From the NCBI GenBank assembly GCA_011773515.1, contig WVXK01000023.1, positions 67,263 to 131,262 of the forward strand: a stretch of DNA of 64,000 nt. The letters are read 5' to 3'. Within the stretch, counting starts at the first letter, position 1; each line of letters begins with the position of its first letter. Positions 1 to 64,000 of the stretch are shown here, one piece after another. The notes under the pieces are model-generated. The model was not told the origin of the DNA. It was given only the letters and a program-made list of their open reading frames with translations, and did not search any database. The position numbers were made by a program, and so were the translations under genes. This DNA is from Deltaproteobacteria bacterium. GTDB lineage: Bacteria; Desulfobacterota; Deferrimicrobia; J040.

Positions 1-911
1 TCCTCTTCATCCATCTTCGTCACTTCCTCTTCCTCCCCACCCGGAGAGACAGGTTCGGGAAGGGGTTTCTCTCCATCATCATTTTCAGCAGCTTCCCGCA
101 CGTATGGGTCAGCATCGCTGAGATCAGCAAAGTCTTCAACCGGGGCCATTCTTTCTTCCCCGGCCTCCATAACAACCTCTCCTTCACCGCTGAGTTCCTG
201 CTGCACCTCCATCTCCAGACCACCCATGACTTCATCGAATTCATATTCCCGGGCCTCTTCATCCCTTTCTTCCTCATCCCCGGCGGCCCTCACTTCATCC
301 AACGGCTTTTCCTCAAAGAATTCTTCTTTTCCCAGCTCATCCTCTCCGATGTCATAGTCCTCAAAGCTCTCCACATCGGGCAAATCAGATTCGGTAATCA
401 GTTCGGTGACAAAGGGCTCCTCCGATGGGCTCTTTTCCACGCCTGCACCATCGAGCTCCACCTCTTCAAACACGTCAGAAAAATCCCACCCTTCCTCGAC
501 GGCTTCCCGTCTTTCTGTTTTTTCCTCTTCTGCAGCCTCCACTTTATCCCTCAACAGCTCCCCCACTTTGTCGAGTAGTTCCTGAGAATCGAAGGGCTTG
601 AAAATAACCCCATCGGCACCGGAACTCCGGAAAAGATCCTCATCGAAGGGCTCGATCGAGCCGGCCAGGAGAATAATCGGTATCGATGACAGGCTCTGTT
701 CCTTCTTTAGTTCCGACACCGCCTCGTACCCATCAACATCAGGAAGGGTCAGGTCACAGATGATGAGTTCCGGATTCAGCTCACGGGCCATGCCTTTCAA
801 GTCTTCTCCCCTATCGATGTAGGTAACCTGGTATCCGCTCCGAAGAAAAGCGAGTTCAAATACTCTTTGTATCGTTAAGCTATCCTCTGCTATGAGAATT
901 TTGGCTTTCAT
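1..911 (-). CDS. CheY-like receiver domain protein with a long D/E-rich C-terminal tail (3' end runs off the window)
   Basis: Revcomp of 841-911 translates MKAKILIAEDSLTIQRVFELAFLRSGYQVTYIDRGEDLKGMAREL (receiver with phospho-accepting Asp context). The frame stays open to position 1 through an E/D-rich tail (..LDEVRAAGDEEERDEEAREYEFDE..). It is absent from the ORF track because it runs off the edge. Confidence 0.75.
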   Translation of the reverse strand, partial: MKAKILIAEDSLTIQRVFELAFLRSGYQVTYIDRGEDLKGMARELNPELIICDLTLPDVDGYEAVSELKKEQSLSSIPIILLAGSIEPFDEDLFRSSGADGVIFKPFDSQELLDKVGELLRDKVEAAEEEKTERREAVEEGWDFSDVFEEVELDGAGVEKSPSEEPFVTELITESDLPDVESFEDYDIGEDELGKEEFFEEKPLDEVRAAGDEEERDEEAREYEFDEVMGGLEMEVQQELSGEGEVVMEAGEERMAPVEDFADLSDADPYVREAAENDDGEKPLPEPVSPGGEEEEVTKMDEE

Positions 912-946
912 TTTTCCCCCGAAATTCATCCTATTTTCGTCTCATT

Positions 947-3109
947 TTATTTTTTTTGAACACCTTTTTCAACCAAAAGGAAATCGACCCTCCCTTTGAG
1001 AGGATCACTCTCTTTTACCACGATGGTCACCCTGTTTCCCACTGAAAAAGTTTTTCCGAAATATCGTCCTTTGAGCGAGAACCCTGCCCCATCCATGAAA
1101 TATATATCATCCGGCAGATCGCCGATATGAACGAGCCCTTCGACAAAAACATCTTCTAAATCGATAAAAAACCCGAAGGGGTGCACCGAAGTGATCAACC
1201 CGTTAAACCGCTCCCCCACTCGACCGACCATATAAAGAGCCTTCAATTTATCGATCACGTCTCTTTCCGCCTGTTCCGATTCCTTCTCCCTTTTTGACAG
1301 GAAATCGGCAATCTGATCAAGATTTCCCGCGATGCTGGCAGGGTAATCTTCGCATGACGTTTCCCCGAGTGCATACTTCAGGACGCGGTGGACCATAAGG
1401 TCCGGATACCTTCTGATAGGGGATGTAAAGTGGGTGTATTTTTCGAACCCAAGACCGAAGTGCCCCTGGTTCACCGGCGAATATCGTGCCAGCTTAAAGC
1501 TTCTCAGCAAAACACGGTTAAATATCTTCCCGTATGTTTTATCTCTTACATAATCGAGCATTTTCTGGATGGAAGCATCATTTACGGTCATTTGGATTGA
1601 GAGATCTCTGTCGAAATTTGAAGAAAATTTAAAAAACTGTTTCATCTTGACGGGATCGGGGCGCTCATGCACCCTGTAGAGGATCTTCAAATTTTTCCCG
1701 TCAAGGTACTCTGCAACCAGCACATTTGCAAGAAGCATAAATTCCTCTATTATCCTGTGCGAAAAAAGACGCTCTTCCTCCACTACCTTTTCGATGTCCC
1801 CGACAAGGGAAATGAGCACCTGGGATTCGGGAAGATCGAAATCCAGTGAGCCCTCCCTGACCCGTTTTCTGTATAGCACCTCTGCGAGCCCCTTCATCAT
1901 AACGAGCATCTCCCCGAGTTCATCGTGAAGGTGGGTTCCTTCCGTGTTGTCCAGAAAGCTCTGCACGTATTCATAGGTGAGTCTTTTCCTGCTCCGGATT
2001 ACCGAGGGATAAAAATCAACGGCCACGACTTCTCCCTGCCTGTTTATTCGAGCATCAACGGTCACTGTCAGCCTGTTGACCTTTTCCCTGAGACTGCACA
2101 AGTCTGAGCTCAATCTCTCGGGCAGCATCGGTATAACCCTGTCGGGAAAGTAGACGCTCACCCCCCGGTTCATTGCTTCCCTGTCAAGGGGTGTATCATA
2201 CTTGACGTATTCGCTCACATCTGCGATCGAAACAAGAAGCCGGAAATTCTCGCCATCCTTTACCAGACACACGGCATCGTCGAAATCGCGGGCGGTAATG
2301 CCGTCGATCGTTACAAAGGGGCAACCGGTGAGGTCGACTCTTCCACGCGTTTTTGAGCGAACACGGGCAGGGAGGGATGAGGTTTGCCGCAGCGCCTTGC
2401 TGTCAAAATCCCTTTCCATCCCGTAAAGATGTATAGTCGACAGGGTAATCGCTTCTACATCGGGAACCTGTCCGATTTTCCTCACGACCCTGACACCCCT
2501 TTTGTGACCCCGTTTGGCCTTTCCCTCAATCACCCCTTCAACCACGTCTCCTTCCCTGACACCCTTTACGGAGGTGGAAAAAACATCGAAGTGGTAGGAG
2601 AACTTCTTGTCCTCAACCTTCAGTACCGGCCCGCCCCTGCCGCGAGAATACCTGCCTACGACCTTTTTCATTCCCCTCTCTATTACCTCTGTTATCCGCC
2701 CTGAAACCCGCGTGGCCATGCGGGCCCTGTCCACCTTCACTTCCACGAGGTCATTGTGAAAGGCATTGCCAATCTTCCCTTTCGGGATAAAGACATCTTT
2801 GTCGAGACCGTCAACGGTCACGAAACCAAAACCGGAAGGGTGCATCTGTAACCTCCCCTCGAAACGCACGGAAGGCGACACTGCTGCAAGCCTCCCCTTT
2901 CCCGCACGCCTCACCTTCCCTTCATCTATCAGCTCAGCAACAAGGGACCCGATTATTTCCGGCGTCAAATGGTCGTCGCCCATAATTTCTGAGAGTTCTT
3001 TCACTGCAAGGGTTTTTCCTTCAACCCGTTTCAAGGCCTGAAAAATCCCCCTCTTCATTCTTTCCCTCGCCGCCCGCCTGCCACTTCTTTTTTTTCTGCT
3101 TCTCCTCAT
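947..3109 (-). CDS. rnr: Ribonuclease R (RNB family 3'-5' exoribonuclease, VacB/RNase II)
   Basis: 720 aa with an N-terminal HTH/cold-shock region, an RNB catalytic core (..DFDDAVCLVKDGENFRLLVSIADVSEYV..) and an S1-like, basic C-terminus. Confidence 0.9.
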   Translation of the reverse strand: MRRSRKKRSGRRAARERMKRGIFQALKRVEGKTLAVKELSEIMGDDHLTPEIIGSLVAELIDEGKVRRAGKGRLAAVSPSVRFEGRLQMHPSGFGFVTVDGLDKDVFIPKGKIGNAFHNDLVEVKVDRARMATRVSGRITEVIERGMKKVVGRYSRGRGGPVLKVEDKKFSYHFDVFSTSVKGVREGDVVEGVIEGKAKRGHKRGVRVVRKIGQVPDVEAITLSTIHLYGMERDFDSKALRQTSSLPARVRSKTRGRVDLTGCPFVTIDGITARDFDDAVCLVKDGENFRLLVSIADVSEYVKYDTPLDREAMNRGVSVYFPDRVIPMLPERLSSDLCSLREKVNRLTVTVDARINRQGEVVAVDFYPSVIRSRKRLTYEYVQSFLDNTEGTHLHDELGEMLVMMKGLAEVLYRKRVREGSLDFDLPESQVLISLVGDIEKVVEEERLFSHRIIEEFMLLANVLVAEYLDGKNLKILYRVHERPDPVKMKQFFKFSSNFDRDLSIQMTVNDASIQKMLDYVRDKTYGKIFNRVLLRSFKLARYSPVNQGHFGLGFEKYTHFTSPIRRYPDLMVHRVLKYALGETSCEDYPASIAGNLDQIADFLSKREKESEQAERDVIDKLKALYMVGRVGERFNGLITSVHPFGFFIDLEDVFVEGLVHIGDLPDDIYFMDGAGFSLKGRYFGKTFSVGNRVTIVVKESDPLKGRVDFLLVEKGVQKK

Positions 3110-3265
3110 TCGATCCTCAGCGTCTGCAAACCTGTCTTTAATGGATGTTTTCTTTTCTCTGGTCCAAATCCACCGCCATCAGTTAAAAAGTCTCCCCTCG
3201 TATCAAAACAAACAAATTGACAATGATGGTCATGCTATTATTATAGATAATCCGGGTTTAATTGT

Positions 3266-3354
3266 GCCGAAGTGGTGGAACTGGCAGACACGCCAGATTC
3301 AGGGTCTGGTGGGGAATTGTCCCCGTGCGGGTTCGAGTCCCGCCTTCGGCACCA
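3266..3354 (+). tRNA. tRNA-Leu(CAG), class II with long variable arm, CCA encoded
   Basis: Acceptor GCCGAAG/CTTCGGC; anticodon stem CCAGA/TCTGG with loop TTCAGGG (anticodon CAG, G37); long variable arm GGGGAATTGTCCCCGT; T-arm GCGGG-TTCGAGT-CCCGC; discriminator A then CCA. Confidence 0.85.
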
Positions 3355-3446
3355 AATTCTTGAAACAGCTTCCGGATAAACAAATCTTGCTTGTGTCTTT
3401 GGCCAAACATTCTGGTTTTTAGCTGGAATGTGGGCGGGGGGACTTT

Positions 3447-3791
3447 TTAATTTTCTGACTTCCTCTTCTCCTCTGCTATCCACTCGCGTATCTGGACGAG
3501 GACCCGGTCGCTCTCTTTCTCGTCCGATATCACGATCAGCTCGACAAGTTTTCTCATCAGGTCGATATACGCGGTGTTGAGTTTTTCCATGTCAATCATT
3601 TTTTTCTTCAGTTCCTCCACTTCCTCTATGAGGCAGGTGGTAATCTCGTCTATGTCATCTATTAGCTCACCCTTCTCAACTTCGGTCATTTCGAGGGCGG
3701 ACTTTCTATATACATACCTGAACTCACCTTCTCTCCTCTTCTTCTCCTTCAGCTTCTTCACAATTTCATCCAGGCGAATGAGATCTGCCAT
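3447..3791 (-). CDS. Hypothetical small charged coiled-coil protein (114-118 aa)
   Basis: ORF 3447..3803. GAGGA lies 6 nt upstream of the second ATG at 3791 (MADLIRLDEIV..). The sequence is K/E-rich with heptad periodicity and no recognisable domain. Confidence 0.5.
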   Translation of the reverse strand: MADLIRLDEIVKKLKEKKRREGEFRYVYRKSALEMTEVEKGELIDDIDEITTCLIEEVEELKKKMIDMEKLNTAYIDLMRKLVELIVISDEKESDRVLVQIREWIAEEKRKSEN

Positions 3792-3882
3792 GCCAGTCCT
3801 CATATTTTTTTTACTATATTAAACGAATAAAAATTAAAATCAACAGTGAATTTTCCGCTGTGAGAAAAGAGGCTGGCCTTTT

Positions 3883-4800
3883 TCACACTTCCCCGTCTAG
3901 TCTTGCAAGGCCCAAACTTCTGGCGAGGCCAACAGCCCTTCTCCATTCTTCGGGGGTTATGCGCCTCGACAAATTTTCATGGCTTCTCGCAAGGTAACAG
4001 GGATAATATTGATCCATAAGGTTAAGATAGGTGTTCGGGCTTATCTCATCTGATATAAATTCGAGCACTTTTTCTGTCCCGGAAAGAAATTCTGGCAGGA
4101 GAAGATGCCTTACCAAGAGTCCCTTCAATGCGATGCCTTCCCTGCTCAGTTTCAGATCCCCTACCTGCCTGTGCATCTCCTTTACCGATTCTCTGGCATG
4201 TGTCGAATAATCTCTGGCACCTGTCAGGTTGAAGGCTATGTCGTCGTCCATGAACTTGAAATCGGGCATGTATATATCGATGATTCCATCGAGCACCCTG
4301 ATCGACTCAACATACTCATAACCGCCGCAATTATAGACAACGGGAAGGGAAAAACCTTTTTCCAGAGCGATTTCAAGAGCATTTATTACCTGGGGAATAA
4401 CGTGTGTGGGCGTTACCAGGTTGAGATTGTGACATCCATAGTTCTGTATCTTCAGGAATATGGAAGCCAGTTCGGACGCGTCCACCGGGGTTCCCCTACC
4501 AAGGTGGGATATGTCGTAATTCTGGCAGAATATACATCCGAGGTTGCAATTGGCAAAAAATACCGTTCCGGACCCATGTCTGCCAACCAGAGGGGACTCT
4601 TCCCCGAAATGGGGACCAAAAGAAGATACAATTGCGCTCTCTCCCGTCCTGCAAAAACCCAGTTCACCCTCCAATCGATTGACGCGGCAATCCCGGGGGC
4701 AGAGGGAGCAACTCGTCAGTCGCTGATAAAGCATCTGTCCCCTCAGGGAAAGTTCATCCTTTCCAAACGACCTGTAGGAAGGATAGTCTTGTTTGCTCAT
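3883..4800 (-). CDS. Radical SAM protein of the PflA/PflX-like activase family
   Basis: CNLGCIFCQN is a Cx3Cx2C radical-SAM motif, preceded by an N-terminal Cys cluster CSLCPRDC..GFCRTG; 305 aa. Confidence 0.7.
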   Translation of the reverse strand: MSKQDYPSYRSFGKDELSLRGQMLYQRLTSCSLCPRDCRVNRLEGELGFCRTGESAIVSSFGPHFGEESPLVGRHGSGTVFFANCNLGCIFCQNYDISHLGRGTPVDASELASIFLKIQNYGCHNLNLVTPTHVIPQVINALEIALEKGFSLPVVYNCGGYEYVESIRVLDGIIDIYMPDFKFMDDDIAFNLTGARDYSTHARESVKEMHRQVGDLKLSREGIALKGLLVRHLLLPEFLSGTEKVLEFISDEISPNTYLNLMDQYYPCYLARSHENLSRRITPEEWRRAVGLARSLGLARLDGEV

Positions 4801-4999
4801 GTCCTGTTTACCAACCTGCTATTGTCTTTGCTCACCGGTTTTTAAGGATCGCGATTGTAAACTGCGCACCCTTCTTAGATTCTCAACTGACATATATCGA
4901 CGCCCCGAATTGTTTGGCTAACTGGCGTGAGTCGGGCAAGCCGAGACCGAGCCTGTAACTTTCCCCCTTCGTTGTAAACCCGGCCTTGAAGATCATCTC

Positions 5000-5608
5000 T
5001 CATAGTTCGGCTCGTACGCCCACCCCCACATCCGAGACGGTTATTTCTATTGTACCATCTGTATCACGGCTGACTGCAAGAGTCTGGCACCCAACCCCAT
5101 CAGCCATCGATTCGGAGGCATTGACCATGACATTGAGCAACATGAGGGCAAAATCTTTCCGCCTGCCGTGCAAGAACAGCTCCTCATCGGGAAGGCCTAT
5201 TTTTAGTCCGACACCATTCTTTCTTAGCTGGTACCCCGCAAATGTTATGATTTCATGTATGGTCTCTTTTATTTCAAACAGTGTATCCTCTTCCTGTCCC
5301 CCGGCAAAACAGGAATGTTTTTTCTTTATCCGGGATATCTTGCCTGTGCATTTAACTATTATTATTAAGTAATTTAAGCCAGCTTAGTTCATCCATTGGA
5401 TTACTTCTTGCGAGCTCGGAATATCCCAGGGCAACACTCAGATTATTTTCAACCTCATGGGAAACACCGGGGATAAACCCGCCGAAGGGATAGAGCCGGC
5501 ACCAGGAGATCAACCTCTGATCTACCTTCATATTCTCCATACCATGGCGACGCTGACAATGCAAAGTAGGAACCGGTTCGTTTGGCAGCTTCTCCCACCC
5601 TATCCCAT
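5000..5608 (-). pseudogene. Histidine kinase remnant (DHp H-box plus HATPase_c), frameshifted and 3'-truncated
   Basis: One frame (ORF 5352..5765) gives the H-box ..GVSHEVENNLSVALGYSELAR.. (compare IAHEVGNPLMAIKGYVAHML in the intact kinase at 32600..34210). After a frame change near 5355-5385 the next frame gives ..LFEIKETIHEI..LHGRRKDFALMLLNVMVNASESMADGVGCQTLAVSRDTDGTIEITVSDVGVGV followed by a stop, i.e. N-box and G1-box but no G2 box/ATP lid. There is no sensor or TM region, and the upstream part overlaps the GGDEF gene end. Confidence 0.45.
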
Positions 5609-6799
5609 TCAAGCATTCGCCAGGATAACCCTGTTTTTCCCCTTTTTTTTGGCGTGGGACATCGCGTCGCTTGCCGCTTTTTTGAGGGAATTCATATCTG
5701 TGCCGTGGTCCGGAAACGAAGCGATCGCGGCACTCACCGTAGCACTTTTCCCCTCGAAATCGCAAGACTCGATACCAGTTCGGAGTCTCTCAGCAATAAC
5801 CCCCGCCTGAACCGATGATGCTTCCGGAAGAATAACCGCAAACCTCCCTCCTTCCATCCGGCAGGGGATATCTATATCATACTTCCGGATGGAATCGCTT
5901 CTCCTGATATTTTTTTTGATCAATTCAGCAACACCGGCAAGGAGGATGTCACCAGCCTCGTAGCCATAGGTATCGTTGAGCTTTTTGAAATCATCGACAT
6001 CGAGAATGAGGAGGGAAAATATTCTTCCATACCTCTTTGCCCTTTGAATCTCGGAGTTGAGACGAATGTCTAAGTGCCAGCCTTTATAGAGTCCGGTTAG
6101 ATGATCGACGATATTCATTTTCCTCATTATCTCTTCTTCTCCTCTCAATTCCCTCATCATGTAATACCCAATCCCCGACACCGACAGGCATACCACCGAA
6201 ACCCATGCCCACTTGATCATCCCGTACTGGAAGTTTTGTTGCAGGAGATTGTTGACAAAAGGCATCTGCACCGAAGGGATAATCCCGGAAAACTCGGCAA
6301 CCAGGAGACACCCGTAAAGGATCGATGCACCGATACCCACCGTCCAGGCATCGTAAATCCTCTCCCCGAGAAATACTGCTTCAACGATGAGGACGAAATA
6401 CATTACCCAGAACCAGGAAACAACCCCTCCGCTGAAATGGACAATGATGGTAACAAAGACGAGGTCAATCATTATCTGGATCAGGTTCAGGTAACGGAAA
6501 TTCATGAACCATCGGTAAGAATAGTGGCAAAAGGCATTATACGCCACGGCAATGATAAACGCGGCAACGGGAACCGCTTTTTCAATTGGCGAGAGTTCAG
6601 ACAGTCCTTCCAGCGTATAGAAAAAGGTCGCATACAAGCCATAGAGAAGCAATATCCCCAGAATGGCCCATCTCGTTTTAATGACGAGAACCACTCTTGT
6701 TCTCGCTTTCTTGATATTATCAATCTCTTCGGTTGATGGGACTTCCGAGGAAATATAGGTGTGCTTATTTCTTTTGGCCTGGGTCAAAGGGATACCCAT
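5609..6799 (-). CDS. Membrane-anchored GGDEF-domain protein with a degenerate active-site motif (EGGRF in place of GG[DE]EF)
   Basis: Multi-TM N-terminal half and a C-terminal GGDEF fold (..LLILDVDDFKKLNDTYGYEAGDILL..RKYDIDIPCRMEGGRFAVILPEAS..). Retranslation of 5830-5900 confirms RMEGGRFAV. Confidence 0.8.
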   Translation of the reverse strand: MGIPLTQAKRNKHTYISSEVPSTEEIDNIKKARTRVVLVIKTRWAILGILLLYGLYATFFYTLEGLSELSPIEKAVPVAAFIIAVAYNAFCHYSYRWFMNFRYLNLIQIMIDLVFVTIIVHFSGGVVSWFWVMYFVLIVEAVFLGERIYDAWTVGIGASILYGCLLVAEFSGIIPSVQMPFVNNLLQQNFQYGMIKWAWVSVVCLSVSGIGYYMMRELRGEEEIMRKMNIVDHLTGLYKGWHLDIRLNSEIQRAKRYGRIFSLLILDVDDFKKLNDTYGYEAGDILLAGVAELIKKNIRRSDSIRKYDIDIPCRMEGGRFAVILPEASSVQAGVIAERLRTGIESCDFEGKSATVSAAIASFPDHGTDMNSLKKAASDAMSHAKKKGKNRVILANA

Positions 6800-6808
6800 C
6801 TTCGCTGA

Positions 6809-8134
6809 TTATATAACTTTCGTCACAATCTCCCCGTATCCCGCGTTCTTCGCAGTGTACATGAGGGAGTCAGCAATATGAACAATATTATTTCTATCCG
6901 ATGAGTCGTGTGTGCAAGAGGCTATGCCGAAACTGGCCGTAACGGTGATGTCTCCCCCCCTGCCGGTGTCGACCTGTAAATTTTTTAGACCCGAACAGAT
7001 TCGCCTGGCTATTTGAAAAGCCGCGTCATGGTCCGTTTCGGGGAGCAGAATAGCAAACTCATCCCCCCCGTAGCGTGCAGCGATATCCGTTTTACGTGTA
7101 TGGGCATTTATAACACCTGCAACCATTTTCAGGATCCTGTCTCCCGTAACGTGGCCGAAATTGTCGTTCACGAGTTTGAAAGCATCTATGTCGAGCATGA
7201 TAAGTGTGAGGTTACGGCGGTACCGTGCCGCCCGTTCGAGTTCATAATCGAGCCGGGAGTGAAACGTTCCATGGTTGTAAAGCAAAGTGAGCGAGTCTCT
7301 CTCCGCCATCATCTTGGCATACTGGTACAGCTCTGTATTCTCGATGGCGATAGATATGGTGCGAACGAGCGTCTTCACCGTTCCGAGAGTTTCTGGATCG
7401 AAAGCATTCTCGTCCTTATGACTGATGTAAAAGACCCCAATCGTCCTGTCCCTTTTTTTGAGAGGAACGGCGATAACCGAACGGATGTCTCTTAAGTGCT
7501 TTCTCATCTGAATCTGTTCCGACGTCTGCTTTATGTCGGGAATATAAAGGGATTCGCCCGTGCTGTAGACCCTGCCCACAATCCCTTCGTTCTTCTTTAT
7601 CACACGATCCTTGAAAATCGCCTCGAGGCCCTTTGAGTAGCTCACCGAAACAAGCCCATCTTTCTCGTCAACAAACAGGAAAATTGCCACCTCCTCGATA
7701 CCGAGGTACCGCTTCATCGATTCAGGGATAGATTCGTACAGGTTTCCGCTCTCGGTGAGCAGGCTTATTGAGGCCAATATTTCGAAAAGAGCGTGTAACT
7801 CTGAAATTTTATACGTCAGGTGTTCTTTCGTTTCCGTTAATTCTTTTGTTATTTTCCCCGCTTCCTCTTTCAGCTTCCTGTTCTCATCGATAACGACATC
7901 TATCTCGTCGATATTCCTTTCAATCTTGAGCAGACTTTCCTCGAGGGCATCTTTTTCACCCTGAGCTTCACGCCCCGTGATATCCTTCCCGTGAATCCTT
8001 CCAATGTGCCCCTTTACCGTTTTCCTGAGACGGGAATACCTGAAATACACATACATCAGCAGTAAGAAGAGAAGCGAGTTCAGTATGAAGATGAAAAGAT
8101 ACATGTTCCCTGCCTGCAACATGATGCGTTTCAC
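6809..8134 (-). CDS. GAF-GGDEF diguanylate cyclase with an intact GGDEF motif
   Basis: N-terminal TM and coiled coil, a GAF-like middle, and ..RYGGDEFAILLPETD.. with an RxxD-like I-site context. Confidence 0.85.
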   Translation of the reverse strand: MKRIMLQAGNMYLFIFILNSLLFLLLMYVYFRYSRLRKTVKGHIGRIHGKDITGREAQGEKDALEESLLKIERNIDEIDVVIDENRKLKEEAGKITKELTETKEHLTYKISELHALFEILASISLLTESGNLYESIPESMKRYLGIEEVAIFLFVDEKDGLVSVSYSKGLEAIFKDRVIKKNEGIVGRVYSTGESLYIPDIKQTSEQIQMRKHLRDIRSVIAVPLKKRDRTIGVFYISHKDENAFDPETLGTVKTLVRTISIAIENTELYQYAKMMAERDSLTLLYNHGTFHSRLDYELERAARYRRNLTLIMLDIDAFKLVNDNFGHVTGDRILKMVAGVINAHTRKTDIAARYGGDEFAILLPETDHDAAFQIARRICSGLKNLQVDTGRGGDITVTASFGIASCTHDSSDRNNIVHIADSLMYTAKNAGYGEIVTKVI

Positions 8135-8310
8135 ATCACCTCATTTATTCACTGAAAGGGAGCCTTTTGTCAATCCGTAATAGAATAATTATAACCTTTG
8201 ACCACGGGTGTCCATTTGATCATCGTCGATGAATTATCGCTTTTATGTATTGACCTCAAACAACTATTTCGAGTATATTTACCCACTGATAAACAAGATC
8301 GGATAGGGCC

Positions 8311-8703
8311 ATGCAGGACACCATACATTCTGCCGAAATGACCACGAGGCTTCTTGCATTCATCATCGACATGATTGTTTACATCGCCATTTTCTATGGG
8401 CTCGGGGGGCTCGGTCATTTCATCGCCATGATTTACATTCTTTTCAGAGACGGACTTTTCAGCGGTCAGAGCATCGGGAAGAAAATTCTGGGCCTAAAAG
8501 TCTCCCATGTCGATGGACGCAAAATAGGCTTCGTCGATTCCTCATTCCGAAATATCCTCTTCATCTTCTATTTTCTCGTGCCGGTTGCAATCATCGTGGA
8601 GGGGATGTTTGCCATAATGCATCCCAACAGGCAGAGACTCGGCGACCGGATCGCGGGAACGGTAGTCACAAAAAGGGAAGAGGAAATTCAAGCAGTCGCC
8701 TGA
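8311..8703 (+). CDS. RDD family membrane protein
   Basis: 130 aa; two TM helices flanking ..RDGLFSGQSIGKKILGLKV..RQRLGDRIAGTVV.., typical of the RDD domain. Confidence 0.7.
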   Translation: MQDTIHSAEMTTRLLAFIIDMIVYIAIFYGLGGLGHFIAMIYILFRDGLFSGQSIGKKILGLKVSHVDGRKIGFVDSSFRNILFIFYFLVPVAIIVEGMFAIMHPNRQRLGDRIAGTVVTKREEEIQAVA

Positions 8704-8713
8704 CTGCATTCCA

Positions 8714-11455
8714 TCAAAAGGCCGCCCCTATCGTAAAATGAATCTCAGATTTTGATTCACCCCTTTTTTTGTCAAGCTTGAATCCATGGTCAAACGACAC
8801 GGGACCCACCGGCGTTACGTATTTAATCGAGTAACCTGCTGTTTCCCGCAAATCGAATCCGAACGCATCGATGTTTCTGAGCCAGACGCTTCCGGCATCA
8901 AAGAACAGGGCAAATATCAGGCTGTCCGTCAAATAGTATCTTGCCTCGGAATTCAGGTTTATCATGGAATCCCCTCCCACAGGAGAACCATCTACACCTA
9001 TCGGGCCCAGCCTTTCTTCCTCAAACCCCCTTACCGTGGTTCTCCCTCCGAGAAAAAACCTTTTATCTATTGGCAACTCGCCCCCGTCAAGTGACTCTCC
9101 AAAACCTCCCCTTCCCGAAAGCGTAAATATGATGCGTTTTTTCAGCTTGAAGTACCCCACCGATTGAGCCGTAATCTTGAAATATTCCAGCTGGGAGCCG
9201 ATGACGTCCGGTGACAGCTCACCAACGAGCGAATTAAACGTGCCGCCACGGGGATTGAATGGGTCATCTCTCTGGTCGAGAACGAAAATTGACCTGAAGA
9301 GGATCGATCTGTCATCCCTTACGTCCTCGGGAGATATTATGGCACCCGGAGAAACATCTTTTGTCCGTTCCCTGTTGAAGGTTATCTCAAAAGCAGTTGA
9401 GGACCTTTCCCAGAATTTTCTCGTGAGAGAGCCACCGAGAGAAATTTTTTCCAGTGTGAAACTCTCTTCTTCGGTGTTCTGGATCGTGAAATTAATCCCT
9501 CCCTCTATGTTCAAACCGAGAAACCAGGGTTCCGTTAAGTCCAGGGTAAATTTGCTCTCCTTTTCGGAAACAATGAGATTGCCGCTGATTTTACGCCCCA
9601 GGCCATCGATATTCTTGTGCGTGGCTCCTGCGCTTCCCCTGTATCCCGTATCGGTGCCCCAGCCGGCACCGGCTTCCAGGACGAGGGCGTCCGCTTCCTC
9701 AATCTCCATGAGGAGATTGATCTTTTTGTCCTCCCGATTCATTATTTTCCTTGTCTTCACGCTCCTGAAAAGCCCCGTCCTGTAAAGACGCTGCTGAAAA
9801 TCTATCAGTGCAGATTCGCCGATAACATCCCCGATCAGGACGGGAAGTTCCCTGAGAACCACGTCTGAAGATACTTTTACGTTTCCTGTTATCACGATAT
9901 TTCCGAGGGTGAACTGGTTCCCCTCGGTAATCGTATAGACGATATCGATATGAAGCGCCTCTTCGTCGGTTTTAAACGATACCGTTACCTTGCAGTCATG
10001 AAATCCCGCATCAAAATACATTTTCTGAATTTTCCAGGCATCGGCAAATGCGGCCACGTAATCGATCGGAACTTCAGGACGGTTCTTCAGTACCCGCCAG
10101 ACCTCCCGGGTTGCAAAAAAAGATACTCCTTTCATTTCGATATTTTTGACGATATACCGGCTTCCCTCCCGCACGTCAATCTGGAGATTTAACTTTCCCT
10201 CCTCGATGCTTCTTACCTCACCTATGGAAAACCTTGCATTTGGAAAACCCTTCGACTGGTAGTATCCCCTCAAATTCTCCAGATCACTGTTGATTGTTTC
10301 CTCCCTGTAAATTCCCGAGCCGGTAAGAAAGGAAAAAAAGCCGCGCTCCGATGTGTCCATTACATCGATCAAGTCTTTCCGGCCCACGTTTTTGTTGCCG
10401 CTGAAATCGATACTATCAATAACCCCCTTTTTCCCTTCCTCGATTCGAACGGTGATCCTCCTCTGATCTTTTGAAAAGTCGACGTCCACCCGAACAAAGG
10501 GATATGCCTTGTCTATGTAGAACGAACTGATATTATCCTTCAGGGCCTCGATGATCCCACCCTCATAATTTACCGTTTCGGTAAAAATACCCGAAACACG
10601 TTTCAATTTTGCCGCGCTATAGTTTCTGTTGCCCACGAACTCGATGACATATCGCTCTCCCTCATCAATGTTGACCGCAAGCTTGATCCCGCCTTCACCT
10701 TTGATCAGCTCCGGCTCGCTTATTCTCACCAGGAGAAAACCACGTTTCTTGTATGCGTTTATGAGCCTGCCCACTTTCTCCCGGATTTTTTTGAGGTTTA
10801 CCGACTGGCCAGTTATAATGCCGAGCCTCTCCATCACCTCCTCATCACTCATGTTTTCGTTTCCGCGAATATCAGCAAAGTTCAATATCGGCCTGTCACC
10901 TTCGTCGACCTGGATAGCAACCTGTCCTCTTCCGTCTTGCATGCTGCAGGCAACCTTGACATCTGCCTTCGTATTATAAAATCCATTCTCCCTGTAGAGG
11001 TTTTCCAGACTCCTCTTCAGATCCTCCGTCTCTACTTTCGTGAGCAGCTTTCCTTCCCTCAGCCTCAATTTTGCGATGACTTCTTTCCCGGAGAAATATT
11101 TCACCCCCTTTACCTGTATCGATGCAATCGAAACGGATGGCTCGAGGAAAAAAACCATATCAGCCTCATCCCCTTCGGATTCACCAAATACAGATATCCT
11201 CTTGAAGATACCCTTTGAGTTCAAACCGCTCAGTGATTTTCTCAGGTTCTCTTCCGTTATGATTTGGCCCTGCCTGACCGCGATGAGCGTTCCCAGTTCC
11301 AGATAGGAAATTTCAAAGGGGGAATCTACGGCGAATTTAATGCTTCTCGCCCTCTTACCCAGTATGTTCTCAGAAGAGAGAGCAGGGTGGCCGGAAAAAA
11401 ACAACATGAATGTGGAAACAGCTGGTATGAGAAGTCGAACCTTCTTCCACCTCAC
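8714..11455 (-). CDS. bamA: Outer membrane protein assembly factor BamA (Omp85, multiple POTRA domains plus beta-barrel)
   Basis: 913 aa with a signal peptide, repeated POTRA-like modules and a C-terminal barrel ending ..HFTIGAAF; lies directly downstream of tamB. Confidence 0.8.
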   Translation of the reverse strand: MRWKKVRLLIPAVSTFMLFFSGHPALSSENILGKRARSIKFAVDSPFEISYLELGTLIAVRQGQIITEENLRKSLSGLNSKGIFKRISVFGESEGDEADMVFFLEPSVSIASIQVKGVKYFSGKEVIAKLRLREGKLLTKVETEDLKRSLENLYRENGFYNTKADVKVACSMQDGRGQVAIQVDEGDRPILNFADIRGNENMSDEEVMERLGIITGQSVNLKKIREKVGRLINAYKKRGFLLVRISEPELIKGEGGIKLAVNIDEGERYVIEFVGNRNYSAAKLKRVSGIFTETVNYEGGIIEALKDNISSFYIDKAYPFVRVDVDFSKDQRRITVRIEEGKKGVIDSIDFSGNKNVGRKDLIDVMDTSERGFFSFLTGSGIYREETINSDLENLRGYYQSKGFPNARFSIGEVRSIEEGKLNLQIDVREGSRYIVKNIEMKGVSFFATREVWRVLKNRPEVPIDYVAAFADAWKIQKMYFDAGFHDCKVTVSFKTDEEALHIDIVYTITEGNQFTLGNIVITGNVKVSSDVVLRELPVLIGDVIGESALIDFQQRLYRTGLFRSVKTRKIMNREDKKINLLMEIEEADALVLEAGAGWGTDTGYRGSAGATHKNIDGLGRKISGNLIVSEKESKFTLDLTEPWFLGLNIEGGINFTIQNTEEESFTLEKISLGGSLTRKFWERSSTAFEITFNRERTKDVSPGAIISPEDVRDDRSILFRSIFVLDQRDDPFNPRGGTFNSLVGELSPDVIGSQLEYFKITAQSVGYFKLKKRIIFTLSGRGGFGESLDGGELPIDKRFFLGGRTTVRGFEEERLGPIGVDGSPVGGDSMINLNSEARYYLTDSLIFALFFDAGSVWLRNIDAFGFDLRETAGYSIKYVTPVGPVSFDHGFKLDKKRGESKSEIHFTIGAAF

Positions 11456-14400
11456 CAGCGCTCACCGCCGAACAGTTTTTCACCTAATTCCGTGAGGCCG
11501 TGAAAACGTTTCTTGACCCGTAACTCACCCCCCACGTCTCCCTCACTGGCGGTGCCCCCGCCCGTCCAGTCACCCCTGAAATAGAGATCCTTGATGAGAC
11601 GGAATTCGCCTATAACATTCGTTCTTCCCGATCCCACAAGGGATGTGGAAAAATCGATCGAAAAACTGTCTCCCAGTGTTTTTCCAATTACGACCGTAGG
11701 CTCTACCACGCCCGTAATAGGCGAGTAGTTCGACTCAACCGAAAATCTCTCGAAGCCGGTAAACGTCCTGATCCCCTCCTCTATCTGAGTCTTGAGGGGA
11801 GAAAGGGCAACGGTTGCGAGACCTGCCGTTGTAACCGACGATCCGTTCTCAGCATACTCCTCTGTGGTGACGCCAAGAGAAAGGAGGCTTACGATATCAT
11901 TCTTGGAGAGAGGAGGTTCAGAATAGAGCTCAACCAGATAGTCATCGAGCCTTCCCGTGACTTCCACAAAAATAGTGTACTCTCCCTTTTCTGCCCGCGA
12001 AAAGGCATCGATGTTTGGGTTGTTGGAGAGGGGGTTGTCGAAATCCACGATAAGCCTTTCGATGGTATACTCTGTTCCCCTGAACTCGACCTCTCCCTCG
12101 ATAGCTTCGAAGGTGCCTATAATTACCGGCCGGGTAGTGTCCCCGAGCAAACGGAAGCTTCCTCCGGCAATAGCTTCTGCAATATTATTCTTGATAAATA
12201 TAGTCCCGTCGGAAATACATTCTATATCCAGATTTATTGCAAAGGCTTTTCCAACGGGGGCATTGAACTTTTCAATGTTCTTTTTCACATCAACGAGAAT
12301 TTCCTCCGGATATATCGGCTCCGTGTAGACAGCCCTGTCAACGTAGATCTCTCCGCGCAAAAACAACCCGGTTACCGGTCCCAGCAACTCGATTGCTCCG
12401 TCGAGCCTCGAGGGCAACTCCGACGGATATGCAAGGTTGACGCCATAGAAATCCGCGTTAAACGAAAGATTTACCGGGACATCCTTTCGGATGTTTACCT
12501 CACCCGAACCCTCGAGCTCTCCACCCCCCAAAGTGGCGCTGATCGAGTCGAACAGTATCCTGTCCTTGAAGAACGTCAGTCCTGCTGTTACATCCTCCAG
12601 GGGGTGCTTGAATCCAACGAATTTGATGAATAAATCCTTACCTAACCCCTGACCCGACACCTCCACATCCGGGAACGTGCCCCTTATCTGAATTCCACCC
12701 GCAACCTTGCCGTTTATTTTTTCGAATACGCCCGAGACGATTGTGTGGACGAGACCGGCATCGTACTCACCCGTTAATAGGAGGTCAGCGAAACCGTTCA
12801 ACCCAACCCTCCCCGAGAGGGAGAACACATTGTTGTTGGCTGATAGAGACGCACCGTCAAATATGAACTTCTCTTCCTCGAAACGGACAACGATCTTTTC
12901 ACCCGTAACATTCTCCCCGGGAAACGCGAGATTTAAATTGCTCAGCACAGCCCTGCCCGTTCCCCCTTTCGGAAAAGAAACAAGGGGGCCTTCAAATTCA
13001 ATCAAAAGATCAGATTCGACTTCGGCAAGTATGCTCGATGGCAATACCAGGGGAAACAAACCGGAACTGACCTGTCCTCCGATTGATAAAAACAGACCAT
13101 CTTTTCTCTTCTCTACACGGGCGATAAGAGGTTGCCCTGATTTTGCGGACCTTATCTCCCATACCACACCTCCATCACGCTTCTGCCCCTCCACGTGATA
13201 TTCAGGCAGGTCCCTCTCATATCGAGAGAAAACGGGAGTGGCTTTGAAATCCATTTTCAGCGATTTGGCTTTGAAAAAAATGTCCCATGGCGATTCCGAA
13301 ATATCAAAGATGCTTTTCACACCGACCGCTGCGGAACCGGAAATATTGATGCCGAAGAATCCCAGCCTTTCATCATATGGTTTATCCGAGAACTTTATCG
13401 GGAAGTTATCGAAAGCTATGTTGCAAACAATATTCTGTACCTCGAGGTCATAATCCAAATCGAGATTCACGAGCTTATTGGAGGTGGAAAGTGAAAAAGA
13501 GAGAACATGCCCCTTCTTCGTCCCATCCAAAATGAGACCGGTAAGGTCTGCATCCTGGATAGATATCCGCTCGGATGAAAGGTGGAAATCCAGCAACTCT
13601 ACCTCATCGCCGCTATATTTGAAAATAAATGCCCCATCGAGAGTCTCTCCTTTTACCAACTCTGTTTCATCGGAAATCAATCTGTTCAGGGTAACCGGGT
13701 CGATATCGGAAAAATTGCCGAGCAACTCTACCTGGTCTTTCCCGACGCTCCCCCGAGCCCGAAATCCCCCCCCGAAGGCCTTGAAGGAAATATCCCTTAT
13801 GGTAAGCAGGCCGTCATCGTACCCGACATTCCCTCTCACTTCCTGCAAATTCATCCTGGAAGAGCGAAGTTGATCCGATGACAACTCTCCCCTGGCATTG
13901 ACGGTATCCTTGCCGAGTAGGAGATTTCCATCGAAGGAGACATTCCCCGCAACGGGAAATACAATGGAAAAGCGCTTTACCAATGAGTCGTGTATTTCTT
14001 TTTCCAGAAAATTATCCGAAGTAAAGGCCCCAACATCAACATTTTCAGCTTTGAGGCTTCCCGTAAAGTACAGTTCCTTGTCGGGGAAGTAAGTGCCGGC
14101 AAACAACATGCTCCCAATAGTCGACGTGTAATCTGCGATAACCGATATGCTCCCTCCCAGAACTCCCGAAGCTTTTAAAAAAATATTTCCCGGCGGAAGC
14201 TCCCTGAATGAGAATTCTCTGAGGGAAAAACTCGACTCTATGAGCGGGTTGGAAAGATTTCCGGAAATGGAAAAATCACCCCTGATGGCACCTGACCTCG
14301 CAAAAATACCTCTCAAGCCGAGTGATTTTACCCTCGTGATGTCGATATCCCCCTTGATACCGGCAATCCTCTCTTTCATGTCGAGGCTTCCCTTCAGTGA

Positions 14401-15759
14401 GATCACGTTTTCTTCATCAGCAATGGTAAGTTCCCGCACATCGATACTGGGATTTTGAAAAATATCGGTTATCACAGAAAGGTTGTTGAGTGCAACGGGT
14501 TCGGCCCAGGTAATCCTCTCCTCCATCTCTCTCAGCACCAGACTGAATCCTCCCTCCATCTGGAGTGCCGACTGAAGTATCACCGTTCCCTTTTCAGGTG
14601 CTGAGAGAACAATACGCCCTTTCCCTTTCCCCTCTGCGCCAATTAATGAATCCTTGAATAAGATGTCCGTCAAATTGCCGGGATAAAAATCGATTATTTC
14701 GAACTCTCCTTTACCCTGGAAGCTCGTTATGTCAAATTGCACATCTCCGGTCAATTTTCCGAAGGGCGCACGCAGGGAAAGTTTGCTTACCGAGAACCTC
14801 CCGTTGTCGTAAATACACCTTGCGAAGGCGGTGCACTCGATTCCTCTGACAGACAAATCAAAAAATTCCGTATCGACGGAAAAACTGATCCTTCCCTTGC
14901 TCAACAGAGCCCTGCCGGAAAAGGAAACCCTGCCGCTGCGGACAATGTTATCAAAATTCCCCAGTTGATAATCCTGCACGATCTTTTCTGGATCTATATC
15001 GCCCGTTATGTGACCTTCCAGTTCATCCCTGTTCATGTCATAGCGACCACGGACCGACAGATTGCCATAAGGTGACTCCAGTCGCAATTTTTTAATGTCA
15101 ACTTTATCGGTCAAAATGTGGGAGTTTACATGCAGTGATGATATCTTGACGGGGTAATCCTTGCCTCCTCGATTGATGGTGGCCGCAATCCCCTCTTTTC
15201 CGGATGTGTAGATAACCCCCAACCCTTCCCAGATATTGCCGCTGTAATAGAGTGACTTTACAGAAAGCTTTGCCTGGTTGATGTTTTTCCAGGGGCCGAT
15301 AAACTCAAAATAACCATCCGTCAGTGTGAGAGTTGGAATCGTTGCTCTTTTTCTCTTTTTTTCACCCCGTCGCTCCGGTGAACCGGCGATCAGGTCCAGG
15401 ATTTTCCTTTCTGCTACTCCCCGGAACTGTTCGAGCTTTAGACTCAGGGGCGATGCTCCGGGAATAATCAAATTCAAGGGCTTCACAGACAGATAGGATT
15501 TATTAGCAGCAAAAACGGGATTGCCCGATTCCAGGTCTGTAACGAGAACTCCCTCAAGGTATAACCTCGGTGGTAACAATTCGATTCTTGCTTCTTCATA
15601 ACTCAGAGAATATCCGCTTGAATGGAGATACCGGTTCGCGGAATAGACCAGTCTGGCAAAAAGAGTCTCTCTTTGAAGAAAAAGGAGAATAAAAAGTATC
15701 AGTATAATGCCGGTCAGGGTAATGAGGCCGAGGAGAAGTATCTTTTGCAATCTCGACAT
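11452..15759 (-). CDS. tamB: Translocation and assembly module protein TamB (AsmA/DUF490-like giant periplasm-spanning protein)
   Basis: 1435 aa; N-terminal TM anchor (LLLGLITLTGIILILFILLFL), long beta-rich repetitive body, conserved C-terminal DUF490-like region; overlaps the bamA start by 4 nt. Confidence 0.75.
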   Translation of the reverse strand: MSRLQKILLLGLITLTGIILILFILLFLQRETLFARLVYSANRYLHSSGYSLSYEEARIELLPPRLYLEGVLVTDLESGNPVFAANKSYLSVKPLNLIIPGASPLSLKLEQFRGVAERKILDLIAGSPERRGEKKRKRATIPTLTLTDGYFEFIGPWKNINQAKLSVKSLYYSGNIWEGLGVIYTSGKEGIAATINRGGKDYPVKISSLHVNSHILTDKVDIKKLRLESPYGNLSVRGRYDMNRDELEGHITGDIDPEKIVQDYQLGNFDNIVRSGRVSFSGRALLSKGRISFSVDTEFFDLSVRGIECTAFARCIYDNGRFSVSKLSLRAPFGKLTGDVQFDITSFQGKGEFEIIDFYPGNLTDILFKDSLIGAEGKGKGRIVLSAPEKGTVILQSALQMEGGFSLVLREMEERITWAEPVALNNLSVITDIFQNPSIDVRELTIADEENVISLKGSLDMKERIAGIKGDIDITRVKSLGLRGIFARSGAIRGDFSISGNLSNPLIESSFSLREFSFRELPPGNIFLKASGVLGGSISVIADYTSTIGSMLFAGTYFPDKELYFTGSLKAENVDVGAFTSDNFLEKEIHDSLVKRFSIVFPVAGNVSFDGNLLLGKDTVNARGELSSDQLRSSRMNLQEVRGNVGYDDGLLTIRDISFKAFGGGFRARGSVGKDQVELLGNFSDIDPVTLNRLISDETELVKGETLDGAFIFKYSGDEVELLDFHLSSERISIQDADLTGLILDGTKKGHVLSFSLSTSNKLVNLDLDYDLEVQNIVCNIAFDNFPIKFSDKPYDERLGFFGINISGSAAVGVKSIFDISESPWDIFFKAKSLKMDFKATPVFSRYERDLPEYHVEGQKRDGGVVWEIRSAKSGQPLIARVEKRKDGLFLSIGGQVSSGLFPLVLPSSILAEVESDLLIEFEGPLVSFPKGGTGRAVLSNLNLAFPGENVTGEKIVVRFEEEKFIFDGASLSANNNVFSLSGRVGLNGFADLLLTGEYDAGLVHTIVSGVFEKINGKVAGGIQIRGTFPDVEVSGQGLGKDLFIKFVGFKHPLEDVTAGLTFFKDRILFDSISATLGGGELEGSGEVNIRKDVPVNLSFNADFYGVNLAYPSELPSRLDGAIELLGPVTGLFLRGEIYVDRAVYTEPIYPEEILVDVKKNIEKFNAPVGKAFAINLDIECISDGTIFIKNNIAEAIAGGSFRLLGDTTRPVIIGTFEAIEGEVEFRGTEYTIERLIVDFDNPLSNNPNIDAFSRAEKGEYTIFVEVTGRLDDYLVELYSEPPLSKNDIVSLLSLGVTTEEYAENGSSVTTAGLATVALSPLKTQIEEGIRTFTGFERFSVESNYSPITGVVEPTVVIGKTLGDSFSIDFSTSLVGSGRTNVIGEFRLIKDLYFRGDWTGGGTASEGDVGGELRVKKRFHGLTELGEKLFGGERW

Positions 15760-15823
15760 TACAGCTTTGCCCGGTCAGGAGCGACCGCCAGGTAAAAGTG
15801 TCTGAGAGAGAGGTTGATAAGTC

Positions 15824-15898
15824 TGGAGCGGGCGACGGGAGTCGAACCCGCGACGTCAAGCTTGGGAAGCTTGCATTCTACCACTGAATTACGCCCGC
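15824..15898 (-). tRNA. tRNA-Gly(CCC)
   Basis: Minus-strand read GCGGGCGTAATTCAGTGGTAGAATGCAAGCTTCCCAAGCTTGACGTCGCGGGTTCGACTCCCGTCGCCCGCTCCA: acceptor GCGGGCG/CGCCCGC, anticodon loop TTCCCAA (CCC), T-loop TTCGACT, CCA encoded. Confidence 0.85.
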
Positions 15899-15948
15899 CC
15901 ATTTTGGTTTATACCACAGAAGCAGCAAAAAAACAATCTCGCTTCACG

Positions 15949-17229
15949 TCAGCTGTTTTTCAACCTTTCTGCCACATCCCGAAAGGTCTCATCGACCTCA
16001 TATATCTGCATATACATCTTCTTCGCTTCCTCGCCCTGCCCCGTTCGATCGAGAATAGAAGCCTTCTGGTAAATGAGATCAAGCTGCGCCCGCTCGTCCT
16101 TCTCCCCTTTCTCCATCAGCTCATCTAAAATTGAAATGGCATCTTCGAATTTCTCTATGCTCTCATAACAATCCTTGAGCAACAGCATGGAGGGAAAATA
16201 TAGATCGGGATCTCTGCTTGCAATAACAAACTCTCTTATGGATTCGTCGAAAAGACCCATCTCTTTGAAGGCAATGCCCAGGTTATAGCGTGCATTCAAA
16301 TCCTCATCACCTATTTCCGTATCCACTTTCTCTCTCAGCTTATTGAGAACTTCTCCTATGTCTTCCTCTTTCTCCTCAGACGGTTTTTCATCTTCTTCCT
16401 TTACGGGCTCGAGCTTCTCACGCTCCTCCTCCTCATGCCTCAAGGTCTCCAGGTATTCCAAAACCGTTGAGAAATATCTCGGAAAATTCGCATCCGACTC
16501 TTTCTCCTCAAAGTAATGCTTCACCTCTTCAATCACCTTTTTCGTGCCGTCCTCCAGATCGGCGTCATCTTCTATTTTTCCAAGTACCGATAACCCTTTT
16601 TCCCTGAACCCCGATGATAACAATGAAAGAGCGTAGACCTCCCATATGCTCGATGTGTCATCCTGCTGCTCGGCTACCCCTTCCAGGAAGGAATGAAAGT
16701 TCTCCAGCTGCCTGTTGGATAAAATGTTTGGAACCGTTTTTTCGATAGAGGAAATTATTCCCAGGCTGTTTTTCTCTGCAAGACAATCTCTGATAACGAA
16801 GGTATGAATTTCCGGAATATCGCCGAAAACTTCGATGCAAAACTTTATAAAATCCAGCCTCGACTCTTGATCGTGGAAAAAACCCTTATCATCCATAATT
16901 TTCTTGAATTCATAAATGGCATCACCGGTAAGACCGTTGCTCATTAGAGCTGAGATCAACTGCTTCTCGGTTTCCAGGTTGGAGGGGTCTATCTTCAGGC
17001 ACTGTTTCAAAACGGCTATAGATTTTAACCCGAACCCTCCCTTCTCAAAAAGCGCCGCGGCAGTATAATACTCTGAAATTGCCTCCGAGTATTCCCCTTT
17101 TTTTATGAGACGTTCAGCAAGCTTCTGATGCAATGTGGGATTGTGAGGAGAACTGTTTATCTTCTCTCTGAGCTCCTTTATTTCGTCAACCGGCTTGAAT
17201 CTCTTCTTGATATTGTCAAATATACTCAA
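15949..17229 (-). CDS. TPR-repeat protein with an internal acidic linker
   Basis: 426 aa of repeated helical TPR-like motifs with an E/K-rich stretch (EEEEREKLEPVKEEDEKPSEEKEEDIGE). Confidence 0.6.
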   Translation of the reverse strand: MSIFDNIKKRFKPVDEIKELREKINSSPHNPTLHQKLAERLIKKGEYSEAISEYYTAAALFEKGGFGLKSIAVLKQCLKIDPSNLETEKQLISALMSNGLTGDAIYEFKKIMDDKGFFHDQESRLDFIKFCIEVFGDIPEIHTFVIRDCLAEKNSLGIISSIEKTVPNILSNRQLENFHSFLEGVAEQQDDTSSIWEVYALSLLSSGFREKGLSVLGKIEDDADLEDGTKKVIEEVKHYFEEKESDANFPRYFSTVLEYLETLRHEEEEREKLEPVKEEDEKPSEEKEEDIGEVLNKLREKVDTEIGDEDLNARYNLGIAFKEMGLFDESIREFVIASRDPDLYFPSMLLLKDCYESIEKFEDAISILDELMEKGEKDERAQLDLIYQKASILDRTGQGEEAKKMYMQIYEVDETFRDVAERLKNS

Positions 17230-17239
17230 TCCCGTTCAC

Positions 17240-17953
17240 CTATCCCGTCAGACATTCTGAATACGATCCCTCTTGGAAAAGAAACGCTGAAAATTCCCGT
17301 TGGATTTCATCTTTAATATTTTCTAAGAAACTTTCCGAAAAAACAAACTTTTTCACAGTCGAGTGCCCATCGGGCACCGTATGGCCTCTTTCCAACAGAT
17401 GGTTGAGCACAGCAGGTTTCCATCCCGATGAATTTATCTGGAGATGTATGAGAAGCCTGTTCCTTCGCACGCGACCTGCAAACCCCGCGAATTTTATCCC
17501 CTCCAGAAAAACATCAAATTTGTCCCCGCTTTCGATGCAATAACCACCACGAGCATTGCTATGATCTGCTGGTTTTCCCTCGCTCAGGGAGATGCCGCTC
17601 CCCTTCTCGATAACAGTCGTGATAATGGATCTGATTTTCGTAACACAGGAGTGATACACGCAAACAGGGGATACTTTTGTCCTGAGGAAAAACGACAAAC
17701 AGAGATCTTCACCATGGAAAGCTATTGAACCTCCCGACACGCGTCTCAAAAGGGAAATTCCCTCATTCGTTGATAATGGTAACGTGAAGTCATTCAGAGG
17801 AGAAAGATAACCCAAAGTCGCACAGTAATGACTGAACGTATGGACCCTGACCAGAAAAGGCACGTCTAATCCGTCGAATGACTCGAAAAGAGAAAAATCC
17901 TTGTGCACATTTTCTTCAGGCGACAGACCAAAATCGTATAACCACCTGATCAC
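17240..17953 (-). CDS. Lipoate-protein ligase family protein (BPL_LplA_LipB catalytic domain only)
   Basis: ..LLRRVSGGSIAFHGEDLCLSFFL.. matches the LplA RRxSGGGAVyHD signature; at 237 aa it has no C-terminal accessory domain. Confidence 0.65.
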   Translation of the reverse strand: MIRWLYDFGLSPEENVHKDFSLFESFDGLDVPFLVRVHTFSHYCATLGYLSPLNDFTLPLSTNEGISLLRRVSGGSIAFHGEDLCLSFFLRTKVSPVCVYHSCVTKIRSIITTVIEKGSGISLSEGKPADHSNARGGYCIESGDKFDVFLEGIKFAGFAGRVRRNRLLIHLQINSSGWKPAVLNHLLERGHTVPDGHSTVKKFVFSESFLENIKDEIQREFSAFLFQEGSYSECLTG

Positions 17954-17954
17954 T

Positions 17955-19295
17955 TCAGCTACCCCCGAACTTTTCGATAAACCTGGTGCTCAATTTTCCC
18001 TCGACAAAATCCGGATCGTTGAGGATTTTTTTATGAAAGGAAACGGTTGTCTGCACCCCTTCGAACACAATCTCATCAAGGGCCCGTCTCATTCTTGCAA
18101 TAGCTTCTTTTCTGTCCTCTCCCCAGCTTATCACCTTTGCTATGAGAGAATCATAGGTGGCAGGGATGATATATCCATTGATCACCGCCGAATCGACTCT
18201 CACACCATATCCGCCCGGCAGATAACAGGTTTTTACCAAACCGGGGGACGGCATGAATTTTTTCGGGTCCTCTGCGTTTATCCTGCACTCGATTGCGTGG
18301 CCCCGGAACTGGACGTCATCCTGTTTTATTTTGAGTTTCTTCCCGTCAGCTATTTTCAGCTGCTCTTTGATCAGGTCAACACCCGTAATCATTTCCGTTA
18401 CCGGATGCTCGACCTGTATCCTCGTGTTCATCTCGAGAAAGTAAAAGTTTTTTCCCGGAACATAGAGGAACTCTACCGTTCCAGCGCTTACATACCCCAC
18501 GGCCTCCGCGACCTCAACTGCGGAGGAATGCATCTTTTTTCTCACCCGTGCGGGGATTCCGGGAGCCATGGCTTCCTCGAGAAGCTTTTGATGTCGCCTC
18601 TGGACCGAACAATCGCGGTCACCGAGATGAATTGTGTTTCCCGATGAATCTGCCAGAACCTGTACCTCCACATGCCTTGCATTTTCAAAATACTTCTCTA
18701 TGTACACATCGGGGAGGCCAAAAGCCGCAAGGGCCTCTGATTGTGCCGTCAAAAATGCGTTGATGAACGTTGCCGAGGAATGAACGATCTTCATACCCCG
18801 TCCGCCCCCGCCTGCCGCGGCTTTTATTATCACGGGAAATCCAATTTTCTTGGCTACTTCGAGGCCTTCCTCTTCTTCCACTACCGGCCCCTCACTGCCC
18901 GGCAATATGGGAACATCCGCAGAGGCCACAGCCTTTCTGGCCTCAATCTTGTTTCCCATCAAGCGAATTACGGACGAGGGGGGTCCAATAAAGTTGACCC
19001 CGTAGTTCTCACAAATCTCTGCAAATGCAGCGTTTTCTGCAAGAAATCCATAACCGGGGTGTACTGCATCTGCATCGGTGACCTCGATAGCAGACAAAAG
19101 GGAGGGAACGTTCAGATAACTATCTTTGCTCTCCGGTGGTCCGATACATATCGCCTGGTCGGCCATCTGTACCGGAAGACTGTCTCTGTCGGCCGTGGAA
19201 TATACCAGGACGCTCTGAATGCCGCTCTCTTTGCACGTTCGAATAATCCTGAGAGCAATTTCTCCCCGGTTTGCTATGAGCACTTTTCGTATCAT
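17955..19295 (-). CDS. accC: Acetyl-CoA carboxylase, biotin carboxylase subunit
   Basis: MIRKVLIANRGEIALRIIRTC.. with an ATP-grasp core; 446 aa; directly downstream of accB. Confidence 0.95.
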   Translation of the reverse strand: MIRKVLIANRGEIALRIIRTCKESGIQSVLVYSTADRDSLPVQMADQAICIGPPESKDSYLNVPSLLSAIEVTDADAVHPGYGFLAENAAFAEICENYGVNFIGPPSSVIRLMGNKIEARKAVASADVPILPGSEGPVVEEEEGLEVAKKIGFPVIIKAAAGGGGRGMKIVHSSATFINAFLTAQSEALAAFGLPDVYIEKYFENARHVEVQVLADSSGNTIHLGDRDCSVQRRHQKLLEEAMAPGIPARVRKKMHSSAVEVAEAVGYVSAGTVEFLYVPGKNFYFLEMNTRIQVEHPVTEMITGVDLIKEQLKIADGKKLKIKQDDVQFRGHAIECRINAEDPKKFMPSPGLVKTCYLPGGYGVRVDSAVINGYIIPATYDSLIAKVISWGEDRKEAIARMRRALDEIVFEGVQTTVSFHKKILNDPDFVEGKLSTRFIEKFGGS

Positions 19296-19311
19296 AGTAT
19301 CCGATTTCCTC

Positions 19312-19758
19312 TCAGTCGACGGCTATGTGAAACATTGGATGGCCAAACTCAACGGCTTCCCCATTCTCCACAAGAATTGCCACCACCCTCCCCGTCGCGT
19401 CGGACTCGATCTGATTCATAATCTTCATGGCCTCTATGATACACAGGACCTGCCCCCTCGTTACGATCGAACCCACCTCAACAAAAGGAGCCGCATCCGG
19501 TGCCGGTGCACGGTAAAAAGTGCCTACCATGGGAGAAACTATTTCCTTTATATTTTCTGCGACCTTCGGTATCTCCTTTTTCTCCGGCGCTGTGGCTTCC
19601 CGAGGAGCCTGAACGACCGTTTCTGCCGGAATCTGTTGAGAGGGGGCAGCACTCCTCCTGCTCAACCTCACCGAGCTCTGCCCTTTTTTATACTCGAGCT
19701 CAACGATATCGGAACCCTTGATTAAATTGATAAGATCCTTGATTTCTTTCAGATTCAT
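19312..19758 (-). CDS. accB: Acetyl-CoA carboxylase biotin carboxyl carrier protein
   Basis: Biotinyl-lysine motif ..[15 protein letters not shown].., a Pro/Ala linker; 148 aa. Confidence 0.95.
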
Positions 19759-19771
19759 ATTTCCCTCGCAT

Positions 19772-20329
19772 TTATACTCTTTCTATGTATTCACCCGTTC
19801 TCGTATCAACCTTTATGACGTCCCCCTCATTCAGAAAAAGGGGCACCTGAATAACCGTCCCCGATTCAAGCTCTGCAGGTTTCGTCCCGCCTGATACCGT
19901 GTCTCCCTTCAAACCCGGGGCAGTCTTTTCTATTTTCAACTCAACGAAAATGGGGACCTCGACTCCTATCGGATCTCCCCTGTAAAATTGTATCTTCAGG
20001 AGCATTCCTTCCTTCAAAAATTTCCGGGCATCACCAACGTGGTCGCCGTTGAGAAATATCTGCTCGTAACTGGAAGTATCCATGAAATAATAGTCTTCCT
20101 CCATCTCGTACATAAACTGCATTTCCTTCTCTACCAGGTCCGGGACGCCAACCTTTTCACCGGAGCGGAACGTATGGTCCACCACGGCTCCGGTCCTCAA
20201 GTTTTTCAGCTTTGTCCTGACAAAGGCCCCCCCCTTTCCCGGCTTGACATGGAGGAACTCGAGAATCACACAGGGGTAGCCCTCAAACTCTATCTTGAGC
20301 CCTCTTCGAAAATCTGACGTCGAGTACAC
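19772..20329 (-). CDS. efp: Elongation factor P
   Basis: 185 aa; [19 protein letters not shown] loop around the conserved modified Lys. Confidence 0.95.
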
Positions 20330-20343
20330 GTTAAGAGCCCTCG

Positions 20344-21417
20344 TTAAGCGAATAAGTCTCTGCCATTCTTTGGCAGGTAAGATATTTTTTCAAAACCGTT
20401 CTCGGTGATTTTAACAAGGTCTTCCAATCTTACACCACCTTTTCCAGGAATGTAAATACCCGGTTCTATTGTAATAACCATTCCAGGTTTCAACACATCC
20501 TTTGAGTAACGGGAAATGTGCGGCGGCTCGTGTATTTCCATTCCCACCCCATGACCTGTCGAGTGGACGAAGTGCCTTCCATATCCGCTGCTGTCGATAA
20601 AGCTCCTCACCGTCAGATCGATATCCCTGCATTTGACGCCCGGTGCCAACTGTTTAAAGGCTTCCTCTTTAGCGCGCCCGACAACAGTCATCACCCTCCG
20701 AAGTTCCCTGTCAACCTTCTTATCTTTTCTCAATAGGGTTACTGTCTCGTCCGAGCAATATCCTTGAAATCTGCACCCGTAATCGAACAGCATAATCTGC
20801 GCCCCATCAAGCTTCGACGCATCGGGCGTTGCATGCGGCATGGCGGATTTATCGCCGAACGCTACAATCGGGGGAAAAGATGAACCCTCGGCTCCCCGCT
20901 TCTTCATTTCAAATTCGATTGTTGCGGCCAGGGTATTTTCTGTTGTTTCGCTGTTCAAATATCTAAGGGATGTCAAAAAAGCCGTCGACGAGATTATTAC
21001 CGCCTGTTCGATGATATCAATCTCCCGCTGCTCCTTGATCATTCTCATCCGCACAAGAGGAGAGACTGTCGGCTGCAAGCGGTAACCCCACTTTTGGATG
21101 AGATTGTACATGCTGTAGGAAAGCCTTTCCCTGTCGAAATAGACATCCTTCCCCTTTTTTAATACCTTCCTTATGAAGTCCCTCTTCCTTTCGTAAATAA
21201 CCTTCCCATCAGCAACCACCTCCGAACCCGCCTGAAGCGCATACCTGCCGTCGGTGCCAAAATGTACACCCTCTCCTGAACACAGAAGGATTGCATCGGT
21301 CCCTGAAAAACCGGTAAGGTACCGAATGTCAGTCAGAGATGTGATCAGGAAGGGGATTTTCTTTCCCCTTTTCAACTTTTTGATCAGTTGCACCTGTCTG
21401 CTTTTATAATCGAACAC
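20344..21417 (-). CDS. Xaa-Pro aminopeptidase/dipeptidase (M24 family)
   Basis: 357 aa with a creatinase-like N-terminal domain and a pita-bread core holding metal ligands ..HSTGHGVGMEIHE..; it follows efp, as in many genomes. Confidence 0.85.
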   Translation of the reverse strand: MFDYKSRQVQLIKKLKRGKKIPFLITSLTDIRYLTGFSGTDAILLCSGEGVHFGTDGRYALQAGSEVVADGKVIYERKRDFIRKVLKKGKDVYFDRERLSYSMYNLIQKWGYRLQPTVSPLVRMRMIKEQREIDIIEQAVIISSTAFLTSLRYLNSETTENTLAATIEFEMKKRGAEGSSFPPIVAFGDKSAMPHATPDASKLDGAQIMLFDYGCRFQGYCSDETVTLLRKDKKVDRELRRVMTVVGRAKEEAFKQLAPGVKCRDIDLTVRSFIDSSGYGRHFVHSTGHGVGMEIHEPPHISRYSKDVLKPGMVITIEPGIYIPGKGGVRLEDLVKITENGFEKISYLPKNGRDLFA

Positions 21418-21418
21418 G

Positions 21419-21856
21419 TTACGTCCCTTTTATGGCATTCATCAGTGCAAGAGCCCCGAGATAGTATGAGTACCACCCGAAACCACAGATTTTGCCTCTC
21501 ACCACATCCTCGATCATCGAAGCTTTTCTAAATTCTTCCCGAGCGTAAACATTCGAGATATGGACCTCAACCGCTAAAACCCCCGTTGCAATGAGTGCAT
21601 CCCTTATGGCCACGCTCGTGTGGGTGTACGCTCCGGGATTGATAACTATTCCATCAGCAATGTCCTGAGCAGACTGAATCTTATCGACAATGTCCCCTTC
21701 GTGGTTGGACTGAAAAAACTCAATCTCAACGCCCTGCTTTGTCAGGAGACCGGTTACCTTTTGCATCATATTCTCATAGGATGTCTCTCCATAAACCTCT
21801 ACTTCCCTCGTACCCGTGAGGTTAATATTCGGCCCACTGATGAACAATATTTTCAT
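21419..21856 (-). CDS. aroQ: Type II 3-dehydroquinate dehydratase
   Basis: MKILFISGPNINLTGTREVEVYG..HEGDIVDKIQ..INPGAYTHTSVAIRDAL; 145 aa. Confidence 0.95.
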   Translation of the reverse strand: MKILFISGPNINLTGTREVEVYGETSYENMMQKVTGLLTKQGVEIEFFQSNHEGDIVDKIQSAQDIADGIVINPGAYTHTSVAIRDALIATGVLAVEVHISNVYAREEFRKASMIEDVVRGKICGFGWYSYYLGALALMNAIKGT

Positions 21857-21888
21857 TGAATCCTCCCTGTATGGAGAGCAGCGCGTTG

Positions 21889-22248
21889 TCAGAGTGTTTC
21901 TCGAAGCGCGGGCGCGACAGATTTGAGATAAAACCTTGTCTTCCCCGTCAAGGAAACTTCGGACGTGACGACGAAGAGAAAATATTCATTCTCTATGACA
22001 AGAACGTGCACGTAATAATCGCTTCCCCCGAAACAGAGTTCTTCGACGCTCGAAAGGGAATTTTCAACAGATATTCTTGACAGCTCCTTCAGGAGAAAAG
22101 CAATCTCTGCTGCAATCGCAGAAAGGTCCAGATTCATCCGTCCGTTTTTCCATTCCTCTATAATCAGCCCGTCAAACGCGCTCACGGCGATTAATTGAAC
22201 CCTTTTTTCCCCTTCAGCTATCCTGCTTACAATGTCATGAAAAATCAT
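21889..22248 (-). CDS. Roadblock/LC7 (MglB-like) domain protein
   Basis: 119 aa; ..VQLIAVSAFDGLIIEEW..AAEIAFLLKEL..YVHVLVIENEYFLFVVTSEVSLTGKTRFYL.. fits the alpha-beta-alpha Roadblock pattern. No GTPase gene is adjacent. Confidence 0.5.
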   Translation of the reverse strand: MIFHDIVSRIAEGEKRVQLIAVSAFDGLIIEEWKNGRMNLDLSAIAAEIAFLLKELSRISVENSLSSVEELCFGGSDYYVHVLVIENEYFLFVVTSEVSLTGKTRFYLKSVAPALRETL

Positions 22249-24068
22249 CTGTATGCCTCCACAATTTTTTGGAGAAAACCATTGAGAGCCTCAGCATATC
22301 TATTCAGCATCCCCTCCTTTTTGTGAAGAGAATCGATTTTATCCCTCAAACGGATTGCACCTTCGTTTCCGGGGTCATCTTTTAAAATTTTCTCGAGAAC
22401 CTCGAGCGATTTATCCCTCTTTCCTTCCCTCAGCAGTACTTCCGCCATTGCGGTCGTGTAAACCGGAACTTCATCCTCAGCAACTTCCTCGGGGGCGGGG
22501 AGAGCCTCTTCCCTCACCTCTAAAGCAGGCTCCTCGGCGACGACATATGGTTCTCCGAGCTCTTCCTCTCCCTCGCCCTCACCATATTCATCATCCTCGA
22601 TACCCTCTATCTTATAGACATCCTCCCCTATCTTGACAATCGTCTCGGAAGGGATTGTCTCCACCTCGCCGCCCACTCCCTCAGGTTGCATCCGATCCTC
22701 GATCGCCTCATATTCCCTTCGCATTGCTATTGCTTCTTTATTCCCGGGATTGAGTTGGATAATCTCATCCAGGATCCTCAGGGCCGCCACATTTTTTCCC
22801 TGCCTCGAATACAACCTCGCCAGGGTAAGGTTCAACTTCTCATCTGTTGGGTCCCTGTCAAGAAGCCTCTTTACAAGATTTTCGGCATCGTTGAATCTTC
22901 CGCTTGACTCGAGAACGTCCAGATCCTCATATATTTCTCCCTCTACCTTGCTTCTCACCTTTGCCTCCATGAAGCTTTGGAGGAAATTCAGGGACTCGAC
23001 AGCATACTTCTCGTAATCCTTCAGTTGAAACGTGCGGATTTCAGACCTTCCTATATCGGTCAATACGGGAACATCCAACGTATCGAGCGCCCTCTTCTTG
23101 TCTCTCATGAACAGGGCAAACACGTTTGAATAATCGACATTCTCGGGAAGTATCTCGTACCTGAGATTCTCCAGCACACCTATCACGATATTGCGTATCT
23201 CCTCTGCACAGGCCCCCACGGTCAGGCTGATCTGAGCTTCAATCGCCATGCCGGCAGCAACAGCCTCGCCGTGGAGCAGTCGCGTGTAGGACGTGGCCTC
23301 CTCGATGCCGTGGCCGATGGTGTGCCCGAAATTAAGCACTTTTCTCTGCCATGACTCCTTTTCATCTGCCTCGACGACGGCAATTTTATATTGAATGCTC
23401 CGCGATATGACATCCATCAAAAGCGGTGTATGTGAACGGATATCTTCGAGCTTTTTTCCCCTGAGCAATCTGATGATTTCACCGTCCCCGATGAAACCCA
23501 CTTTCAAAACTTCAGCCAGTCCCGCCAGAAAATTTCTGTCGTCGAGAGTCGACAGGTACTTGATGTCGATAAAAACCGCCCGGGGTTGGAAAAATGACCC
23601 GATGACATTCTTGGCGTCCTTGAAATTTATGCCCGTTTTCCCGCCAACACTGCTGTCGACCTGGGCAAGAAGTGTCGTGGGTATCTGGATATAATCTACA
23701 CCTCTCATAAAGGTGGCGGCACAGAAGCCGACAATGTCCCCTGTCACCCCTCCACCGAAAGACACGATCAGCGACCTCCTGTCGCACTCTTTATCGAGAA
23801 GAAACTCGTATACAGCACGGGCATTATCGTGGTTTTTCCTCTCTTCTGAGGCCTCGAGGGGGAAAATGTGGCAGTCGATATTCTTGAAGATCTGTTCCAC
23901 ATCATCTTTATAGATCTCGTAAAAGGCGGCGTCGATTATCAGGAACGCTTTCTTGTTCGCATAAACCCGTAACATCCACTCTTCGATAAATTTTCCGAGG
24001 TCGTTCCCTGTGAAGATGTCGTAGGATTTTTCTCCCAGCTCTACATTTATCGTTCTTTCAACGGTCAA
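22245..24068 (-). CDS. aroB: 3-dehydroquinate synthase fused to a C-terminal TPR/acidic extension
   Basis: N-terminal ~360 aa are canonical AroB (..GGGVTGDIVGFCAATFMRGVDYIQIPTTLLAQVDSSVGGKTGIN..HTIGHGIEE..HGEAVAAGM..). The following ~250 aa carry TPR-like repeats and a poly-acidic linker (EDDEYGEGEGEEELGEP..). Confidence 0.85.
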   Translation of the reverse strand: MTVERTINVELGEKSYDIFTGNDLGKFIEEWMLRVYANKKAFLIIDAAFYEIYKDDVEQIFKNIDCHIFPLEASEERKNHDNARAVYEFLLDKECDRRSLIVSFGGGVTGDIVGFCAATFMRGVDYIQIPTTLLAQVDSSVGGKTGINFKDAKNVIGSFFQPRAVFIDIKYLSTLDDRNFLAGLAEVLKVGFIGDGEIIRLLRGKKLEDIRSHTPLLMDVISRSIQYKIAVVEADEKESWQRKVLNFGHTIGHGIEEATSYTRLLHGEAVAAGMAIEAQISLTVGACAEEIRNIVIGVLENLRYEILPENVDYSNVFALFMRDKKRALDTLDVPVLTDIGRSEIRTFQLKDYEKYAVESLNFLQSFMEAKVRSKVEGEIYEDLDVLESSGRFNDAENLVKRLLDRDPTDEKLNLTLARLYSRQGKNVAALRILDEIIQLNPGNKEAIAMRREYEAIEDRMQPEGVGGEVETIPSETIVKIGEDVYKIEGIEDDEYGEGEGEEELGEPYVVAEEPALEVREEALPAPEEVAEDEVPVYTTAMAEVLLREGKRDKSLEVLEKILKDDPGNEGAIRLRDKIDSLHKKEGMLNRYAEALNGFLQKIVEAYR

Positions 24069-24585
24069 CAGCTGCCCTCCAGTGAGAGGCGATCTCCTCT
24101 GATATCTCCTCTATGCTTTTGCCATCAGTCTGAACTGATATGTCTGCAGATAGATAGTAAGCTTTCCTCTTCTCCAGCAACTCCGAAATCTTGGCCAGTT
24201 TGTTCTCGCCCTTCACGAGAGGGCGGTCTTCGCAGGTTTCGATCCTCTCCTGCACCTCGGCTGGGCTTGCCCATAAACAGATTACCATACCGTATGATTT
24301 CATCAACTTCAGGTTTTGAGGATCGAGAATCGTTCCTCCGCCGGTTGAAACGACTCTGCCGGGGACTTTCAGGACCTTTCCAAGCATTCTGCTCTCCATA
24401 TCCCTGAAGGCGGGCTCCCCCATTTTCGAAAAAATATGGACGATCTTCATACCCGCCTCTTTTTCTATCTCCCCATCCAAGTCCACGAATTCCATCTTCA
24501 GCTTTCGTGACACCGACCTTCCCACAGACGTCTTCCCCGTCCCCATGAAACCTGTGATGACAAGACCCCTTAACTTTTCTCGCAT
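24058..24585 (-). CDS. aroK: Shikimate kinase
   Basis: Walker A GFMGTGKTSVGR; 175 aa; overlaps aroB and aroC. Confidence 0.95.
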   Translation of the reverse strand: MREKLRGLVITGFMGTGKTSVGRSVSRKLKMEFVDLDGEIEKEAGMKIVHIFSKMGEPAFRDMESRMLGKVLKVPGRVVSTGGGTILDPQNLKLMKSYGMVICLWASPAEVQERIETCEDRPLVKGENKLAKISELLEKRKAYYLSADISVQTDGKSIEEISEEIASHWRAAVDR

Positions 24586-25766
24586 ATCCTTCCAAGGTAC
24601 GACTCATACCCTTTTATGGTGTCTTCGAGAAAGTCTCCCCCAAATTTTCCCAGCAGGCTCCCGGCGAGGACCAGGGCAACCATCGACTCGCCGATCACTG
24701 AAGCAGCGGGCACTGCGCAGATATCACTCCTTTCCTTTACCGCGGCAGTCTGGGAATAATCCCGAATTGAAACTGATTCCAGAGGAACGGTGAGAGTGGG
24801 TATCGGTTTCATGTAACAGCGAAGGATGAGGTCTTCCCCGTTGGTCATCCCCCCTTCCAGCCCGCCTGCATTGTTTGTCTTTCTCATAAATGGCAGCCTG
24901 TATCTCTCAAAAAACAGATGTTTTCCCGGTTTGGCAAATATCCTGTCATGTACGCGTCCTCCTCCTCTTCGCGAAGATTCGAAGGCATCTCCTATTTCTA
25001 TCCCTTTTATTGCCGGTATCGACATGAGAGCCATGGCGAGCTTTCCGTCCAGACGCCTGTCCCATTGCGTATAGTCTCCAAGTCCGGGGGGTATTCCAAA
25101 TCCCAGGACCTCAAAGGTACCACCGACGCTGTCTCCTCGTTTCGCCGATCCACGAATGAGTTCCATCGCCTCTTGGGACTTTTTTGAATCGATCATCCTC
25201 AAGGGATCTCTATCCGGCTCTTTTTCCAGCAAGCCCTCCCTGAAAACCCTCCTCCGAGACCTGACCGTCCCCACAGATGTGACGTAGCTCATTACCCATA
25301 TATCGAACTGAGCCAGGAGCAATTTTGCCAGCGCGCCTGCAGCAACCCTTGCCACTGTCTCTCTGGCCGATGCCCTCTCAAGAACGTCCCTGACATCTTT
25401 TGCTCCTCTCTTCAAAACTCCCGGGAGGTCGGCATGGCCGGGCCGGGGATTGATCACTATGTCTTTGTCACCCGGACCTTTCCCGAAAGGCGCCATGATC
25501 CTTTTCCAGTTCTTGAAGTCCTTGTTCTTTACGTGAATGCAAATGGGTGATCCCAGGGTCATTCCGAACCTGACTCCCGAGGTAAATTCGGCAGTGTCAG
25601 CTTCGATACCCATCCTGCCCCCTCTGCCATAACCGGACATTCTCCTTTTGAGTTCCCTGTCCACAAACTTTCTCTCAACCGGAACCCCGCTGGGGAATCC
25701 CTCGACGATTACCGTTACCCCCTTGCCATGGGACTCGCCGGCTGTGAGGAATCTCACCATGGACAC
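24570..25766 (-). CDS. aroC: Chorismate synthase
   Basis: ..RFLTAGESHGKGVTVIVEGFPSG..; 398 aa. The true start may be the ATG at 25760 (GAGGGAG lies 5 nt upstream) rather than the GTG at 25766. Confidence 0.95.
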   Translation of the reverse strand: MSMVRFLTAGESHGKGVTVIVEGFPSGVPVERKFVDRELKRRMSGYGRGGRMGIEADTAEFTSGVRFGMTLGSPICIHVKNKDFKNWKRIMAPFGKGPGDKDIVINPRPGHADLPGVLKRGAKDVRDVLERASARETVARVAAGALAKLLLAQFDIWVMSYVTSVGTVRSRRRVFREGLLEKEPDRDPLRMIDSKKSQEAMELIRGSAKRGDSVGGTFEVLGFGIPPGLGDYTQWDRRLDGKLAMALMSIPAIKGIEIGDAFESSRRGGGRVHDRIFAKPGKHLFFERYRLPFMRKTNNAGGLEGGMTNGEDLILRCYMKPIPTLTVPLESVSIRDYSQTAAVKERSDICAVPAASVIGESMVALVLAGSLLGKFGGDFLEDTIKGYESYLGRICEKS

Positions 25767-25786
25767 TCCCTCAAAAGCTCATGAAT

Positions 25787-25822
25787 AAAAAAAAGCACCT
25801 GGAACGAGCACCAGGTGCTTTT
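25787..25822 (-). terminator. Rho-independent terminator between pilQ and aroC (9-bp GC-rich stem, T8 tract on minus strand; A8-stem-T4 makes it bidirectional)
   Basis: Plus strand: A8 (25787-25794), GCACCTGG (25795-25802), loop AACGAGCA, CCAGGTGC (25811-25818), TTTT. Confidence 0.6.
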
Positions 25823-25841
25823 CGTGAAAAAGACAAAAGAA

Positions 25842-28049
25842 TCAGATCTCCTGACTGTTCTCAATGATCTTTGGTGTGATAAATATCAGAAGCTCCGTAT
25901 TATCGTTTCTCTCCGTCTCCTTTTTAAAGAACCAGCCCAGGAGGGGAATCTTGTGAAACCATGGGACGGCATCAATACTTTCGGTCCTTTGAATCTGCAG
26001 GATGCCGCCTATGACAGCGGTCTCCCCGTCTTGTATCAGCACCTGTGTGTCTGCCTCGCGGCTCGATATTGATGGCACCCCGTTTACGGCGTTCCCGAAA
26101 TCTGGGGTATCGTTTGCCGCATTGAGTTCCATAACGATCGTCTTGTCAGGCGTGATATGCGGTGTGACTTTGAGTTTCAGCGCCGCGTCGACAAATTCCG
26201 TCTGTGTACCCGAAGCGGAAACGGTTGAGTAGGGTATTTTTACTCCTTGCTGTATTATGGCCTCGTTATTTGTTGTCGTCACTATCTTGGGGCTTGAAAT
26301 GATCTTGCCGTTCCCCGTTGTCTCGAGAGCAGAGAGGGAAAGGTCGAGCCTGAAATCGCCCCGCAATATGCCGAAGGCTATACCCCCACCAGAGCCCTGG
26401 CCCACCGCTGCCGGAAGGTTGACCGCATAAGTGGGGAAATTGGGGTTCGGTGTCTGGGCGTCAGGGAACAGCGTCCCCGTATCATCCTGAATGCCGGAAA
26501 CAAAGATCCCGTCAGGCTGGCTCTGGTATGCGGCGCCCCACTGAACGCCCAGCTCTCTGGTAAACTGGGTGCTTACCTCGACTATTCTTGCCTCTATGAG
26601 AACCTGGGGTGTGGGTGTGTCGAGCTTTTTAACCAGATCTCTTACCTTCTCAATGTTTTTGGGTATGTCCTTTATGACCAGGGTGTTGGTCCGCTCATCA
26701 ACCTTTGCCTTTCCTCGCGCGGACATAACTTCCTTGATCTGATCTTCGAGTTCTTTCACGTTAGCGAAGTTTACCGGGATCGTTTCGATGACCAGTTCCT
26801 CGAGTTCCTCCTTATTCTTGATGCTCTGAAGAACCTCCTTTTCCTCTTCCCTCAATTTGCTGATCGGGGCAATTCTCAGAACATTCCCTTCGAGCTTCGC
26901 GCCGAGGCCTTTGGTTTTCAGAACGATATCCAAAACCTGGTCCCAGGGAATATTGACCAGCCGCAGCGTAACCTTCCCTTTGACCTCGTCGGAGGTAATG
27001 ATATTCAGGTTGCTCACCTCGGCTATGATCCTCAGCACGTTATGAATATCAGCATCTTTGAAGTCGAGGGAAATCCTCTGCCCCCTGTAGACTTTCTGCT
27101 CCATGCTATCGATAGTCACGAAGGGGGCAACTTCTCCAACAACGGGGCTGGAGGGAGCCGCCCGTGCCTCCATTTCACTCTTTTTGACGGCCCTGTACTC
27201 GGCCACTCTGTACCCTTTTTTCTCGACCTTTTTCTCCTTGGCGAAAGAAAGTACGAGCCTCTCATCCCCCTCGTTTACATCGTATTGATGTCCCCTCTCG
27301 TATGCGACCTTGACTGACACATCATCCCCATCCCTGTTTGCATCAACCATTTTTACGGGAATGTCGAATTTGGTCGCATCGAGATGGCGGAGAAGGTTTT
27401 CGGCGATTTTGACCTTCTTTACGGTAACGATTGCGAGCCCATCAGATCCTTTCTTCTCTATGACAGGTTTTTTCGAGTAGCTAATCACCACGTTTGACTT
27501 TTCTGGAAAATCTTCGAGATCTATCCCCGTAATTTCAGGAACGGCGGGAGATGGCTCCACTCCCCTATCAAGACTGGTAACCTTTTCCTCTGCGCCACCC
27601 CCCACTGAAACGACGATATCCCCGTTTTCGGTGGTGACGAGAAACGGAAGGGGAAGGTCTTTGGCCGTTTCGATCATTAATCTCACTTTATCTTCCTGCT
27701 CCGCGATCTTGATACCTTGCACTTGCGGTGTGTTGACAGCAATCTGTTCCTTCCCGATAAGGTTCTTTACGCCCCACAAATCCAGTATTATGCGAAAGGG
27801 ATCAGAAATCTTGAAAGCATTGTAATTTTTCAATTCCCCCTGTATACTTGCCCGAATATTGGTGAAATAAGCGGTCTTGTCGATCATTATCTCCTTGAGC
27901 AGTGTCGTCTCCGCCTTTTCCTGCATATCTTTACCACCCGCGTCGTCAGCCGCATAAACCTTCACTCCCAGGAACACAAGGAGTGTTAAAAGGACGATGA
28001 GCAGTAAAGCTTTCTTGACCAGGTCTTTCATCAAGTTCTTATGATCCAT
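25842..28049 (-). CDS. pilQ: Type IV pilus secretin PilQ
   Basis: 735 aa with a signal peptide, AMIN-like N-terminal repeats, N0/N1 and a C-terminal secretin domain (..VPWFHKIPLLGWFFK..TELLIFITPKII). Confidence 0.9.
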   Translation of the reverse strand: MDHKNLMKDLVKKALLLIVLLTLLVFLGVKVYAADDAGGKDMQEKAETTLLKEIMIDKTAYFTNIRASIQGELKNYNAFKISDPFRIILDLWGVKNLIGKEQIAVNTPQVQGIKIAEQEDKVRLMIETAKDLPLPFLVTTENGDIVVSVGGGAEEKVTSLDRGVEPSPAVPEITGIDLEDFPEKSNVVISYSKKPVIEKKGSDGLAIVTVKKVKIAENLLRHLDATKFDIPVKMVDANRDGDDVSVKVAYERGHQYDVNEGDERLVLSFAKEKKVEKKGYRVAEYRAVKKSEMEARAAPSSPVVGEVAPFVTIDSMEQKVYRGQRISLDFKDADIHNVLRIIAEVSNLNIITSDEVKGKVTLRLVNIPWDQVLDIVLKTKGLGAKLEGNVLRIAPISKLREEEKEVLQSIKNKEELEELVIETIPVNFANVKELEDQIKEVMSARGKAKVDERTNTLVIKDIPKNIEKVRDLVKKLDTPTPQVLIEARIVEVSTQFTRELGVQWGAAYQSQPDGIFVSGIQDDTGTLFPDAQTPNPNFPTYAVNLPAAVGQGSGGGIAFGILRGDFRLDLSLSALETTGNGKIISSPKIVTTTNNEAIIQQGVKIPYSTVSASGTQTEFVDAALKLKVTPHITPDKTIVMELNAANDTPDFGNAVNGVPSISSREADTQVLIQDGETAVIGGILQIQRTESIDAVPWFHKIPLLGWFFKKETERNDNTELLIFITPKIIENSQEI

Positions 28050-28051
28050 AC

Positions 28052-28621
28052 CTATTCTCCTCCTGGAAGTGGGAGCGTTAGTCTCTTTTCCCTCGTAACT
28101 TTCCTTCCCGTTATATCAAAGTATTCTTCGATAACGACAATTTCTTTGTCGGTAATCTGCGAAATAACACCGCCGTTTTTGCCTACCTTCACTCCCTTTT
28201 TCACCGTGTAACCCTTTCCCTCATTATCTTCGATGAGAGCCAGTGTCTCATTGCTTTTCATCAGAACCCCCACAATTTTCAGTTCTCCCAGGTCAAACTT
28301 CTCAAGAGGGGTAAGGGCTCCTTTCCTCTTTACCGCAACGGCCTCTTCCTTCAAAAAGGGCAAAAACGGGTCCTTCAGCCCCGTAGCGGTATAACCGGCA
28401 AATGTGTCTTCAACCGGCTCTTTTTCTGAAACAGGCTCCTCCGTTTTCGGCTCCTTAACTTGCTTCTGGACTTTCTTGACTACCCGGGAAACTTTCTGCG
28501 TCTTCCCCTGCTCCCCAGAACAGCCGGTGAAAGTCAGGGAAAAAGCTACGATCAACAGAATAAATACAAAGATCCCCGAACTTGCCATACGTTTACATTT
28601 CATCCGTGATAATCCTTTCAT
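28052..28621 (-). CDS. pilP: Type IV pilus assembly lipoprotein PilP
   Basis: 189 aa; lipobox FTGCSG; position between pilO and pilQ. Confidence 0.8.
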   Translation of the reverse strand: MKGLSRMKCKRMASSGIFVFILLIVAFSLTFTGCSGEQGKTQKVSRVVKKVQKQVKEPKTEEPVSEKEPVEDTFAGYTATGLKDPFLPFLKEEAVAVKRKGALTPLEKFDLGELKIVGVLMKSNETLALIEDNEGKGYTVKKGVKVGKNGGVISQITDKEIVVIEEYFDITGRKVTREKRLTLPLPGGE

Positions 28622-29205
28622 TTTTCAGGCTTTTTCTCCTTAAGGAATCTGAAAGTCCTCGCGGTGCAGTTGATCGTCATGACAGCTTTGTCCCTCGAGA
28701 TAACCGGCCTGTCAAAGAGCACGTCGGATACATTCACGATTCTCGACAGCCTGCTCACCCGGTCAAGGAACATCCCGAAATCGTGGAAACCTCCGTTGAC
28801 GGATATATCGACCGGTATTTCCGCATAAAACTCTCTCGGCACCTCCCCTTTCGGTGCGAATTTCAGGAAATCCAAGCCGCTTTCTTTTCCAACATCGGAT
28901 ATATTCCTCAAGAGCTTCGGTATTTCAGAAGAGTTCGGAAGCTGTTCGAGCAGCTCATTGAGCTGTACCTCCAGCTTTACCACCTCTTTTTTAAAGGTCT
29001 CGAGATCCTTGGCAATAATTCTCTGTTCCTTGATTTTTCCCTCAAGGGTCACTTTCTGCTGCTGGAGGGCATCTATTTGGGTTTTTACCGGCGTGTAGTA
29101 AAGGTAATAGTAGCCGACGAGAACTGCCACAACCACCAAACCGTAAAGCACCGCCTTCTGCTTTGTCCCTACGCCTTTCAAGGATAGCTTGTCTCTAAGC
29201 GCCAT
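28618..29205 (-). CDS. pilO: Type IV pilus assembly protein PilO
   Basis: 195 aa bitopic protein with an N-terminal TM and coiled coil, in conserved position. Confidence 0.8.
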   Translation of the reverse strand: MALRDKLSLKGVGTKQKAVLYGLVVVAVLVGYYYLYYTPVKTQIDALQQQKVTLEGKIKEQRIIAKDLETFKKEVVKLEVQLNELLEQLPNSSEIPKLLRNISDVGKESGLDFLKFAPKGEVPREFYAEIPVDISVNGGFHDFGMFLDRVSRLSRIVNVSDVLFDRPVISRDKAVMTINCTARTFRFLKEKKPEK

Positions 29206-29220
29206 AGTTCACCCTTGTAT

Positions 29221-29757
29221 TTAAGCTTTCAATTCCACTCTGATTTTAAAAAGCATCATCCGGACGCCCCTCACTACCTTCCTCTCGGCTGACTGGAGCT
29301 CTATTTTTCCGAATTTTTCTGTGGCCCCGAGATTGTTCATGAAGTCGGCTACCACGTAGTTGTTGAGAGCGTAGCCCTGTATCTCCATGGACCGTCCAGA
29401 ATAATTCAGCCTCGAAATCCACGCCTTTTCAGGAACTGTCCGGGCGAGGGTATCCATGACAATAACAGGCGCCTTCCTCCCCCTCTGGAGATTTGCCACG
29501 ATATTCACTTTTTTCTGGAGCTCTTTTTTCTTTTGCTTGAACTTTTCAACTTCCCCGATCTGTTTTTGAAGTTGGGCTATTTCCTGCTTGGCTTTCTTTA
29601 TATCATCCTCGAGACGGGACACCTTTGCGACGAGAACTGTTTTGTGAAAGGAGAACAAAAGAAGTATGAAAGCGATGATTGAGAGAAAGAAGACAAGGTC
29701 GACATTGATCTTCTTCTTCCTTTTGCGCTTCTGTCTTATGAGATTGATCTTTATCAT
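29221..29757 (-). CDS. pilN: Type IV pilus assembly protein PilN
   Basis: 178 aa; N-terminal INLI motif (MIKINLIRQK) then TM and coiled coil. Confidence 0.85.
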   Translation of the reverse strand: MIKINLIRQKRKRKKKINVDLVFFLSIIAFILLLFSFHKTVLVAKVSRLEDDIKKAKQEIAQLQKQIGEVEKFKQKKKELQKKVNIVANLQRGRKAPVIVMDTLARTVPEKAWISRLNYSGRSMEIQGYALNNYVVADFMNNLGATEKFGKIELQSAERKVVRGVRMMLFKIRVELKA

Positions 29758-30815
29758 TACTTGTCTCCTGGTTTTCTCATTGACAACCCCGTGACAACTG
29801 TTGCCGCCGTACCGAAGTTTTTCACGTAATCTGGATTAACCGATGATTCATCGATCATGAGTCCTTCGAGGGGATCAAATATTTCCGCAGAAATGGAGAG
29901 CTTTTCCTCAATTAATTCCTTCAGGTGCCTGGCCCGGGCAGCCCCTCCTGCCAGGAAAACCTTCGTCACCAGCTTATCGGGATACGTGGCTGCGTAGAAG
30001 TTGTAGGACCTTTGCACTTCTGTCGCTATGATGCTGGACACATTCTTTACAACGGCATCCACCCGCTCCGGGTTGAAATCCTCCAGCTCCTCTCCCTTTT
30101 TCATATTCTCTGCAACACTGTATGAAACGCCAAACTGCCGCTGAATTTCATTGTTGTACATGGACCCGCCCATCGACACATCCCGGGTAAAGAGAGGGAT
30201 GCCCTCATCGAGAATGATGATGTTCATGAAGGAGGAGCCCAGATTGACCACCATGGGAAGTTGCTCGTCCGAGATTCCCGAGCAGGCCTCGAACGCGTTC
30301 CCAACGGCTATTGAATCCACACCGATTATCGATGGGACGAGCCCTGCCTCTCTTATCACCGACACGTATTCCTCAACGAGATCGTTTTTCGCGGCAACGA
30401 GCAAAACGTCCATCCGGGTTGGATCGTCCCGCAGTGGCCCGATGACCTGAAAATCTATCTTCACATCCTTGACTTCAAAGGGTATGTACTGCTCTACCTC
30501 CCACTGAATTGATTCTTCGAGGTCCTCAGGGGTTGTCGTCGGCAGAACAACCTTTTTTATGATAACTGAATGTCCTTCAATCGACGCCGCAACGTATTTG
30601 TCCCGAATACCGAGATCGGCAAAGCCGTTCTTTATCGTTTCCACCACCGTGCTGTGGTCCATGATCGCCCCATCGACGACGGTATCCGGAGAGAGGGGAA
30701 AAACACCGAATTTCTGAACCTGAAACGAAACTCCCATCTCCTTCAACTTCATGATCTTGATACTCGACGATCCGATGTCCAATCCCACAAGCTCTTTTTT
30801 TCCGAATAGATTCAT
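29757..30815 (-). CDS. pilM: Type IV pilus assembly protein PilM (actin-like ATPase fold)
   Basis: 352 aa; ..LVGLDIGSSSIKIMKL.. with an FtsA/actin-like fold; the stop overlaps the pilN start. Confidence 0.9.
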   Translation of the reverse strand: MNLFGKKELVGLDIGSSSIKIMKLKEMGVSFQVQKFGVFPLSPDTVVDGAIMDHSTVVETIKNGFADLGIRDKYVAASIEGHSVIIKKVVLPTTTPEDLEESIQWEVEQYIPFEVKDVKIDFQVIGPLRDDPTRMDVLLVAAKNDLVEEYVSVIREAGLVPSIIGVDSIAVGNAFEACSGISDEQLPMVVNLGSSFMNIIILDEGIPLFTRDVSMGGSMYNNEIQRQFGVSYSVAENMKKGEELEDFNPERVDAVVKNVSSIIATEVQRSYNFYAATYPDKLVTKVFLAGGAARARHLKELIEEKLSISAEIFDPLEGLMIDESSVNPDYVKNFGTAATVVTGLSMRKPGDK

Positions 30816-30825
30816 CGTTCACCAC

Positions 30826-31074
30826 CTATTCTTCTTCATCAAAGCCAAAAACCTTATTCTTATCGGAGAGCTTCAATCCGAGGGCAAGTATTATTTTCCG
30901 CTTGGTATCCATTCTGCACCGCATACCCTTTTCGATCCTGTCTATGGTGAGCACCGACACGCTCGCCCGTCTCGCGAGTTCTGCCTTACTCATGAGTTGG
31001 CTCTCCCGTATCTTCTTTACGTTGTTCTTTTCACTATATTTTTGACTTTCCATTTCTCTTTTCATTTTCCCCAC
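30826..31074 (-). CDS. XRE-family helix-turn-helix transcriptional regulator
   Basis: ..ESQLMSKAELARRASVSVLTIDRIEKGMR.. is an HTH_XRE signature; ~80 aa. The start is more likely the ATG at 31065. Confidence 0.75.
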   Translation of the reverse strand: MGKMKREMESQKYSEKNNVKKIRESQLMSKAELARRASVSVLTIDRIEKGMRCRMDTKRKIILALGLKLSDKNKVFGFDEEE

Positions 31075-31171
31075 TTTTTACCTTAATCGGTTTCTTTTTA
31101 GAAAATCTTAACCTTCTTAGATTTTATGTCAAGTTTTTTTTAAGTGATGTGTAATTTATACATAATTTTAA

Positions 31172-32542
31172 TCAATTTATATCATATTCTTTAATTTTAT
31201 ACAAAAGTGCAGGATGCGATATTCCGAGGATTTTTGCCGCAAGGGGTTTTCTTCCTTCCGTCTTCCTCAGGGCCTTTTTGATCATGTCCATCTCAAGCTC
31301 TTTAATGGCCTCCTTCAACGTTATCTTTTCAGGATCAAAATCCATAAAAGTAACGACACTTTCTTTTTTTATCTGTTCGCCAGGACCCTCCAGATATTTC
31401 GGGGTTATGATCTCCGTTTCTGCCATGACAACGGCTCGCTCGACAACGTTTTCCAGCTCCCTTACATTTCCCGGCCAATCGTATTCGGTCATCAACCTGA
31501 ACGCCTCCTCGGAGAATCCTTTTATTTTCTTATCGACTTTTTGAGAGAAAATGTTAACGAAATGTTCGACCAGGGTAATTATATCTTCCTTTCGTTCCCT
31601 GAGTGGGGGCATATGAATTACTAGCTTGTTGAGCCTGTAAAAGAGATCTTCCCGGAAACTGCCCCTCGCAACCTCCTCATTTAACTTCTTTGACGTTGCA
31701 GCAATCACCCTTACGTCAACTGAACGGCTTTCTGTATCCCCCACACGTCGTATTTCCCCCTCCTGAAGAAATCTGAGCAGCTTCGCCTGAACAGGCATCG
31801 ACAGCTCCGGAATTTCATCGAGGAACAGGGTTCCCCCGTCCGCCTCCTCGATGAGGCCCTTCTTGTCGTGCTGGGCATCGGTAAAAGCCCCCTTCTTGTA
31901 TCCGAAGAGCTCCGTTTCGATAAGGTTCTCAGGAAGCGCGGCACAATTTACGGGAACGAAAACGCCCCTCTTTCTTTCACCACTGAAGTGGAGCGCTCTC
32001 GCCACCAGCTCCTTCCCCGTACCCGACTCTCCGGTGATCAATACCGAAACATCATAATCCCTGCCTTTCTCGACGAGGGAAAAGACCTCTTCCATCGGTT
32101 TGCTTCTCCCGATAATCCCTTCAAAGGAGTATTTCCTCTCCAGTTCCCTCTTCAGTCTCTCGTTCTCCTCCCGCAGCGCCCTCTCGTCGAGGGCTTTCTT
32201 GATGATGACGAGGATTTCATCTATGTCGAAAGGCTTCGAAACATAGTAGTACGCCCCTTTCTTGACTGCCTTGATAACGGTCTTGATCGTTCCAAATGCA
32301 GACATCATTATGATGATAGACTTTATGCCTCTTTCTTTTGCATTTTCAAGGAACTCCATTCCGTCCATCTCGGGCATTTTTATATCTGCCAGCACAAGGT
32401 CGCAGGGATCAGACTCGAGGATTGCAAGACCCTCTTTCCCGTTCTCCGCAGTCCTTACTTGGAAGCCTTCCTTTTCAAGAACCCTTTTCAGGACATCCCG
32501 CACGTTCACCTCATCATCCATGACAAGAATTTTGTACTTCAA
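31172..32542 (-). CDS. pilR: Sigma-54-dependent response regulator, PilR-like (REC, AAA+ and Fis-type HTH domains)
   Basis: MKYKILVMDDE..; Walker A GESGTGKE; GAFTGA loop (here GAFTDA); [12 protein letters not shown]; C-terminal HTH. Downstream of the pilS-like kinase. Confidence 0.85.
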   Translation of the reverse strand: MKYKILVMDDEVNVRDVLKRVLEKEGFQVRTAENGKEGLAILESDPCDLVLADIKMPEMDGMEFLENAKERGIKSIIIMMSAFGTIKTVIKAVKKGAYYYVSKPFDIDEILVIIKKALDERALREENERLKRELERKYSFEGIIGRSKPMEEVFSLVEKGRDYDVSVLITGESGTGKELVARALHFSGERKRGVFVPVNCAALPENLIETELFGYKKGAFTDAQHDKKGLIEEADGGTLFLDEIPELSMPVQAKLLRFLQEGEIRRVGDTESRSVDVRVIAATSKKLNEEVARGSFREDLFYRLNKLVIHMPPLRERKEDIITLVEHFVNIFSQKVDKKIKGFSEEAFRLMTEYDWPGNVRELENVVERAVVMAETEIITPKYLEGPGEQIKKESVVTFMDFDPEKITLKEAIKELEMDMIKKALRKTEGRKPLAAKILGISHPALLYKIKEYDIN

Positions 32543-32599
32543 TTTTCACCCCCCGCTTTCCTTCGTAAAAATTCAGCAAAAAGTAGTTTCCCTGCAAGG

Positions 32600-34210
32600 T
32601 CACCGCTTCGCAGATATTGGCAGGTAAACCCGGAACAGGGATCCCTTCCCTTCGGCGCTCTCGAAAGATACATACCCGTCGTAGGAATCAAGGATGGCCG
32701 TGGTAACCGATAATCCGAGCCCCGTTCCTTTTCCTGGATCCTTCGTCGTAAAGAAAGGATCGAAGATTTTATCCTTCTCCTCCTCTTTGATTCCTGTCCC
32801 CGTGTCAGCAATTTCAACAACGACGAAGCGGTCTGCCCATCTCTCCTTGCGAATCCCCCTGTTCATCCTCATACGTGCATAGTTAATCTCGGGGGGATCG
32901 GTCCTCCTTCTCCTGACCTGCTGAACCGATTCTTTTCCGGCTTCTCTCTTTTCAAGATAGGTTCGAATGGTCAGCGTCCCACCCCCGGGCATCGCGTCTA
33001 CCCCGTTCATGAAGAGGTTCAAGAGAACCTGCCTGAGCTTGCCGGGGTCGATGGAAGCTTTTGGCACGTCATCAAATTTCTTATCAATCGTGATTCTTTC
33101 GAAAATCTTCCTGTAGGAGAGCGATCGAATGATGTCCCCGATAATCTCGATGACATCAGCCTCCTCGACTTTACGGACGCCGATACGGGAGTGGGCAAGG
33201 AGTTCCCTCAATATCCCTTCGATTCTCCCCGATTCATCATGAACCCTCCCGAGACAATCTCTCTGCTCGTCGCTTAACTCGGTATTTCTCAACATGTGTG
33301 CAACATATCCCTTGATTGCCATGAGGGGATTTCCCACCTCATGCGCTATCCCCGAGGAAAGCCTCCCTATCGTAGCCATTTTTTCAGCCCGGATAACCTG
33401 GGCACGGGACAGCTTCAACTCTTCGTTCGTTTTCTCCAGGGCATCAACCATTTCCTCCAGGTCCCTTCGATGTCCCTCCAGCAGGTCAAGTGCATTGTTC
33501 AGGGCTTCCCCAAACCGTCCCAGTTCATTTGGCGGCATGTCCCTGACCCGCGTGTCCCTGTCCCCCCCTTCAATTTTCCCAACCACCTCGATGAGATCGG
33601 ACAGGGGAAGGGCAATTTTTTTTCTGAAAACAAAATAGGCAAAGAAGAAAAGAACGAGGACATACAGAAAAGATGTTGCCCCCACGATCGAACCCACTCT
33701 GCTAAAATCTCCGGGTCCCTGCAAATCGAATTCAAAGGCGTATATCTGCCCTGCCCCCTCCGACAGGAAAACGGGTATGAGGATCTCACCTCTTTTCCCC
33801 CGGGAGCGCGAGATTGCGCGCCCTGCAAAGAGAGCCCTCTTTTCACTATCTTTCAGCCATGGCGCTTGGCTTTCCCCGAGCACGGTATCAGCCGGAATTT
33901 TCCTGCCTCTAAAACCCGGATAGGAACTGCCAATCTGTTCCGAAAAGAGCAAAACTCCCGCATCGCCTTCGGCCCTGAATATCTCATGAACCGACGAGTT
34001 GAGTGATTCTGTGAGGAGGGTAAGGAACCCGGCCGTGTAATTCCGCCACATCAAACCGGTTGCGTAACTGAAAAGCAAGAGCTGGAACAAAAGAGCCGTT
34101 GAAAAGATGATGGCGAGGGCAACAGGGATACCCTTCCTTATACCGAGGGTCTTTCCGCTTTCCTTAATGCCCGGCAAATCTATATAGCCCCCTTGATGAA
34201 AGAAGACCAA
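32600..34210 (-). CDS. pilS: Sensor histidine kinase, PilS-like (2 TM, periplasmic sensor, HAMP, HisKA, HATPase_c)
   Basis: H-box IAHEVGNPLMAIKGY; N-box LLNLFMNGVDAM; G1 VEIADTGTGI; G2 GKGTGLGLS. An Arg-rich insertion of ~35 aa sits between the N and G1 boxes. Confidence 0.85.
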   Translation of the reverse strand: MVFFHQGGYIDLPGIKESGKTLGIRKGIPVALAIIFSTALLFQLLLFSYATGLMWRNYTAGFLTLLTESLNSSVHEIFRAEGDAGVLLFSEQIGSSYPGFRGRKIPADTVLGESQAPWLKDSEKRALFAGRAISRSRGKRGEILIPVFLSEGAGQIYAFEFDLQGPGDFSRVGSIVGATSFLYVLVLFFFAYFVFRKKIALPLSDLIEVVGKIEGGDRDTRVRDMPPNELGRFGEALNNALDLLEGHRRDLEEMVDALEKTNEELKLSRAQVIRAEKMATIGRLSSGIAHEVGNPLMAIKGYVAHMLRNTELSDEQRDCLGRVHDESGRIEGILRELLAHSRIGVRKVEEADVIEIIGDIIRSLSYRKIFERITIDKKFDDVPKASIDPGKLRQVLLNLFMNGVDAMPGGGTLTIRTYLEKREAGKESVQQVRRRRTDPPEINYARMRMNRGIRKERWADRFVVVEIADTGTGIKEEEKDKIFDPFFTTKDPGKGTGLGLSVTTAILDSYDGYVSFESAEGKGSLFRVYLPISAKR

Positions 34211-34376
34211 AACGAAACATAAACAGTTCTGCTCCAGAGTATTCTACAAATTCGACTCACCTGCATCAAGCAGGAAAAGGGGTTGCAGAACCAGCCTACC
34301 TTATAAGATCTAAACGTTACTGTATTTTACGCCCAGACTTGTCGATGAACTCAGAAAGAGCTAAAGCGGAGGAGCC

Positions 34377-34949
34377 ATGAAACCACAGAGAGGGAAAAAC
34401 CGAAGAAAGAAGTTTTACATAGACAGGGAGATCCAGATGGGGATCACTGTCAGGTTTCTTGCTATTTTCCTCGCCTTCATCTTCCTGACCACCTGTGCCG
34501 TATTCATTCCATCGTCGATCAAACTCTTGAGCCATGCGCCCGCCGAAGAGCTCATCCAGCCGGCACAGGAGTTTCTGATCCTGAAAAGCAGGGTGTGGCC
34601 GATGGCATTGGTCGTAATGCTTGCGGCGGTGGTGTACACCGTAATTTTTTCTCACAGAATCGCGGGACCCATTCAGCGATTGAACTCCGAGCTGAGGAAC
34701 ATTATTTCCGGAAACTACCCGGAAAGAATACGGTTGAGGAAAAAAGATTATTTCAAGGAAACGGCATCGCTGCTCGAGGAGCTCTCGCAAGAAATGGAGG
34801 CAGGAAGGAACCGCCCTTTTTCTATAGATGCGGCTGACATTGAAAAACAGATCGAAAAGATCAAAAGATCCATCCTGGAGTCGCAGGCCGATAAGGAAGT
34901 GCTCGATGAGCTGGATACGGTGCGATCAATGCTGAAGGGCCAAAAATGA
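34377..34949 (+). CDS. Membrane protein with two TM helices and a HAMP domain, no output domain
   Basis: TM1 ITVRFLAIFLAFIFLTT, TM2 WPMALVVMLAAVVYTVIF, then HAMP (HRIAGPIQRLNSELRNIISGNYPERI..ASLLEELSQEM) and a coiled coil. GGAGGAG RBS before the ATG; the stop overlaps the next gene's start (ATGA). Confidence 0.65.
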   Translation: MKPQRGKNRRKKFYIDREIQMGITVRFLAIFLAFIFLTTCAVFIPSSIKLLSHAPAEELIQPAQEFLILKSRVWPMALVVMLAAVVYTVIFSHRIAGPIQRLNSELRNIISGNYPERIRLRKKDYFKETASLLEELSQEMEAGRNRPFSIDAADIEKQIEKIKRSILESQADKEVLDELDTVRSMLKGQK

Positions 34950-35335
34950 TCTTGAGATTTCGGGGAGAAAAATCAAAAAAGGGATTCACCATCATCGAGC
35001 TGTCGATCGTGCTCGTGATAACGGGAATACTTGCAACGCTGGCAGTGACCACGTACTCTGCGCTGACAAAGAAGGCAAAAAGGGTCCAGGCAAAAATTGC
35101 ACTGAAACAGCTTGCCAAGGCCGAGTATATTTATTTCTCAGAACACGACAGCTATACCGACGATTCCACCGTGCTTGACTTCGATCCCATAGTGTATGAC
35201 TATTACACGATCACCGTTGAGGCATCGCAGCATGACTTCACGGGAAAAGCGGAGGGGAACCTGGACTCTGACAGCACTCTCGATACCTGGGTAATCCACA
35301 AAGACGGAAATCCCGTTTCCCTTATCCTCGATTAG
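34946..35335 (+). CDS. Type IV pilin-like protein (prepilin with class III signal peptide)
   Basis: MILRFRGEKSKKG|FTIIELSIVLVITGILATLAV.. is a canonical G/FTxIE prepilin N-terminus; 129 aa. Confidence 0.8.
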   Translation: MILRFRGEKSKKGFTIIELSIVLVITGILATLAVTTYSALTKKAKRVQAKIALKQLAKAEYIYFSEHDSYTDDSTVLDFDPIVYDYYTITVEASQHDFTGKAEGNLDSDSTLDTWVIHKDGNPVSLILD

Positions 35336-35337
35336 CG

Positions 35338-36102
35338 CTAGAAGGAAAAAAATTGGATGGCGAAGCTCCGGAGGATGATATCGGAAATAACCGCTCCCCC
35401 GGCCAGGAAAGGGCCAAAAGGAACGGCCGTTTTCAAGTCGCCCTTTTCTTTCACCATGAGGTACACGCCGAACAGCGTGCCAATCACCGACCCGATGAAA
35501 ATAGTTAAAATTGCCCCCTTGTAACCTGTAAACGCACCAACCATCCCGAGCAGTTTTATATCTCCACCGCCAAGGCCCTCTCTCTTGGTTATTCCTTCGT
35601 AGATAAGTGCCGTGAAATAGAGAATTCCACCCCCAACGACTATCCCGGTTGCCGAAAATTTCCATCCCTTGCCAAGGAGAAAAGAGACGATGAAAAAGCC
35701 CGCCACAAGACCTCCCAGGCTCAGGGTGTCCGGAATAATTCTCTTGTCGATATCGATGAAGGTCACCACGAACAGGATGGAGTAAAAAAGAAGATCCCTC
35801 AGGAGGAGAAAGGTTATTCCGTCGAACCGGTAGGCGAGAAAAAAAATGAGACCGGTGCACAGTTCCACAAAGGGGTACCTGGAGGAAATTCGAACTCCGC
35901 AGTTCCTGCATCTGCCCTTGAGAAGCAGATAACTGAGAATTGGAACGTTGTCCCTTGCCTGGATCTTGCTTTCACACGACGGGCACGATGAAGGGGGTCT
36001 GACGATCGACCTGCCCTCAGGCAGCCGGTGAATAATCACGTTGTAAAAACTGCCCATCACCGTACCGAGAAGAAAAAAGAAAAGAGAGGTTAGGCTTTCC
36101 AT
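35338..36102 (-). CDS. pilD: Prepilin peptidase (A24 family) PilD
   Basis: N-terminal zinc-binding CxxC pairs (CPSCESKI..CRNCGVRI), a multi-TM body and catalytic Asp motifs (..IDKRIIPD.., ..GGGDIKLLG..). Confidence 0.9.
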   Translation of the reverse strand: MESLTSLFFFLLGTVMGSFYNVIIHRLPEGRSIVRPPSSCPSCESKIQARDNVPILSYLLLKGRCRNCGVRISSRYPFVELCTGLIFFLAYRFDGITFLLLRDLLFYSILFVVTFIDIDKRIIPDTLSLGGLVAGFFIVSFLLGKGWKFSATGIVVGGGILYFTALIYEGITKREGLGGGDIKLLGMVGAFTGYKGAILTIFIGSVIGTLFGVYLMVKEKGDLKTAVPFGPFLAGGAVISDIILRSFAIQFFSF

Positions 36103-37259
36103 GCCCCTGCCTCGAGGAGCTTCCGGTAGAGTTCCCGGTGTTTTCTCACCATCTCCTTCTCTGAAAACTCGCTGATAAGATCCTCCTTCCCCTTTTCGAG
36201 GGCTTCCCTCTTTATCTCACCTTCACGCGCACGGATGATTCTTTCCGCTGCCTCAGAGGGAGAACGCACATCGATAAGAAAGCCGTTTACCCCATCCTCG
36301 ACCACCTCTGCCGTGCCGTCCACCGCAGTGGAAACGACAGGAACGCCGGCAATCAGAGCCTGAGGAATAACCTTCGGAAGCCCCTCCCACAGTGAGGTCA
36401 AAACCAGGGCATCAAAGGCAGCGATCACATCCCGGATGTTTTCCACCCACCCCGGCAATAAAAAATTATTCCCGAGACCCAAGTCCAGGATATTTTTCAT
36501 GATCTCGGAGCCCATTTCACCATCTCCAACCATCACGTATCTGAAGTCGTATCCTTTCTCTTTCAGCACATTTGCCATCTTCACAAAATCAAGCGGGGAT
36601 TTTTGAGGCTTGAAACAGGCCACCATCCCCACGGTAAACTTATCATCCTCGAGACCCAGAATCTCCCTGCCCCTCTCCCGTGAGGGGTTTCCAAATTCCT
36701 CCGTGTTGAAACCGGATCTGATCAGCACTGTCTTGCCCGCGTCAAATATCCCGAGTCCAATGCCCCGCCTACCATTGTCTTCGGAAACGAGGACGAAGTA
36801 ATCGGTGATACGCCCTACAATCCGTTCCACCATAATAAAGATCCGCCTTGCCAGGGATGATTGGAGGGGGTTGAAACCGAAACCGTGAACCGTATGGATG
36901 ATAATCTCACACCCTGCCATAGCCGCGGCAACCCTTCCCACTATGCCTGCTTTCGAGCTGTGTGTATGAACGATAACCGGTTGTTTGGGAGACATCTTTT
37001 TCAGCTTCCTCAAGATGCGGAAAATCTTGAGCAGGGACACGGCATCCCAGAGCGGTTTGATCTCCCGGACGAGCTCTTTTACCTGATAAAAGGTGAGCCC
37101 TTCGATTCTTTCCGCCCTTCCGTCGAGCATGCCCCCTTTTCCGGAAATCAGATGCACCTCGAAGAGGTCCCGGTCAGCCATTTCACAGTTGATGAGCGTA
37201 TTTTCCTGGGCCCCGCCGAGTTCCAGCAGGGTTATGATATGAACGAGTTTTGCCTTCAT
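36090..37259 (-). CDS. Glycosyltransferase family 4 (GT-B, group 1)
   Basis: ORF track gives 36090..37385, but the canonical GT4 N-terminus [18 protein letters not shown] begins at 37259, abutting the upstream stop. C-terminal EGLPKVIPQALIAGVPVVSTAVDGTAEVV motif. Confidence 0.85.
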   Translation of the reverse strand: MKAKLVHIITLLELGGAQENTLINCEMADRDLFEVHLISGKGGMLDGRAERIEGLTFYQVKELVREIKPLWDAVSLLKIFRILRKLKKMSPKQPVIVHTHSSKAGIVGRVAAAMAGCEIIIHTVHGFGFNPLQSSLARRIFIMVERIVGRITDYFVLVSEDNGRRGIGLGIFDAGKTVLIRSGFNTEEFGNPSRERGREILGLEDDKFTVGMVACFKPQKSPLDFVKMANVLKEKGYDFRYVMVGDGEMGSEIMKNILDLGLGNNFLLPGWVENIRDVIAAFDALVLTSLWEGLPKVIPQALIAGVPVVSTAVDGTAEVVEDGVNGFLIDVRSPSEAAERIIRAREGEIKREALEKGKEDLISEFSEKEMVRKHRELYRKLLEAGAWKA

Positions 37260-38266
37260 CAGAGGGTCATGTCTATCTTTTTCAACCATAGGGCCGTACC
37301 GGCGAATACCATCGCGTTTAAAAACAGAAAGAACAGCGCCATAAAGATGCCGGAAAGCATTATCGCAATCCCAAAGATGCCGCATATGATCGATGCTCCG
37401 TAGCTAAACAGCACCGTCTGCCTCACGCTCAGCCTCCATTTTCTCAGGCGGAGGGCAAAGTGATCCTTGCTGCCTTTGAATATCGACTCGCTTCTCCTGA
37501 GCCGGATGTAGGACACAAAGAACGTGTCAAAGAGAGGTACGCCGAATATGATAGCGGGCACGATAACAGCCAAGTAATTATGGGTTGCATACTGACCTAT
37601 CATTGAAAAAGCACCGAGTAAAAAGCCGAGCAGCAGGCTTCCACAATCCCCCATGAATATGGAGGCAGGGTTGAAATTATACGGCAGAAAACCCAAACAC
37701 GCACCCGCCAGGGCCAGGGAAAGGACACAGATTCCCATGTTCCCGTTTATCGCTGAGACGATGAACATGAACATGGCGCAAATAGAGCCGATCCCTACCG
37801 ATAGCCCATCCATGACATCTATGATGTTGAAGGCGTTGATCAACAGTAACATCCACAAGAAAGTCAAGAGCACCTGGAGAAAGGCGGGGATAAAGACTAT
37901 CTCGACCCTTATTCCCGATTTGATGAGGACGTATATGGCTATGAACTCACCCGTCAGCTTTGCACCCGGGCTGAGACGGCCGAGATCATCGATCAGGCCG
38001 ACCAAAACGATAATGCTCCCTCCGAGCAGTATCCCCAGGATGTTGGAGTCGAACCTGTATACGAGAGAAATACCGATGAGGAAGGACAGGTAAATGGAAA
38101 GACCCCCGAAATAGGGGATCGCTTCTCTATGCGTCTTCAGCAGTTCATCGGGTGCATCCACCACACCGAAACGCTTTGCCGCATCGCGTGCGACGGGGGT
38201 GGTGTAGAAGGAAACGAGAAAGGATATGATAAAGGTAAAGAACAGTATTGTCGGCGACAGGGTCAC
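37259..38266 (-). CDS. wecA: UDP-HexNAc:undecaprenyl-phosphate HexNAc-1-phosphate transferase (WecA/MraY-type initiating transferase)
   Basis: 335 aa polytopic protein with DDxxG (LIDDLGRLS) and [12 protein letters not shown] motifs; GTG start overlaps the upstream stop. Confidence 0.85.
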
Positions 38267-39333
38267 TTCATCCCCTCCGTGTAAATCGAGACAAGCCGGT
38301 CGCCGATTTTCTCCAGGTCGTACCCTTTTTCAACGGTTCTCCTTCCCTCACTCCCCAATCGCGCGCGCAGCTCTTCATCCTCGATGAGCACCTTCAACTT
38401 TTCGTACCACTCCTTATTTGAATTCGCGAGAAACCCATTGACCCCGTCGGATATTATCTCACGGTTCACGCCGACGGGAGATGCTACGACGGGAACACCC
38501 GCGGCCATATACTGGAGTATCTTCAGACCACATTTTCCGCGGGAAAAGGGGTTATCCACGAGGGGCATAATGCCGATATCGAAAGAGCTCAGGGTCTCGG
38601 CCTCACTATCAAGATCCCATTTCACAAATGTCGTAGGCACTTTGTTTGCGGGTTTTCTTGCCGACACGATCACCAACTCACAACGATACTCAGAAAATAT
38701 TCTCTTGAACGCAGCCGTTACAATATCGACATGATGGAAATTATAGGGCAGCCCGATCCACCCTATTTTCAACCTTCCATCTACAGCATGGTTTTTCTTC
38801 TGTACATATTTTTTCGTATCCACACAGGTTGGAACAAGGGCTGTTTTTTCATTGAACCTCCTCGCATAATCTTCCAGGTATCTGTTGCCGATAATCACCT
38901 TAGTTGCCATCTTTATCGTGGCAGGGTATTTCATCCTTCTACCGCGGGAAAGGAAAATCGCATCATCGAATTCGAGAATATACCCTCCCTTCAGAACTCT
39001 TATCAAAATTTCGAACACCGGCGGTAAACACGGAAAATATTCCCTCTCAATGGCCACGATATCAGCGTTAATAACGTGTCGAAAATCGATTATTCTTTTA
39101 AAAAAAGCTTTGATTCCCAGAATTCCCTTCAGTAGATATTTCGTGAATCCATTTTTTCCTTCAGCGAGGAGATATGAATCGGAAAAAGCAGGAATAATCT
39201 TGATTTCATGACCCCTCTTTTCGAACCAGTCCCTAAACTGATATATACGGTATCTGCTTGCAGGGCCGAGAATACTAGTCTTTGATAGGTAGATGATTCT
39301 CAACGCCCCTCCTCTATCCTTCCATGATATCAA
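38263..39333 (-). CDS. Glycosyltransferase family 1 (GT-B)
   Basis: 356 aa; C-terminal ..[32 protein letters not shown].. nucleotide-sugar-binding motif. Confidence 0.8.
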
Positions 39334-40372
39334 TTACGGATTTCGTTACCTCGGGACGGTCTATTGTGTCAAAACAGGTCTTATCCGAACAATCATCGAG
39401 GAAGCAGGGAGCACAGTCTGCTCCTCCCGAAAAAATCCTGACGGTACCCAAGGGGATGGGATGCCAACGAACAGGGTTTCCGGGTCCAAAAATAGCAACG
39501 ACGGGAACACCGAGGAGTGCTGCGAGATGCATGAGGCCCGAATCTACCGTAACCATAACCTTCGCTCTCTCGATAATAGCCGCAGCGGTCTTGATATCTG
39601 TCTGGCCGACGAAGGTTACATATTTCCCCCTCATGTGCTTAGAAAGGGCCTTCATTTTACCCGTATCATTTGTCCCCCCCAGAAATACAGGGGTAGATCC
39701 CGTATGTTGGGACACGGATTCGCAAAGATCCGCCATTTCCCTGAATTCCCATTCTTTCGTGCTTCTTTTTCCAAATGGTGAAACGCAGAAATATTCCTCC
39801 GGAGCTGCATGCCCTATCGCGGAAAAACCATCTTCAATCCTGGCCATACCCTCCTCTCTGTCAGCTGCATCGAGCCAGAATTGAATAGGTGCGTCACCCC
39901 TATTTTTCGTTATTGGCTCGATAACCTTGAGCATCTCCCGATCCATCCTCTCTTTTCCAAATGTGCTATAGGAGATTGGATTGGAGAGAAACCTGGAATC
40001 AATGGAATAAGAGTAAGCCGCCCTGATCGTCGCCCCCGTCAAATATGCGAAAAAATTGTCCCGGATATACTGCGATAAGGGCCTTTGAAAATCGGGCGTG
40101 TGGAGATTCACGAAGAGATCGGGAGAAAGCTCCCTGATGACTCTCAGCAGCCTGTAGCCACTTTTTACTTTATTCCCTTGTCGAACATAAGGGATGAATT
40201 TATCTGCATAGGGACAACCAGAAAAAAACCTTTCCATTTTGCTATTTATGACTCTCACTATCTTAGCATCTCTAAATTCGTGCCTCAGCCGCGCCATAAC
40301 TGGGATCGTCATTACGGAATCGCCGAGCCATCCTAGGTGAAAGACAACGATATTTTTTATCCCTTCTTTCAT
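39314..40372 (-). CDS. Glycosyltransferase family 9 (LPS heptosyltransferase-like)
   Basis: 352 aa; N-terminal ..IVVFHLGWLGDSVMTIPVMARLR.. is typical of RfaF/RfaC-type heptosyltransferases. Confidence 0.75.
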   Translation of the reverse strand: MKEGIKNIVVFHLGWLGDSVMTIPVMARLRHEFRDAKIVRVINSKMERFFSGCPYADKFIPYVRQGNKVKSGYRLLRVIRELSPDLFVNLHTPDFQRPLSQYIRDNFFAYLTGATIRAAYSYSIDSRFLSNPISYSTFGKERMDREMLKVIEPITKNRGDAPIQFWLDAADREEGMARIEDGFSAIGHAAPEEYFCVSPFGKRSTKEWEFREMADLCESVSQHTGSTPVFLGGTNDTGKMKALSKHMRGKYVTFVGQTDIKTAAAIIERAKVMVTVDSGLMHLAALLGVPVVAIFGPGNPVRWHPIPLGTVRIFSGGADCAPCFLDDCSDKTCFDTIDRPEVTKSVIDIMEG

Positions 40373-40424
40373 TAAACCTGGTCCCGGTGTATATTCTCTA
40401 ATAAAGTTTATCGGCTAAAACCAT

Positions 40425-41273
40425 ATGAAATTTTCAGTTGTCATTGCAACATACAATAGAGAAGCCCTTCTAAAAAATCTACTCCGCTCACTTCAAAATC
40501 AGACATGCTCCGATATGGAAATTATCATTATAGATCAGAACAGAGATGATAAGGTTAATCAGACAATCAATCTTTTTCCTGAAATAGCCCCTGCAACTCA
40601 GATCATCAAGTCAGATAGTAACAATCTCAGTCTGTGCAGAAACAGGGGGATTGAGGCCTCAAAAGGGGAACTCATATTTTTCCCCGATGACGACGCGACC
40701 ATCCCTGAAGCGTTCTTTGAAAAAGTTGTGGCCCGCTTTGAGAAGGATGGGGACACAGATTTCATCAGCCTACCCTTGCTGGAATGTGAATCGTCTTCCA
40801 GCAAAGATGAAAGGGATATATTTATAACCGAGAGGAACGCAAACTTACTGACAACGGCCTCGAGCGTGATATACAGGAGAAAGGTCATAGATAATACCGG
40901 ACCTTTCGATGTACAGCTCGGCCTCGGTGGAGAGTTCGAAGCTGCAGAAGACCTCGATTACGTTCTCAGGGTGCTCTACAAAGAGTTTCACGGCTATTAT
41001 CACCAGGGAACATTCGTGGTCCATAATAATCCTCTGACCCTTTACGATGTCAGTGCTGCCGAGCGGGCATACAGATATAACAGAGGTTATGGAGCCTGTG
41101 TTAAAAAACATTGGAAGCGTTACAACAACGCCAGTCTTCTCAGGCAGTCAGCCATCGATTCCCTCAAAAATATCATGGGAATGATACGCTATTTTCTTTC
41201 AGATCCGGGCAGATCGAGATATAATTTACTCAGCCTTAGAGGTAAGGTGGATGGTTTCAGAAGATACCGTTGA
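40425..41273 (+). CDS. Glycosyltransferase family 2
   Basis: MKFSVVIATYNREALLKNLLRSLQNQT.. with a DDD region (FFPDDDATI); 282 aa. Confidence 0.85.
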   Translation: MKFSVVIATYNREALLKNLLRSLQNQTCSDMEIIIIDQNRDDKVNQTINLFPEIAPATQIIKSDSNNLSLCRNRGIEASKGELIFFPDDDATIPEAFFEKVVARFEKDGDTDFISLPLLECESSSSKDERDIFITERNANLLTTASSVIYRRKVIDNTGPFDVQLGLGGEFEAAEDLDYVLRVLYKEFHGYYHQGTFVVHNNPLTLYDVSAAERAYRYNRGYGACVKKHWKRYNNASLLRQSAIDSLKNIMGMIRYFLSDPGRSRYNLLSLRGKVDGFRRYR

Positions 41274-41554
41274 ACCCCATAGAACTCCTTTTCACAAACA
41301 ATGTAAATAGCCACTTCAGCAGACAGGGGATAGATTCTTCCCCGCATTTTAAGAATCCCTTCCGTTCGTGTTCATGGATTTACCGATTTACCCCTGACTC
41401 ATAAGAATATCTGAGGCCCCAGTTGATGTCTTCTGAAACGATGCGCCAAGCTCCACCCTGTGAAACAAGATCATCTCACGAGGAAGAAGGAATAATCTTG
41501 TCAGCGTTATGATCAAAAAATTTCGATGTATTTAAATCTGACCCTCCTGACCGG

Positions 41555-43684
41555 TTATGACAGGACAATTTTCCTCTTATTTGTGGGGTCTACTTTGTGT
41601 TCCCATGATAACCTTCTCCTGTCGAGAGCCTCTCGAACTACCCGTAAGTGATTTTCAGACTGCAGTTGATAGTCGAGGACGGACGTGTTGTCCCCGTGAA
41701 TTCTGTAGCAGTAGAGGACTTTTTTCAGGTGGGAAAAGCTGGTGACCTCACTCAGTTTAAGATACATATCATAATCAACAGCGTTTTTAATCTCCCTGTG
41801 AAATCCTGGCGTTCTATGCCAGTAAAGGCTCCTGAACATTCTGAAATGATGAACAATCATAGACTCGAGAAGGATAATCGGGTCATAATCGGGCCATGAA
41901 AACCCGGCGCAGACAAATTCTCCCTTTTCATTAATGATTTCATAATTGGAATAAACAAGGCCGAACTCAGGATGTTTTTCGAGAAAACCAACGGTAATCT
42001 CGACAGCTTCCGGTTTAAGCACATCGTCACTATCGAGCTGGCCTACAAACTCTCCCCGGCACATTCTCACCGCACGATTTGAAGCACCACCTATTCCCGC
42101 ATGGGGAATCCGCTCTATTCTTATCTTCTCATGCTTGCTGTACTCTTTATGCAAGAACTCGTATGTCCCATCTGTCGACCCATCATCGCAAATACACAAT
42201 TCCCAATCATCATACGTTTGTAAGATAACGCTCTCTATTGCCTCGCTGATAAATTTTTTTGAATTGTACGAGGGCATATAAATTGAAACTCTCGGAACAA
42301 ATCCGTTCTTCCTTCTTTCTCTCCTCATGACGGGAATCTTTCTCTCAAGGAGATTTTGCGTTTTTTCCCTTCCCTCTTCTCTCTTCGCCACATCGGGGTG
42401 ATTTTGATGAAATGCCCGAGCAGAATTTTCGGGAATGATGTAGGCACCTTTCAGATACATCCTGTAAAAAAACTCGATATCTTCTCCGCCCCAGAATGTG
42501 AACTCCTCATCGAAAAGCCCCGCTTTCACCGCATATGCTTTACGGAAAGATACATTCCCTCCAGAGGCATAGCGATAGGGCTCCAGGGACTTTCTCAAAA
42601 AATCTGTCTTTTTATAAATTCTATCTCGCCAATCCAGATACGGCTCGTCTTCGTCTCTGATACTTTCGGGCGCCATGGCCCGTCTCCTGGCAAATTGACT
42701 CCTTACTTCCTTCTCGATTTCAGAGGGCTCCAATCCGGCAGGATCGATAAATCCTCTGTCTCCTACCACGACAATGTTATTGTTGCATACATGAAACCAC
42801 TGTGCGTGCGAGCTTACAAACTCGGGAACCGGTATCATGTCGCAATCGAGGAGGATAACCACTTCGTTCGTCGACTCACTGATGCCCAGATTCCTTACAG
42901 CTGCGAGGCGGTAACCCTCATCATCCTGTTTGACATGACGCACATTCAAAACATTTTCGTACTGAGAGATAATATTTTCATAACCTTCACTGCTTCCATC
43001 ATCGGCAACGATTATTTCCATGAGATCACGGGGATAGTCCTGATACGTAAGTCCTCGAAGACTCCTATCGAGTTCAACTGGCCTGTTATACACGGGGATT
43101 ACTATCGAAACAGCTATTTTCGGCGTAAATGTTCTTTCCCGTAGAGCAGATTCGATAAGGGAATAGTCATTAGGAAAGCCTATTTCATAGGGAAAAACTC
43201 TGACTTTTTTTAAATTTTTCCTTTTTGCCTTCAGAGAAACATACCTTCTTACCTTTTCGTATATATTTACGGCGCTGTTCTTGGCAATCTTCAGTCCATC
43301 TAACGGCTCTAACTCGCCTTTGCAAAGATAATACTTCCCGCGAAACGGATGCATGGCGATATAGAGCAAAAGCTTGCTGTACGATTGGATGACGACAACC
43401 TCTTCCTTTCGGTTTGCCAGCAACTCCCTCGATAGGTACCGTAGGGGATTTTTCCTGCAAATTTTTACTCCCTTAGCTCTTAACCTCTCCTTTATATCGT
43501 TGCCAACCTCCCTGGATTCGATGAGAAATACGTTCTCCATGAAATTCTCAGATGAAAGAAGGAGTTCTCTTATAATGCTTTCATCGAGCATACCGACAAA
43601 CAGATATTCTCCTGGCCTCACCATGCCAGACCTCTTAATGCCTTCACTTTCAATGAAAAAGTCTAATCCGACCATAACCGACAC
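41555..43684 (-). CDS. Large glycosyltransferase with two tandem GT2 domains and an uncharacterised ~170-aa N-terminal region
   Basis: GT2 #1: VSIVIPVYNRPVELDRSL..ADDGSSEGYE..LLDCDMIP. GT2 #2: VSIYMPSYNSKKFISEAIESVILQTYDDWELCICDDGSTDGT..QLDSDDVL. 709 aa. Confidence 0.8.
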   Translation of the reverse strand: MSVMVGLDFFIESEGIKRSGMVRPGEYLFVGMLDESIIRELLLSSENFMENVFLIESREVGNDIKERLRAKGVKICRKNPLRYLSRELLANRKEEVVVIQSYSKLLLYIAMHPFRGKYYLCKGELEPLDGLKIAKNSAVNIYEKVRRYVSLKAKRKNLKKVRVFPYEIGFPNDYSLIESALRERTFTPKIAVSIVIPVYNRPVELDRSLRGLTYQDYPRDLMEIIVADDGSSEGYENIISQYENVLNVRHVKQDDEGYRLAAVRNLGISESTNEVVILLDCDMIPVPEFVSSHAQWFHVCNNNIVVVGDRGFIDPAGLEPSEIEKEVRSQFARRRAMAPESIRDEDEPYLDWRDRIYKKTDFLRKSLEPYRYASGGNVSFRKAYAVKAGLFDEEFTFWGGEDIEFFYRMYLKGAYIIPENSARAFHQNHPDVAKREEGREKTQNLLERKIPVMRRERRKNGFVPRVSIYMPSYNSKKFISEAIESVILQTYDDWELCICDDGSTDGTYEFLHKEYSKHEKIRIERIPHAGIGGASNRAVRMCRGEFVGQLDSDDVLKPEAVEITVGFLEKHPEFGLVYSNYEIINEKGEFVCAGFSWPDYDPIILLESMIVHHFRMFRSLYWHRTPGFHREIKNAVDYDMYLKLSEVTSFSHLKKVLYCYRIHGDNTSVLDYQLQSENHLRVVREALDRRRLSWEHKVDPTNKRKIVLS

Positions 43685-43729
43685 TTGGACGATTTACAGA
43701 TGGGTATCTTATTCGATAGATTATATTTA

Positions 43730-44773
43730 CTATTTCGATCGTCCTTTCCCTTTTGAAAATATAGCCCTCTTCACCATTTTCAACATATTTACAATTGGTT
43801 CAGGAAAATGTGTGACTATTACATTTATCAATGAAAGCCTTGAGACTTTCCAGATGCCTTGTCTTGCATTCCTATCGAAAGGATCTCTGATAAAGGCTCG
43901 CCAAAAAAGGTTCAAAGCGATATTGTAGTTTTCTTTTTCAAGCATTATATCCCCCCAGTAACTATACCCTCGGATGGAATTCTTTCTATCTTTACAATGA
44001 ATATTTTTTAAGACATCAACCAGTGAAACGCCATCTCCACACTCATCCATGATCTGGAGCCGGTCCCTACCAAACTTTCTTCTTTCCCTTGCCAGTTCAA
44101 CAGCCATAGAGGCATACTCATCTTGTATTGCTTTTCCAGATACAGAAATCGACTCTACGTTGAGTCTCCATTTATAGAGAAACTCGGGTATGTTTGCCAT
44201 GTCGTAATATTCTGCAATACGAAGCCATAGATCATAATCCTGAGATGCTTGAAATGCCTCTCTGTAATAACCGACCTTTTCGACACACTCTTTGCGGAAC
44301 ATGACCGAACCATGGGCAAACCTGTTTCCTTCCAGCAGCTTCTCTCTTAACTCGACTGTATCCGATATCGGCCTCTCCTCATCGACGACATTGCCTTTTT
44401 CATCAATTCTCAAATAATAGGTACCGACAAGGCCAATATTCCTGTGGCGATCCAGAAAATCCACCTCCTTTTCCAACCTCTCGGGAAGAGCAATGTCATC
44501 GGCATCCATCCGCGCTACATACTCGCTCCGGATCATCTCGATCCCCCTGTTCAGTGACCGGGTGAGCCCGAGATTCATCTCATTCTCCACGACCCTGATT
44601 CTTCTGTCACGGTAACCCTGCAGGATACTTCCCGTGCCGTCCGTTGAGCCATCGTTGACGATGAAGAACAAAAAGTCCTCAAAGGTCTGATTCAGGATGC
44701 TCTCAACGGCCTCCCGCAAATACCGTTCCCCGTTGTAGACGGACATGAGTAAGGTAACTTTTGTGTTCTCCAT
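43730..44773 (-). CDS. Glycosyltransferase family 2
   Basis: ..TLLMSVYNGERYLREAVESILNQTFEDFLFFIVNDGSTDGT..ARMDADDIAL..; 347 aa. Confidence 0.85.
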   Translation of the reverse strand: MENTKVTLLMSVYNGERYLREAVESILNQTFEDFLFFIVNDGSTDGTGSILQGYRDRRIRVVENEMNLGLTRSLNRGIEMIRSEYVARMDADDIALPERLEKEVDFLDRHRNIGLVGTYYLRIDEKGNVVDEERPISDTVELREKLLEGNRFAHGSVMFRKECVEKVGYYREAFQASQDYDLWLRIAEYYDMANIPEFLYKWRLNVESISVSGKAIQDEYASMAVELARERRKFGRDRLQIMDECGDGVSLVDVLKNIHCKDRKNSIRGYSYWGDIMLEKENYNIALNLFWRAFIRDPFDRNARQGIWKVSRLSLINVIVTHFPEPIVNMLKMVKRAIFSKGKGRSK

Positions 44774-44803
44774 GATTGTTGCACCGAGTTATTCCTGAAA
44801 ATT

Positions 44804-46177
44804 TCAGAACGCCAACCTCGCTATTTTCTTTATCCCTCTCGCAAAAAGAGACAATAATCTGGAAGCGGCCATGTCATCGATTTTTTGCATCATTTTTTTC
44901 TTTTGCAACTCAATCAAAAGTTTTTTGTCAAAATCCGTCCTTTCCTTGAAATCGTAATCCACAAAATTCTTACTGTCTCTGCCATAAAAATATTCCGCTC
45001 TCACATCGTAACCGGGAAGATAGAGGAGCCCTATATCATCTTTGTGCTCGTAAAGGTTATTTTCCAGGATATGCCTATACAGGGGGCTGTTTGGAATCCC
45101 GACAAAAACACCGAAACTGTACGAGTAGGGCTTCAAATCGTCAATCAGCTTCTTCGTTAGGAGGAAATCTTCATATGTCTCTCCCGGGACTCCCGTGATG
45201 AGGCTGCAATAAGCCCGGATATTGTATTTAGTTGCAAGGCATACCGCTTTCTCAATCTGCTCGATCGTTATCTTTTTGTTCAACATATCAAGAATCCTCT
45301 GGCTTCCGCTTTCAACCCCGAGATATACGGCTCCGCATCCCGAACGGCTCATCTCCTCAACCAAGCCCTCATCCGTGAGAGTGTCTACTCGTGTTTCGCA
45401 GGCCCAGGAAATATCGATGTTCTTCTTCCTTAATTTGCTGCAGAAATCTGAGACTCTCTTCCCGTCTAACGTAAAGTTATCTTCTCTGAAATAGATACCT
45501 CTCGCTCCGTATTCCCTTACCAAGTATTCGATTTCTTCAACAATTCTCAAGGCGCTAAAGGAGGTATAACGTCGCCCCCAGATCGAGCACACAGAGCAGA
45601 AGTTGCAGTCGAAAGGACAACCTCTGCTCGTGTTCATGGTGAACACCGGTTGCACATCCATCCACGGGCATGTGTAATCATAGGGAAGTCCATTGAATAT
45701 GTCCCACGGCTGAAATGGGAGGTGATCCAATTCTTTCAGCGACTCTTTTCTAACAACCCTCTCCCTCTCTTCCCCCGTGATAACATCCAGAATTACCTTT
45801 TCTCCTTCCCCTTGAACCACGTGATCCACAAATTCCGGTATCGTTTCCGGGGCGACACTCGCATGGGGTCCCCCCACAATGATTTTCCCTCTCCACTCGC
45901 CCCTTTCCCGTAGTTTCTCGAGCGAATGAGCCATTCTGAGCGTGTCACGGAAACAAATTGTGTTTGCGTGTATCGCCACGATATCAATATCTTTCTGTTT
46001 CATGAACCCTGATTCGATAAAATCCGTCGGCCGAAGATAGTTATCTATGAAAAATACCTTATGCCCCGCATTCCTGACGATTGACATGAGGAATCCGACT
46101 CCCAGCGGAGGTCTTTTTTCATCCGTAAAAAATGGGCTTACCCGGGGCGCGGCTGATGTTGTAAAGAGTATATTCAT
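44804..46177 (-). CDS. B12-binding-domain radical SAM protein
   Basis: N-terminal Rossmann-like cobalamin-binding region, then MNTSRGCPFDCNFCSVCSIWGRRY (CxxxCxxC); 457 aa. Confidence 0.8.
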   Translation of the reverse strand: MNILFTTSAAPRVSPFFTDEKRPPLGVGFLMSIVRNAGHKVFFIDNYLRPTDFIESGFMKQKDIDIVAIHANTICFRDTLRMAHSLEKLRERGEWRGKIIVGGPHASVAPETIPEFVDHVVQGEGEKVILDVITGEERERVVRKESLKELDHLPFQPWDIFNGLPYDYTCPWMDVQPVFTMNTSRGCPFDCNFCSVCSIWGRRYTSFSALRIVEEIEYLVREYGARGIYFREDNFTLDGKRVSDFCSKLRKKNIDISWACETRVDTLTDEGLVEEMSRSGCGAVYLGVESGSQRILDMLNKKITIEQIEKAVCLATKYNIRAYCSLITGVPGETYEDFLLTKKLIDDLKPYSYSFGVFVGIPNSPLYRHILENNLYEHKDDIGLLYLPGYDVRAEYFYGRDSKNFVDYDFKERTDFDKKLLIELQKKKMMQKIDDMAASRLLSLFARGIKKIARLAF

Positions 46178-46189
46178 ATCATTTGGCCG

Positions 46190-46978
46190 TTAATTCGATC
46201 CAGGCTTGCAGGCGGAAAAAAACAGCCTGTTTTTGAAGATCCGGATCTTCTCAAATCCCACATTATCCAGAAAATCATGTAACTCCCCTTTTGTGCAGAT
46301 GTGACGATGGAACTCATTCCCTGCACAGAGGGTGTCGGCTTCATCTCTCGTTTCCGGGAAGAAGGAACTACCAACCAATATCCCCCCCGCTTTTAACAGA
46401 CGATAAGTCTCGTAAATATATAACGGTATTTCCTCCCGGGAAAAATGCTCAATGCTCTCCATTGCTGTTACGACATCGAAGCTACCATCCTTGAAAGGCA
46501 TGTTTAAAACCGAGGCTCGAACGTAGAAAGTTTTACCGGTATTCCATAACCTTCTCGAAAATGCGACCGAAGTACCGTCTATGTCAACACACGTCACGCA
46601 ATTGGCGATACCGTCGAGCAGATATCCACCCCATCCAAGCCCGCTGCAGGTCTCGAGAATGTTTTTTCCTTTTCCAAAATACATAGCGAGCCCATACCGC
46701 AATAACATTTGCTTGTACCATCCACTGGACTGAAATTTCTCGTTGGAGGGAATATCCCTCTCGCCCACCAGTTCCATATCGACATCGCTTGTCTTTAGCT
46801 CGAGAATCTCGGTAACCCTGCTGTTGTGCCGAATGTATTTCCTGTAGATCCTGCGGAGAAAAATCTCCTCATTCGTCGCAGTGTAATCATTTTTGTGAGC
46901 TGCTGAGAACTTCTTCGTGCATGCCCGGGAGAAATCTTTTAAATATTTGAACAATGAGAACTCCACTCCGTTAATCAA
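46190..46978 (-). CDS. Class I SAM-dependent methyltransferase
   Basis: Motif I ..ILETCSGLGWGGYLL.., post-I acidic residue ..CVDIDG.., motif ..PFKDGSFDVVTAMESIEH..; 262 aa. Confidence 0.8.
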   Translation of the reverse strand: MINGVEFSLFKYLKDFSRACTKKFSAAHKNDYTATNEEIFLRRIYRKYIRHNSRVTEILELKTSDVDMELVGERDIPSNEKFQSSGWYKQMLLRYGLAMYFGKGKNILETCSGLGWGGYLLDGIANCVTCVDIDGTSVAFSRRLWNTGKTFYVRASVLNMPFKDGSFDVVTAMESIEHFSREEIPLYIYETYRLLKAGGILVGSSFFPETRDEADTLCAGNEFHRHICTKGELHDFLDNVGFEKIRIFKNRLFFSACKPGSN

Positions 46979-48170
46979 TCTCAGTTATGTCATAGGTCAC
47001 GGCAAGAAAGTTTCTTCCTGTCGCGTAATCAACACCCTTGAATTCTACGGGGATTCTCCACCAGAAGAGAAGTTCGCCACGACCTTTGGACCAGAGTGCA
47101 ACACTGACATTCCCGTTTGTATCGTTTATGCGAATATCTCTTATGACAATCTCTAACCGGTGGTTTCCTTTTTTAAGATCGATGAGTTTATCGTAGGCCC
47201 TATTCGTGGCCTGGAAGTAAAGTCCCTTCTCGTCGTCGCTAAATATAGCCGTATCTATATCCACGTCAGGATAATCTACTCCGGAATCGTATCTCATAGA
47301 AAGGGAAAAGGACTCTCCAGGAAACAGAACATCGCTATTGAATTCAATATCGGTAAAAGCTATGTTCTCATTCCCCGTGCAGATAGCCTCGATGCCGGTT
47401 TCTCCGTCATCAGAAAACAGGCGCTTGTATTCCCTTATTCCATCAGGTACGTTGTCAAAAAGCTTCACCTTTCCACCGTTTAAGAGAATGAGTCGCTCGG
47501 CGAACGTGGAGATAACGTGCATATTGTGGGAAACAATGAGGGTCGTCATTCCGTTCTTTTTCATTTCTCCGATCTTGTCGAAACATTTTTTCTGGAAGCC
47601 CTCATCCCCCACAGCCAGTACTTCATCGATGAGGAGTATGTCCGGCTCGCAGTAAGCTGCAACAGCGAATCCCAGACGAACAAACATCCCGCTGGAATAG
47701 TGTTTGACCGGAACATCGATGAAATCGTGAATACCGGCAAAGTCGACTATGGCGTCGAGCTTTTCATCCACTTCCCTCTTCGCCATCCCAAGAATGGCTG
47801 CGTTGACGTAGACGTTCTCTCTTCCTGAAAGGAGAGGGTGAAATCCAGCACCGACAGCGATAAGCGCTCCCATCTTGCCTCTGACAGATATTTTCCCCCT
47901 GTCGGGCCAGAAAATTCCATTGAGCATTTTCAAAAGAGTCGTCTTGCCGGAACCGTTCGGGCCGATGATTCCCAGAGTCTCTCCCCTTCGCATCTCAAAA
48001 GAAACATCGTCGACAGCCCAGAACTCTCCTTTTCGCAGGCGCGCCGAGTGGGAAGAGAGGCCGACCGTGTTTCTTGCGATATCCCATATCCCGTAGAGCA
48101 TAGACCTCTTTATGGATTTGCAATATTTCTTCGAAACATTCTCTACTTTTAGTGCGAAACCATCTTTCAT
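46971..48170 (-). CDS. wzt: Polysaccharide ABC transporter ATP-binding protein Wzt with a C-terminal substrate-binding beta-sandwich extension
   Basis: Walker A GPNGSGKTT, signature YSSGMFVRLGF, Walker B ILLIDEVLAVGD. About 150 extra C-terminal residues (..NVSVALWSKGRGELLFWWRIPVEFK..) resemble the Wzt_C carbohydrate-binding domain. Confidence 0.85.
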   Translation of the reverse strand: MKDGFALKVENVSKKYCKSIKRSMLYGIWDIARNTVGLSSHSARLRKGEFWAVDDVSFEMRRGETLGIIGPNGSGKTTLLKMLNGIFWPDRGKISVRGKMGALIAVGAGFHPLLSGRENVYVNAAILGMAKREVDEKLDAIVDFAGIHDFIDVPVKHYSSGMFVRLGFAVAAYCEPDILLIDEVLAVGDEGFQKKCFDKIGEMKKNGMTTLIVSHNMHVISTFAERLILLNGGKVKLFDNVPDGIREYKRLFSDDGETGIEAICTGNENIAFTDIEFNSDVLFPGESFSLSMRYDSGVDYPDVDIDTAIFSDDEKGLYFQATNRAYDKLIDLKKGNHRLEIVIRDIRINDTNGNVSVALWSKGRGELLFWWRIPVEFKGVDYATGRNFLAVTYDITEID

Positions 48171-48171
48171 T

Positions 48172-49026
48172 TTATACTCTTTCCGTAACCCTCGTTTCCG
48201 TCAGGTGAAAAACGATGATGCAGAAACAGGAAACGGCAAGAGACAGGAAAACAGCGAGGATATAACCGCTCTTTTCCCGAACAGTACCCGAGAGCATCAA
48301 ATCCCGGGGAACTGACACCAGGTAATAGAGGGGATTATATGTTGAGATCAACGCGAGCAGGCCAGACGCAGGCTTCGGGTAAAGAACGGGCGTTATGAAC
48401 ATGAGAAAGGTCATAACGATGGATAGTGCATTTCCCACATCCCGGACAACCGCGTTCAGCAGTGAAAAAATGAAGCCGAGTCCCACGGAGAGGACTATCA
48501 GAGGGAGCAGGAGGAGAGGGAGAAAGACCACGTTCAAGCTGGGAGCAAATCGATAGTAAACGCAGAGAGCGAGAACGAGGGAAAACTGTATGATAAATGC
48601 GACGATAGACCGTCCCTGTGATGCCAGAACGAGAGACTTCTTGGAGAAGTTTATCATGACGATCATCGATCCGGCCTTAACGAGGGCATCACCCCCCGAA
48701 ACGAGGCCCGCCGAAAAAAGCTGCCACAGGGCAACGCCGAGGAGGCCGTAGATCGCATAGGGAGCATCAATGGGACCGATGGCGAAAACCCCTGAACGGT
48801 TGAGCAGAACGAAGGTCCCGACGCTGACCAGTGGGATGATAAAGCTCCAGAAGACGCCGATGAAAGACTGCTTGTAGAGCGATATGAAATCTCTCTTGAA
48901 GAGTTGGTAGGTGAGCCACCTGTTGGCCGAAATATCCTCGACGATCTCTGAAAAAACGGACAGGTAGCCCTTTTTCAGAGAGTTGTCTGGCTCATACGTG
49001 AACATTTTCACCTTTTCTCGTCCCAT
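48172..49026 (-). CDS. wzm: Polysaccharide ABC-2 transporter permease Wzm
   Basis: 284 aa, 6 TM, ABC-2 type; its stop abuts the wzt start. Confidence 0.8.
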   Translation of the reverse strand: MGREKVKMFTYEPDNSLKKGYLSVFSEIVEDISANRWLTYQLFKRDFISLYKQSFIGVFWSFIIPLVSVGTFVLLNRSGVFAIGPIDAPYAIYGLLGVALWQLFSAGLVSGGDALVKAGSMIVMINFSKKSLVLASQGRSIVAFIIQFSLVLALCVYYRFAPSLNVVFLPLLLLPLIVLSVGLGFIFSLLNAVVRDVGNALSIVMTFLMFITPVLYPKPASGLLALISTYNPLYYLVSVPRDLMLSGTVREKSGYILAVFLSLAVSCFCIIVFHLTETRVTERV

Positions 49027-49041
49027 AGTATCACGATGGTC

Positions 49042-49821
49042 TTATTTGAAGTCCCTTTTCGAAAAAATGAAGTTCGAAATGAAAATGAGTAGCACGAGAT
49101 AAAAGAAGAAGTAAAGGAATACGTAGCCTATCTTTCCTGCATCGAGGTGTACCCCGTAAACTGCCACGTTCTTGAAGTTGAAGTTCTCAAGATTCGGAAG
49201 TATGTAATACACGGCGAGGGGCAAATACTTACCAAGGAGCGTCTCCGCCCTCTCGCCAAAATATTTCAGGTCAGGGCTCAGGTGCCCGATAAAAAATATC
49301 GAAAGGGTGAAGATGGCACTCAAAGTAGTCGTTGTGAAGGAAGAAAACAGCATGGCAACGGCCGTTAGGATCAGCAGCTCGAGGTAGATCATAAGAGCGA
49401 CGAAAAGAATCTCCATACGGATGTGCCCGCTCTGCACGAATGTGGTCAAAATGAGGCCAGAGGTCATTGCAAGGTTCGTGAGAAAAATCGTGACGGAAAG
49501 CCCCGAGAACTTACCGATCAAGAATGCGAACCGGGACACCGGCTTTGAGACGATAGCGTAAATGGTTTTTTTATCCACCTCTTTGCTGACAAGGGTAATA
49601 CCGACGAAGATCGCGATAATCGCCCCAAAAATGTGCACGCATGCAAGGCCCACATTTATGACTACTCGCTCGAAATCTCCCAGGGACAACTCGGCGATGA
49701 AGTAGGACAGGCCGATCAAAAGGATAGCGAACATGAGGAGGCTGTAAAGTATACGATCCCGGATAGTCTCCCTGAACGTATTGACAGCGATCGTCCCGAC
49801 GCTCATGCAACTACCCTCCAA
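49042..49821 (-). CDS. ABC-2 family permease (PilI/GldF-like)
   Basis: 259 aa, about 6 TM, no nucleotide-binding domain; overlaps the upstream ATPase gene by 11 nt. Confidence 0.7.
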   Translation of the reverse strand: MEGSCMSVGTIAVNTFRETIRDRILYSLLMFAILLIGLSYFIAELSLGDFERVVINVGLACVHIFGAIIAIFVGITLVSKEVDKKTIYAIVSKPVSRFAFLIGKFSGLSVTIFLTNLAMTSGLILTTFVQSGHIRMEILFVALMIYLELLILTAVAMLFSSFTTTTLSAIFTLSIFFIGHLSPDLKYFGERAETLLGKYLPLAVYYILPNLENFNFKNVAVYGVHLDAGKIGYVFLYFFFYLVLLIFISNFIFSKRDFK

Positions 49822-50743
49822 CCTTTTCTATGAAGAGTTCTTCGAGATTTACCCTTACCGGAATGATGGCCGTTATGTTACCCCTTGCGTCTCGTGCCGC
49901 GTCGATCACCCTGTTTGCCGACACTTCAGAGGGAACGTGAAATACGAGGACGTTCCCCCGTAAAAAATGTGATACGAACGAGGCGTTCAATGCAGCGATG
50001 AGCTCATCGGTTCTCTCGATCCCCTCAACGCAGATCTCATAGTATTTAATGGCCTCTCGTCCCAAGAGATCACCGATCCTGCCCTCTGCAACCTTTCTCC
50101 CTCTGTGAAGAATGCACACTCTGTCGGCAAGGAGTTCAACATCGGAAATTATGTGGGAGCTGAAAAAAACCGTTTTCCCTCTATTTTTCAAATCCCGGAT
50201 CAGCTCCCTGATCTCCAGCCTTCCGATAGGATCGAGACCGGACATGGGTTCGTCGAGAATCACCAGTTCCGGGTCGTTTATCAGAGCCTGAGCCATCCCT
50301 ATTCTCTGAAGCATACCCTTCGAAAACTTCCGGAGCTGCAGGTGAATCGCATCTTTCAACCCCACGATCTCCAGTAACTCTTCTGCTCTTCTCTCCCGTT
50401 CCCCTTTTTTCAAACCGAAGAGGTTCCCGCAGAACATGAGGATCTCCCAGGCGGTGAGGTATTCGTAAAAATATGGGTGCTCCGGCAGAAACCCTATTCT
50501 CTTTTTCTGCTGCACGTTACCGAGTGGCTCATCGAATATCCTCACCTCTCCTTCTGTAGGATATATGATGGAGTTGAGAATCTTAATCGTCGTGGTTTTA
50601 CCAGCCCCGTTCGGACCCAGGAACCCGTATAGTTCGTTTGTATGCACGGATAGAGATATCCCATCGAGGGCCACAAAGGGCTTGAGAAAAAATCCCATTC
50701 GGTAAATTTTTTTCAGTCCCGTAATCTTGATAGCCTCTTCCAT
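49811..50743 (-). CDS. ABC transporter ATP-binding protein (PilH/CcmA-like)
   Basis: Walker A GPNGAGKTT, signature FSKGMLQRIGMA, Walker B LVILDEPMSGLD; 310 aa. Confidence 0.85.
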   Translation of the reverse strand: MEEAIKITGLKKIYRMGFFLKPFVALDGISLSVHTNELYGFLGPNGAGKTTTIKILNSIIYPTEGEVRIFDEPLGNVQQKKRIGFLPEHPYFYEYLTAWEILMFCGNLFGLKKGERERRAEELLEIVGLKDAIHLQLRKFSKGMLQRIGMAQALINDPELVILDEPMSGLDPIGRLEIRELIRDLKNRGKTVFFSSHIISDVELLADRVCILHRGRKVAEGRIGDLLGREAIKYYEICVEGIERTDELIAALNASFVSHFLRGNVLVFHVPSEVSANRVIDAARDARGNITAIIPVRVNLEELFIEKVGG

Positions 50744-50763
50744 CTCAATATTCCCCGCAACGC

Positions 50764-51645
50764 TTACCTTTTCTTGTAAAGCCGTAATCTCTCTTTTACA
50801 ATCGAACTCTTCACGTTCCCCGTATCTCTCTCTATATAGTAATACCCCCCAAATGGCTCCTTCGGTATCTCCCCGAGCAAGCCCAGTCTCACCAGATCAC
50901 CCAAGGTTTCCGGGCTCTTTCCCTTGATATTGCTGTACTCATTTGCGGCGATCTGGAGAAGGTTCAAATCTCTTTCAACGACGACCCGCTTCATCCTGCC
51001 CTCGATTTTTTCCCTCAGTACGGGATCTTCAGTCTGATTATACATCTTCTCCAGAAAAGCAAGCGCCGTATCGGGTTTATTCGCCTCAGAAAGCAGCCGC
51101 GAGGCCAGAAAAGGGAGATAGGCAGGGGAACCGGGTAACTTGCTCGCCATAATGATGTACTCCGACGCCAGGTCGAATTGCTGGAGATAAAAAAAGTAAT
51201 TAAAGCCGATATAGAAAGGAAACCTCCACCTATCGGGGAGATTTCGCATCCCCTTTTTTAGGACGAGGATGCTTTCATCGACAAAGTCACGATGGGAAGC
51301 GAGGATGATCCCTCCAAAAAGATAGGCCGTCTCGAACTTCCTATCGAGAGTAGTGACGAGGTCCAAAGAGCGGTACAACCAGTCGAGGCCGTTTACGGTA
51401 TATTGCTTTTCCCCGGCATATTGAACGCACCTGAGCCAGGTGACATCACTGACGAACGCATCGAAACCCAGTGAAAATCTTTTAACAGCATCCACATCGG
51501 GAAGAAAGATGTATTTTGCCTGCGAGATTTTTGTTCGGTTGTCGATAACCATCTGCGTTGTTGCCGAGGATATAACGAGAACAAGGGCTATGAACAGAAC
51601 CGGGAGAGAACGTATCTTCATATCGAGCTCTTTATTCTCGTTCAT
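50764..51645 (-). CDS. Hypothetical exported/membrane-anchored protein (PilG-like position ahead of the ABC pair)
   Basis: 293 aa; N-terminal hydrophobic segment LPVLFIALVLVISSA then a helical repeat-like domain. Assignment is by position only. Confidence 0.5.
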   Translation of the reverse strand: MNENKELDMKIRSLPVLFIALVLVISSATTQMVIDNRTKISQAKYIFLPDVDAVKRFSLGFDAFVSDVTWLRCVQYAGEKQYTVNGLDWLYRSLDLVTTLDRKFETAYLFGGIILASHRDFVDESILVLKKGMRNLPDRWRFPFYIGFNYFFYLQQFDLASEYIIMASKLPGSPAYLPFLASRLLSEANKPDTALAFLEKMYNQTEDPVLREKIEGRMKRVVVERDLNLLQIAANEYSNIKGKSPETLGDLVRLGLLGEIPKEPFGGYYYIERDTGNVKSSIVKERLRLYKKR

Positions 51646-53568
51646 CGATTTTTACCCGTAAGTCATTCAACGTCTGATCATCAAGCATAATCAGTTTTTC
51701 GGCATACGTGTCGAGTCCTTTAAGCCCTGCGTATTTTTTATATACAGAGAGGGCCCTCTTGTAAAGAAAGCTCGCCTCTTCCTTTTCTCCTCGTATTTCT
51801 CTCATTTTACCAAGAAGGTAATATCCAATGGCAAAATTCGGCTCCGTTGATACGGCTTTCACCAATATCCGCTCTGCTTCACCGTTTCTGCCTGACTTCG
51901 AAAAGAGAGTCGCTAGATTTTTCATCGCAAAAACATTGTGGGGTTCGATGACGAGTTGTGCGGAATAGAGGCGGATGGACTCCTCATCAAGGTTCCCCAC
52001 TTCATCATTTGTATAGAGCCCTCTATGTATTCCCTGCTGCAAGAGAAAAGCCTTCCTTCCGCGGAGCGAAGCGGACCTCTTCTGTCTTCGTAATGCATTT
52101 TCCACCTCGTAAATCGCCATCTTAAAGTGAAATATATCCCCTTTTTTCAGAAACGTTCGGTAATGAATCGCCCCTTTCGTCTCATGCTTTCTCCCGTCCA
52201 GAAAGTCAGCAGCAGTTGCCACGCGCAACAACGTGATTGCAGAATCGAAGCTGCCCATGCGCGCCTGCCGCTCCCCCAGAGAGGAAAGATAGAAAGAGCT
52301 GACCGTAGCCGTACAGTAGGTCACCGAGGCGACGGTAAACAGGGCGAGGGGTACCTTCATCCCCTTCCGGAGAACTGCCTCCTCCCATTCGATTTCGGCT
52401 TCACCGATATAGAGCCCCACAATGGCAAGCATGACGAGAGGCAAAGCGAAGGTGTGATAGAGCGAATCGACTGAGGCATGCACCAAAAATGATGCCCCCG
52501 CACCGAACGTGATCGCTCGCAACGGGTGAGGGACGCTTCTCGGCGGAAAGATGATCTTCAGGAGCAGCGAGATCACAAATCCAAGGTAGAGGATCAATCC
52601 GATCACCCCCTGTTCAACGAGAACCTGGAGGTGCTCGTTGTGCAGGGTCCGAGCCTTTTTTCCATACAGCGACACGGCTCCGGCAACGGGAGATTCATAT
52701 TGATCGTAGTAATATTTGAAGTTGCCGAGACCGACCCCGAGGGGATGGTCCGACACTACACGCAGGCCCGCATCGTAGATGCTCAAACGAGAATACCGGT
52801 AAGCGTCTGCCCGCGATACTACTCTTTCCCGCAGGGGATTGGGAAGGACAGCGAAAAGGACGAAAAATGAGAGGATGATGGCAAGCGCCTTCCATCTCAG
52901 ACGGAAAAACAGAACCAGCGAGATGCCGGTAAGGCACGATATGGCTGCACCTCTCGACTTTGTGAGGATAAGAGCTGCAAGAGACAGGAGGAAGAAAAAT
53001 ATGTAGATACCTTTGTCCCTCACCCGATCTTTTCCAAACAGGGCCAGTGCGATGAACACGATGGAAGAGATGCTCATCAGCTCACCCATGAAATTCGGGT
53101 TGAAGAACGACCCCGCCGGCCTCGGGTCGTGAAGGACGAACCTCTGATAGAGTTGTAATCCCATCCCCACGATCACTGACAGGGAGAGGAAAAGAGCAAG
53201 ATGGTGAATTCTAACCGTACGCCGTCTTGCGGCATCGGTGATCAGAGCGAAAAAGGATAGGCACACCATGATATTTATGGCCCACTGAAGCGAGGGCCAA
53301 GGGGCTGAAGCGATCGCTCCGTTTACGAAGGATATGAGAGTATAGGAGGTGAAAAAAAAAGCGGGAGGGTGAAATTACGGGGGATTCCAAACCCACCTCT
53401 TATGAAACATAACGCCAGGACGAGAATTGTACCCACCCTTATGAGAAAAGTGGGCAACGGGGTGGTGCCACCGTTCACGAGGGAAAGTCCCAGCAATAAA
53501 AAAAGTGGCAGAGAGGAAAATACATTCCCCTCTGCCACTTGGTTCTCACAAACAATAGAATTCATCAA
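51632..53568 (-). CDS. O-antigen ligase family (Wzy_C) polytopic membrane protein with C-terminal TPR repeats; reading frame interrupted at an A9/T9 homopolymer
   Basis: ORF 53323..53568 (81 aa, two TM helices) and ORF 51632..53269 (545 aa) are in different frames. Adding one T (or removing two) at the tract fuses them into ..PRNFTLPLFFF-TSYTLISFVNGAIASAPWPSLQWAINIMVCLSFF... The Wzy_C signature ..ALILTKSRGAAISCL..RTLHNEHLQVLVEQGVIGLILYLGF.. is present, and the C-terminal ~200 aa are TPR-like. Confidence 0.6.
53352..53360 (-). repeat. Homopolymeric A9 (plus) / T9 (coding strand) tract at the frameshift inside the O-antigen-ligase-like gene
   Basis: Plus 53351-53361 reads G AAAAAAAAA G. Confidence 0.9.
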
Positions 53569-53571
53569 ACC

Positions 53572-54054
53572 CTACACGTCGTTTGCAACGTTTACCAGAG
53601 AGTTCAAGTCGTTGATGGTCCATGAATCTAGGTCGGCATCGTTGTCTATGTTCCCGATCGCCCCAGCGGTGAACTGGTTTTGGCCCACGTCGATATTAGC
53701 GAGACCAGCCGTGTCATCGATAGTATCTGTAGATATGATAGAAAAATCAGAGCCTGGCCCCGGAGGGGTCGCGATTCCCTGATCCCCGCCGAGAGCATAG
53801 TCGTAGCGCTGACTCGTCCCCACGGGTTCCCAGTTGACCGCGTCGAACGTATTGTAGGTGCTGTACTCCCCAAAGTAAGATGTCTCAGCGGTGTATACCG
53901 CCTTCAGGTTCGTCTTCGCCTCGGACTGCTTCGACTTTGCCTGGAACTTAAGAAAGTTGGGGATCGCTATCGCCGCGAGAATACCGATAATCGCCACAAC
54001 GATCATCAGCTCGATGAGGGTAAAACCTTTTCTGCTTCTCACTCTTTTAATCAT
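53572..54054 (-). CDS. pilA: Type IVa major pilin PilA (copy 2)
   Basis: AGGAGG (54060-54065) then ATG at 54054: MIKRVRSRKG|[24 protein letters not shown]... The ORF track extends to 54159 via an upstream TTG, which is unlikely. Mature protein ~150 aa with no Cys. Its stop lies 4 nt before the ligase-like gene. Confidence 0.9.
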   Translation of the reverse strand: MIKRVRSRKGFTLIELMIVVAIIGILAAIAIPNFLKFQAKSKQSEAKTNLKAVYTAETSYFGEYSTYNTFDAVNWEPVGTSQRYDYALGGDQGIATPPGPGSDFSIISTDTIDDTAGLANIDVGQNQFTAGAIGNIDNDADLDSWTINDLNSLVNVANDV

Positions 54055-54142
54055 TTTTTCCTCCTTGTTGGGTATTGTATAAGTCTGATCAGATCCGTTC
54101 AATTTTTTTTTCCTCCTTAACGAAATATTTACCCAATCAATT

Positions 54143-54160
54143 TTCAACAATCGTGCCAAA
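54143..54160 (-). promoter_or_regulatory. Candidate sigma-54 promoter for pilA copy 2
   Basis: Minus strand reads TTGGCACGATTGTTGAAAA: GG and the -12 dinucleotide are spaced correctly, but -12 is GA rather than GC. About 90 nt upstream of the ATG. Confidence 0.3.
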
Positions 54161-54218
54161 ATCTATCCGAAAGAGGTTAAAACAAATTATCTTTTTTTTT
54201 CAAATGTTTGTCGGATTT

Positions 54219-54248
54219 AAAAAAAAAGACCGCGACGTTCGAAGGTCT
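54219..54248 (-). terminator. Putative intrinsic terminator after pilA copy 1 (weak 5-bp stem followed by U9 on the minus strand)
   Basis: Minus strand: AGACC-TTCGAACGTCGC-GGTCT then T9 (plus A9 at 54219-54227). Confidence 0.3.
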
Positions 54249-54317
54249 GGGATTGGCAAATTGTGACAAAATTTGTCAGGAAAATGGAACCTATGTGACA
54301 TTTTGCGTCCGTAAATT

Positions 54318-54755
54318 TTAAATGTCATCGATTAGATTTACAAGGTTCTTTATCTGGTCAATCTGCCAGATATCGTACGTTACATCCTGATCCAGGTTTC
54401 CCCAAGAGTATGCGCTGAACGATATGTTATCCGCCCCGGGTGTGATGCCTGCCGGAACGGGGTCGCCGATGCCGTACAGTTCACTTCCGACGGAATATGT
54501 GTAGTATTTGAGGGTACCCACGGGAACCCACCGTATCGTTGAAAAACTAGCAGAATACATGTCGAATTCGGCATAATATGAGAGCTCGCAATTATATATG
54601 GCACCGAGGTTCGACTTTGCTTCTGATTTCTTCGTTTTCGCCACGAAGTTGTTGAAGTTGGGAATTGCAATCGCCGCAAGAATACCGATGATGGCAACGA
54701 CGATCATCAGTTCGATGAGGGTAAAGCCATTCTCATCTTTCTCAATTTGAATCAT
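54318..54755 (-). CDS. pilA: Type IVa major pilin PilA (copy 1)
   Basis: [10 protein letters not shown]|[24 protein letters not shown]..; 145 aa. The first 24 mature residues are identical to copy 2; the C-terminal domain diverges. Confidence 0.9.
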
Positions 54756-54791
54756 TATCTTTTCCTAGATTCGTCTTAGGTTTGAATTGCG

Positions 54792-54811
54792 TGCATAAAA
54801 CATGCCCAGCT
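54792..54811 (-). promoter_or_regulatory. Candidate sigma-54 promoter for pilA copy 1
   Basis: Minus strand reads CTGGGCATGTTTTATGCACG: GG and GC separated by 10 nt (-24 GGGCAT, -12 ATGCA). About 25-40 nt upstream of the RBS and ATG. Confidence 0.4.
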
Positions 54812-54847
54812 AATCCTCTACAGGAAAGCCCGACCGATTACCGCTTA

Positions 54848-56245
54848 TTACTCGATACCATATTTCTCCAGGCGATACCGCAGGGACCTGAAGGATATCC
54901 TCAACAGTTTCGCCGCCTCCGTTTTGTTTCCCCCCGCACGTTCGAGCGCCTTGAGGAGGAAGTTTCTTTCTATATTGCCGACAATCCCGTCAAGAGACGT
55001 CCCCTCCAGGGAGAGGCTTTCATAATATTCTGGAAGTTCATACTGCTCGTCGCCTGTCTCGATGAGGTTTTCCGGAAGACTCTCCGGGGTCACCTGATCT
55101 TTCAGTTCGAGGATTACCGCCCTCTCGATAATATTCTCCAGCTCCCTTACGTTGCCCGGAAAATCGTATCTCATGAGCATCCTCATCGCGTCGGGTGAAA
55201 TCTTTTTTATCTCCTTACCAATTTCGATCGCGTACCTGCTGAGGAAATGATGGGCCAAAAGGGGTATATCCTCCTTCCTGTCCCGCAGGGGAGGAACATG
55301 AATGGAAACAACGTTCAGACGGTAAAAGAGGTCATCTCTAAAGCTTCCATTTTCCACTGCATCGAGGAGGTTTTTTTTCGAAGCGGAAACTATCCTCGCA
55401 TCTACCCTGATGAGGTCATTGCCGCCAACCCGCCGAAAAGCCTTTTCCTGAATTGCCCGCAGAAGTTTTCCCTGCAACGGGTTCGGCATCTCACCGATCT
55501 CATCGAGAAACAGGGTTCCACCGCTTGCGAGTTCAAAGAGGCCCTGCTTATTGTTTATGGCACCGGTAAACGCACCTTTCACGTGACCGAAGAGCTCTGA
55601 TTCGAGAAGAGATTCGGGTATGGCAGCACAGTTTATCTCGACAAAAACATTTTCAAATCTTTCACTCTTGTTGTGGATAGCCCTTGATATAAGCTCTTTC
55701 CCCGTTCCCGATTCCCCGAGTATCAGAACGTTTGCATTCGTGGGAGCGATTCTATCTATGAGTTCGAATGTTTTCGTCATAGTTTCCGAAGCCCCGATGA
55801 TAAACTCATATGACAGCTTTTTCTTGACCTCCTCCCGCAACGCTATGTTGTGCAGGGTAATGTCCTTCTTTTCCAGAGCCCGCTCGACGAGGATGCTCAA
55901 CTCCTGATTGTCGAAGGGCTTCGTCACGTAATTGAACGCGCCCTGCCTCATGGCTAACACGGCGTTTTCAATGGAGCCATGAGCAGTCATAATGATAACC
56001 TCTGTCTCGGGGTGGGATTCTTTCACTCTTGTTAAAACACGAAGGCCGTCATCTCTGGCAGCCATTTTCATATCCGTTATCACCACATCGTACACGTGGA
56101 GAGACAAGAGCCGGTAGGCATCCTCAACTGTTCCCCCCGTATCCACAAGGTATCCGTTTTTCTTGAAGAAGATTTCAAGAACGGTTCGGATGCTCTCCTC
56201 GTCATCCATGATCAATATATATCTCTGGCCGTCTTTACCCTTCAT
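54848..56245 (-). CDS. Sigma-54-dependent response regulator (second PilR-like paralog, no adjacent kinase)
   Basis: REC (..[22 protein letters not shown]..), AAA+ ([25 protein letters not shown]), C-terminal HTH. The start overlaps the topA stop by 11 nt. Confidence 0.85.
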
Positions 56246-58532
56246 CTTCCTCTGTCTTCCCCCTGCACCCTTTCATCGAACACTCGAGAATTACTCCTTT
56301 TCCCCGGGTAATTTTTTTGAGCATGATATCATTGCCGCAAACCGGGCATTCCCTTTCCACCGGCTCCCGCCAAGATGCATAGGTACATCCGGGATACTCA
56401 GAACAGGCATAAAAGAGTCTTCCCTTCCGGGAAACCTTCTCGACAATTTCCCCCTTTTCACAGGCCGGACATCCTGTACCGATAGCGTAGGCTGATCTCC
56501 TGCTGCAAGCGGGGGCGCCTGAACAGGCCAGGTATCTCCCTCCTCTCCACCTCTTGACCAGCATTTCTCTCCCACAGTCTGCACAGGTTACGCCCGCCAG
56601 CTCATCTTCCACTACTCTTATATTCCCCTTCTCATCCTGGAAAAAGTTTTTCGTGTTCTTACATTCGGGGTAATTGTTGCAGGCGAGAAACTTTCCGTTC
56701 CTTCCCACCCTGATCACCAGCTCACCCTCACACTTATCGCACCTTATACCTGTCGCTATCAGTTTATCCTTGACCTTCTCCATCTGGACCCTCGCCTTTT
56801 CCACGTCTCCCGAAAATGGTCCGTAAAAACTTCCCACGGCATGGCGCCACTCGAGTTCCCCCAACTCTATTCTGTCAAGATCCTCCTCCATTCTCGCGGT
56901 AAACTCGATGTCCATAATCTGAGGAAAGCTCTCGGACAAAAGGTCAGACACGATCATGCCGAGTTCTGTGGGAAGAAATTTCCCCTGATCGGCCTTCACG
57001 TAACTTCGATTTTTTATCGTCCTGATTATCGTTGCGTAGGTCGATGGCCTGCCTATTCCTCTCTCTTCCAGGACCTTGATCAATGAGCTCTCCGTGAACC
57101 TTGGAGGGGGCTGAGTAAAATGCTGCTTCGGCTCAAGCTTGACAAGTTTCACATCCTCACCCTCCTCCAATTCCGGTATTTTCGCCTGTGCCTCTCCATC
57201 CTTACTGTTATCGACCGACTCGGCATAAACCTCAAGGAACCCGCTGAAAATGGGCGTTTGCCCCGTAGCCCGAAGAAGATATCTGCCGGATGAGATATCC
57301 AGGACAACCTGCTCGAATCTTGCCGGCGACATCTGTGACGCCACGAAGCGCTCCCAGATGAGCTTGTAGAGCCTGTGTTGATCACGCGTTAGGTATCTCT
57401 GGAGCTCCTTCGGGCGCTTCTCGGAATCGGCCGGCCTGATCGCCTCGTGGGCGTCCTGGACACCCTTTCTGTTCTTGAACCGGTTCGGTTTTTCAGGCAG
57501 AAACTCATCCCCGTAATCACTTTTGATGAGCTTTCTGACCCCATCGAGGGCATCAGCCGACACCCTGACGGAATCCGTTCTCATGTAGGTAATGAGACCT
57601 GAAACTTCTCCATCTCCAAGCTCAACACCCTCATACAGGCTCTGTGCGACACGCATCGTCCTGTCAGCGGAAAACCCGAGTTTTCTCCAGGCATCCTGCT
57701 GCATCTTGGAGGTGTTGAAAGGGGGTTGCGGGTGTTTCTTCCTCGTCTTCCTGGTTAATTTTTTTACGAGAAATTCTCCTGCCGACAACTCCACCAGCAG
57801 CTCCTCGGCTTCCTCCTTTGTCCGGATGTGAATCTTTTTCCTGTCCTTTTGCACCAGCTTTGCCTCGAACTCGGGCGGCTTTTTCCCCTCGAAAAAACCC
57901 GAAATCGACCAGTACTCTTCCGGTACAAAGGCAACGACTTCCTTTTCCCTTTCACAAATCAGCTTCAGGGCAACCGACTGAACCCTCCCGGCTGAGAGCC
58001 TCTTCTGCACTTTTGACCAGAGAAGCGGACTCAGCTTGTAGCCCACGAGTCTGTCCAGTACCCTTCTGGCAATCTGGGCCTCGTACAAATGCCTCTCGAG
58101 GCTGCGCGGGTTCTTCATGCCGGATTCGATTCCCTTTTTCGTGATCTCATTGAAGAGAACCCGCTTGACCCGGTCATTTTGCTCATCAAGAATAAGTTTG
58201 ATATGCCATGCTATCGCCTCGCCCTCCCGGTCAGGGTCCGAGGCAAGGTAAATGCCTTCTGCGGCCTTCGCTTTCTTCTTTATCTCGTCTATGAACCTCT
58301 TTTTTTCCTTGATCACCGTGTATTTGGGTTCGAAGCCCTGTTCAACATCAACACCGAGCCTGCTTTTTGGCAGATCCATGATATGGCCCATCGAGGCAAT
58401 AACGTCGAAATCCTTCCCGACATACTTTTTGATAGTCCTCGCCTTCGCGGGGGACTCGACAATAATCAGCGACTTGCCCATTCTCTCTTTCTCCTCATTT
58501 TGATCCGGCGAAATCCCACTTATTATAACCAA
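56235..58532 (-). CDS. topA: DNA topoisomerase I with C-terminal zinc-ribbon repeats
   Basis: TOPRIM start (SLIIVESPAKARTIKKYVG), catalytic core, multiple C4 zinc ribbons (..CDKCEGELV..CADCGREML..CPACEKGEIV..CPVCGND..); 765 aa. Confidence 0.95.
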   Translation of the reverse strand: MVIISGISPDQNEEKERMGKSLIIVESPAKARTIKKYVGKDFDVIASMGHIMDLPKSRLGVDVEQGFEPKYTVIKEKKRFIDEIKKKAKAAEGIYLASDPDREGEAIAWHIKLILDEQNDRVKRVLFNEITKKGIESGMKNPRSLERHLYEAQIARRVLDRLVGYKLSPLLWSKVQKRLSAGRVQSVALKLICEREKEVVAFVPEEYWSISGFFEGKKPPEFEAKLVQKDRKKIHIRTKEEAEELLVELSAGEFLVKKLTRKTRKKHPQPPFNTSKMQQDAWRKLGFSADRTMRVAQSLYEGVELGDGEVSGLITYMRTDSVRVSADALDGVRKLIKSDYGDEFLPEKPNRFKNRKGVQDAHEAIRPADSEKRPKELQRYLTRDQHRLYKLIWERFVASQMSPARFEQVVLDISSGRYLLRATGQTPIFSGFLEVYAESVDNSKDGEAQAKIPELEEGEDVKLVKLEPKQHFTQPPPRFTESSLIKVLEERGIGRPSTYATIIRTIKNRSYVKADQGKFLPTELGMIVSDLLSESFPQIMDIEFTARMEEDLDRIELGELEWRHAVGSFYGPFSGDVEKARVQMEKVKDKLIATGIRCDKCEGELVIRVGRNGKFLACNNYPECKNTKNFFQDEKGNIRVVEDELAGVTCADCGREMLVKRWRGGRYLACSGAPACSRRSAYAIGTGCPACEKGEIVEKVSRKGRLFYACSEYPGCTYASWREPVERECPVCGNDIMLKKITRGKGVILECSMKGCRGKTEEDEG

Positions 58533-58628
58533 ACCCTTTACAATGGCAACTGATGGAGCACATGCCCGGGTCTCTATTATAGCCCGCTGCCCGGCAAAGT
58601 TCTTATCTCCTGACCGATCGGAAATGTA

Positions 58629-59687
58629 TCAGGCAAGCCTAAAGTAATAGCCGTCCGGACCCCTTTCAACAAGTTTTTTCACCTCCAGCATGACCAGTGC
58701 TGCAGAAACATCCTTAATGCCTTCGGTCATTACAGAGGCAACATCATCAAGAGACATTCCGTCTGTCAGTATCTCCAGCACCCTCGTTTCGATTTCCGTC
58801 ATGTCGGGATCGTTTCTTCTTTTCCGTTTTTTTTTCGGCTTTGTCGCTGAAAGGCCAAAGGCTTCCAGAATGTCTGCAATGCCTGTCAATGGATGGGCAC
58901 CGTTTTTTATCAGCCGGTTGGCCCCCTCAGATTGGGGAAAAAGGGGATTTCCCGGAACCGAAAAAACCTCTTTTCCGTATTCAGCGCCATACCTGGCTGT
59001 GATGAGGGAACCACTCTTTTGCGCCGCCTCTACGACGCACACAAAATCAGATAGTGCAGCAATGATGCTGTTCCGGATGGGAAAATTCCAACCAAACGGT
59101 TGCGTGCCCGGAGGGAACCGGGAGAGCACGCAGCCCGATTCGATAACCTCGTGGTAGAGCTCTTCATTTTCCCCCGGGTAAATAACGTCCACCCCGGAGC
59201 CGAAAACGGCTACCGTTTTCCCGTTTCCCTCAAGGGCCCACCGGTGAGCACAGGTATCGATTCCTCTTGCAAATCCGCTTATGACGGGAATGTCATTCAA
59301 TGCCATCTCTTCGGCCAGCTTCCTGCAGAACCTGAGGCCCGCCTGGGTTGGCTTCCTCGAGCCCACGACTGCTCCCGCGAATCTTTCAACAATCGAACTA
59401 TCTCCCCTTACATACAACGCGGGCGGGGCATATCCTGTATGTTTCAATTTATCGGGGTAGGAGGTATCCGGGTACGCGATTATGGAGATATCATTCCCGT
59501 CACAATATTCAACGATCTTGCCGGCTTCCCCCGGGAACGTGCCCCTGCTGAGAACCTCACAGACCCGCCGGGCGCCCAGACGAGATTTGCCGGATGAAGA
59601 ATCGCCCTTTATGAACGCGAGAGCATCTTCTGACGATATATGGACATGCGACGATAAATATATGAAAAGGAGTCTTTCGTTCTCCAT
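58629..59687 (-). CDS. dprA: DNA-processing protein DprA (Smf)
   Basis: Rossmann-like DprA core (..VVGSRKPTQAGLRFCRKLAEEMA..ISGFARGIDTCAHRWALE..TVAVFGSGVDVIYP..) and a C-terminal winged-helix; 352 aa; upstream of topA as is common. Confidence 0.9.
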   Translation of the reverse strand: MENERLLFIYLSSHVHISSEDALAFIKGDSSSGKSRLGARRVCEVLSRGTFPGEAGKIVEYCDGNDISIIAYPDTSYPDKLKHTGYAPPALYVRGDSSIVERFAGAVVGSRKPTQAGLRFCRKLAEEMALNDIPVISGFARGIDTCAHRWALEGNGKTVAVFGSGVDVIYPGENEELYHEVIESGCVLSRFPPGTQPFGWNFPIRNSIIAALSDFVCVVEAAQKSGSLITARYGAEYGKEVFSVPGNPLFPQSEGANRLIKNGAHPLTGIADILEAFGLSATKPKKKRKRRNDPDMTEIETRVLEILTDGMSLDDVASVMTEGIKDVSAALVMLEVKKLVERGPDGYYFRLA

Positions 59688-59758
59688 GTTACACCCCTTC
59701 CCTCACCACGTTCAATATCCGTACCGAAATGAATGGAAGGGCTCATTTTTCCGATACG

Positions 59759-60820
59759 CTATAGGCTTCCCCTCACCACGAGAGCAGAGGCGTTGAAGGA
59801 GATGCGAGAATCCAAGATGAAGATCGTCGAAAAATCCTTGTTGGTTCTGATAACGACTGCCTTTCCAACTTTGACCAGATTCCCCTCATCGGTCAATTCT
59901 GCGCGAACCGGAGTGGCGGTCAACTCCTGCAGGACTGATAATGGAACGTAAATGCTCACCACGTCCCCTATCGCAAAACCCTTGTCTTCCCCTCCTTTTA
60001 TATAGATCGTATCTCCTTCAGCAAACTCATAGTTATCTCCGGACCCGACTACCACGCCACCTTCGAGTTTATCGTCCAGGTATCGCACGACCAATTCGGG
60101 AATTTTGGGGATATCCTCGGAAAGGTAATCGATGCGGAACGCTTCTTCAATCAGTTCGGTAATCGAACCGATAATCCTGGCACCGGACTTCTCCTCGATC
60201 CTCACCGTGCCGATATATTTTTTCTTGTATGATTTTCCCCTGACACCCCTGACCTTCACCGGCCCTTCAACTCTGAAAATGCCGAGTTCCGTCCCGACGG
60301 GAAGATCCTTCTCCAGATCGAGATACAGTCGCTCACCGGGTGCAAATATCAATTTTTGATCGGTCGTTTCAGCGATATGCCCGATCTTTGGCGGCTTGCC
60401 CCTGACCAGTTCCCCGCTGGCGAGAACTTCTTTCTTGCTCAGCTTCAACTTTTTCATGATCTCTTCCACGCTCGGCTCTTTTGCACCAGGTTCGCGTGAA
60501 GCCATTTCGCCCTCGGAGAGAGCCTCTTCTTCCAGGACATACTCGAAATCCTCCCTCAATGGCGGTGGGGGCGCAATCACGATCTCCAGGCCCGGATAGA
60601 TGTAGTTCGGGTTGGTGAGATACCGGTTCAGTTCCCAAATCTCCGGCCATCTCCAGGGTTCGCCGTAATATGTGGCCGACAAGTCCCACAGCGTATCCCC
60701 CGTCGTCACGTTATGGATCGTGCCTTGCTCCGGAGAAGAGATATTTTGAGATTTGACCGACCACGGGATTGCAAAGACGGCAATGATAATAATAGAAAGA
60801 ACGACGATTTTTCTCATCAC
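59759..60820 (-). CDS. LysM domain-containing exported protein
   Basis: Signal peptide, then LysM (..HNVTTGDTLWDLSATYYGEPWRWPEIWELNRYLTNPNYIYPGLEIVI..); 353 aa. Confidence 0.75.
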   Translation of the reverse strand: MMRKIVVLSIIIIAVFAIPWSVKSQNISSPEQGTIHNVTTGDTLWDLSATYYGEPWRWPEIWELNRYLTNPNYIYPGLEIVIAPPPPLREDFEYVLEEEALSEGEMASREPGAKEPSVEEIMKKLKLSKKEVLASGELVRGKPPKIGHIAETTDQKLIFAPGERLYLDLEKDLPVGTELGIFRVEGPVKVRGVRGKSYKKKYIGTVRIEEKSGARIIGSITELIEEAFRIDYLSEDIPKIPELVVRYLDDKLEGGVVVGSGDNYEFAEGDTIYIKGGEDKGFAIGDVVSIYVPLSVLQELTATPVRAELTDEGNLVKVGKAVVIRTNKDFSTIFILDSRISFNASALVVRGSL

Positions 60821-60996
60821 TTTCCTCTCTCTTTTTAAGTTTCCCTGCCTAAAATTTATATTAATTATGCTTCAATTAACCTATATTATAAAAAAACTAC
60901 GATTAAAGTTACGAAAAGTCAACCTGTTTCACCGGGATGACTCAATTATACTATCGTCAGGTAAGAGAAAAAAATTAAGGGGGGTGTGTAAATGGT

Positions 60997-61281
60997 ATGA
61001 ACGACCACGTCTATTACGCAAAAGTTAAAAAAAAGGACATCGCCTACATCCGTTTTATTTTCGAGGGCTACGACAACATCGGAAACGTGAGGACCCTCGA
61101 CTCTGTTCGCGGTTACATAGAGTTTGTAATCTCGCGGGATTTCGATGAAGATTTCCACGCGATCATAAGAGCCCTGAAAGAATCTGTTTTTTTGGAACTG
61201 ATCGAGCGGCCCGATGGCTATGAATCGATAGCGGATTGCATTCAGGGCCCGGACAAGGATGCCAGCAAGAAGTACTCCTGA
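60997..61281 (+). CDS. Small hypothetical protein (possibly DUF4911-like)
   Basis: 94 aa; ..IAYIRFIFEGYDNIGNVRTLDSVRGYIEFV.. resembles a small delta-proteobacterial DUF family as far as I recall it. Convergent with tlyA, overlapping by 40 nt. Confidence 0.4.
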   Translation: MNDHVYYAKVKKKDIAYIRFIFEGYDNIGNVRTLDSVRGYIEFVISRDFDEDFHAIIRALKESVFLELIERPDGYESIADCIQGPDKDASKKYS

Positions 61282-62006
61282 TTCCCCTTGGGCCCCTTTA
61301 CCCTGCTCTCGACCCACCCGTCAACGACGAAACCGGATCCCGATACGAAGCTTTTAATTTTATCCAGGGCTCTCAACCTCTTTGCCTCATCTCGGACGAC
61401 TCCCTTTTTACCGACTTCATGCCGGGACAGTTCAAACTGGGGTTTTACGAGAACGAGAAGACGACCATCCCTTTTCAAAGATGGTATAACCGGCGGAATT
61501 ACGAGGCACAGAGAGATAAATGACACGTCAATAGTGATCAGGTCTACCTTCTCAGGGATGAATCCAGGACGGACATGCCTGACGTTACAGCCCTCAATAA
61601 CCACCACGCGTGGGTCTTTTCGCAATGAGTTATCCAGCAGGCGCTTGCCCACATCGACCGCGTAGACCTTCGCGGCTCCATGCTGCAAAAGGCAATCGGT
61701 AAACCCTCCCGTCGATGCTCCCACATCGATGCAGAAAAGATCTTTTACATCGATCCCAAGGTCTAAAATGGCCCCTTCCAGTTTCAAACCACCCCGGGAA
61801 ACGTAAGGGTTTGACGGGCCTACAATTTCAATCACATTTTCCGGGCGAACCATAAATCCGGCTTTGTCGACCAGGCGACCATCAATGAAAACCCGCCCCG
61901 CCATGATCAGGCTCCGGGCAAGAGAGCGGGACGATGTATGTCCCCTCCTTACCAGCTCCGCGTCAAGCCTCGATTTCGGGTTTTTCCCCTCAGAGAATTT
62001 TTCCAA
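61242..62006 (-). CDS. tlyA: TlyA family rRNA 2'-O-methyltransferase (hemolysin A-like) with S4 domain
   Basis: S4-like N-terminus (RLDAELVRRGHTSSRSLARSLIMAGRVFIDG) and FtsJ-like methyltransferase motif (..CIDVGASTGGFTDCLLQHGAAKVYAVDVG..); 254 aa. Confidence 0.9.
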   Translation of the reverse strand: MEKFSEGKNPKSRLDAELVRRGHTSSRSLARSLIMAGRVFIDGRLVDKAGFMVRPENVIEIVGPSNPYVSRGGLKLEGAILDLGIDVKDLFCIDVGASTGGFTDCLLQHGAAKVYAVDVGKRLLDNSLRKDPRVVVIEGCNVRHVRPGFIPEKVDLITIDVSFISLCLVIPPVIPSLKRDGRLLVLVKPQFELSRHEVGKKGVVRDEAKRLRALDKIKSFVSGSGFVVDGWVESRVKGPKGNQEYFLLASLSGP

Positions 62007-63921
62007 TTTCTGCCTTGATTGAATGAGTGGTGGAGCTGCGGACCGCCTCCTGGTCCTTGAAAAGGGCCATGCTTTTTTCGTATATCCCCGTGGAGTCTAT
62101 CCCGAGCATCGCCCGAAGTTGCTCCTGGCTCCCGTGTTCCACGAACCTGTCGTCTATCCCGATGCGAACAAATTTCAGGCCCGTATGACCCCTGTCTGCA
62201 AGGAGCTCTATCACCCCGCTGCCAAATCCTCCTGCCAGAACATTTTCCTCCACCGTCACCACTTTCCCCGTTTTTCTCACGGATGACTCAATACCTTCAA
62301 CATCGATGGGTTTTGCAAACCGCGCGTCGATCACATCGGCGCGGATACCATGCCTTTCCAACATCGATGCCGCATCCAGAGCCGGGTAGACCGACGAGCC
62401 GATTGCGACGATCGTCAGATCCTTTCCCCCGGCCAGAGTCCTGCTCTTGCCGTGCGCTATTTCAGGGATTCTCACCGAATCAGGGACTCTCAAAATCTCT
62501 CCCCTCGGGTATCTGATTGCCACCGGGGAGCCTAACTCAAGGGCAAAACGAAGCATCCCGCGGAGCTCAACCTCATCCGAGGGGGCCATAACGGTCATAT
62601 TCGGTATGTGCCTGAGATAGGAGAGGTCAAAAATTCCCTGATGGGTGGCGCCATCATCCCCGACGATTCCCCCGCGGTCCAGGATGAAAACCACGTGGAG
62701 ATTCTGGAGGCACACATCGTGTACGATCTGGTCATAAGCCCTTTGCAGGAATGTCGAGTAAATCGCCGCGACGGGAATTTTTCCCCTCGTGGAGAGCCCA
62801 GCGGCAAATGTAATTCCGTGGGATTCGGAAATACCAACGTCGAAAAACCGATCGGGGAAACGTTCTCCGAATTTTTCCAGACCGGTCCCGCCGGGCATCG
62901 CGGCGGTAATCGCCACAATATCCCGGTTCGTCTCACCGAGTTTAACAATCTCTTCGGCAAATACTGACGTATAGGACCTTCTCCTCTGCCTTTTGCGTGT
63001 CTCCCCGCTTTCGATAACGAAGGGGCTCACGCCGTGAAATCTCTCCGGGTTTTGCTCGGCAAAGTTGTATCCCATCCCTTTTTTCGTGATCACATGAATG
63101 AGAACGGGACCGTTGAAGTTCTTTGCGTTTTGAAGGGTAACGATCAGGTCATCTATGCTGTGTCCCGGTAACGGCCCGATATACGTGAAGCCGAGTTCCT
63201 CAAAGAGTATACCCGGAACAATGAGCCCTTTTGCCAACTCCTCGATTCTTCGCCCCGCTTTGGCGAGCATATCACCCGTAAAGGGTATGGATTTCAGAAA
63301 GCGTTCCAGCCTTTTTCTGAAACCCGTATAGAGCCTCCCCGTCATGATACGGTTCAGATATGAGGATAGAGCACCCACGTTCTGGGATATCGACCATTCG
63401 TTGTCGTTCAAGATAACAATGAAATCTTTTTTAATATGCCCCGCCTGGTTCAGACCCTCCAGAGCCAACCCGGAAGAGACGGATCCATCCCCGATGACGG
63501 CAACAACCCGGTAATTTTCTCCGTTTAGATCTCTTGCAGCAGCCATTCCGAGTGCCGAGGAAATTGACGTGGAGCTGTGGCCGGTTCCGAAGGCATCGTG
63601 CTCGCTCTCCGATATCCTGGGAAATCCGGAAATACCCCCGAACTTGCGAAGAGTTCCGAAAACGTCTCTCCTCCCCGTCAACAGCTTGTGGGCGTATGCC
63701 TGGTGGCCGACGTCCCATATTATCTTGTCCCCAGGAGAATCGAGAACATAGTGGAGCGCAAGGGTCAGTTCTACGACACCGAGGCTGGAAGCGAGATGAC
63801 CGCCCGTTTCCGAAACCGTTTTGATTATGAGGTCCCGAATCTCCTGAGCAACTTCGGTAAGCCTTTCCCTGGGAATCTGCTTCAGATCTTCGGGGGTGTT
63901 TATGTGTTCCAGCAAACCCAT
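61990..63921 (-). CDS. dxs: 1-deoxy-D-xylulose-5-phosphate synthase
   Basis: TPP motif ..GHSSTSISSALGMA..VIGDGSVSSGLALEGLN..NDN..; transketolase-like three-domain layout; 643 aa. Confidence 0.95.
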   Translation of the reverse strand: MGLLEHINTPEDLKQIPRERLTEVAQEIRDLIIKTVSETGGHLASSLGVVELTLALHYVLDSPGDKIIWDVGHQAYAHKLLTGRRDVFGTLRKFGGISGFPRISESEHDAFGTGHSSTSISSALGMAAARDLNGENYRVVAVIGDGSVSSGLALEGLNQAGHIKKDFIVILNDNEWSISQNVGALSSYLNRIMTGRLYTGFRKRLERFLKSIPFTGDMLAKAGRRIEELAKGLIVPGILFEELGFTYIGPLPGHSIDDLIVTLQNAKNFNGPVLIHVITKKGMGYNFAEQNPERFHGVSPFVIESGETRKRQRRRSYTSVFAEEIVKLGETNRDIVAITAAMPGGTGLEKFGERFPDRFFDVGISESHGITFAAGLSTRGKIPVAAIYSTFLQRAYDQIVHDVCLQNLHVVFILDRGGIVGDDGATHQGIFDLSYLRHIPNMTVMAPSDEVELRGMLRFALELGSPVAIRYPRGEILRVPDSVRIPEIAHGKSRTLAGGKDLTIVAIGSSVYPALDAASMLERHGIRADVIDARFAKPIDVEGIESSVRKTGKVVTVEENVLAGGFGSGVIELLADRGHTGLKFVRIGIDDRFVEHGSQEQLRAMLGIDSTGIYEKSMALFKDQEAVRSSTTHSIKAEIGKIL

Positions 63922-63928
63922 TGGGATT

Positions 63929-64000
63929 TCAATTTCTCCTGCTCAGGCAGAGTTCGGCTATCTCACCAAGGAATGTTGACTTTTGCCCCAGCACCATCAC
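63929..64000 (-). CDS. ispA: Polyprenyl (geranyl/farnesyl) diphosphate synthase, C-terminal fragment (5' part outside window)
   Basis: Revcomp of 63929-64000 ends ..VLGQKSTFLGEIAELCLSRRN*, resembling the IspA C-terminus (..LA.YI..R.K*). Sits upstream of dxs as in the common ispA-dxs arrangement. Confidence 0.45.
   Translation of the reverse strand: MMVLGQKSTFLGEIAELCLSRRN

Follow-up and report, generated by a model that had tools for sequence, protein, structure and literature searches.

A stand-alone HAMP-type membrane protein whose gene overlaps a type IV prepilin gene

Our analysis of domains, family profiles, a structure model and gene neighbourhoods supports the view that a 190-residue inner-membrane protein, here called X, is a stand-alone two-TM HAMP-type protein without an output domain, and reveals a strong link between X and pilin-type proteins, both in the deltaproteobacterial stretch of 64,000 nucleotides that was analysed (the window) and in distant phyla. 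We posit, with a probability of roughly 45%, that X acts as a HAMP transducer or adaptor that depends on a pilin, forming a two-gene cassette with a 129-residue prepilin and signalling to a neighbouring HAMP sensor. More generally, the occurrence of the X family beside or fused to pilins points to an undescribed module for pilin-linked signalling or handling. The cassette and its convergent neighbour comprise the following features.

34377..34949, + strand: X, inner-membrane protein of 190 aa (ORF list, family alignments, AF2 model)
34946..34949, + strand: ATGA overlap of the X stop and the pilin start (read from the sequence)
34946..35335, + strand: prepilin of 129 aa, a PilA-type paralogue (N_methyl and PilA model matches)
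35333..35340, no strand: TAGCGCTA, two stop codons that face each other across CG (no sign of a functional element)
35338..36102, - strand: PilD prepilin peptidase, convergent with the pilin gene (A24_N_bact 2.9e-34, Peptidase_A24 2e-19)

X and its family

X is predicted to begin with a basic, N-in tail, followed by TM1 (~22-45), a periplasmic helix (~46-73), TM2 (~74-92), a divergent HAMP (~93-144) and two C-terminal helices (152-168 and 173-189), a topology compatible with insertion in the inner membrane with both termini in the cytoplasm. The AF2 model of the monomer (pLDDT 73.5) places helices at 17-51, 56-110, 127-144, 152-168 and 173-189. The short periplasmic helix, in a loop of ~28 residues, is conserved and carries the motif AxxxxLxLxxRVWP, and the family has 15 invariant residues, among them R10, Q20, P45, A63, R72, W74, P75, R94, G97, P98, R101, G112, R121 and D124. 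R26 lies in an entry motif, Q-x-[RK]-F-L-A. Pfam and NCBIfam domain searches gave no match in X to MCPsignal, HisKA/HATPase or GGDEF, only 46 residues are left after the end of the HAMP, and no MCPsignal or kinase remnants are seen 3' of the gene; the original prediction of a 190-aa protein with two TM helices and no kinase, MCP or GGDEF output thus stands, with exact coordinates. A PHROGs search with X returned nothing informative.

The HAMP of X had been called textbook, a description that its Pfam score contradicts: PF00672 matches at 13.1 bits (E=0.13), where the cutoff is 25 bits. Conversely, the profile of the X family aligns with residues 197-318 of Tsr (TM2-HAMP) at E=3.6e-6, in register and gapless over the HAMP, with weaker matches to an Af1503-Tsr chimera (3zx6), HtrII and Aer, and in NCBIfam X matches BaeS, VicK and WalK at their TM2-HAMP parts. 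The module of ~50 residues directly follows the last TM, and its pattern in the model (helix 56-110, loop 111-126, helix 127-144) fits a HAMP. P98 of AS1 and G112 of the connector are invariant in 47 aligned sequences, while the start of AS2 lacks the acidic/E-x-G motif and has an invariant R121-x-x-D124-[YF]-[FL] instead. Together, these features support a divergent HAMP, at the level of the family profile only.

By profile search, X belongs to a large, widespread and so far unnamed family that spans many bacterial phyla and has no Pfam or NCBIfam entry: 2,092 cluster representatives match at E<=1e-10 (125 at E<=1e-30), and a second search added 502 matches at E<=1e-10, of which the 120 listed carry no precomputed Pfam domain. 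A short subfamily of ~145 aa rarely adjoins prepilins. Lengths are mostly ~190-230 aa among the best 150 of the 2,092 representatives and about 203-251 aa among the 120 listed of the second search. Since the family keeps throughout to a length of about 200 aa, we reject the possibility, raised with the original prediction, that X is a misannotated fragment of a longer chemoreceptor. In public databases its relatives carry the name 'methyl-accepting chemotaxis protein' or that of a 'histidine kinase'; neither name is right for members of the family. These names and the sub-threshold Pfam score might be taken to mean that the pairing of X with a pilin is meaningless, X being a decayed chemoreceptor or kinase fragment or a spurious ORF that lies by chance upstream of a pilin gene. 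This reading is very improbable and already contradicted by the thousands of homologues that all keep to ~200 aa and share 15 invariant residues, by the lack of MCPsignal or kinase remnants after the gene, and by the conserved synteny and natural fusions described below.

Pairing with prepilins

The 129-aa partner has the sequence features of a type IV pilin with a class III signal peptide; its cleavage by PilD and assembly into a filament are predicted at most. It has a 13-aa leader, G-1, F+1 and E+5 around the site KKG/FTIIELSIV (slash marking the cleavage point), and a mature part of 116 aa without Cys. It scores 28.2 bits against N_methyl PF07963 (cutoff 21.2) and 29.5 against TIGR02532 (cutoff 16.3), and matches the Myxococcus PilA model at 1.3e-16, the PilA of PDB 8tj2 at 1.2e-12 and also Geobacter PilA-N. 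Its identity is about 33-34% to the two other pilins of the window and 63% to the pilin of locus L001. Of the Gly14/Pro22 pair typical of filament-forming T4a pilins and of GspG it keeps Gly14 and has Thr at position 22, where the pilins of other cassettes lacking a sensor (L001, L041, L052, L017) have Val or Met; Pro22 is present in the two PilA paralogues of the window and in sensor-linked pseudopilins. The 129-aa protein is a Pro22-less paralogue and probably not the major pilin.

As predicted, the stop of X overlaps the ATG of the prepilin gene (ATGA), through which the two are probably translationally coupled. Three relatives, with 92%, 91% and 58% identity, all retain the order X-pilin-pilD and a start-stop overlap (the overlap being ATGA in L010, GTGA in L006 and 8 nt in L001), and the pair is thus conserved in related genomes. 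The stops of the pilin gene and pilD lie 2 nt apart, in the same convergent order in L001, L006 and L010. The 8-bp palindrome noted earlier, TAGCGCTA, does contain both stops, but its significance could not be demonstrated: with two identical facing stops, a self-complementary dinucleotide spacer is expected 1 time in 4, and the site is TAACGTTA in the 92% relative, whereas the 58% relative has TAACATCA, which is not a palindrome. We read the palindrome as a trivial consequence of two stop codons facing each other and reject it as a terminator or regulatory site, since no terminator-like hairpin or T-run was found between the convergent genes and the palindrome is lost in the 58% relative.

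Beyond these relatives, we considered 17 non-redundant loci of other phyla, each with a full-length X and >=700 bp of downstream sequence. In 8 of the 17 a prepilin gene on the same strand begins at most 600 bp downstream of X, and in five more a prepilin lies within 5 kb upstream or is divergent; the far flanks hold 3 prepilin ORFs in 105.7 kb, giving a binomial estimate for the adjacency of about 1e-10, uncorrected for relatedness. Because a 6-sequence alignment was used to find loci, a 17-sequence alignment being too divergent, those found are biased towards the motif 'LRKKDY'. Among loci with a full-length X, L015, L022 and L008 show no prepilin in the available sequence, and L002 is cut at the sensor. 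In addition, about 20 distinct natural X::GspG-like fusions of 336-497 aa come from JGI, NCBI, ENA and Logan, with Vicinamibacteraceae among their sources, and all of them keep an invariant G/F...E cleavage motif behind a linker that is disordered in the model. In a majority of the distant loci, and in all fusions, the partners have T2SSG/GspG-like domains with DPWGxPY motifs, and pilD does not adjoin X in distant loci. The co-occurrence of X with adjacent prepilins proposed as a check of the original prediction is thus strongly borne out in distant phyla, with Rosetta-stone fusions in addition.

Sensors, signalling and competing readings

Upstream of X, the window contains a two-component pair and further type IV pilus genes.

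25842..30815, - strand: pilMNOPQ alignment and secretin genes (Pfam PilM/N/O/P names for the identical arrangement in L006)
31172..32542, - strand: sigma54-dependent response regulator of the NtrC family, cognate to the kinase (domain search, L006 synteny)
32600..34210, - strand: sensor histidine kinase, divergent from X (HAMP 195-244, HisKA, HATPase)
34272..34287, + strand: weak sigma54-promoter-like site AGGAAAAGGGGTTGCA (GG-N10-GC spacing, perfect TTGCA, read by eye)
54848-56245: second sigma54 regulator, directly upstream of two canonical PilA genes

A kinase and a sigma54 regulator do lie upstream, with pilMNOPQ downstream of them giving a type IV pilus context, but the PilS/PilR label of the original prediction derives from that context only. 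The kinase is not PilS-like: two hydrophobic segments flank a loop of ~120 residues, its best models are AtoS and ZraS, and it is a 2-TM HAMP kinase of NtrB/AtoS type that lacks a PilS-like six-helix domain. It also adjoins X in L006 and is a candidate signalling partner of X. A specific similarity between the two was considered and rejected, as their HAMPs align in register with generic similarity only. The AGGAAAAGGGGTTGCA site, about 90 nt upstream of X, has 3 mismatches to the sigma54 consensus; no sigma54 promoter at <=2 mismatches, nor any other convincing promoter, was found upstream of X. The site recurs in L006 and L010, whose ~90% overall identity to the window makes its conservation uninformative. 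A second, more canonical locus (pilR-pilA-pilA, 53.5-56.2 kb) carries the site TGGCACGATTGTTGAA. No pilB, pilT or pilC was found within the window.

At other loci, a HAMP-HD-GYP protein, HAMP-kinase or hybrid kinase stands directly beside X or a fusion (L002, L011, L014, L019, L021, L068, L069, L070). In most distant loci X is accompanied by a lipoprotein and a sensor N-terminal domain; X, a GspG-like pseudopilin and the lipoprotein cluster around sensors that share this domain, and the X profile matches the TM2-HAMP region of these sensors. Such observations would suit a role for X with the neighbouring sensor only, as an accessory subunit, perhaps a heterodimerising 'half-receptor' through which the activity of the kinase or HD-GYP protein is modulated. 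X and the pilin gene would then be neighbours only indirectly, each being linked to that sensor. The pseudopilin-sensor pair of the isolate Geopsychrobacter electrodiphilus (L071), present without X, fits this too and shows that X is dispensable for the pair. Direct X::pilin fusions, the conserved start-stop overlap and X-pilin cassettes without a sensor (L041, L052, L017) speak against it, and the window likewise lacks that sensor family, so that we consider this role quite unlikely. Because neither the lipoprotein nor the sensor N-terminal domain has a match in the window, the cassette there may work differently.

If X is instead a pilin-dependent transducer, as we favour, X and the pilin would be made in a fixed ratio through the ATGA overlap, and X would bind its partner at the N-terminal helix in the membrane or at the leader in the cytoplasm. 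How much of the pilin-type partner is in the membrane, or in what state, would then become a conformational signal in X, which would pass it to a neighbouring HAMP-containing sensor: in the window presumably the divergent kinase with the sigma54 regulator by pilMNOPQ, at other loci an HD-GYP phosphodiesterase, kinase or hybrid kinase. In this way X may, we infer, signal pilin or pseudopilus state.

The fusions also invite a reading without signalling. Here X would be a pilin-handling factor, a giant 'pro-region' acting in trans (in cis in fusions) that holds the prepilin in the membrane and either gates or presents it to PilD or keeps a Pro22-less, non-polymerising pilin from the pilus machine. 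In all ~20 fusions X stands exactly N-terminal of the intact G/F...E site, behind the disordered linker, so that PilD cleavage would part the two; the topology is compatible, as the C-terminus of X is on the same, cytoplasmic side as the prepilin leader; in the window clade pilD comes directly next, in convergent orientation; and the pilins of sensor-less cassettes (the window, L001, L041, L052, L017) all lack Pro22. Set against this are the almost exclusive role of known HAMP modules as signal converters, the frequent position of X beside HAMP sensors of variable output, the non-adjacency of pilD in distant loci and the lack of any detected chaperone-like or protease-regulating domain in X, and we regard pilin handling as rather unlikely.

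A bolder and doubtful extension of the transducer reading is that X, the pilin-type protein and, where present, the small lipoprotein form a hitherto unrecognised pilin-based transmembrane sensing device. A non-polymerising pilin or pseudopilin would be the sensing element in the periplasm, X would be its dedicated HAMP transducer, released or activated by prepilin-peptidase cleavage in fusions, and the outputs (kinase with sigma54 regulator, HD-GYP c-di-GMP phosphodiesterase, hybrid kinase) would be interchangeable. If true, pilin-fold proteins would act as signalling receptors independent of a pilus or secretion machine. Since natural fusions keep an intact prepilin-peptidase site, they may offer a case in which signalling by proteolytic release can be tested.

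Comparison with known systems

Inner-membrane pilins are already known as signals (PilA-PilS, PilA-PleC), while to our knowledge no dedicated transducer protein for such signals has been described. The X family, with thousands of output-less HAMP proteins co-translated with, beside or fused to prepilins, would supply one, and many 'orphan' pseudopilin genes that neighbour c-di-GMP and two-component sensors would thereby gain a function. The original prediction that a HAMP transducer with a pilin-like subunit is not a described T4P component holds in the searchable literature, where we found nothing relevant on HAMP with pseudopilin or prepilin, or on pseudopilin with HD-GYP.

Kilmury and Burrows reportedly described intramembrane sensing of PilA by PilS in Pseudomonas aeruginosa in 2016. 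The shared concept is a membrane signalling protein that reads the inner-membrane pilin pool and controls sigma54/PilR-type transcription. In P. aeruginosa the kinase itself senses pilin via six TM helices, whereas the window has a separate, output-less HAMP protein co-encoded with a pilin and an adjacent kinase with only two TM segments (for PilSR background, see PMC6058289). Similarly, in Caulobacter membrane-resident PilA is the input signal for the sensor kinase PleC (PMC7196804), but that system has neither a dedicated HAMP adaptor nor a fusion or operon that couples the pilin to a transducer. The T2SS major pseudopilin GspG resembles the proteins paired with X at most of the distant loci and those joined to it in all fusions; unlike T2SS, the loci with GspG-like partners lack secretion ATPase, platform and secretin genes, and the window pilin is PilA-like, not GspG-like.

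The HAMPs of chemoreceptors and kinases (Tsr 6s1k/8c5v; WalK, BaeS and NarQ models) share with X the succession from TM2 to AS1 (Pro), Gly connector and AS2, but X has no kinase-control or catalytic domain behind its HAMP. Hulko et al. in 2006 reportedly obtained the first HAMP structure from a receptor of Archaeoglobus fulgidus, Af1503. Like X, Af1503 spans the membrane with two TM helices and has essentially only a HAMP on its cytoplasmic side, with neither a catalytic nor a chemotaxis output domain. In contrast to X, Af1503 has a large extracytoplasmic sensor domain, a canonical HAMP and no reported link to pilins; X has only a periplasmic loop of ~28 residues, a divergent HAMP with K-D-Y-[FL] where the AS2 Glu motif would stand and, in addition, a helical tail, and is coupled or fused to prepilins.

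The locus and its relatives

What is new here is a HAMP protein family with recurrent coupling to prepilins, both genetic and, through natural fusions, physical; its member in the window is a 190-residue, two-TM protein (X) from which MCP, kinase and GGDEF domains are absent. The coordinates originally given for X and its prepilin proved exact, and the TGA of X overlaps the ATG of the prepilin gene as ATGA.

Genes around X in the window
31172–32542, divergent, upstream of X: sigma54 NtrC-type response regulator
32600–34210, divergent, upstream of X: HAMP-HisKA-HATPase kinase
34377–34949, +: X, ORF of 190 aa
34946–35335, +: prepilin, 129 aa, leader MILRFRGEKSKKG then FTIIELSIV
35338–36102, −: prepilin peptidase (pilD), convergent; A24_N_bact 2.9e-34, Peptidase_A24 2e-19

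The prepilin matches N_methyl at 28.2 bits (cutoff 21.2), its top NCBIfam model being Myxococcus PilA (E=1.3e-16). Also upstream of X and divergent are pilMNOPQ and a small XRE/HTH_3 protein (82 aa, 30826–31074, −), which lies between pilM and the sigma54 regulator and occupies the same place in the related locus L006 (79 aa); no pilB, pilT or pilC was found within the window. Since the kinase has two membrane segments, not six, and AtoS/ZraS-type models as top matches, the PilS/PilR label attached to this pair is unproven.

The window itself belongs to a Deferrimicrobia/‘Deltaproteobacteria’ MAG lineage. The X–pilin pair is kept in all three related loci, L006, L010 and L001 (X identity 92%, 91% and 58%), as is the order X, 129-aa pilin, convergent pilD, with a start–stop overlap of GTGA in L006, ATGA in L010 and 8 nt in L001. 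The palindrome TAGCGCTA at 35333–35340, which holds the stop codons of both the prepilin gene and pilD, reads TAACGTTA in L006 and is lost in L001 (non-palindromic TAACATCA); it is uninformative, because identical facing stops with a self-complementary dinucleotide between them always form one, and its proposed significance is not upheld. No terminator-like structure was found between the pilin gene and pilD.

Two further pilins are encoded in the window, each ~33–34% identical to the 129-aa pilin over the full length.

Second pilin locus of the window
54848–56245, −: second sigma54 NtrC-type regulator, ahead of two canonical pilA genes
54318–54755, −: PilA-type pilin, canonical N-terminus
54143–54158, −: near-consensus sigma54 site TGGCACGATTGTTGAA
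53572–54054, −: PilA-type pilin, canonical N-terminus
51632–53269, −: Wzy_C/TPR protein after the two pilA genes, resembling pilin O-glycosylation ligases

Because these two pilins are canonical, outscore the 129-aa pilin against the Myxococcus PilA model (129 and 93 bits versus 61) and follow a second sigma54 regulator, the X-linked pilin is probably a specialised paralogue and not the major pilin. This second locus (51632–56245, −) has no adjacent kinase, and topA lies upstream. Straight after pilD (13-nt overlap), and extending to the Wzy_C gene beside the pilA genes, comes a long stretch of genes for glycosyltransferases, radical-SAM and WecA-like proteins (36090–51645, −, with one + gene), perhaps an island for glycosylating pilins or the surface, with pilus genes on either side. 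Elsewhere, pilMNOPQ is followed by aroC, aroK, aroB (22245–24068; 607 aa with a C-terminal TPR region), aroQ, a peptidase M24 gene and efp (20344–30815, −), and a pair of neighbouring diguanylate cyclase (GGDEF) genes, one with GAF (5609–8134, −), has BamA-like and TamB-like genes upstream (8714–15759).

A divergent HAMP family

X carries eight Lys/Arg among its first 18 residues, hydrophobic segments at ~22–45 and 74–92 separated by a ~28-residue loop, and His-Arg immediately behind the second of them; the positive-inside rule predicts that both ends of X are cytoplasmic. The AlphaFold2 model (pLDDT 73.5) has helices at 17–51, 56–110, 127–144, 152–168 and 173–189, a predicted arrangement in which TM1 is followed by a periplasmic helix that continues through TM2 into AS1, and a connector loop leads on to AS2 and two tail helices. 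A Foldseek search of the PDB returned only WalK, McpB and Aer2, all non-significant.

X has no significant Pfam domain, HAMP reaching 13.1 bits (E=0.13, cutoff 25), and its NCBIfam matches to the TM2–HAMP parts of BaeS, VicK and WalK are weak; describing it as a textbook HAMP was therefore an overstatement. At the family level, sequence comparison upholds the assignment to HAMP: the profile built from 47 sequences matches E. coli Tsr 197–318 at E=3.6e-6 with no gaps over AS1, connector and AS2, and more weakly the Af1503–Tsr chimera, HtrII and Aer. The AS1 proline (P98) and connector glycine (G112) are invariant in the family, and an invariant R121-x-x-D124-[YF]-[FL] stands in place of the usual acidic AS2 motif.

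While a word-index search with X recovered six relatives only, exhaustive profile searching returned 9,919 cluster representatives at E<=1e-3, 2,092 at E<=1e-10 and 125 at E<=1e-30, and a second profile search gave 502 further matches at E<=1e-10. Most of the best 150 representatives are 190–230 aa long, the 120 listed of the 502 are ~203–251 aa with no Pfam domain in any, and 15 positions are invariant among 47 diverse members; source names are ‘methyl-accepting chemotaxis protein’, ‘nitrate/nitrite histidine kinase’ or hypothetical. Family size, lengths and invariant positions therefore remove the possibility, raised at the outset, that X is a misannotated fragment of a longer chemoreceptor.

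A shorter subfamily (~145–150 aa) ends directly after the HAMP and scores ~75–87 by HMM versus >170 for full-length members (L013, L020, L023, L029, L032, L037, L040, L044, L054, L064, L066 and others, for example in Omnitrophota MAGs); it rarely adjoins a prepilin (only L062, −469, and L064, −723).

Adjacency to and fusion with prepilins

Our set comprised 14 loci of species-representative genomes, 44 metagenomic loci and targeted look-ups; in it, X genes were re-detected by HMM and prepilins by the class-III signal motif. The co-occurrence check proposed at the outset comes out positive: of 17 full-length, non-redundant X loci whose downstream sequence reaches 700 bp or more, eight (the window, L001, L041, L050, L011, L052, L047, L017) have a same-strand prepilin start within 600 bp downstream. 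In five more (L019, L021, L027, L070, L014) a prepilin or a degenerate pseudopilin lies upstream or divergent at a distance of up to 5 kb, and L024 has one 214 bp upstream. Flanks more than 3 kb from X hold, as background, 3 prepilin ORFs in a total of 105.7 kb, two of the three being the pilA genes of the window itself; a simple binomial for the adjacency, with kinship ignored and L050 and L011 forming one lineage, gives ~1e-10. Among the hosts are Aminicenantes, Desulfobacterales, other ‘Deltaproteobacteria’ and a MAG of candidate division Kazan (L018).

Three proteins among the best 150 representatives (P0129, P0146, P0155) are fusions of X to a GspG-like prepilin, and searching with P0146 yielded ~20 distinct fusions of 336–497 aa from JGI, NCBI, ENA and Logan, one cluster coming from Vicinamibacteraceae and some lying on contigs of 75–172 kb. 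The cleavage motif is invariant across them (G217, E222; F218 nearly so), as are the GspG-type motifs DPW, RKD, NSD and DL-S-G-D, and an AlphaFold2 model (pLDDT 78, pTM 0.62) leaves the 20 residues ahead of the G/F site disordered. The topology is consistent, with the X C-terminus and the prepilin leader both cytoplasmic, such that X is in effect a ~215-residue membrane-embedded leader extension that prepilin peptidase could cut off. This intact cleavage site, like the presence of pilD next door to the window's pair, suggests X as a pilin-handling or processing-gating factor, a role we regard as doubtful. That X is a meaningless fragment, contradicted by family, synteny and fusion data, is hardly credible.

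Neighbouring sensors and a model for X

At distant loci a membrane sensor adjoins X or the fusion; these sensors are homologous over an N-terminal region of ~300 residues, which a HAMP follows, and differ in output.

Outputs of the sensors, by locus
L002, L011, L014, L068, L070: GAF-HD-GYP or HD-GYP
L019, L021: histidine kinase
L069: hybrid kinase

Sensor-linked loci usually also contain a conserved ~130-aa lipoprotein (motif PDELxGxW); the isolate Geopsychrobacter electrodiphilus (L071) has a pseudopilin–sensor pair without X or the lipoprotein. A module of GspG-like pseudopilin and sensor recurs in Aminicenantes, Desulfobacterota and Acidobacteriota (L002, L011, L014, L019, L021, L068, L069, L070, L071; for example L011:5415-9893), usually with X, and no secretion or pilus machinery genes were found near these module loci. 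The window holds no homologue of the lipoprotein or the sensor N-domain, and its cassette resembles the sensor-less X–pilin pairs of L052, L041 and L017, whose pilins are 52%, 50% and 38% identical to its own in their N-terminal halves. Pilins of the window, L001, L041, L052 and L017 have Thr, Val or Met instead of Pro22 and share a K-A-K-[KR]-V-Q-A motif after alpha1-N; both the PilA paralogues of the window and the pseudopilins linked to sensors keep Pro22.

X could be an accessory subunit of the sensor, its pilin link only indirect, which we judge quite improbable. The reading with most support, held tentatively at a probability of roughly 0.45, is that X acts as a dimeric transducer or adaptor of the HAMP type, which would engage the pilin made together with it, within the inner membrane, and relay the abundance or state of that pilin to a nearby HAMP sensor; in the window, the target would be the divergent kinase and sigma54 regulator next to pilMNOPQ. 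The original observation is confirmed and its interpretation partly supported. The core notion, that a pilin has a HAMP-only partner not described before, gains far more backing than the sequence alone could give; its textbook HAMP, meaningful palindrome and PilS/PilR are not upheld. Outside subscription journals, our literature search on HAMP with pseudopilin or prepilin, or pseudopilin with HD-GYP, found no account of the pairing.

By its architecture X most resembles HAMP receptors that lack an output domain, such as Af1503; its sequence comes nearest to the TM2–HAMP region of Tsr. In Pseudomonas, PilS senses pilin, and the kinase itself reads it, with no separate HAMP protein known to take part. 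Nearest in logic to the X system are this Pseudomonas PilS (background in PMC6058289) and Caulobacter PilA–PleC signalling (PMC7196804), where again the pilin is read by the kinase directly, with no separate HAMP protein in between.

Follow-up and report, generated by a model that had tools for sequence, protein, structure and literature searches.

A type IV pilus gene cluster with two glycan insertions, one of them a WaaL-like ligase gene broken at a recurrent T9 run

The window, the whole stretch of 64,000 nucleotides analysed here, contains a Myxococcus/Geobacter-style type IVa pilus cluster that carries two glycan insertions (Table 1). The framework of the cluster is composed of pilR, pilA, the genes at the pilG, pilH, and pilI positions, pilD, pilS2R2, and pilMNOPQ. 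The first insertion, a gene for a WaaL-fold ligase, separates the major pilin gene from the ABC module; the second, an ABC-transporter-dependent polysaccharide pathway, lies between the ABC module and pilD. All genes named in the initial annotation (pilins, Wzy_C ligase, pilGHI-like ABC transporter, Wzm/Wzt, methyltransferase, B12-radical SAM enzyme, and GT2s) are present on the minus strand according to the open reading frames, Pfam, and NCBIfam, and the wecA and further glycosyltransferases that it placed beyond them were found as a plus-strand GT2, a GT9, a GT1, the WecA-family transferase, and another GT1. The pilR-position regulator directly upstream of the pilins is kept in all close relatives. 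At the other end, PilD is followed by a second sigma54 two-component pair and then by pilMNOPQ. The window also contains BamA/TamA-like and TamB genes, indicative of a diderm host.

Table 1 Features of the pilus and glycan cluster, in order of decreasing position
Feature	Position	Strand	Basis
Sigma54-dependent response regulator, pilR position	54848..56245	-	Pfam Response_reg + Sigma54_activat + HTH_8
Type IV pilin 1, 145 aa	54318..54755	-	Pfam N_methyl
Sigma54-like -24/-12 element TGGCACGATTGTTGAA	54143..54158	-	One mismatch to TGGCAC-N5-TTGCW
Type IV pilin 2, 160 aa, probable major pilin	53572..54054	-	Pfam N_methyl + Pilin_PilA
Intrinsic-terminator-like hairpin + T7	53496..53540 (hairpin 53503-53540)	-	Terminator scan
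WaaL-like Wzy_C ligase, C-terminal TPR domain	51632..53565	-	Pfam Wzy_C + TPR
Recoding site, T9 run (CCG CUU UUU UUU UCA)	53352..53360	-	ORF frames
Membrane-anchored TPR-like protein, 293 aa, pilG position	50764..51645	-	AF2 model, synteny
ABC ATPase (DrrA/GldA-like), pilH position	49811..50743	-	Pfam ABC_tran; NCBIfam drrA/GldA below cutoff
ABC-2 permease (ABC2_membrane_2), pilI position	49042..49821	-	Pfam
Wzm-type ABC-2 polysaccharide export permease	48172..49026	-	Pfam ABC2_membrane; NCBIfam galactan Wzm/RfbD weak
Wzt-type ATPase, ~150-aa C-terminal extension	46971..48170	-	NCBIfam TagH/Wzt-like
Class I SAM methyltransferase	46190..46978	-	Pfam Methyltransf_11/25
B12-binding radical SAM enzyme	44804..46177	-	Pfam B12-binding + Radical_SAM
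GT2 glycosyltransferase	43730..44773	-	Pfam Glycos_transf_2, E 1e-33
Two-module GT2	41555..43684	-	Two Glycos_transf_2 stretches
GT2, opposite strand, end of variable low-GC block	40425..41273	+	Pfam
GT9	39314-40372	-	Pfam, conserved flank 36090..40372
GT4-family glycosyltransferase (also listed as GT1)	38263-39333	-	Pfam, conserved flank
WecA/MraY-family initiating transferase	37259-38266	-	Pfam, conserved flank
GT4-family glycosyltransferase (also listed as GT1)	36090-37385	-	Pfam, conserved flank
Prepilin peptidase PilD, end of the pil-glycan block	35338..36102	-	Pfam A24_N_bact + Peptidase_A24

Pilin 2 matches the NCBIfam model typeIV_PilA_Myxo with E 6e-37, and pilin 1 reaches E 3e-26, below the cutoff. 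Pilin 1 has the mature start FTLIELM and ends in LIDDI; pilin 2 possesses the leader MIKRVRSRKG and ends in VANDV. The first ~41 mature residues of pilin 2 are identical or nearly identical in Deferrimicrobiota-like relatives and closely similar in Nitrospira pilins. A C-terminal Ser/Thr, the site glycosylated by TfpO and TfpM enzymes, is absent from both pilins of this genome, which end in DDI and NDV, and the genome thus lacks a TfpO/TfpM-type site. Across the loci of the ligase family, 45 of 123 adjacent and 43 of 89 distal pilins end in Ser (37-48%).

From pilin 2 to the two-module GT2 the genes are spaced by gaps of 1-45 nt or overlap; the initial annotation had read tiny gaps, from pilin 1 onwards, as implying one or a few transcripts. 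In the 263 nt between pilin 1 and pilin 2, however, the sigma54-like element TGGCACGATTGTTGAA lies ~90 nt ahead of pilin 2, whose ATG at 54054 is preceded by a strong Shine-Dalgarno sequence (AAGGAGG); the genes do not form one seamless transcript. The match to the consensus makes TGGCACGATTGTTGAA a putative sigma54 promoter. The strong terminator-like hairpin has a 16-bp stem with 8 GC, and follows pilin 2 within the first 25 codons of the ligase ORF (codons ~9-23). A strong hairpin and T-run occupy the equivalent position in nine lineages with differing stem sequences, and the stem has three compensatory pairs across six sequences. The hairpin is a conserved, probable terminator of the pilin gene, embedded in the 5' end of the ligase gene.

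The ligase contains the Pfam Wzy_C domain (PF04932, E 5e-17). Its full-length product of 644 aa requires a frame change and, once merged, can be aligned with intact homologs over its whole length. A PDB sequence search returned WaaL (7tpg, E 1.5e-12), a lipid A-core ligase and the sole relative with a solved structure. The AF2 model of an intact homolog (P0005, pLDDT 89) has 13 transmembrane (TM) helices and a ~200-aa TPR domain, with 7tpg as the top PDB match in a fold search (TMt 0.62). The ligase has a WaaL-like core of 12 TM helices to which a 13th helix and a TPR domain are added, the latter probably on the periplasmic side. The Arg and His residues invariant in the family are kept in the window protein. 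The TPR domain distinguishes it from the solved WaaL proteins of 403-413 aa, and both this domain and the extra TM helix set it apart from TfpO/TfpM, which are 420-470 aa long. The initial annotation had compared the locus with pilA-tfpO and had placed the ligase in the PglL family. The Wzy_C gene does lie 3' of the pilin gene, but a Pfam search at E<=5 found neither PglL_A nor Wzy_C_2 in the ligase, and TfpO/PglL membership is rejected on these grounds together with the size, the extra TM helix, the TPR domain, and the pilin C-termini.

The locus is most unusual for a frame break in the ligase gene that had been read through when 51632..53568 was described as a single gene. The coding region is split between frames, with one ORF at 53323-53565 (80 aa) and another at 51632-53269 (545 aa); the open frame of the second spans 51632-53374. 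The two meet at the T9 run, where a -1 shift or one added U joins ORF1 to ORF2. The same run and break are found in L004/L086, L087, L168, L169, and L005, in about five sequence variants of 77-95% nucleotide identity from several studies (the set includes one near-duplicate pair at 98.6%). In a separate lineage, L015, an A9 run ~10 codons upstream of the T9 position breaks the frame in the same direction. Intact homologs cover the junction region in the alignment. Purifying selection acts on both halves of the gene, with omega of 0.3-0.6 upstream and 0.14-0.2 downstream of the junction (deep clades, dS 0.6-1.2). Moreover, for the 29-codon stretch that precedes any possible start, pN/pS is 0.10 in the -1 frame versus 1.4 and 5.7 in the other frames. 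The recurrence of T9, the A9 lineage, selection on both halves, and the low pN/pS in the shifted frame only indicate that the frame change is programmed recoding. The most likely route resembles that of Shigella mxiE, in which transcriptional slippage adds one U; nine nucleotides, the length of the RNA:DNA hybrid, is the known threshold for slippage by the polymerase. In-frame A9 runs are tolerated in dprA of this genome and in pilI of relatives, so slippage at 9-mers is not very efficient.

Downstream of the ligase, the 293-aa protein at the pilG position has no family in Pfam or NCBIfam searches; its AF2 model (pLDDT 88) comprises an N-terminal TM helix and helical repeats, for which a fold search gave generic TPR matches only. 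In the second insertion, the C-terminal extension of Wzt is probably a glycan-cap-binding module. Pfam Wzt_C is present in the Wzt orthologs of L004, L168, and L171; the extension in the window has no Pfam match, Wzt_C included, and aligns weakly with that of L004. With wzt next to it, and with the O8/O9a and S-layer systems as precedents, the methyltransferase is a candidate chain-terminating cap enzyme. The two-module GT2 is a candidate polymerising enzyme, and its homologs come after Wzt and a methyltransferase in many Nitrospira loci. The B12-radical SAM enzyme reached no NCBIfam equivalog. The AT-richness ascribed to the glycan genes holds for 40425-46978, the lowest 6.5-kb stretch (GC 0.446 versus 0.485 for the window), but not for Wzm/Wzt, the ABC module, and the ligase, which are of average GC. 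The block between Wzt and the plus-strand GT2/GT9 varies between related genomes and resembles serotype-variable glycan loci; L165 has the same GT2-GT9 junction. In the conserved flank, NCBIfam searches gave ECA_wecA at 99 bits along with heptosyltransferase models, none of which reached its cutoff. LPS loci typically contain GT9 heptosyltransferase-like and WecA-like genes, which counts against a pilin acceptor. An ABC-transporter-dependent glycan pathway is present as first described, although "complete" overstates it because the glycan block contains no nucleotide-sugar synthesis genes. The proposed likeness to Geobacter xap agrees with the literature, where xap is an ABC-transporter-dependent exopolysaccharide pathway; the reported product of these pil neighbours is an exopolysaccharide and not a glycoprotein.

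Related loci in Nitrospirota and Deferrimicrobiota-like MAGs bear out the gene neighbourhood. Among loci retrieved through ligase similarity alone and with enough flanking sequence, a pilin gene lies directly upstream of the ligase in 124 of 126, the gene of the 293-aa protein directly 3' in 127 of 139, and the ABC ATPase and permease downstream in 114 of 117; Wzm is found within 9 kb in 48 of 62. This mode of retrieval and the dominance of Nitrospira mean that the counts are not phylogenetically independent. At these frequencies of the pilin and the pilG/H/I-position genes, chance in a single genome does not account for the Wzy_C gene standing next to type IV pilins. A compact relative, L167, has the pilin, ligase, G/H/I genes, WecA-like, GT1, and PilD without Wzm/Wzt, whereas a distant relative with pilin, G/H/I, and PilD lacks the ligase and shows the Myxococcus-like arrangement.

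We tentatively propose, with a probability of about 0.45, a pilus-linked glycan pathway with a twice-throttled ligase and the pilin as favoured acceptor. The WecA-family enzyme would prime undecaprenyl phosphate in a presumed first step, the GT4, GT9, and GT2 enzymes would assemble an adaptor, and the two-module GT2 would make the repeat polymer at the cytoplasmic face. The methyltransferase may then cap the chain, to be exported by Wzm/Wzt with the C-terminal module of Wzt reading the cap. In the periplasm the ligase would move the glycan en bloc onto an acceptor recruited via the TPR domain. By analogy with S-layer O-glycosylation, the most likely acceptor would be the pilin encoded immediately upstream. 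An S-layer review describes slg clusters in which wzm/wzt occur together with a 2-O-methyl cap and a Wzy_C O-OTase; it reports TPR motifs at the C-terminus of the protein O-OTases WsfB and PglL, and WsaA as a TPR protein of its own. The same logic is proposed here for the pilus. Several observations weigh against it: neither pilin ends in Ser/Thr, the sole relative with a solved structure acts on lipid A-core, the Geobacter xap genes reportedly make an exopolysaccharide, and the Wzt extension in the window lacks a Wzt_C match. Transcription of the ligase would have to pass the pilin terminator in its 5' end, and full-length ligase would arise only upon the frame change at T9, most likely when RNA polymerase inserts one U, or alternatively by -1 ribosomal slippage on U_UUU_UUU. 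The initial annotation, which had suggested protein O-glycosylation or a pilus-associated exopolysaccharide, is partly confirmed in its observations and partly supported in its interpretation.

The ligase and Wzm/Wzt could instead make a surface polysaccharide, either O-antigen-like on lipid A-core or Xap-like on another anchor; their place in the pil cluster would then reflect joint regulation of pili and polymer in adhesion or biofilm formation. This reading is doubtful, though far from negligible. Among relatives only WaaL has a solved structure, and it also leads the fold matches, the host is diderm, and Wzm/Wzt, the WecA-family and GT9 heptosyltransferase-like enzymes, and the variable low-GC block form a classical O-polysaccharide signature; in Geobacter, xap loss reportedly costs about half of the exopolysaccharide. 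The ligase, however, is tied more closely to the pilin and ABC module (>97% of loci) than to Wzm/Wzt (65-77%), its presumably periplasmic TPR domain matches WsfB/PglL rather than solved WaaL, many associated pilins end in Ser, and the LPS of G. sulfurreducens is described as rough, without O-antigen.

Other alternatives concern the frame break. A DNA phase-variation switch, with T9 OFF and T10 ON through replication slippage and faithful decoding, would leave populations mixed for ligated glycan, as with Neisseria pgl genes. A homopolymer tract within a surface-glycan gene is what a classic contingency locus looks like, two independent tracts (T9 and A9) fall within one loop of this gene, and the Nitrospira ortholog L068 is broken at a G9 tract. 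We nevertheless find such a switch unlikely: every assembly (about five T9 variants and the A9 lineage) has the out-of-frame length, although these are consensus sequences that could hide a minority of ON cells, and a search of a 5.8-billion-protein database returned no full-length, in-frame close relative (at least 64% identical, corresponding to the T9 clade). An all-OFF switch is also hard to sustain with a coding sequence under purifying selection. Equally improbable is programmed -1 ribosomal frameshifting without polymerase editing on U_UUU_UUU, or A_AAA_AAA in L015. Both tracts contain a perfect zero-frame X_XXY_YYZ heptamer, and the predicted product is the same as from U insertion. 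Yet no convincing downstream RNA stimulator was found: a conserved hairpin or pseudoknot 5-9 nt downstream of the tract and an upstream Shine-Dalgarno-like stimulator are absent, and the sole hairpin, a weak one of 5 bp, is 21 nt away from T9, with none in L015. Moreover, both tracts have the nine nucleotides of polymerase slippage, whereas a ribosome would need seven. Decay to a pseudogene or an assembly error, leaving an island that functions without the ligase, is very improbable. Gene callers do split the gene, NCBI, JGI, and Logan each annotating the 3' part only, but several studies yielded distinct sequences with the same T9, and homopolymers that lie in frame elsewhere are correctly called. 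The gene has no further stops, keeps every residue invariant in the family, and shows omega well below 1 on either side of the break. The T9-dependent frame of the ligase, kept across diverged lineages, suggests that the pilus-linked surface-glycan system is throttled deliberately.

The locus is composed of a type IV pilus gene cluster with an embedded ABC-transporter-dependent glycan pathway, in which a WaaL-fold ligase carrying a TPR domain is the fixed neighbour of the pilin. Every gene named in the initial annotation was recovered from the ORFs with Pfam and NCBIfam (see table). NCBIfam provides no equivalog-level name for any of the glycan genes, and Rfam and tRNA scans of the island found nothing. 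The gene order is of the same type as pilR-pilA-pilGHI-pilD-pilS2R2-pilMNOPQ, which we take to be the order in Myxococcus xanthus. The pil genes of that order are reported as clustered; in the window, the glycan genes interrupt the pil cluster at two points. An ABC-dependent polysaccharide set, as in pathways of the O8/O9a type, is present, comprising Wzm and Wzt, a WecA-like polyprenyl-phosphate sugar-1-phosphate transferase, and multi-domain glycosyltransferases (GTs), and the methyltransferase gene adjoins wzt. The C-terminal extension of the window Wzt (150 aa) has no Pfam match, and the orthologs in three related loci (L004, L168, and L171) carry Wzt_C (PF14524). The AT-richness ascribed earlier to the glycan genes as a whole holds for 40425-46978 (GC 0.446 vs 0.485), to which the low GC is limited. 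Between PilD and the second histidine kinase, a 157-aa ORF without a Pfam or NCBIfam family is overlapped by a 190-aa ORF on the other strand, and either or neither may be a gene. Just downstream of pilQ and chorismate synthase lies a 607-aa fusion of 3-dehydroquinate synthase with a C-terminal TPR region.

The island does not form a seamless unit from pilin 1 onwards, since 263 nt part pilin 1 and pilin 2. This spacer contains a sigma54-like TGGCAC-N5-TTGA element, and pilin 2, which is probably the major pilin and is more conserved than pilin 1, has its AAGGAGG Shine-Dalgarno sequence there. The spacer also holds three 9-nt A/T runs adjoining repeated TGTCAC motifs and the sigma54-like element, and a T9 comes after a small hairpin 3′ of pilin 1. 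These runs might form a weak terminator, set promoter spacing, or serve as binding sites for a regulator.

Features of the locus and of its surroundings (window coordinates)
Feature	Position	Strand	Basis or remark
topA	start of series, read from 58.5 kb downwards	minus	ORFs, Pfam, NCBIfam
In-frame A9 (Lys run)	58827-58835		near 3′ end of dprA-like gene
Sigma54 response regulator, pilR position	54848-56245	minus	Pfam
Pilin 1	54318-54755	minus	
Further 9-nt A/T runs in pilin spacer	54103-54111, 54192-54200, 54219-54227		
Pilin 2	53572-54054	minus	stop at 53572
Ligase gene, Wzy_C + TPR	51632-53565	minus	ATG at 53565
ORF1 of ligase	53323-53565	minus	80 aa
Hairpin + T7	53496-53540	minus	ligase codons ~9-23
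T9 run	53352-53360	minus	ORF2 frame open from 53374
ORF2 of ligase	51632-53269	minus	545 aa
293-aa protein, no family	50764-51645	minus	
ABC ATPase	49811-50743	minus	
ABC-2 permease	49042-49821	minus	
Wzm	48172-49026	minus	
Wzt with C-terminal extension	46971-48170	minus	
Methyltransferase	46190-46978	minus	
B12-radical-SAM enzyme	44804-46177	minus	
GT2	43730-44773	minus	
Two-module GT2	41555-43684	minus	
GT2	40425-41273	plus	
GT9, GT4-family GT, WecA/MraY-family transferase, second GT4-family GT	36090-40372	minus	
Prepilin peptidase PilD	35338-36102	minus	
157-aa ORF	34317-34790	minus	overlapped by 190-aa plus-strand ORF
Second histidine kinase/sigma54 regulator pair, then pilM, N, O, P, Q	past PilD	minus	
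3-dehydroquinate synthase-TPR fusion	22245-24068		607 aa

The ligase had been taken as one gene, and its two parts, ORF1 and ORF2, in fact lie in different frames, which overlap around the T9 run. A −1 shift or one extra T at T9 yields a 644-aa protein that aligns end to end with intact homologs, and the trans-frame peptide predicted across T9 is ...NFTLPLFFFTSYTLISF... The same T9 and the same frame break are found in the related loci L004/L086 (78% amino-acid identity to the window), L087, L168 and L169, and L005 (64% amino-acid identity by BLASTP, 68% in a full-length alignment of the repaired protein). The T9 sequences belong to different studies (NCBI, JGI, and Logan assemblies), with pairwise nucleotide identities of 77%-98% over 514 nt around T9. 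In L015 (Ca. Deferrimicrobia MAG JBFFNJ010000008.1), which is the single available sequence of its lineage, the break is located at an A9 (L015:7942-7950) about 10 codons 5′ of where T9 lies, and has the same direction (−1 or one extra nucleotide) within the same cytoplasmic loop. The ligase is intact in L006, L009, L013, L165, L166, and the Nitrospira orthologs except L068 (Nitrospira sp. cluster3_bin.86). The latter loses the frame in the middle of the gene, at a G9 (L068:2248-2256) in a Gly-rich TM segment; either the assembly is wrong there or the ligase family includes a phase-variable tract.

We consider programmed recoding of the ligase established as a conserved feature of one clade. 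Omega is 0.3-0.6 in the upstream part and 0.14-0.2 in the downstream part, with dS of 0.6-1.2 between deep clades, and the out-of-frame length has persisted through saturating synonymous divergence. Over the 29 codons from T9 to the first possible start, the −1 frame shows a pN/pS of 0.10, against 1.42 for the zero frame and 5.7 for the +1 frame. The −1 frame contains a TAA eight codons ahead of the T9 end, followed by no start codon before the ATG of ORF2, which is TTG in L005. With purifying selection in the −1 frame and no usable start, this segment is therefore translatable only by a frame change. Translation of ORF2 (545 aa) alone from its own ATG was rejected because the 29 upstream codons are under selection; the absence of a Shine-Dalgarno sequence and of any start codon after the in-frame TAA also counters it.

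A sequencing or assembly error at T9 was likewise rejected. The same T9 is present in the MAG GCA_012975005.1, in the Logan assemblies ERR2564003 and ERR2564004, and in diverged lineages elsewhere, and intact 9-mers occur in frame in other genes. The window agrees with JABAOC010000702.1 (GCA_012975005.1) and both Logan assemblies over the ~20 kb compared. In-frame A9 runs occur in the dprA-like gene, close to its 3′ end, and in the pilI-position gene of L168 (L168:8072), and 9-mers are therefore tolerated in other coding regions. The gene calls of NCBI, JGI, and Logan either cut the T9-clade ligase to 384-545 aa or cover its 5′ part with a spurious ORF on the opposite strand; the databases therefore hold only N-terminally shortened ligases of this clade. 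A search of 5.8 billion proteins returned no full-length close relative (at least 64% identical, as within the T9 clade), and its sole full-length match was the intact homolog P0005, which is 39% identical. The T9/A9 site exposes an automatic annotation that truncates the ligase in every genome of the clade.

Transcriptional slippage, ribosomal frameshifting, and phase variation would all yield the same protein. Slippage ranks first, owing to the lack of a stimulatory RNA structure and to the length of both tracts. Bacterial RNA polymerase slippage is reported to become evident at 9 nt, the length used by Thermus dnaX, and T9 and A9, which are independent tracts, both have exactly nine nucleotides. 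In Shigella flexneri mxiE, overlapping ORFs are joined by one non-templated U added at a run of U's. The window locus has the same arrangement, with two overlapping ORFs, a run of at least nine A/T, and conservation of the run and both ORFs in diverged homologs, and this conservation points to slippage in the window ligase. The two cases differ in their targets, as mxiE is a plasmid-borne transcription activator, whereas the window site lies in a membrane glycan ligase. Ribosomal −1 frameshifting ranks second. An in-phase heptamer is available to it, U_UUU_UUU in the zero frame (C UUU UUU UUC context) or A_AAA_AAA in L015, but the site is followed by no conserved stimulatory RNA structure. Folding the downstream RNA of each lineage gave nothing convincing as a stimulator, with a weak 5-bp hairpin 21 nt downstream of T9 in some lineages and an MFE of −4.5 kcal/mol downstream in L015; neither a conserved structure 5-9 nt downstream nor an upstream SD-like element was found. 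DNA phase variation at T9/A9 is placed third. That other genes carry 9-mers in frame suggests a modest level of slippage, which fits a throttle on the ligase.

Directly after the pilin 2 stop, the 5′ part of the ligase ORF contains a 16-bp GC-rich hairpin followed by T7, a predicted intrinsic-terminator-like element of the probable major pilin gene. A strong hairpin with a T-run is present after pilin 2 in every lineage examined (n = 9), with or without a frame break. The stems differ in sequence among lineages, and those of the T9 clade have compensatory changes in three stem pairs. The T-run simultaneously provides the codons for the Leu/Phe residues with which the first TM helix begins. Since no promoter can fit between pilin and ligase, transcription of the ligase should need terminator read-through. 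Ligase output would thus require read-through first, and then the frame change for translation.

The merged ligase matches PF04932 (Wzy_C) with an E value of 3.7e-17, and Wzy_C and TPR repeats are the only elements found by Pfam. The initial annotation had compared it with TfpO and PglL. Membership of PglL is not borne out, as seven family members gave no match to PglL_A (PF15864) or Wzy_C_2 at E ≤ 5. The relation to TfpO extends to the Wzy_C domain and the pilin gene directly upstream, but neither to the 644-aa length with TPR nor to the window pilins, which have no C-terminal Ser/Thr. The best NCBIfam model, an exosortase-associated putative O-glycosylation ligase, scores far under its cutoff. 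The best PDB sequence match of the family profile is Cupriavidus metallidurans WaaL (7tpg_B, hmmsearch E 1.5e-12), and the same structure is the top PDB fold match (Foldseek TMt 0.62) of an AlphaFold2 model of P0005, the 39% identical homolog, computed from a 37-sequence alignment (pLDDT 89, pTM 0.88). The model is composed of 13 TM helices, a catalytic loop behind helix 9, and a TPR solenoid of ~200 aa. The invariant His H309 (TLHNEHLQ) and invariant Arg residues are kept in the window ligase, and its Arg-rich loops obey the positive-inside rule. The TPR domain is predicted to be periplasmic, since the 12 helices of WaaL begin and end in the cytoplasm, the loops are positive-inside, and a 13th helix is added. 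The ligase shares the 12-TM core fold and the periplasmic catalytic loop of WaaL (PDB 7TPG), which modifies lipid A-core and lacks both the TPR domain and the 13th helix. WaaL uses Und-PP-linked glycans, ABC-exported ones included. The model of the 293-aa protein encoded next to the ligase shows an N-terminal TM helix and TPR-like repeats. No NCBIfam model matched this protein or the ABC-2 permease, and a search with the 293-aa protein returned only MAG and metagenome proteins, with no Geobacter or Myxococcus match. Its apparently split gene in L165 is an N-gap artefact.

The repaired ligase was aligned with its homologs, and a search of genome and metagenome contigs with this alignment gave about 160 loci; all their ORFs were scored against the window proteins, and the counts cover loci with enough flank. 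Most loci are from Nitrospira/Nitrospiraceae, at 25-30% identity over the full length, and a minority from 'Deltaproteobacteria' or Deferrimicrobia MAGs; a Candidatus Deferrimicrobia MAG is among the close relatives of the window. The proposed linkage between the Wzy_C gene and the pilin is confirmed in two phyla, with a pilin gene directly 5′ of the ligase in 124/126 loci. The 293-aa protein follows directly 3′ (127/139) and the ABC ATPase and permease come next (114/117), while Wzm is located within 9 kb of the ligase in 48 of 62 loci and directly adjoins the ABC module in 40 of these 62, all counts being inflated by shared ancestry and ligase-based retrieval. In both phyla the ligase is thus seated between pilA and the ABC module. 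The genes past Wzt vary among close relatives (methyltransferases, pyruvyl transferase, GT11, GT1), and the junction of the opposite-strand GT2 with GT9 is also found in L165. The compact relative L167 has pilin, ligase, the G/H/I genes, WecA-like, GT1, and PilD without Wzm/Wzt, and a distant relative has two pilins, G/H/I, and PilD without a ligase. It follows from these ligase-bearing and ligase-free loci that the association of the pilin with the pilG/H/I-position module is the older one, to which the ligase and glycan genes were added. L167 also encodes, between topA and pilR, a PMT_2 (GT-C) glycosyltransferase that carries a fusion to numerous TPR repeats (L167:2946-4784), a second TPR-bearing lipid-linked-sugar transferase adjoining pilin genes.

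The window pilins end in ...LIDDI (pilin 1) and ...VANDV (pilin 2), neither in Ser/Thr, and both contain Pro/Gly/Ser/Thr-rich loops. PglL enzymes modify many periplasmic proteins, at internal sequons of low complexity. In pilins of the family loci, a conserved (N/D)DV stands at the C-terminus or is followed by two more residues, and the two-residue tails are typically X-Ser (DDVIS, NDVSS, NDVTS in pilins upstream of the ligase, loci L007-L164). About 40% end in Ser (45/123 adjacent, 43/89 distal; relatedness uncorrected), and 10/123 adjacent pilins end in Thr. By analogy, the terminal Ser would correspond to the acceptor position of the TfpO/TfpM type. No correlation exists between the frame break and the pilin C-terminus, as pilin 2 ends in NDV in both broken and intact lineages.

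We assign a probability of roughly 0.45 to the pilin or another pilus protein being the acceptor of the glycan. This reading is favoured by the position of the gene, the TPR domain, the S-layer precedent, and the Ser-ending pilins of the family. That the glycan is instead a polysaccharide of the cell surface, anchored to a lipid or otherwise, is a serious possibility, which we consider less probable than not. The relation of the ligase to WaaL, the LPS-like companion genes nearby (GT9 and WecA-like), and the reports on Geobacter xap agree with it. WaaL genes usually lie with core (waa) or O-antigen genes, whereas the fixed neighbours of the ligase are the pilin and the ABC module. A broader form of the pilus-protein reading is tentative and, taken as a whole, rather unlikely: the ligase-TPR protein and the pilG/H/I-position module would constitute an undescribed pilin-modification pathway that places a polymer on pilin, with a ligase dose set by slippage in one clade. 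Nitrospirota and Deferrimicrobiota-like bacteria would then join a long, capped, ABC-exported polysaccharide to their type IV pilin, and T9/A9 slippage behind the embedded pilin terminator would set the fraction of sugar-coated pilin.

The S-layer precedent is provided by the slg clusters of Geobacillus stearothermophilus and Paenibacillus alvei, in which wzm/wzt are reported together with an enzyme for a methyl cap and a Wzy_C transferase (WsaB/WsfB). C-terminal TPR motifs are reported in WsfB and PglL, and WsaA is a separate TPR protein. In the slg clusters, and by proposal in the window locus, a lipid-linked polymer is made by multi-domain GTs, with a terminal-cap methyltransferase and Wzm/Wzt export, and a Wzy_C enzyme transfers it to a surface filament or lattice protein. 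The TPR is fused to the transferase (WsfB) or encoded beside it (WsaA), a likeness of architecture, and the glycan genes are of lower GC. However, the slg hosts are Gram-positive with an S-layer protein as acceptor, the initiating enzyme is WbaP-like instead of WecA-like, and pilus genes and a recoding site are described for the window locus, not for slg. Like the ligase gene, tfpO adjoins pilA. The TfpO/TfpM enzymes have 420-470 aa without a TPR domain and glycosylate the C-terminal Ser/Thr of pilin. They share with the window system the Wzy_C domain and the Ser/Thr ends of many family-locus pilins, and differ from its ligase, which has a 13th TM helix and TPR.

By gene order alone, the locus also resembles Myxococcus pilA-pilG-pilH-pilI-pilD, with an ABC ATPase and an ABC-2 permease behind pilA. 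The three genes for the novel protein, the ATPase, and the permease lie between pilA and pilD, as do those for Myxococcus PilG/H/I; we know of no ligase gene between pilA and pilG in Myxococcus. [quoted passage not shown]

The components of the locus are of known kinds. To our knowledge, neither a ligase-TPR family fixed between pilA and the ABC module, nor its spread in Nitrospirota and Deferrimicrobiota-like bacteria, nor the combination of a homopolymer recoding site with an intragenic pilin terminator has been described, and we know of no recoded member of the O-antigen-ligase family. A literature search for transcriptional slippage and O-antigen ligase found both terms together in none of the top results. 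T9/A9 represents a clean case of programmed recoding supported by comparative genomics in a chromosomal, non-mobile gene. The recoding is tied to a terminator, and the U-tract of this terminator also encodes the beginning of a TM helix. The WaaL-fold/TPR ligase would be of interest to glycoconjugate engineering if long ABC-exported polymers go to protein.

Nitrospira are the main nitrite oxidisers of soils and wastewater plants, and Deferrimicrobiota-like bacteria are common in sediments; as far as we know, the pilus has been studied experimentally in neither. The ligase family gives a testable handle on how these bacteria dress their pili or surface, and may clarify the role in the pilus of the enigmatic PilGHI transporter and of the Geobacter xap genes.

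What the first reader, a model, noticed from the sequence alone, without database searches (positions are those of the whole stretch)
53269..53568. O-antigen-ligase-like gene split by a frameshift at an A9/T9 homopolymer - candidate phase-variable switch
The N-terminal 81 codons (two TM helices, 53568..53323) and the 545-codon body (53269..51632) are in different frames. The coding strand carries T9 (plus A9 at 53352-53360) exactly between them. A +1 or -2 slippage gives one continuous, plausible membrane-protein ORF of ~645 aa. Homopolymer slippage is the classic ON/OFF mechanism for pilin-glycosylation genes in Neisseria (pgtA, pglA, pglE and relatives). Three more 9-nt homopolymers lie in the nearby pilin intergenic region.
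Basis: seen in the sequence. Interest (0 to 1): 0.7.

Follow-up and report, generated by a model that had tools for sequence, protein, structure and literature searches.

The report
Conserved T9 frameshift in pilin-linked ligase gene
A WaaL-like membrane enzyme gene next to the pilin genes can only be read as one protein if an extra U is added, or the ribosome slips back one base, at a run of nine Ts; the same run and frame break are kept in every known relative of this clade, which points to built-in recoding rather than an on/off mutation switch.

Summary
On the minus strand, a T9 run (53352-53360) lies in the 49-nt overlap between an 80-codon N-terminal ORF (53565..53323) and a Wzy_C+TPR body (open 53374..51632). 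One extra T gives a 644-aa protein. It is collinear with uninterrupted homologues and is predicted to have a WaaL-like fold, with one confident helix crossing the junction.

The phase-variation reading is not supported. Eight assemblies, representing five distinct sequence lineages (71-90% DNA identity), all carry exactly T9 and the same split. No in-frame relative of at least 64% identity was found. Intact homologues (39% identity or less) have no run at this position. Purifying selection switches from frame A to frame B at the run. The conserved APWPSLQW motif lies in frame B with no start codon upstream of it.

The best explanation is programmed recoding. RNA-polymerase slippage adding one U, as in Shigella mxiE, is the most likely route. 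A -1 ribosomal slip on U_UUU_UUU is the alternative. No stimulatory RNA structure was found. A strong, conserved pilin terminator sits inside the first 25 codons, so the enzyme would be made only from read-through, shifted messages.

This is a new member of a known kind. It is untested at the read, RNA or protein level.

The parts
53352..53360 (-). T9 run (U9 in the mRNA). It is the proposed recoding site, and in frame A (CUU UUU UUU UCA) it also reads as the -1 slippery heptamer U_UUU_UUU.
   Evidence: The run is identical in length and position in L001, L002/L005/L017, L003, L018/L097/L098 and L096.
53323..53565 (-). N-terminal ORF in frame A (80 codons from the ATG; TAA at 53325-53323). It encodes TM1, TM2 and the first half of TM3 of the ligase-like protein.
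   Evidence: dN/dS is 0.28-0.33 in frame A against 0.5-1.8 in the other two frames. The ORF aligns to the N-termini of the intact homologues P0005 and P0006.
51632..53374 (-). Frame-B reading frame (-1 relative to frame A). It encodes the rest of the WaaL-like membrane domain (Wzy_C) and a C-terminal TPR domain. The first ATG comes only at 53269.
   Evidence: dN/dS for 53350-53270 is 0.01-0.30 in frame B and 0.36-5.4 in frames A and C. Body dN/dS is 0.18-0.22.
53326..53374 (-). The 49-nt overlap in which both frames are open. The shift must occur here.
   Evidence: One search gives the stop positions of frames A and B, with equivalent geometry in the orthologues (246-nt frame-A ORF in all four, 1740-nt frame-B open stretch in three, 1743 in L003).
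53306..53365 (-). Nearly invariant nucleotide block TCCCGC-T9-CACYTCCTAYACTCTCWTATCCTTCGTAAAYGGAGC, including the conserved frame-A stop. Synonymous sites here are more conserved than the gene average.
   Evidence: 0.75-0.85 identical codons in this block against a gene mean of 0.43. The block is among the top windows in the gene but is not unique.
53494..53540 (-). A 16-bp GC-rich hairpin followed by a T7 tract. It is an intrinsic-terminator-like element 30 nt after the pilin-2 stop, embedded in codons about 9-25 of the N-terminal ORF.
   Evidence: Folding energy is -28.8 kcal/mol with z = -7.8. Across 5 lineages, 98.8% of cells are paired and 2 pairs carry compensatory changes. Equivalent hairpin plus T-rich tract occur in the intact homologues L004 and L007.
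53572..54054 (-). Pilin 2 (PilA-like, Myxococcus type). Its stop codon lies 6 nt upstream of the ATG of the ligase-like gene.
54318..54755 (-). Pilin 1 (type IV pilin-like).
54145..54158 (-). Sigma-54-type -24/-12 element TGGCAC-N5-TTG upstream of pilin 2.
   Evidence: Related TGGCAY-N5-TTG elements lie at the same place in L002, L003 and L004.
54848..56245 (-). PilR-like sigma-54-dependent response regulator.
50764..51645 (-). Conserved 293-aa protein with no family match. It overlaps the end of the ligase gene by 14 nt and is syntenic in all relatives.
49811..50743 (-). ABC-transporter ATPase, the first gene of a polysaccharide-export-like ABC-2 cluster seen in the relatives.

Best explanation
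The T9 run is a conserved, programmed recoding site. The genome encodes the WaaL-like, TPR-tailed membrane protein in two frames, and the full 644-aa protein is made only from messages or ribosomes that change frame at the run.

The most likely route (about 60% of this explanation) is transcriptional slippage. RNA polymerase realigns on the 9-bp rU:dA hybrid and adds one untemplated U, so a fraction of mRNAs carry U10 and read straight through (L-F-F-F-T). The alternative, or an additional contribution, is a -1 ribosomal slip of two tRNA-Phe on U_UUU_UUU, which yields the same peptide. Unshifted decoding stops 10 codons later and gives an 80-aa two-TM peptide.

The gene starts 6 nt after the pilin-2 stop, and a strong intrinsic terminator lies inside its first 25 codons. 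Only terminator read-through transcripts reach the run. The inferred effect is that the enzyme is held at a small, fixed fraction of the abundant sigma-54/PilR-driven pilin.

Shown here: the sequence geometry, its conservation, the switch of the selected frame at the run, collinearity with intact homologues, and a continuous predicted helix across the junction.

Inferred: that slippage occurs in this organism, its efficiency, which polymerase or ribosome step is responsible, and the stoichiometry rationale. A role in pilin or surface-glycan ligation is inferred only from the fold and from the gene neighbourhood.
For: 1) Exactly T9 with the same split occurs in five distinct lineages from eight assemblies made by different pipelines. 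These are the window, L096 (100% identical over 6243 bp), L001, L002=L017, L018~L097 and L003. Pairwise DNA identity is 71-90% and dS reaches 1.2.
2) The frame under selection switches at the run. N-terminal dN/dS is 0.28-0.33 in frame A only. Between the run and the first ATG, dN/dS is 0.01-0.30 in frame B only. Body dN/dS is 0.18-0.22.
3) APWPSLQW is conserved in the intact homologues P0005 and P0006. In this clade it lies in frame B, downstream of the run and upstream of any ATG/GTG/TTG.
4) The T10 repair is gap-free against the 645-aa P0005. AF2 gives pLDDT 86.5 and pTM 0.83, with helix 63-84 spanning junction residue 71. The membrane domain matches the whole WaaL chain 7tpg_B, with a target-normalised TM-score of 0.68.
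5) The frame change is confined to this clade. It occurs only in loci that carry the T9 run. The other homologous loci whose match reaches this region (82) read through the junction in one frame.
6) No full-length relative of at least 64% identity exists in a database of 5.8 billion protein clusters.
7) From the literature: bacterial RNAP slips efficiently in vivo on runs of 9 A or T, and its hybrid is 9-10 bp (PMC5009743). In Shigella mxiE, insertion of one untemplated nucleotide at a run of Us puts two overlapping ORFs in frame (PMC1088944). PTR sites are typically homopolymers of 8 nt or more kept under purifying selection (PMC3711429).
8) No SD-like element lies upstream of the run, and no conserved structure lies 5-9 nt downstream. 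This favours slippage over classical stimulated -1 PRF.
Against: There are no read-level, RNA or protein data, so slippage and its efficiency in this uncultured lineage are unproven.

The sample is small. At the tract itself the five lineages fall into two deep groups (window+L003, and L001/L002/L018), and the locus is recombinant, so the lineages are not fully independent.

In-frame A9 runs exist in other genes of these genomes: window 58827-58835, and the ABC-2 permease gene of L002 and L003. So 9-mers are not obviously avoided, which could mean low slippage in this lineage.

Every T of the run is also constrained by hydrophobic codons (Leu and Phe, with T at second positions). Conservation of the bases alone is therefore weaker evidence than conservation of the frame break.

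The enhanced synonymous conservation around the run has no identified cause. Sequence alone cannot separate transcriptional from ribosomal shifting.
Confidence: 0.7

Rival explanations
1. DNA-level phase variation. Replication slippage would toggle T9 (OFF) to T10 or T7 (ON) in subpopulations, and all sampled consensus sequences would happen to be OFF.
For: A T9 run is also slippery for DNA polymerase, and surface-glycan and pilus genes are typical contingency loci (PMC3711429). The tract lies near the 5' end of the gene. Consensus assemblies cannot show minority alleles. Genes held in a reversible OFF state can resist decay (PMC6959607).
Against: All eight assemblies and five lineages have exactly T9. 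There is no T7 or T10 (ON), and no other OFF length such as T8, T11 or T12. No full-length allele exists among relatives of at least 64% identity. dN/dS of about 0.2-0.3 on both sides of the tract, with dS up to about 1.2, is what is expected of a gene that is continuously expressed. Length variation between strains, the hallmark of contingency loci, is absent.
Confidence: 0.14
2. A truly split gene or a fixed pseudogene. Either the 80-aa peptide and an N-terminally truncated body (starting at ATG 53269 or later) are made separately, or the body is not made at all.
For: Gene callers annotate it this way: 510-, 528-, 545- and 507-aa bodies and a separate 80-aa ORF. Removing two TM helices would keep the membrane topology parity. 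ATG 53269 is present in 4 of 5 lineages.
Against: Codons 73-99 of frame B are the most strongly constrained part of the gene (dN/dS 0.01-0.3) and have no start codon upstream. In L003 the ATG is replaced by TTG. The junction lies in the middle of a single confident helix. The intact homologues are single chains. Purifying selection on both halves excludes a decaying pseudogene.
Confidence: 0.07
3. A sequencing or assembly artefact: the true sequence is T10 and the homopolymer is systematically under-called.
For: Homopolymers are the classic site of length errors, and all the sources are metagenome assemblies.
Against: The same T9 appears in independent samples and in records from different sources: the NCBI MAG, Logan assemblies of four different runs, JGI, and SPAdes-style NODE contigs. 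No other real gene in the 64 kb is split at a homopolymer. In-frame A9 runs elsewhere are read correctly.
Confidence: 0.03

Closest known systems
Shigella flexneri mxiE (and spa13/mxiA/spa33) transcriptional slippage
   Same: Two overlapping ORFs of a cellular, non-mobile gene are joined when RNA polymerase inserts one untemplated nucleotide at a run of Us/Ts. The longer, functional product needs the slip. No stimulatory structure is required (PMC1088944; PMC5009743).
   Different: The protein class differs (an AraC regulator against a polytopic WaaL-like membrane enzyme), as do the host and the locus. Here the site lies inside a TM helix and downstream of an embedded terminator. Slippage has been shown experimentally for mxiE but not here.
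Thermus thermophilus dnaX slippage run, and the -1 PRF of E. coli dnaX and of IS elements
   Same: A 9-nt A/T homopolymer serves as a programmed site that gives two products at a set ratio. The same outcome can be reached by polymerase slippage or by a -1 ribosomal shift on an X_XXY_YYZ heptamer (PMC1088944, PMC3711429).
   Different: In dnaX the shifted product is the shorter one. The -1 PRF sites of E. coli dnaX and of IS elements use A_AAA_AAG with an upstream SD and a downstream hairpin. No such stimulators were found here.
Neisseria pgl phase variation (pglA, pglE, pglH, pglG)
   Same: Both involve a frameshift-prone repeat inside an ORF of a protein or pilin glycosylation pathway.
   Different: In Neisseria the repeats are polyG or multi-nucleotide repeats in cytoplasmic glycosyltransferases, and their lengths vary between and within strains (PMC6959607). 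Here a T9 of invariant length lies in a Wzy_C-type ligase-like gene.
WaaL O-antigen ligase (PDB 7tpg) and the pilin-linked Wzy_C enzymes TfpO/PilO and PglL
   Same: The Wzy_C domain is above the Pfam threshold. The SRG and H-N-x-H...E-x-G motifs are invariant or nearly invariant within the family alignments. The predicted fold matches WaaL. The gene lies immediately downstream of a pilin gene, as tfpO does in Pseudomonas (the Pseudomonas arrangement is from my own knowledge, not tested here).
   Different: Sequence identity to WaaL is only 19%. There is an extra C-terminal TPR domain of about 230 aa. The PglL_A and Wzy_C_2 domains are not matched. The NCBIfam hits are far below their cutoffs. 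The substrate is unknown.

Membership tests
Wzy_C / O-antigen ligase-like (GT-C-type) membrane proteins | Match to Pfam PF04932 above the gathering score | tested here: met
   62.9 bits against a cutoff of 31.7, residues 190-328.
Wzy_C / O-antigen ligase-like (GT-C-type) membrane proteins | Polytopic WaaL-type fold that includes the N-terminal helices | tested here: met
   AF2 pLDDT 86.5. The top Foldseek hit is 7tpg_B WaaL, with a target-normalised TM-score of 0.68 and 416 aligned columns for a 403-residue target.
Wzy_C / O-antigen ligase-like (GT-C-type) membrane proteins | Conserved periplasmic-loop Arg and His residues | tested here: inconclusive
   S204, R205, R248, R260, G277, G279 and G320 are invariant and H309 is nearly invariant across 19 homologues. 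H309, E311 and E318 are invariant in the 7-sequence alignment. Equivalence to the catalytic residues of WaaL was not mapped residue by residue.
Pilin O-oligosaccharyltransferases (PglL / TfpO-PilO) | PglL_A or Wzy_C_2 accessory domains, or a family-specific model hit | tested here: not met
   Only Wzy_C and TPR models hit in Pfam. The best NCBIfam hit is TIGR03097 at 44.7 bits against a cutoff of 188.
Pilin O-oligosaccharyltransferases (PglL / TfpO-PilO) | Demonstrated glycosylation of the adjacent pilin | not testable with these tools
   Only gene adjacency was seen: the start codon is 6 nt after the pilin-2 stop.
Programmed transcriptional realignment (slippage) sites | A/T homopolymer of at least 8-9 nt at the frame junction | tested here: met
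   T9 lies inside the 49-nt two-frame overlap. The criterion comes from PMC3711429 and PMC1088944.
Programmed transcriptional realignment (slippage) sites | The site and the frame transition are conserved among orthologues, with both ORFs under purifying selection | tested here: met
   Five lineages carry it. The dN/dS values support it.
Programmed transcriptional realignment (slippage) sites | mRNA population heterogeneous in run length while the DNA is homogeneous | not testable with these tools
   There is no access to reads or transcriptomes.
-1 programmed ribosomal frameshifting | X_XXY_YYZ heptamer in the zero frame, with the downstream ORF in the -1 frame | tested here: met
   The sequence reads CU U_UUU_UUU CA in frame A, and the body is in the -1 frame.
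-1 programmed ribosomal frameshifting | Stimulatory element: a hairpin or pseudoknot 5-9 nt downstream, and/or an SD-like sequence upstream | tested here: not met
   The only downstream structure is a weak 5-bp hairpin starting about 20 nt after the run. There is no covariation and no GGAGG upstream. There is no Rfam match.
Phase-variable contingency locus (slipped-strand mispairing) | Tract length polymorphic among or within strains, with both ON and OFF alleles observed | tested here: not met
   All eight assemblies and five lineages have T9. There are no ON-length relatives. Within-population variation could not be tested.

The most novel reading that the evidence does not exclude
The T9 site may be a regulated rheostat rather than a fixed attenuator. 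Insertion of extra U at U-runs by RNA polymerase depends on UTP supply. If so, the fraction of in-frame ligase mRNA would follow the UTP/UDP-sugar pool that feeds the glycan substrate. Together with read-through of the embedded pilin terminator, this would couple glycan-ligase output to both pilin transcription and nucleotide-sugar availability. The 80-aa two-TM product of unshifted decoding could be a functional partner or inhibitor. This would be the first programmed recoding event described in a Wzy_C/WaaL-type enzyme and in a type IV pilus locus.
Probability: 0.1. Interest if true: 0.8.

Novelty: new member of a known kind. Interest (0 to 1): 0.6.

Why it matters
Few cellular (non-mobile, non-phage) bacterial genes are known to need programmed frameshifting or transcriptional slippage. 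The known examples include prfB, dnaX, mxiE/spa and a handful of others. If confirmed, this would add a polytopic glycan-ligase-like enzyme of an uncultured deltaproteobacterial clade to that list.

It would show how a very abundant structural gene (pilin) and a low-copy enzyme can share one transcription unit, using a terminator followed by a recoding site.

It also warns annotators. In this clade the gene is called as a truncated "hypothetical protein" plus an orphan 80-aa ORF, and a frameshift at a homopolymer in a surface-structure gene is easily mislabelled as a phase-variable gene or a pseudogene.

Tried and rejected
1) A stimulatory RNA structure. RNAalifold on -90..+100 and single-sequence folds found only a weak hairpin (CCUUCG-UAAA-CGGAG) starting about 20 nt after the run. 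They also found a window-specific hairpin abutting the run that is not conserved in L001, L002 or L018. There is no covariation, so this was rejected as evidence.

2) The T9 as the U-tract of a second terminator. The terminator scan did not flag it.

3) Rfam search of 52900-54900. It returned only a chance sub-threshold snoRNA hit.

4) Enrichment of 9-mers. The count is not above the shuffles. The pilin-region 9-mers are not conserved.

5) Avoidance of 9-mers in coding sequence as an argument for slippage. This was rejected because in-frame A9 runs occur in other genes.

6) Length conservation beyond the heptamer as a way to tell slippage from -1 PRF. This was rejected because the two extra Ts are second codon positions of hydrophobic residues.

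7) A search for more orthologues or ON alleles. The N-terminal peptide query and the profile query found only the same lineages.

8) Literature searches for transcriptional slippage together with O-antigen ligase, and for a Geobacter pilA-adjacent ligase. Both found nothing.

9) The UCACCUCCU motif just after the run equals the 16S rRNA 3' end (from my own knowledge), so it cannot act as an SD. Its complement, AGGAGGTGA on the other strand, lies about 20 nt from the nearest start of an antisense ORF, which is too far. This was not pursued.
Full report
**Observation**

On the minus strand the window reads ...CCC GTA ATT TCA CCC TCC CGC TTTTTTTTT CAC CTC C... with T9 at 53360-53352. Frame A opens after the pilin-2 stop. 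Its start is TTG 53568 or, more plausibly, ATG 53565, which lies 6 nt after the TAG of pilin 2. It ends at the TAA at 53325-53323. Frame B opens at 53374, has no ATG, GTG or TTG until ATG 53269, and runs to 51632.

The body lies in the -1 frame relative to the N-terminal ORF. One extra T (or the loss of two) gives a single ORF of 644 aa (or 643 aa). The two frames are open together for only 49 nt, and the T9 lies inside that stretch.

The count of 9-mers in the window (5) is not above chance: shuffles give 2.8 +/- 2.2. In a screen of all homopolymers of 7 nt or more, this is the only real gene in the 64 kb that is split at a homopolymer.

**What the gene is**

The repaired protein matches Pfam Wzy_C above threshold and has TPR repeats at its C-terminus. 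NCBIfam gives only sub-threshold hits, the best to a putative O-glycosylation ligase model whose alignment runs across the junction (residues 49-337).

An AlphaFold2 model built on 19 homologues is confident (pLDDT 86.5, pTM 0.83). It places junction residue 71 in the middle of one helix, residues 63-84. The best solved-structure match is the WaaL O-antigen ligase 7tpg_B, aligned over essentially its whole length with a target-normalised TM-score of 0.68. The remaining matches are TPR proteins.

The neighbourhood on the minus strand is, in order:
- a PilR-like sigma-54 activator
- pilin 1
- a sigma-54-type promoter
- pilin 2
- this gene
- a conserved 293-aa protein of unknown family
- an ABC ATPase

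The related loci continue with ABC-2 permeases, a Wzt-like ATPase and methyltransferases.

**Related sequences**

The window comes from a MAG labelled "Deltaproteobacteria bacterium" (locus tag GTN70_03200). There the body is annotated as a 510-aa hypothetical protein.

Every close relative in a database of 5.8 billion protein clusters is also called as a truncated body (545, 528 and 507 aa at 79, 78 and 64% identity). The nearest full-length proteins are only 39% and 38% identical.

Fetching the DNA showed why. The following loci all carry CCCGC-T9-CAC with the same two-frame geometry:
- L001 (SRR29850986)
- L002 = L005 = L017 (GCA_964347065.1 / JABAOH010001707.1)
- L003 (SRR24270832)
- L018 (JGI 3300022226)

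A search with the 80-aa N-terminal peptide added two more. L096 is a Logan assembly of ERR2564003 that is 100% identical to the window over 6243 bp. L097 (SRR7134473) is 99.9% identical to L018. Both have T9.

In total there are eight assemblies and five distinct sequences, 71-90% identical over the gene.

The intact homologues L004 (P0005, 645 aa) and L007 (P0006) have no long T run at this position (T5 and T6). The frame change occurs only in T9-bearing loci. Eighty-two other homologous loci read through the equivalent position in a single frame.

The T10 repair aligns without a gap to P0005 across the junction.

**Which frames are under selection**

Nei-Gojobori estimates show that the N-terminal 68 codons are constrained only in frame A: dN/dS is 0.28-0.33 there, against 0.5-1.8 in the other two frames. 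The 28 codons between the run and the first ATG are constrained only in frame B: 0.01-0.30, against 0.36-5.4.

That segment contains APWPSLQW. The motif is conserved in the intact homologues and here differs between lineages only by synonymous changes.

The body has dN/dS of 0.18-0.22 with dS between 0.28 and 1.25. The gene has therefore been functional for as long as these lineages have diverged, and the frame that matters changes exactly at the run.

Together with the single helix across the junction, this excludes a decaying pseudogene. It also makes two independent polypeptides very unlikely.

**Mechanism**

Frame B can be reached in two ways, and both give the same peptide, L-F-F-F-T.

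The first is RNA-polymerase slippage on the T9 run, producing U10 mRNA. Bacterial RNA polymerase slips efficiently in vivo on runs of nine A or T, a length that matches its 9-10 bp hybrid (PMC5009743). In Shigella mxiE, insertion of one untemplated nucleotide at a run of Us puts two overlapping ORFs in frame (PMC1088944). Conserved homopolymers of 8 nt or more are the signature used to call programmed transcriptional realignment (PMC3711429).

The second is a -1 ribosomal shift. In frame A the run reads CU-U_UUU_UUU-CA, which is a perfect heptamer for tandem tRNA-Phe slippage.

I found none of the usual stimulators of -1 frameshifting. There is no SD-like sequence upstream. There is no conserved hairpin or pseudoknot 5-9 nt downstream. 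The only nearby structure is a weak hairpin starting about 20 nt after the run, and it shows no covariation. Rfam has no match.

I therefore favour polymerase slippage, roughly 60:40, but the sequence cannot decide between the two.

A block of about 55 nt from just before the run to just past the frame-A stop is nearly invariant. Its synonymous sites are conserved at 0.75-0.85, against 0.43 for the gene as a whole. Three other windows in the gene score as high, and I have no explanation for the block.

**Expression context**

Thirty nucleotides after the pilin-2 stop, inside codons about 9-25 of the N-terminal ORF, there is a 16-bp hairpin followed by T7. Its folding energy is -28.8 kcal/mol with z = -7.8. 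Across the five lineages it is 98.8% paired, with two compensatory pairs. A different hairpin with a T-rich tail occupies the same place in the intact homologues L004 and L007.

It looks like the pilin terminator, and its U-tract doubles as the Phe/Leu codons of TM1.

From this I infer that the ligase-like enzyme is made only from transcripts that read through this terminator and are then shifted at T9. That arrangement would keep a membrane enzyme at a small fixed fraction of a very abundant pilin. This rationale is an inference and has not been shown.

**Why not phase variation, and what remains open**

A contingency locus should show tract-length differences between strains and should include some ON alleles. 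Here the length is exactly 9 in every lineage, and no ON allele exists in the databases searched.

Several caveats apply:
- Consensus assemblies hide minority alleles.
- At the tract the lineages reduce to two deep groups, and the locus is mosaic.
- In-frame A9 runs in other genes show that 9-mers are tolerated in these genomes.
- There are no RNA or protein data.

I put programmed recoding at about 0.7, phase variation at about 0.14, a split gene or pseudogene at about 0.07, and an artefact at about 0.03.

**Novelty**

The mechanism is of a known kind. The gene family, the locus and the combination with an embedded terminator appear to be undescribed: searches for transcriptional slippage together with O-antigen ligase found nothing. 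I rate it a new member of a known kind, with an interest score of 0.6.

Noticed in passing
window 53494-53540 (minus strand): A very strong terminator-like hairpin (16 bp, -28.8 kcal/mol, z -7.8) plus T7 lies inside the first 25 codons of the ligase-like ORF, 30 nt after the pilin-2 stop. It is conserved, with compensatory changes, in all five lineages. A hairpin of different sequence occupies the same position in the intact homologues L004 and L007. The terminator's U-tract also encodes the Phe/Leu start of TM1.
   Followed up: yes
window 53100-56245, compared with L002 and L003: The locus is mosaic. From pilR through both pilins to about 53150 the window is closest to L003 (up to 94% in pilin 1). 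From about 53100 downstream it is closest to L002 (80-97%) and only 60-77% identical to L003. This suggests recombination of the pilin module with a breakpoint 150-250 nt downstream of the T9 run.
   Followed up: partly
window 54145-54158, 54264-54278 and 54296-54310: A sigma-54-type TGGCAC-N5-TTG element lies upstream of pilin 2. Further upstream are two TGACA-N5-TGTCA-like palindromes (one perfect, one with a mismatch). Equivalent elements occur in L002, L003 and L004. They are probably the PilR-dependent promoter and its enhancer sites.
   Followed up: partly
The minus-strand T9 at 54219-54227 follows a weak hairpin after pilin 1 and looks terminator-like. The minus-strand A9 at 54103-54111 is the spacer between a GGAGG and a TTG, upstream of the likely pilin-2 start.
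   Followed up: yes
window 58827-58835; L002 9645-9653; L003 9591-9599 (window equivalent 49566-49572, A7): In-frame A9 runs occur on the coding strand in other genes without any frame break. One is in the 352-aa ORF 58629-59687. Another is at the same position of the ABC-2 permease gene in L002 and L003 (A7 in the window). Slippery 9-mers are therefore tolerated in the coding sequence of these genomes.
   Followed up: partly
window 53341-53351 (minus strand); plus-strand ORF 53369-53782: Immediately after the T9 the mRNA reads UCACCUCCUAU, which matches the 3' end of 16S rRNA (the anti-SD sequence, from my own knowledge). Its complement is a perfect AGGAGGTGA on the other strand, upstream of an antisense ORF that a gene caller predicted in L002 (5536-5853). 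The spacing to a start codon (about 16-20 nt) seems too long for it to work. The conservation of this motif remains unexplained.
   Followed up: no
L037 4187-4220: A distant intact homologue (26% identity) has an in-frame T8 (TTA TTT TTT TTG, encoding LFFL) at about the homologous TM position. Phe/Leu-rich TM codons naturally generate long T runs, which gives a plausible evolutionary origin for the T9 site.
   Followed up: no
window 50764-51645 (minus strand): A 293-aa protein has no Pfam or NCBIfam match. It overlaps the ligase gene's stop by 14 nt and is syntenic in every relative, including the intact-gene loci. It is likely a functional partner of unknown role.
   Followed up: no
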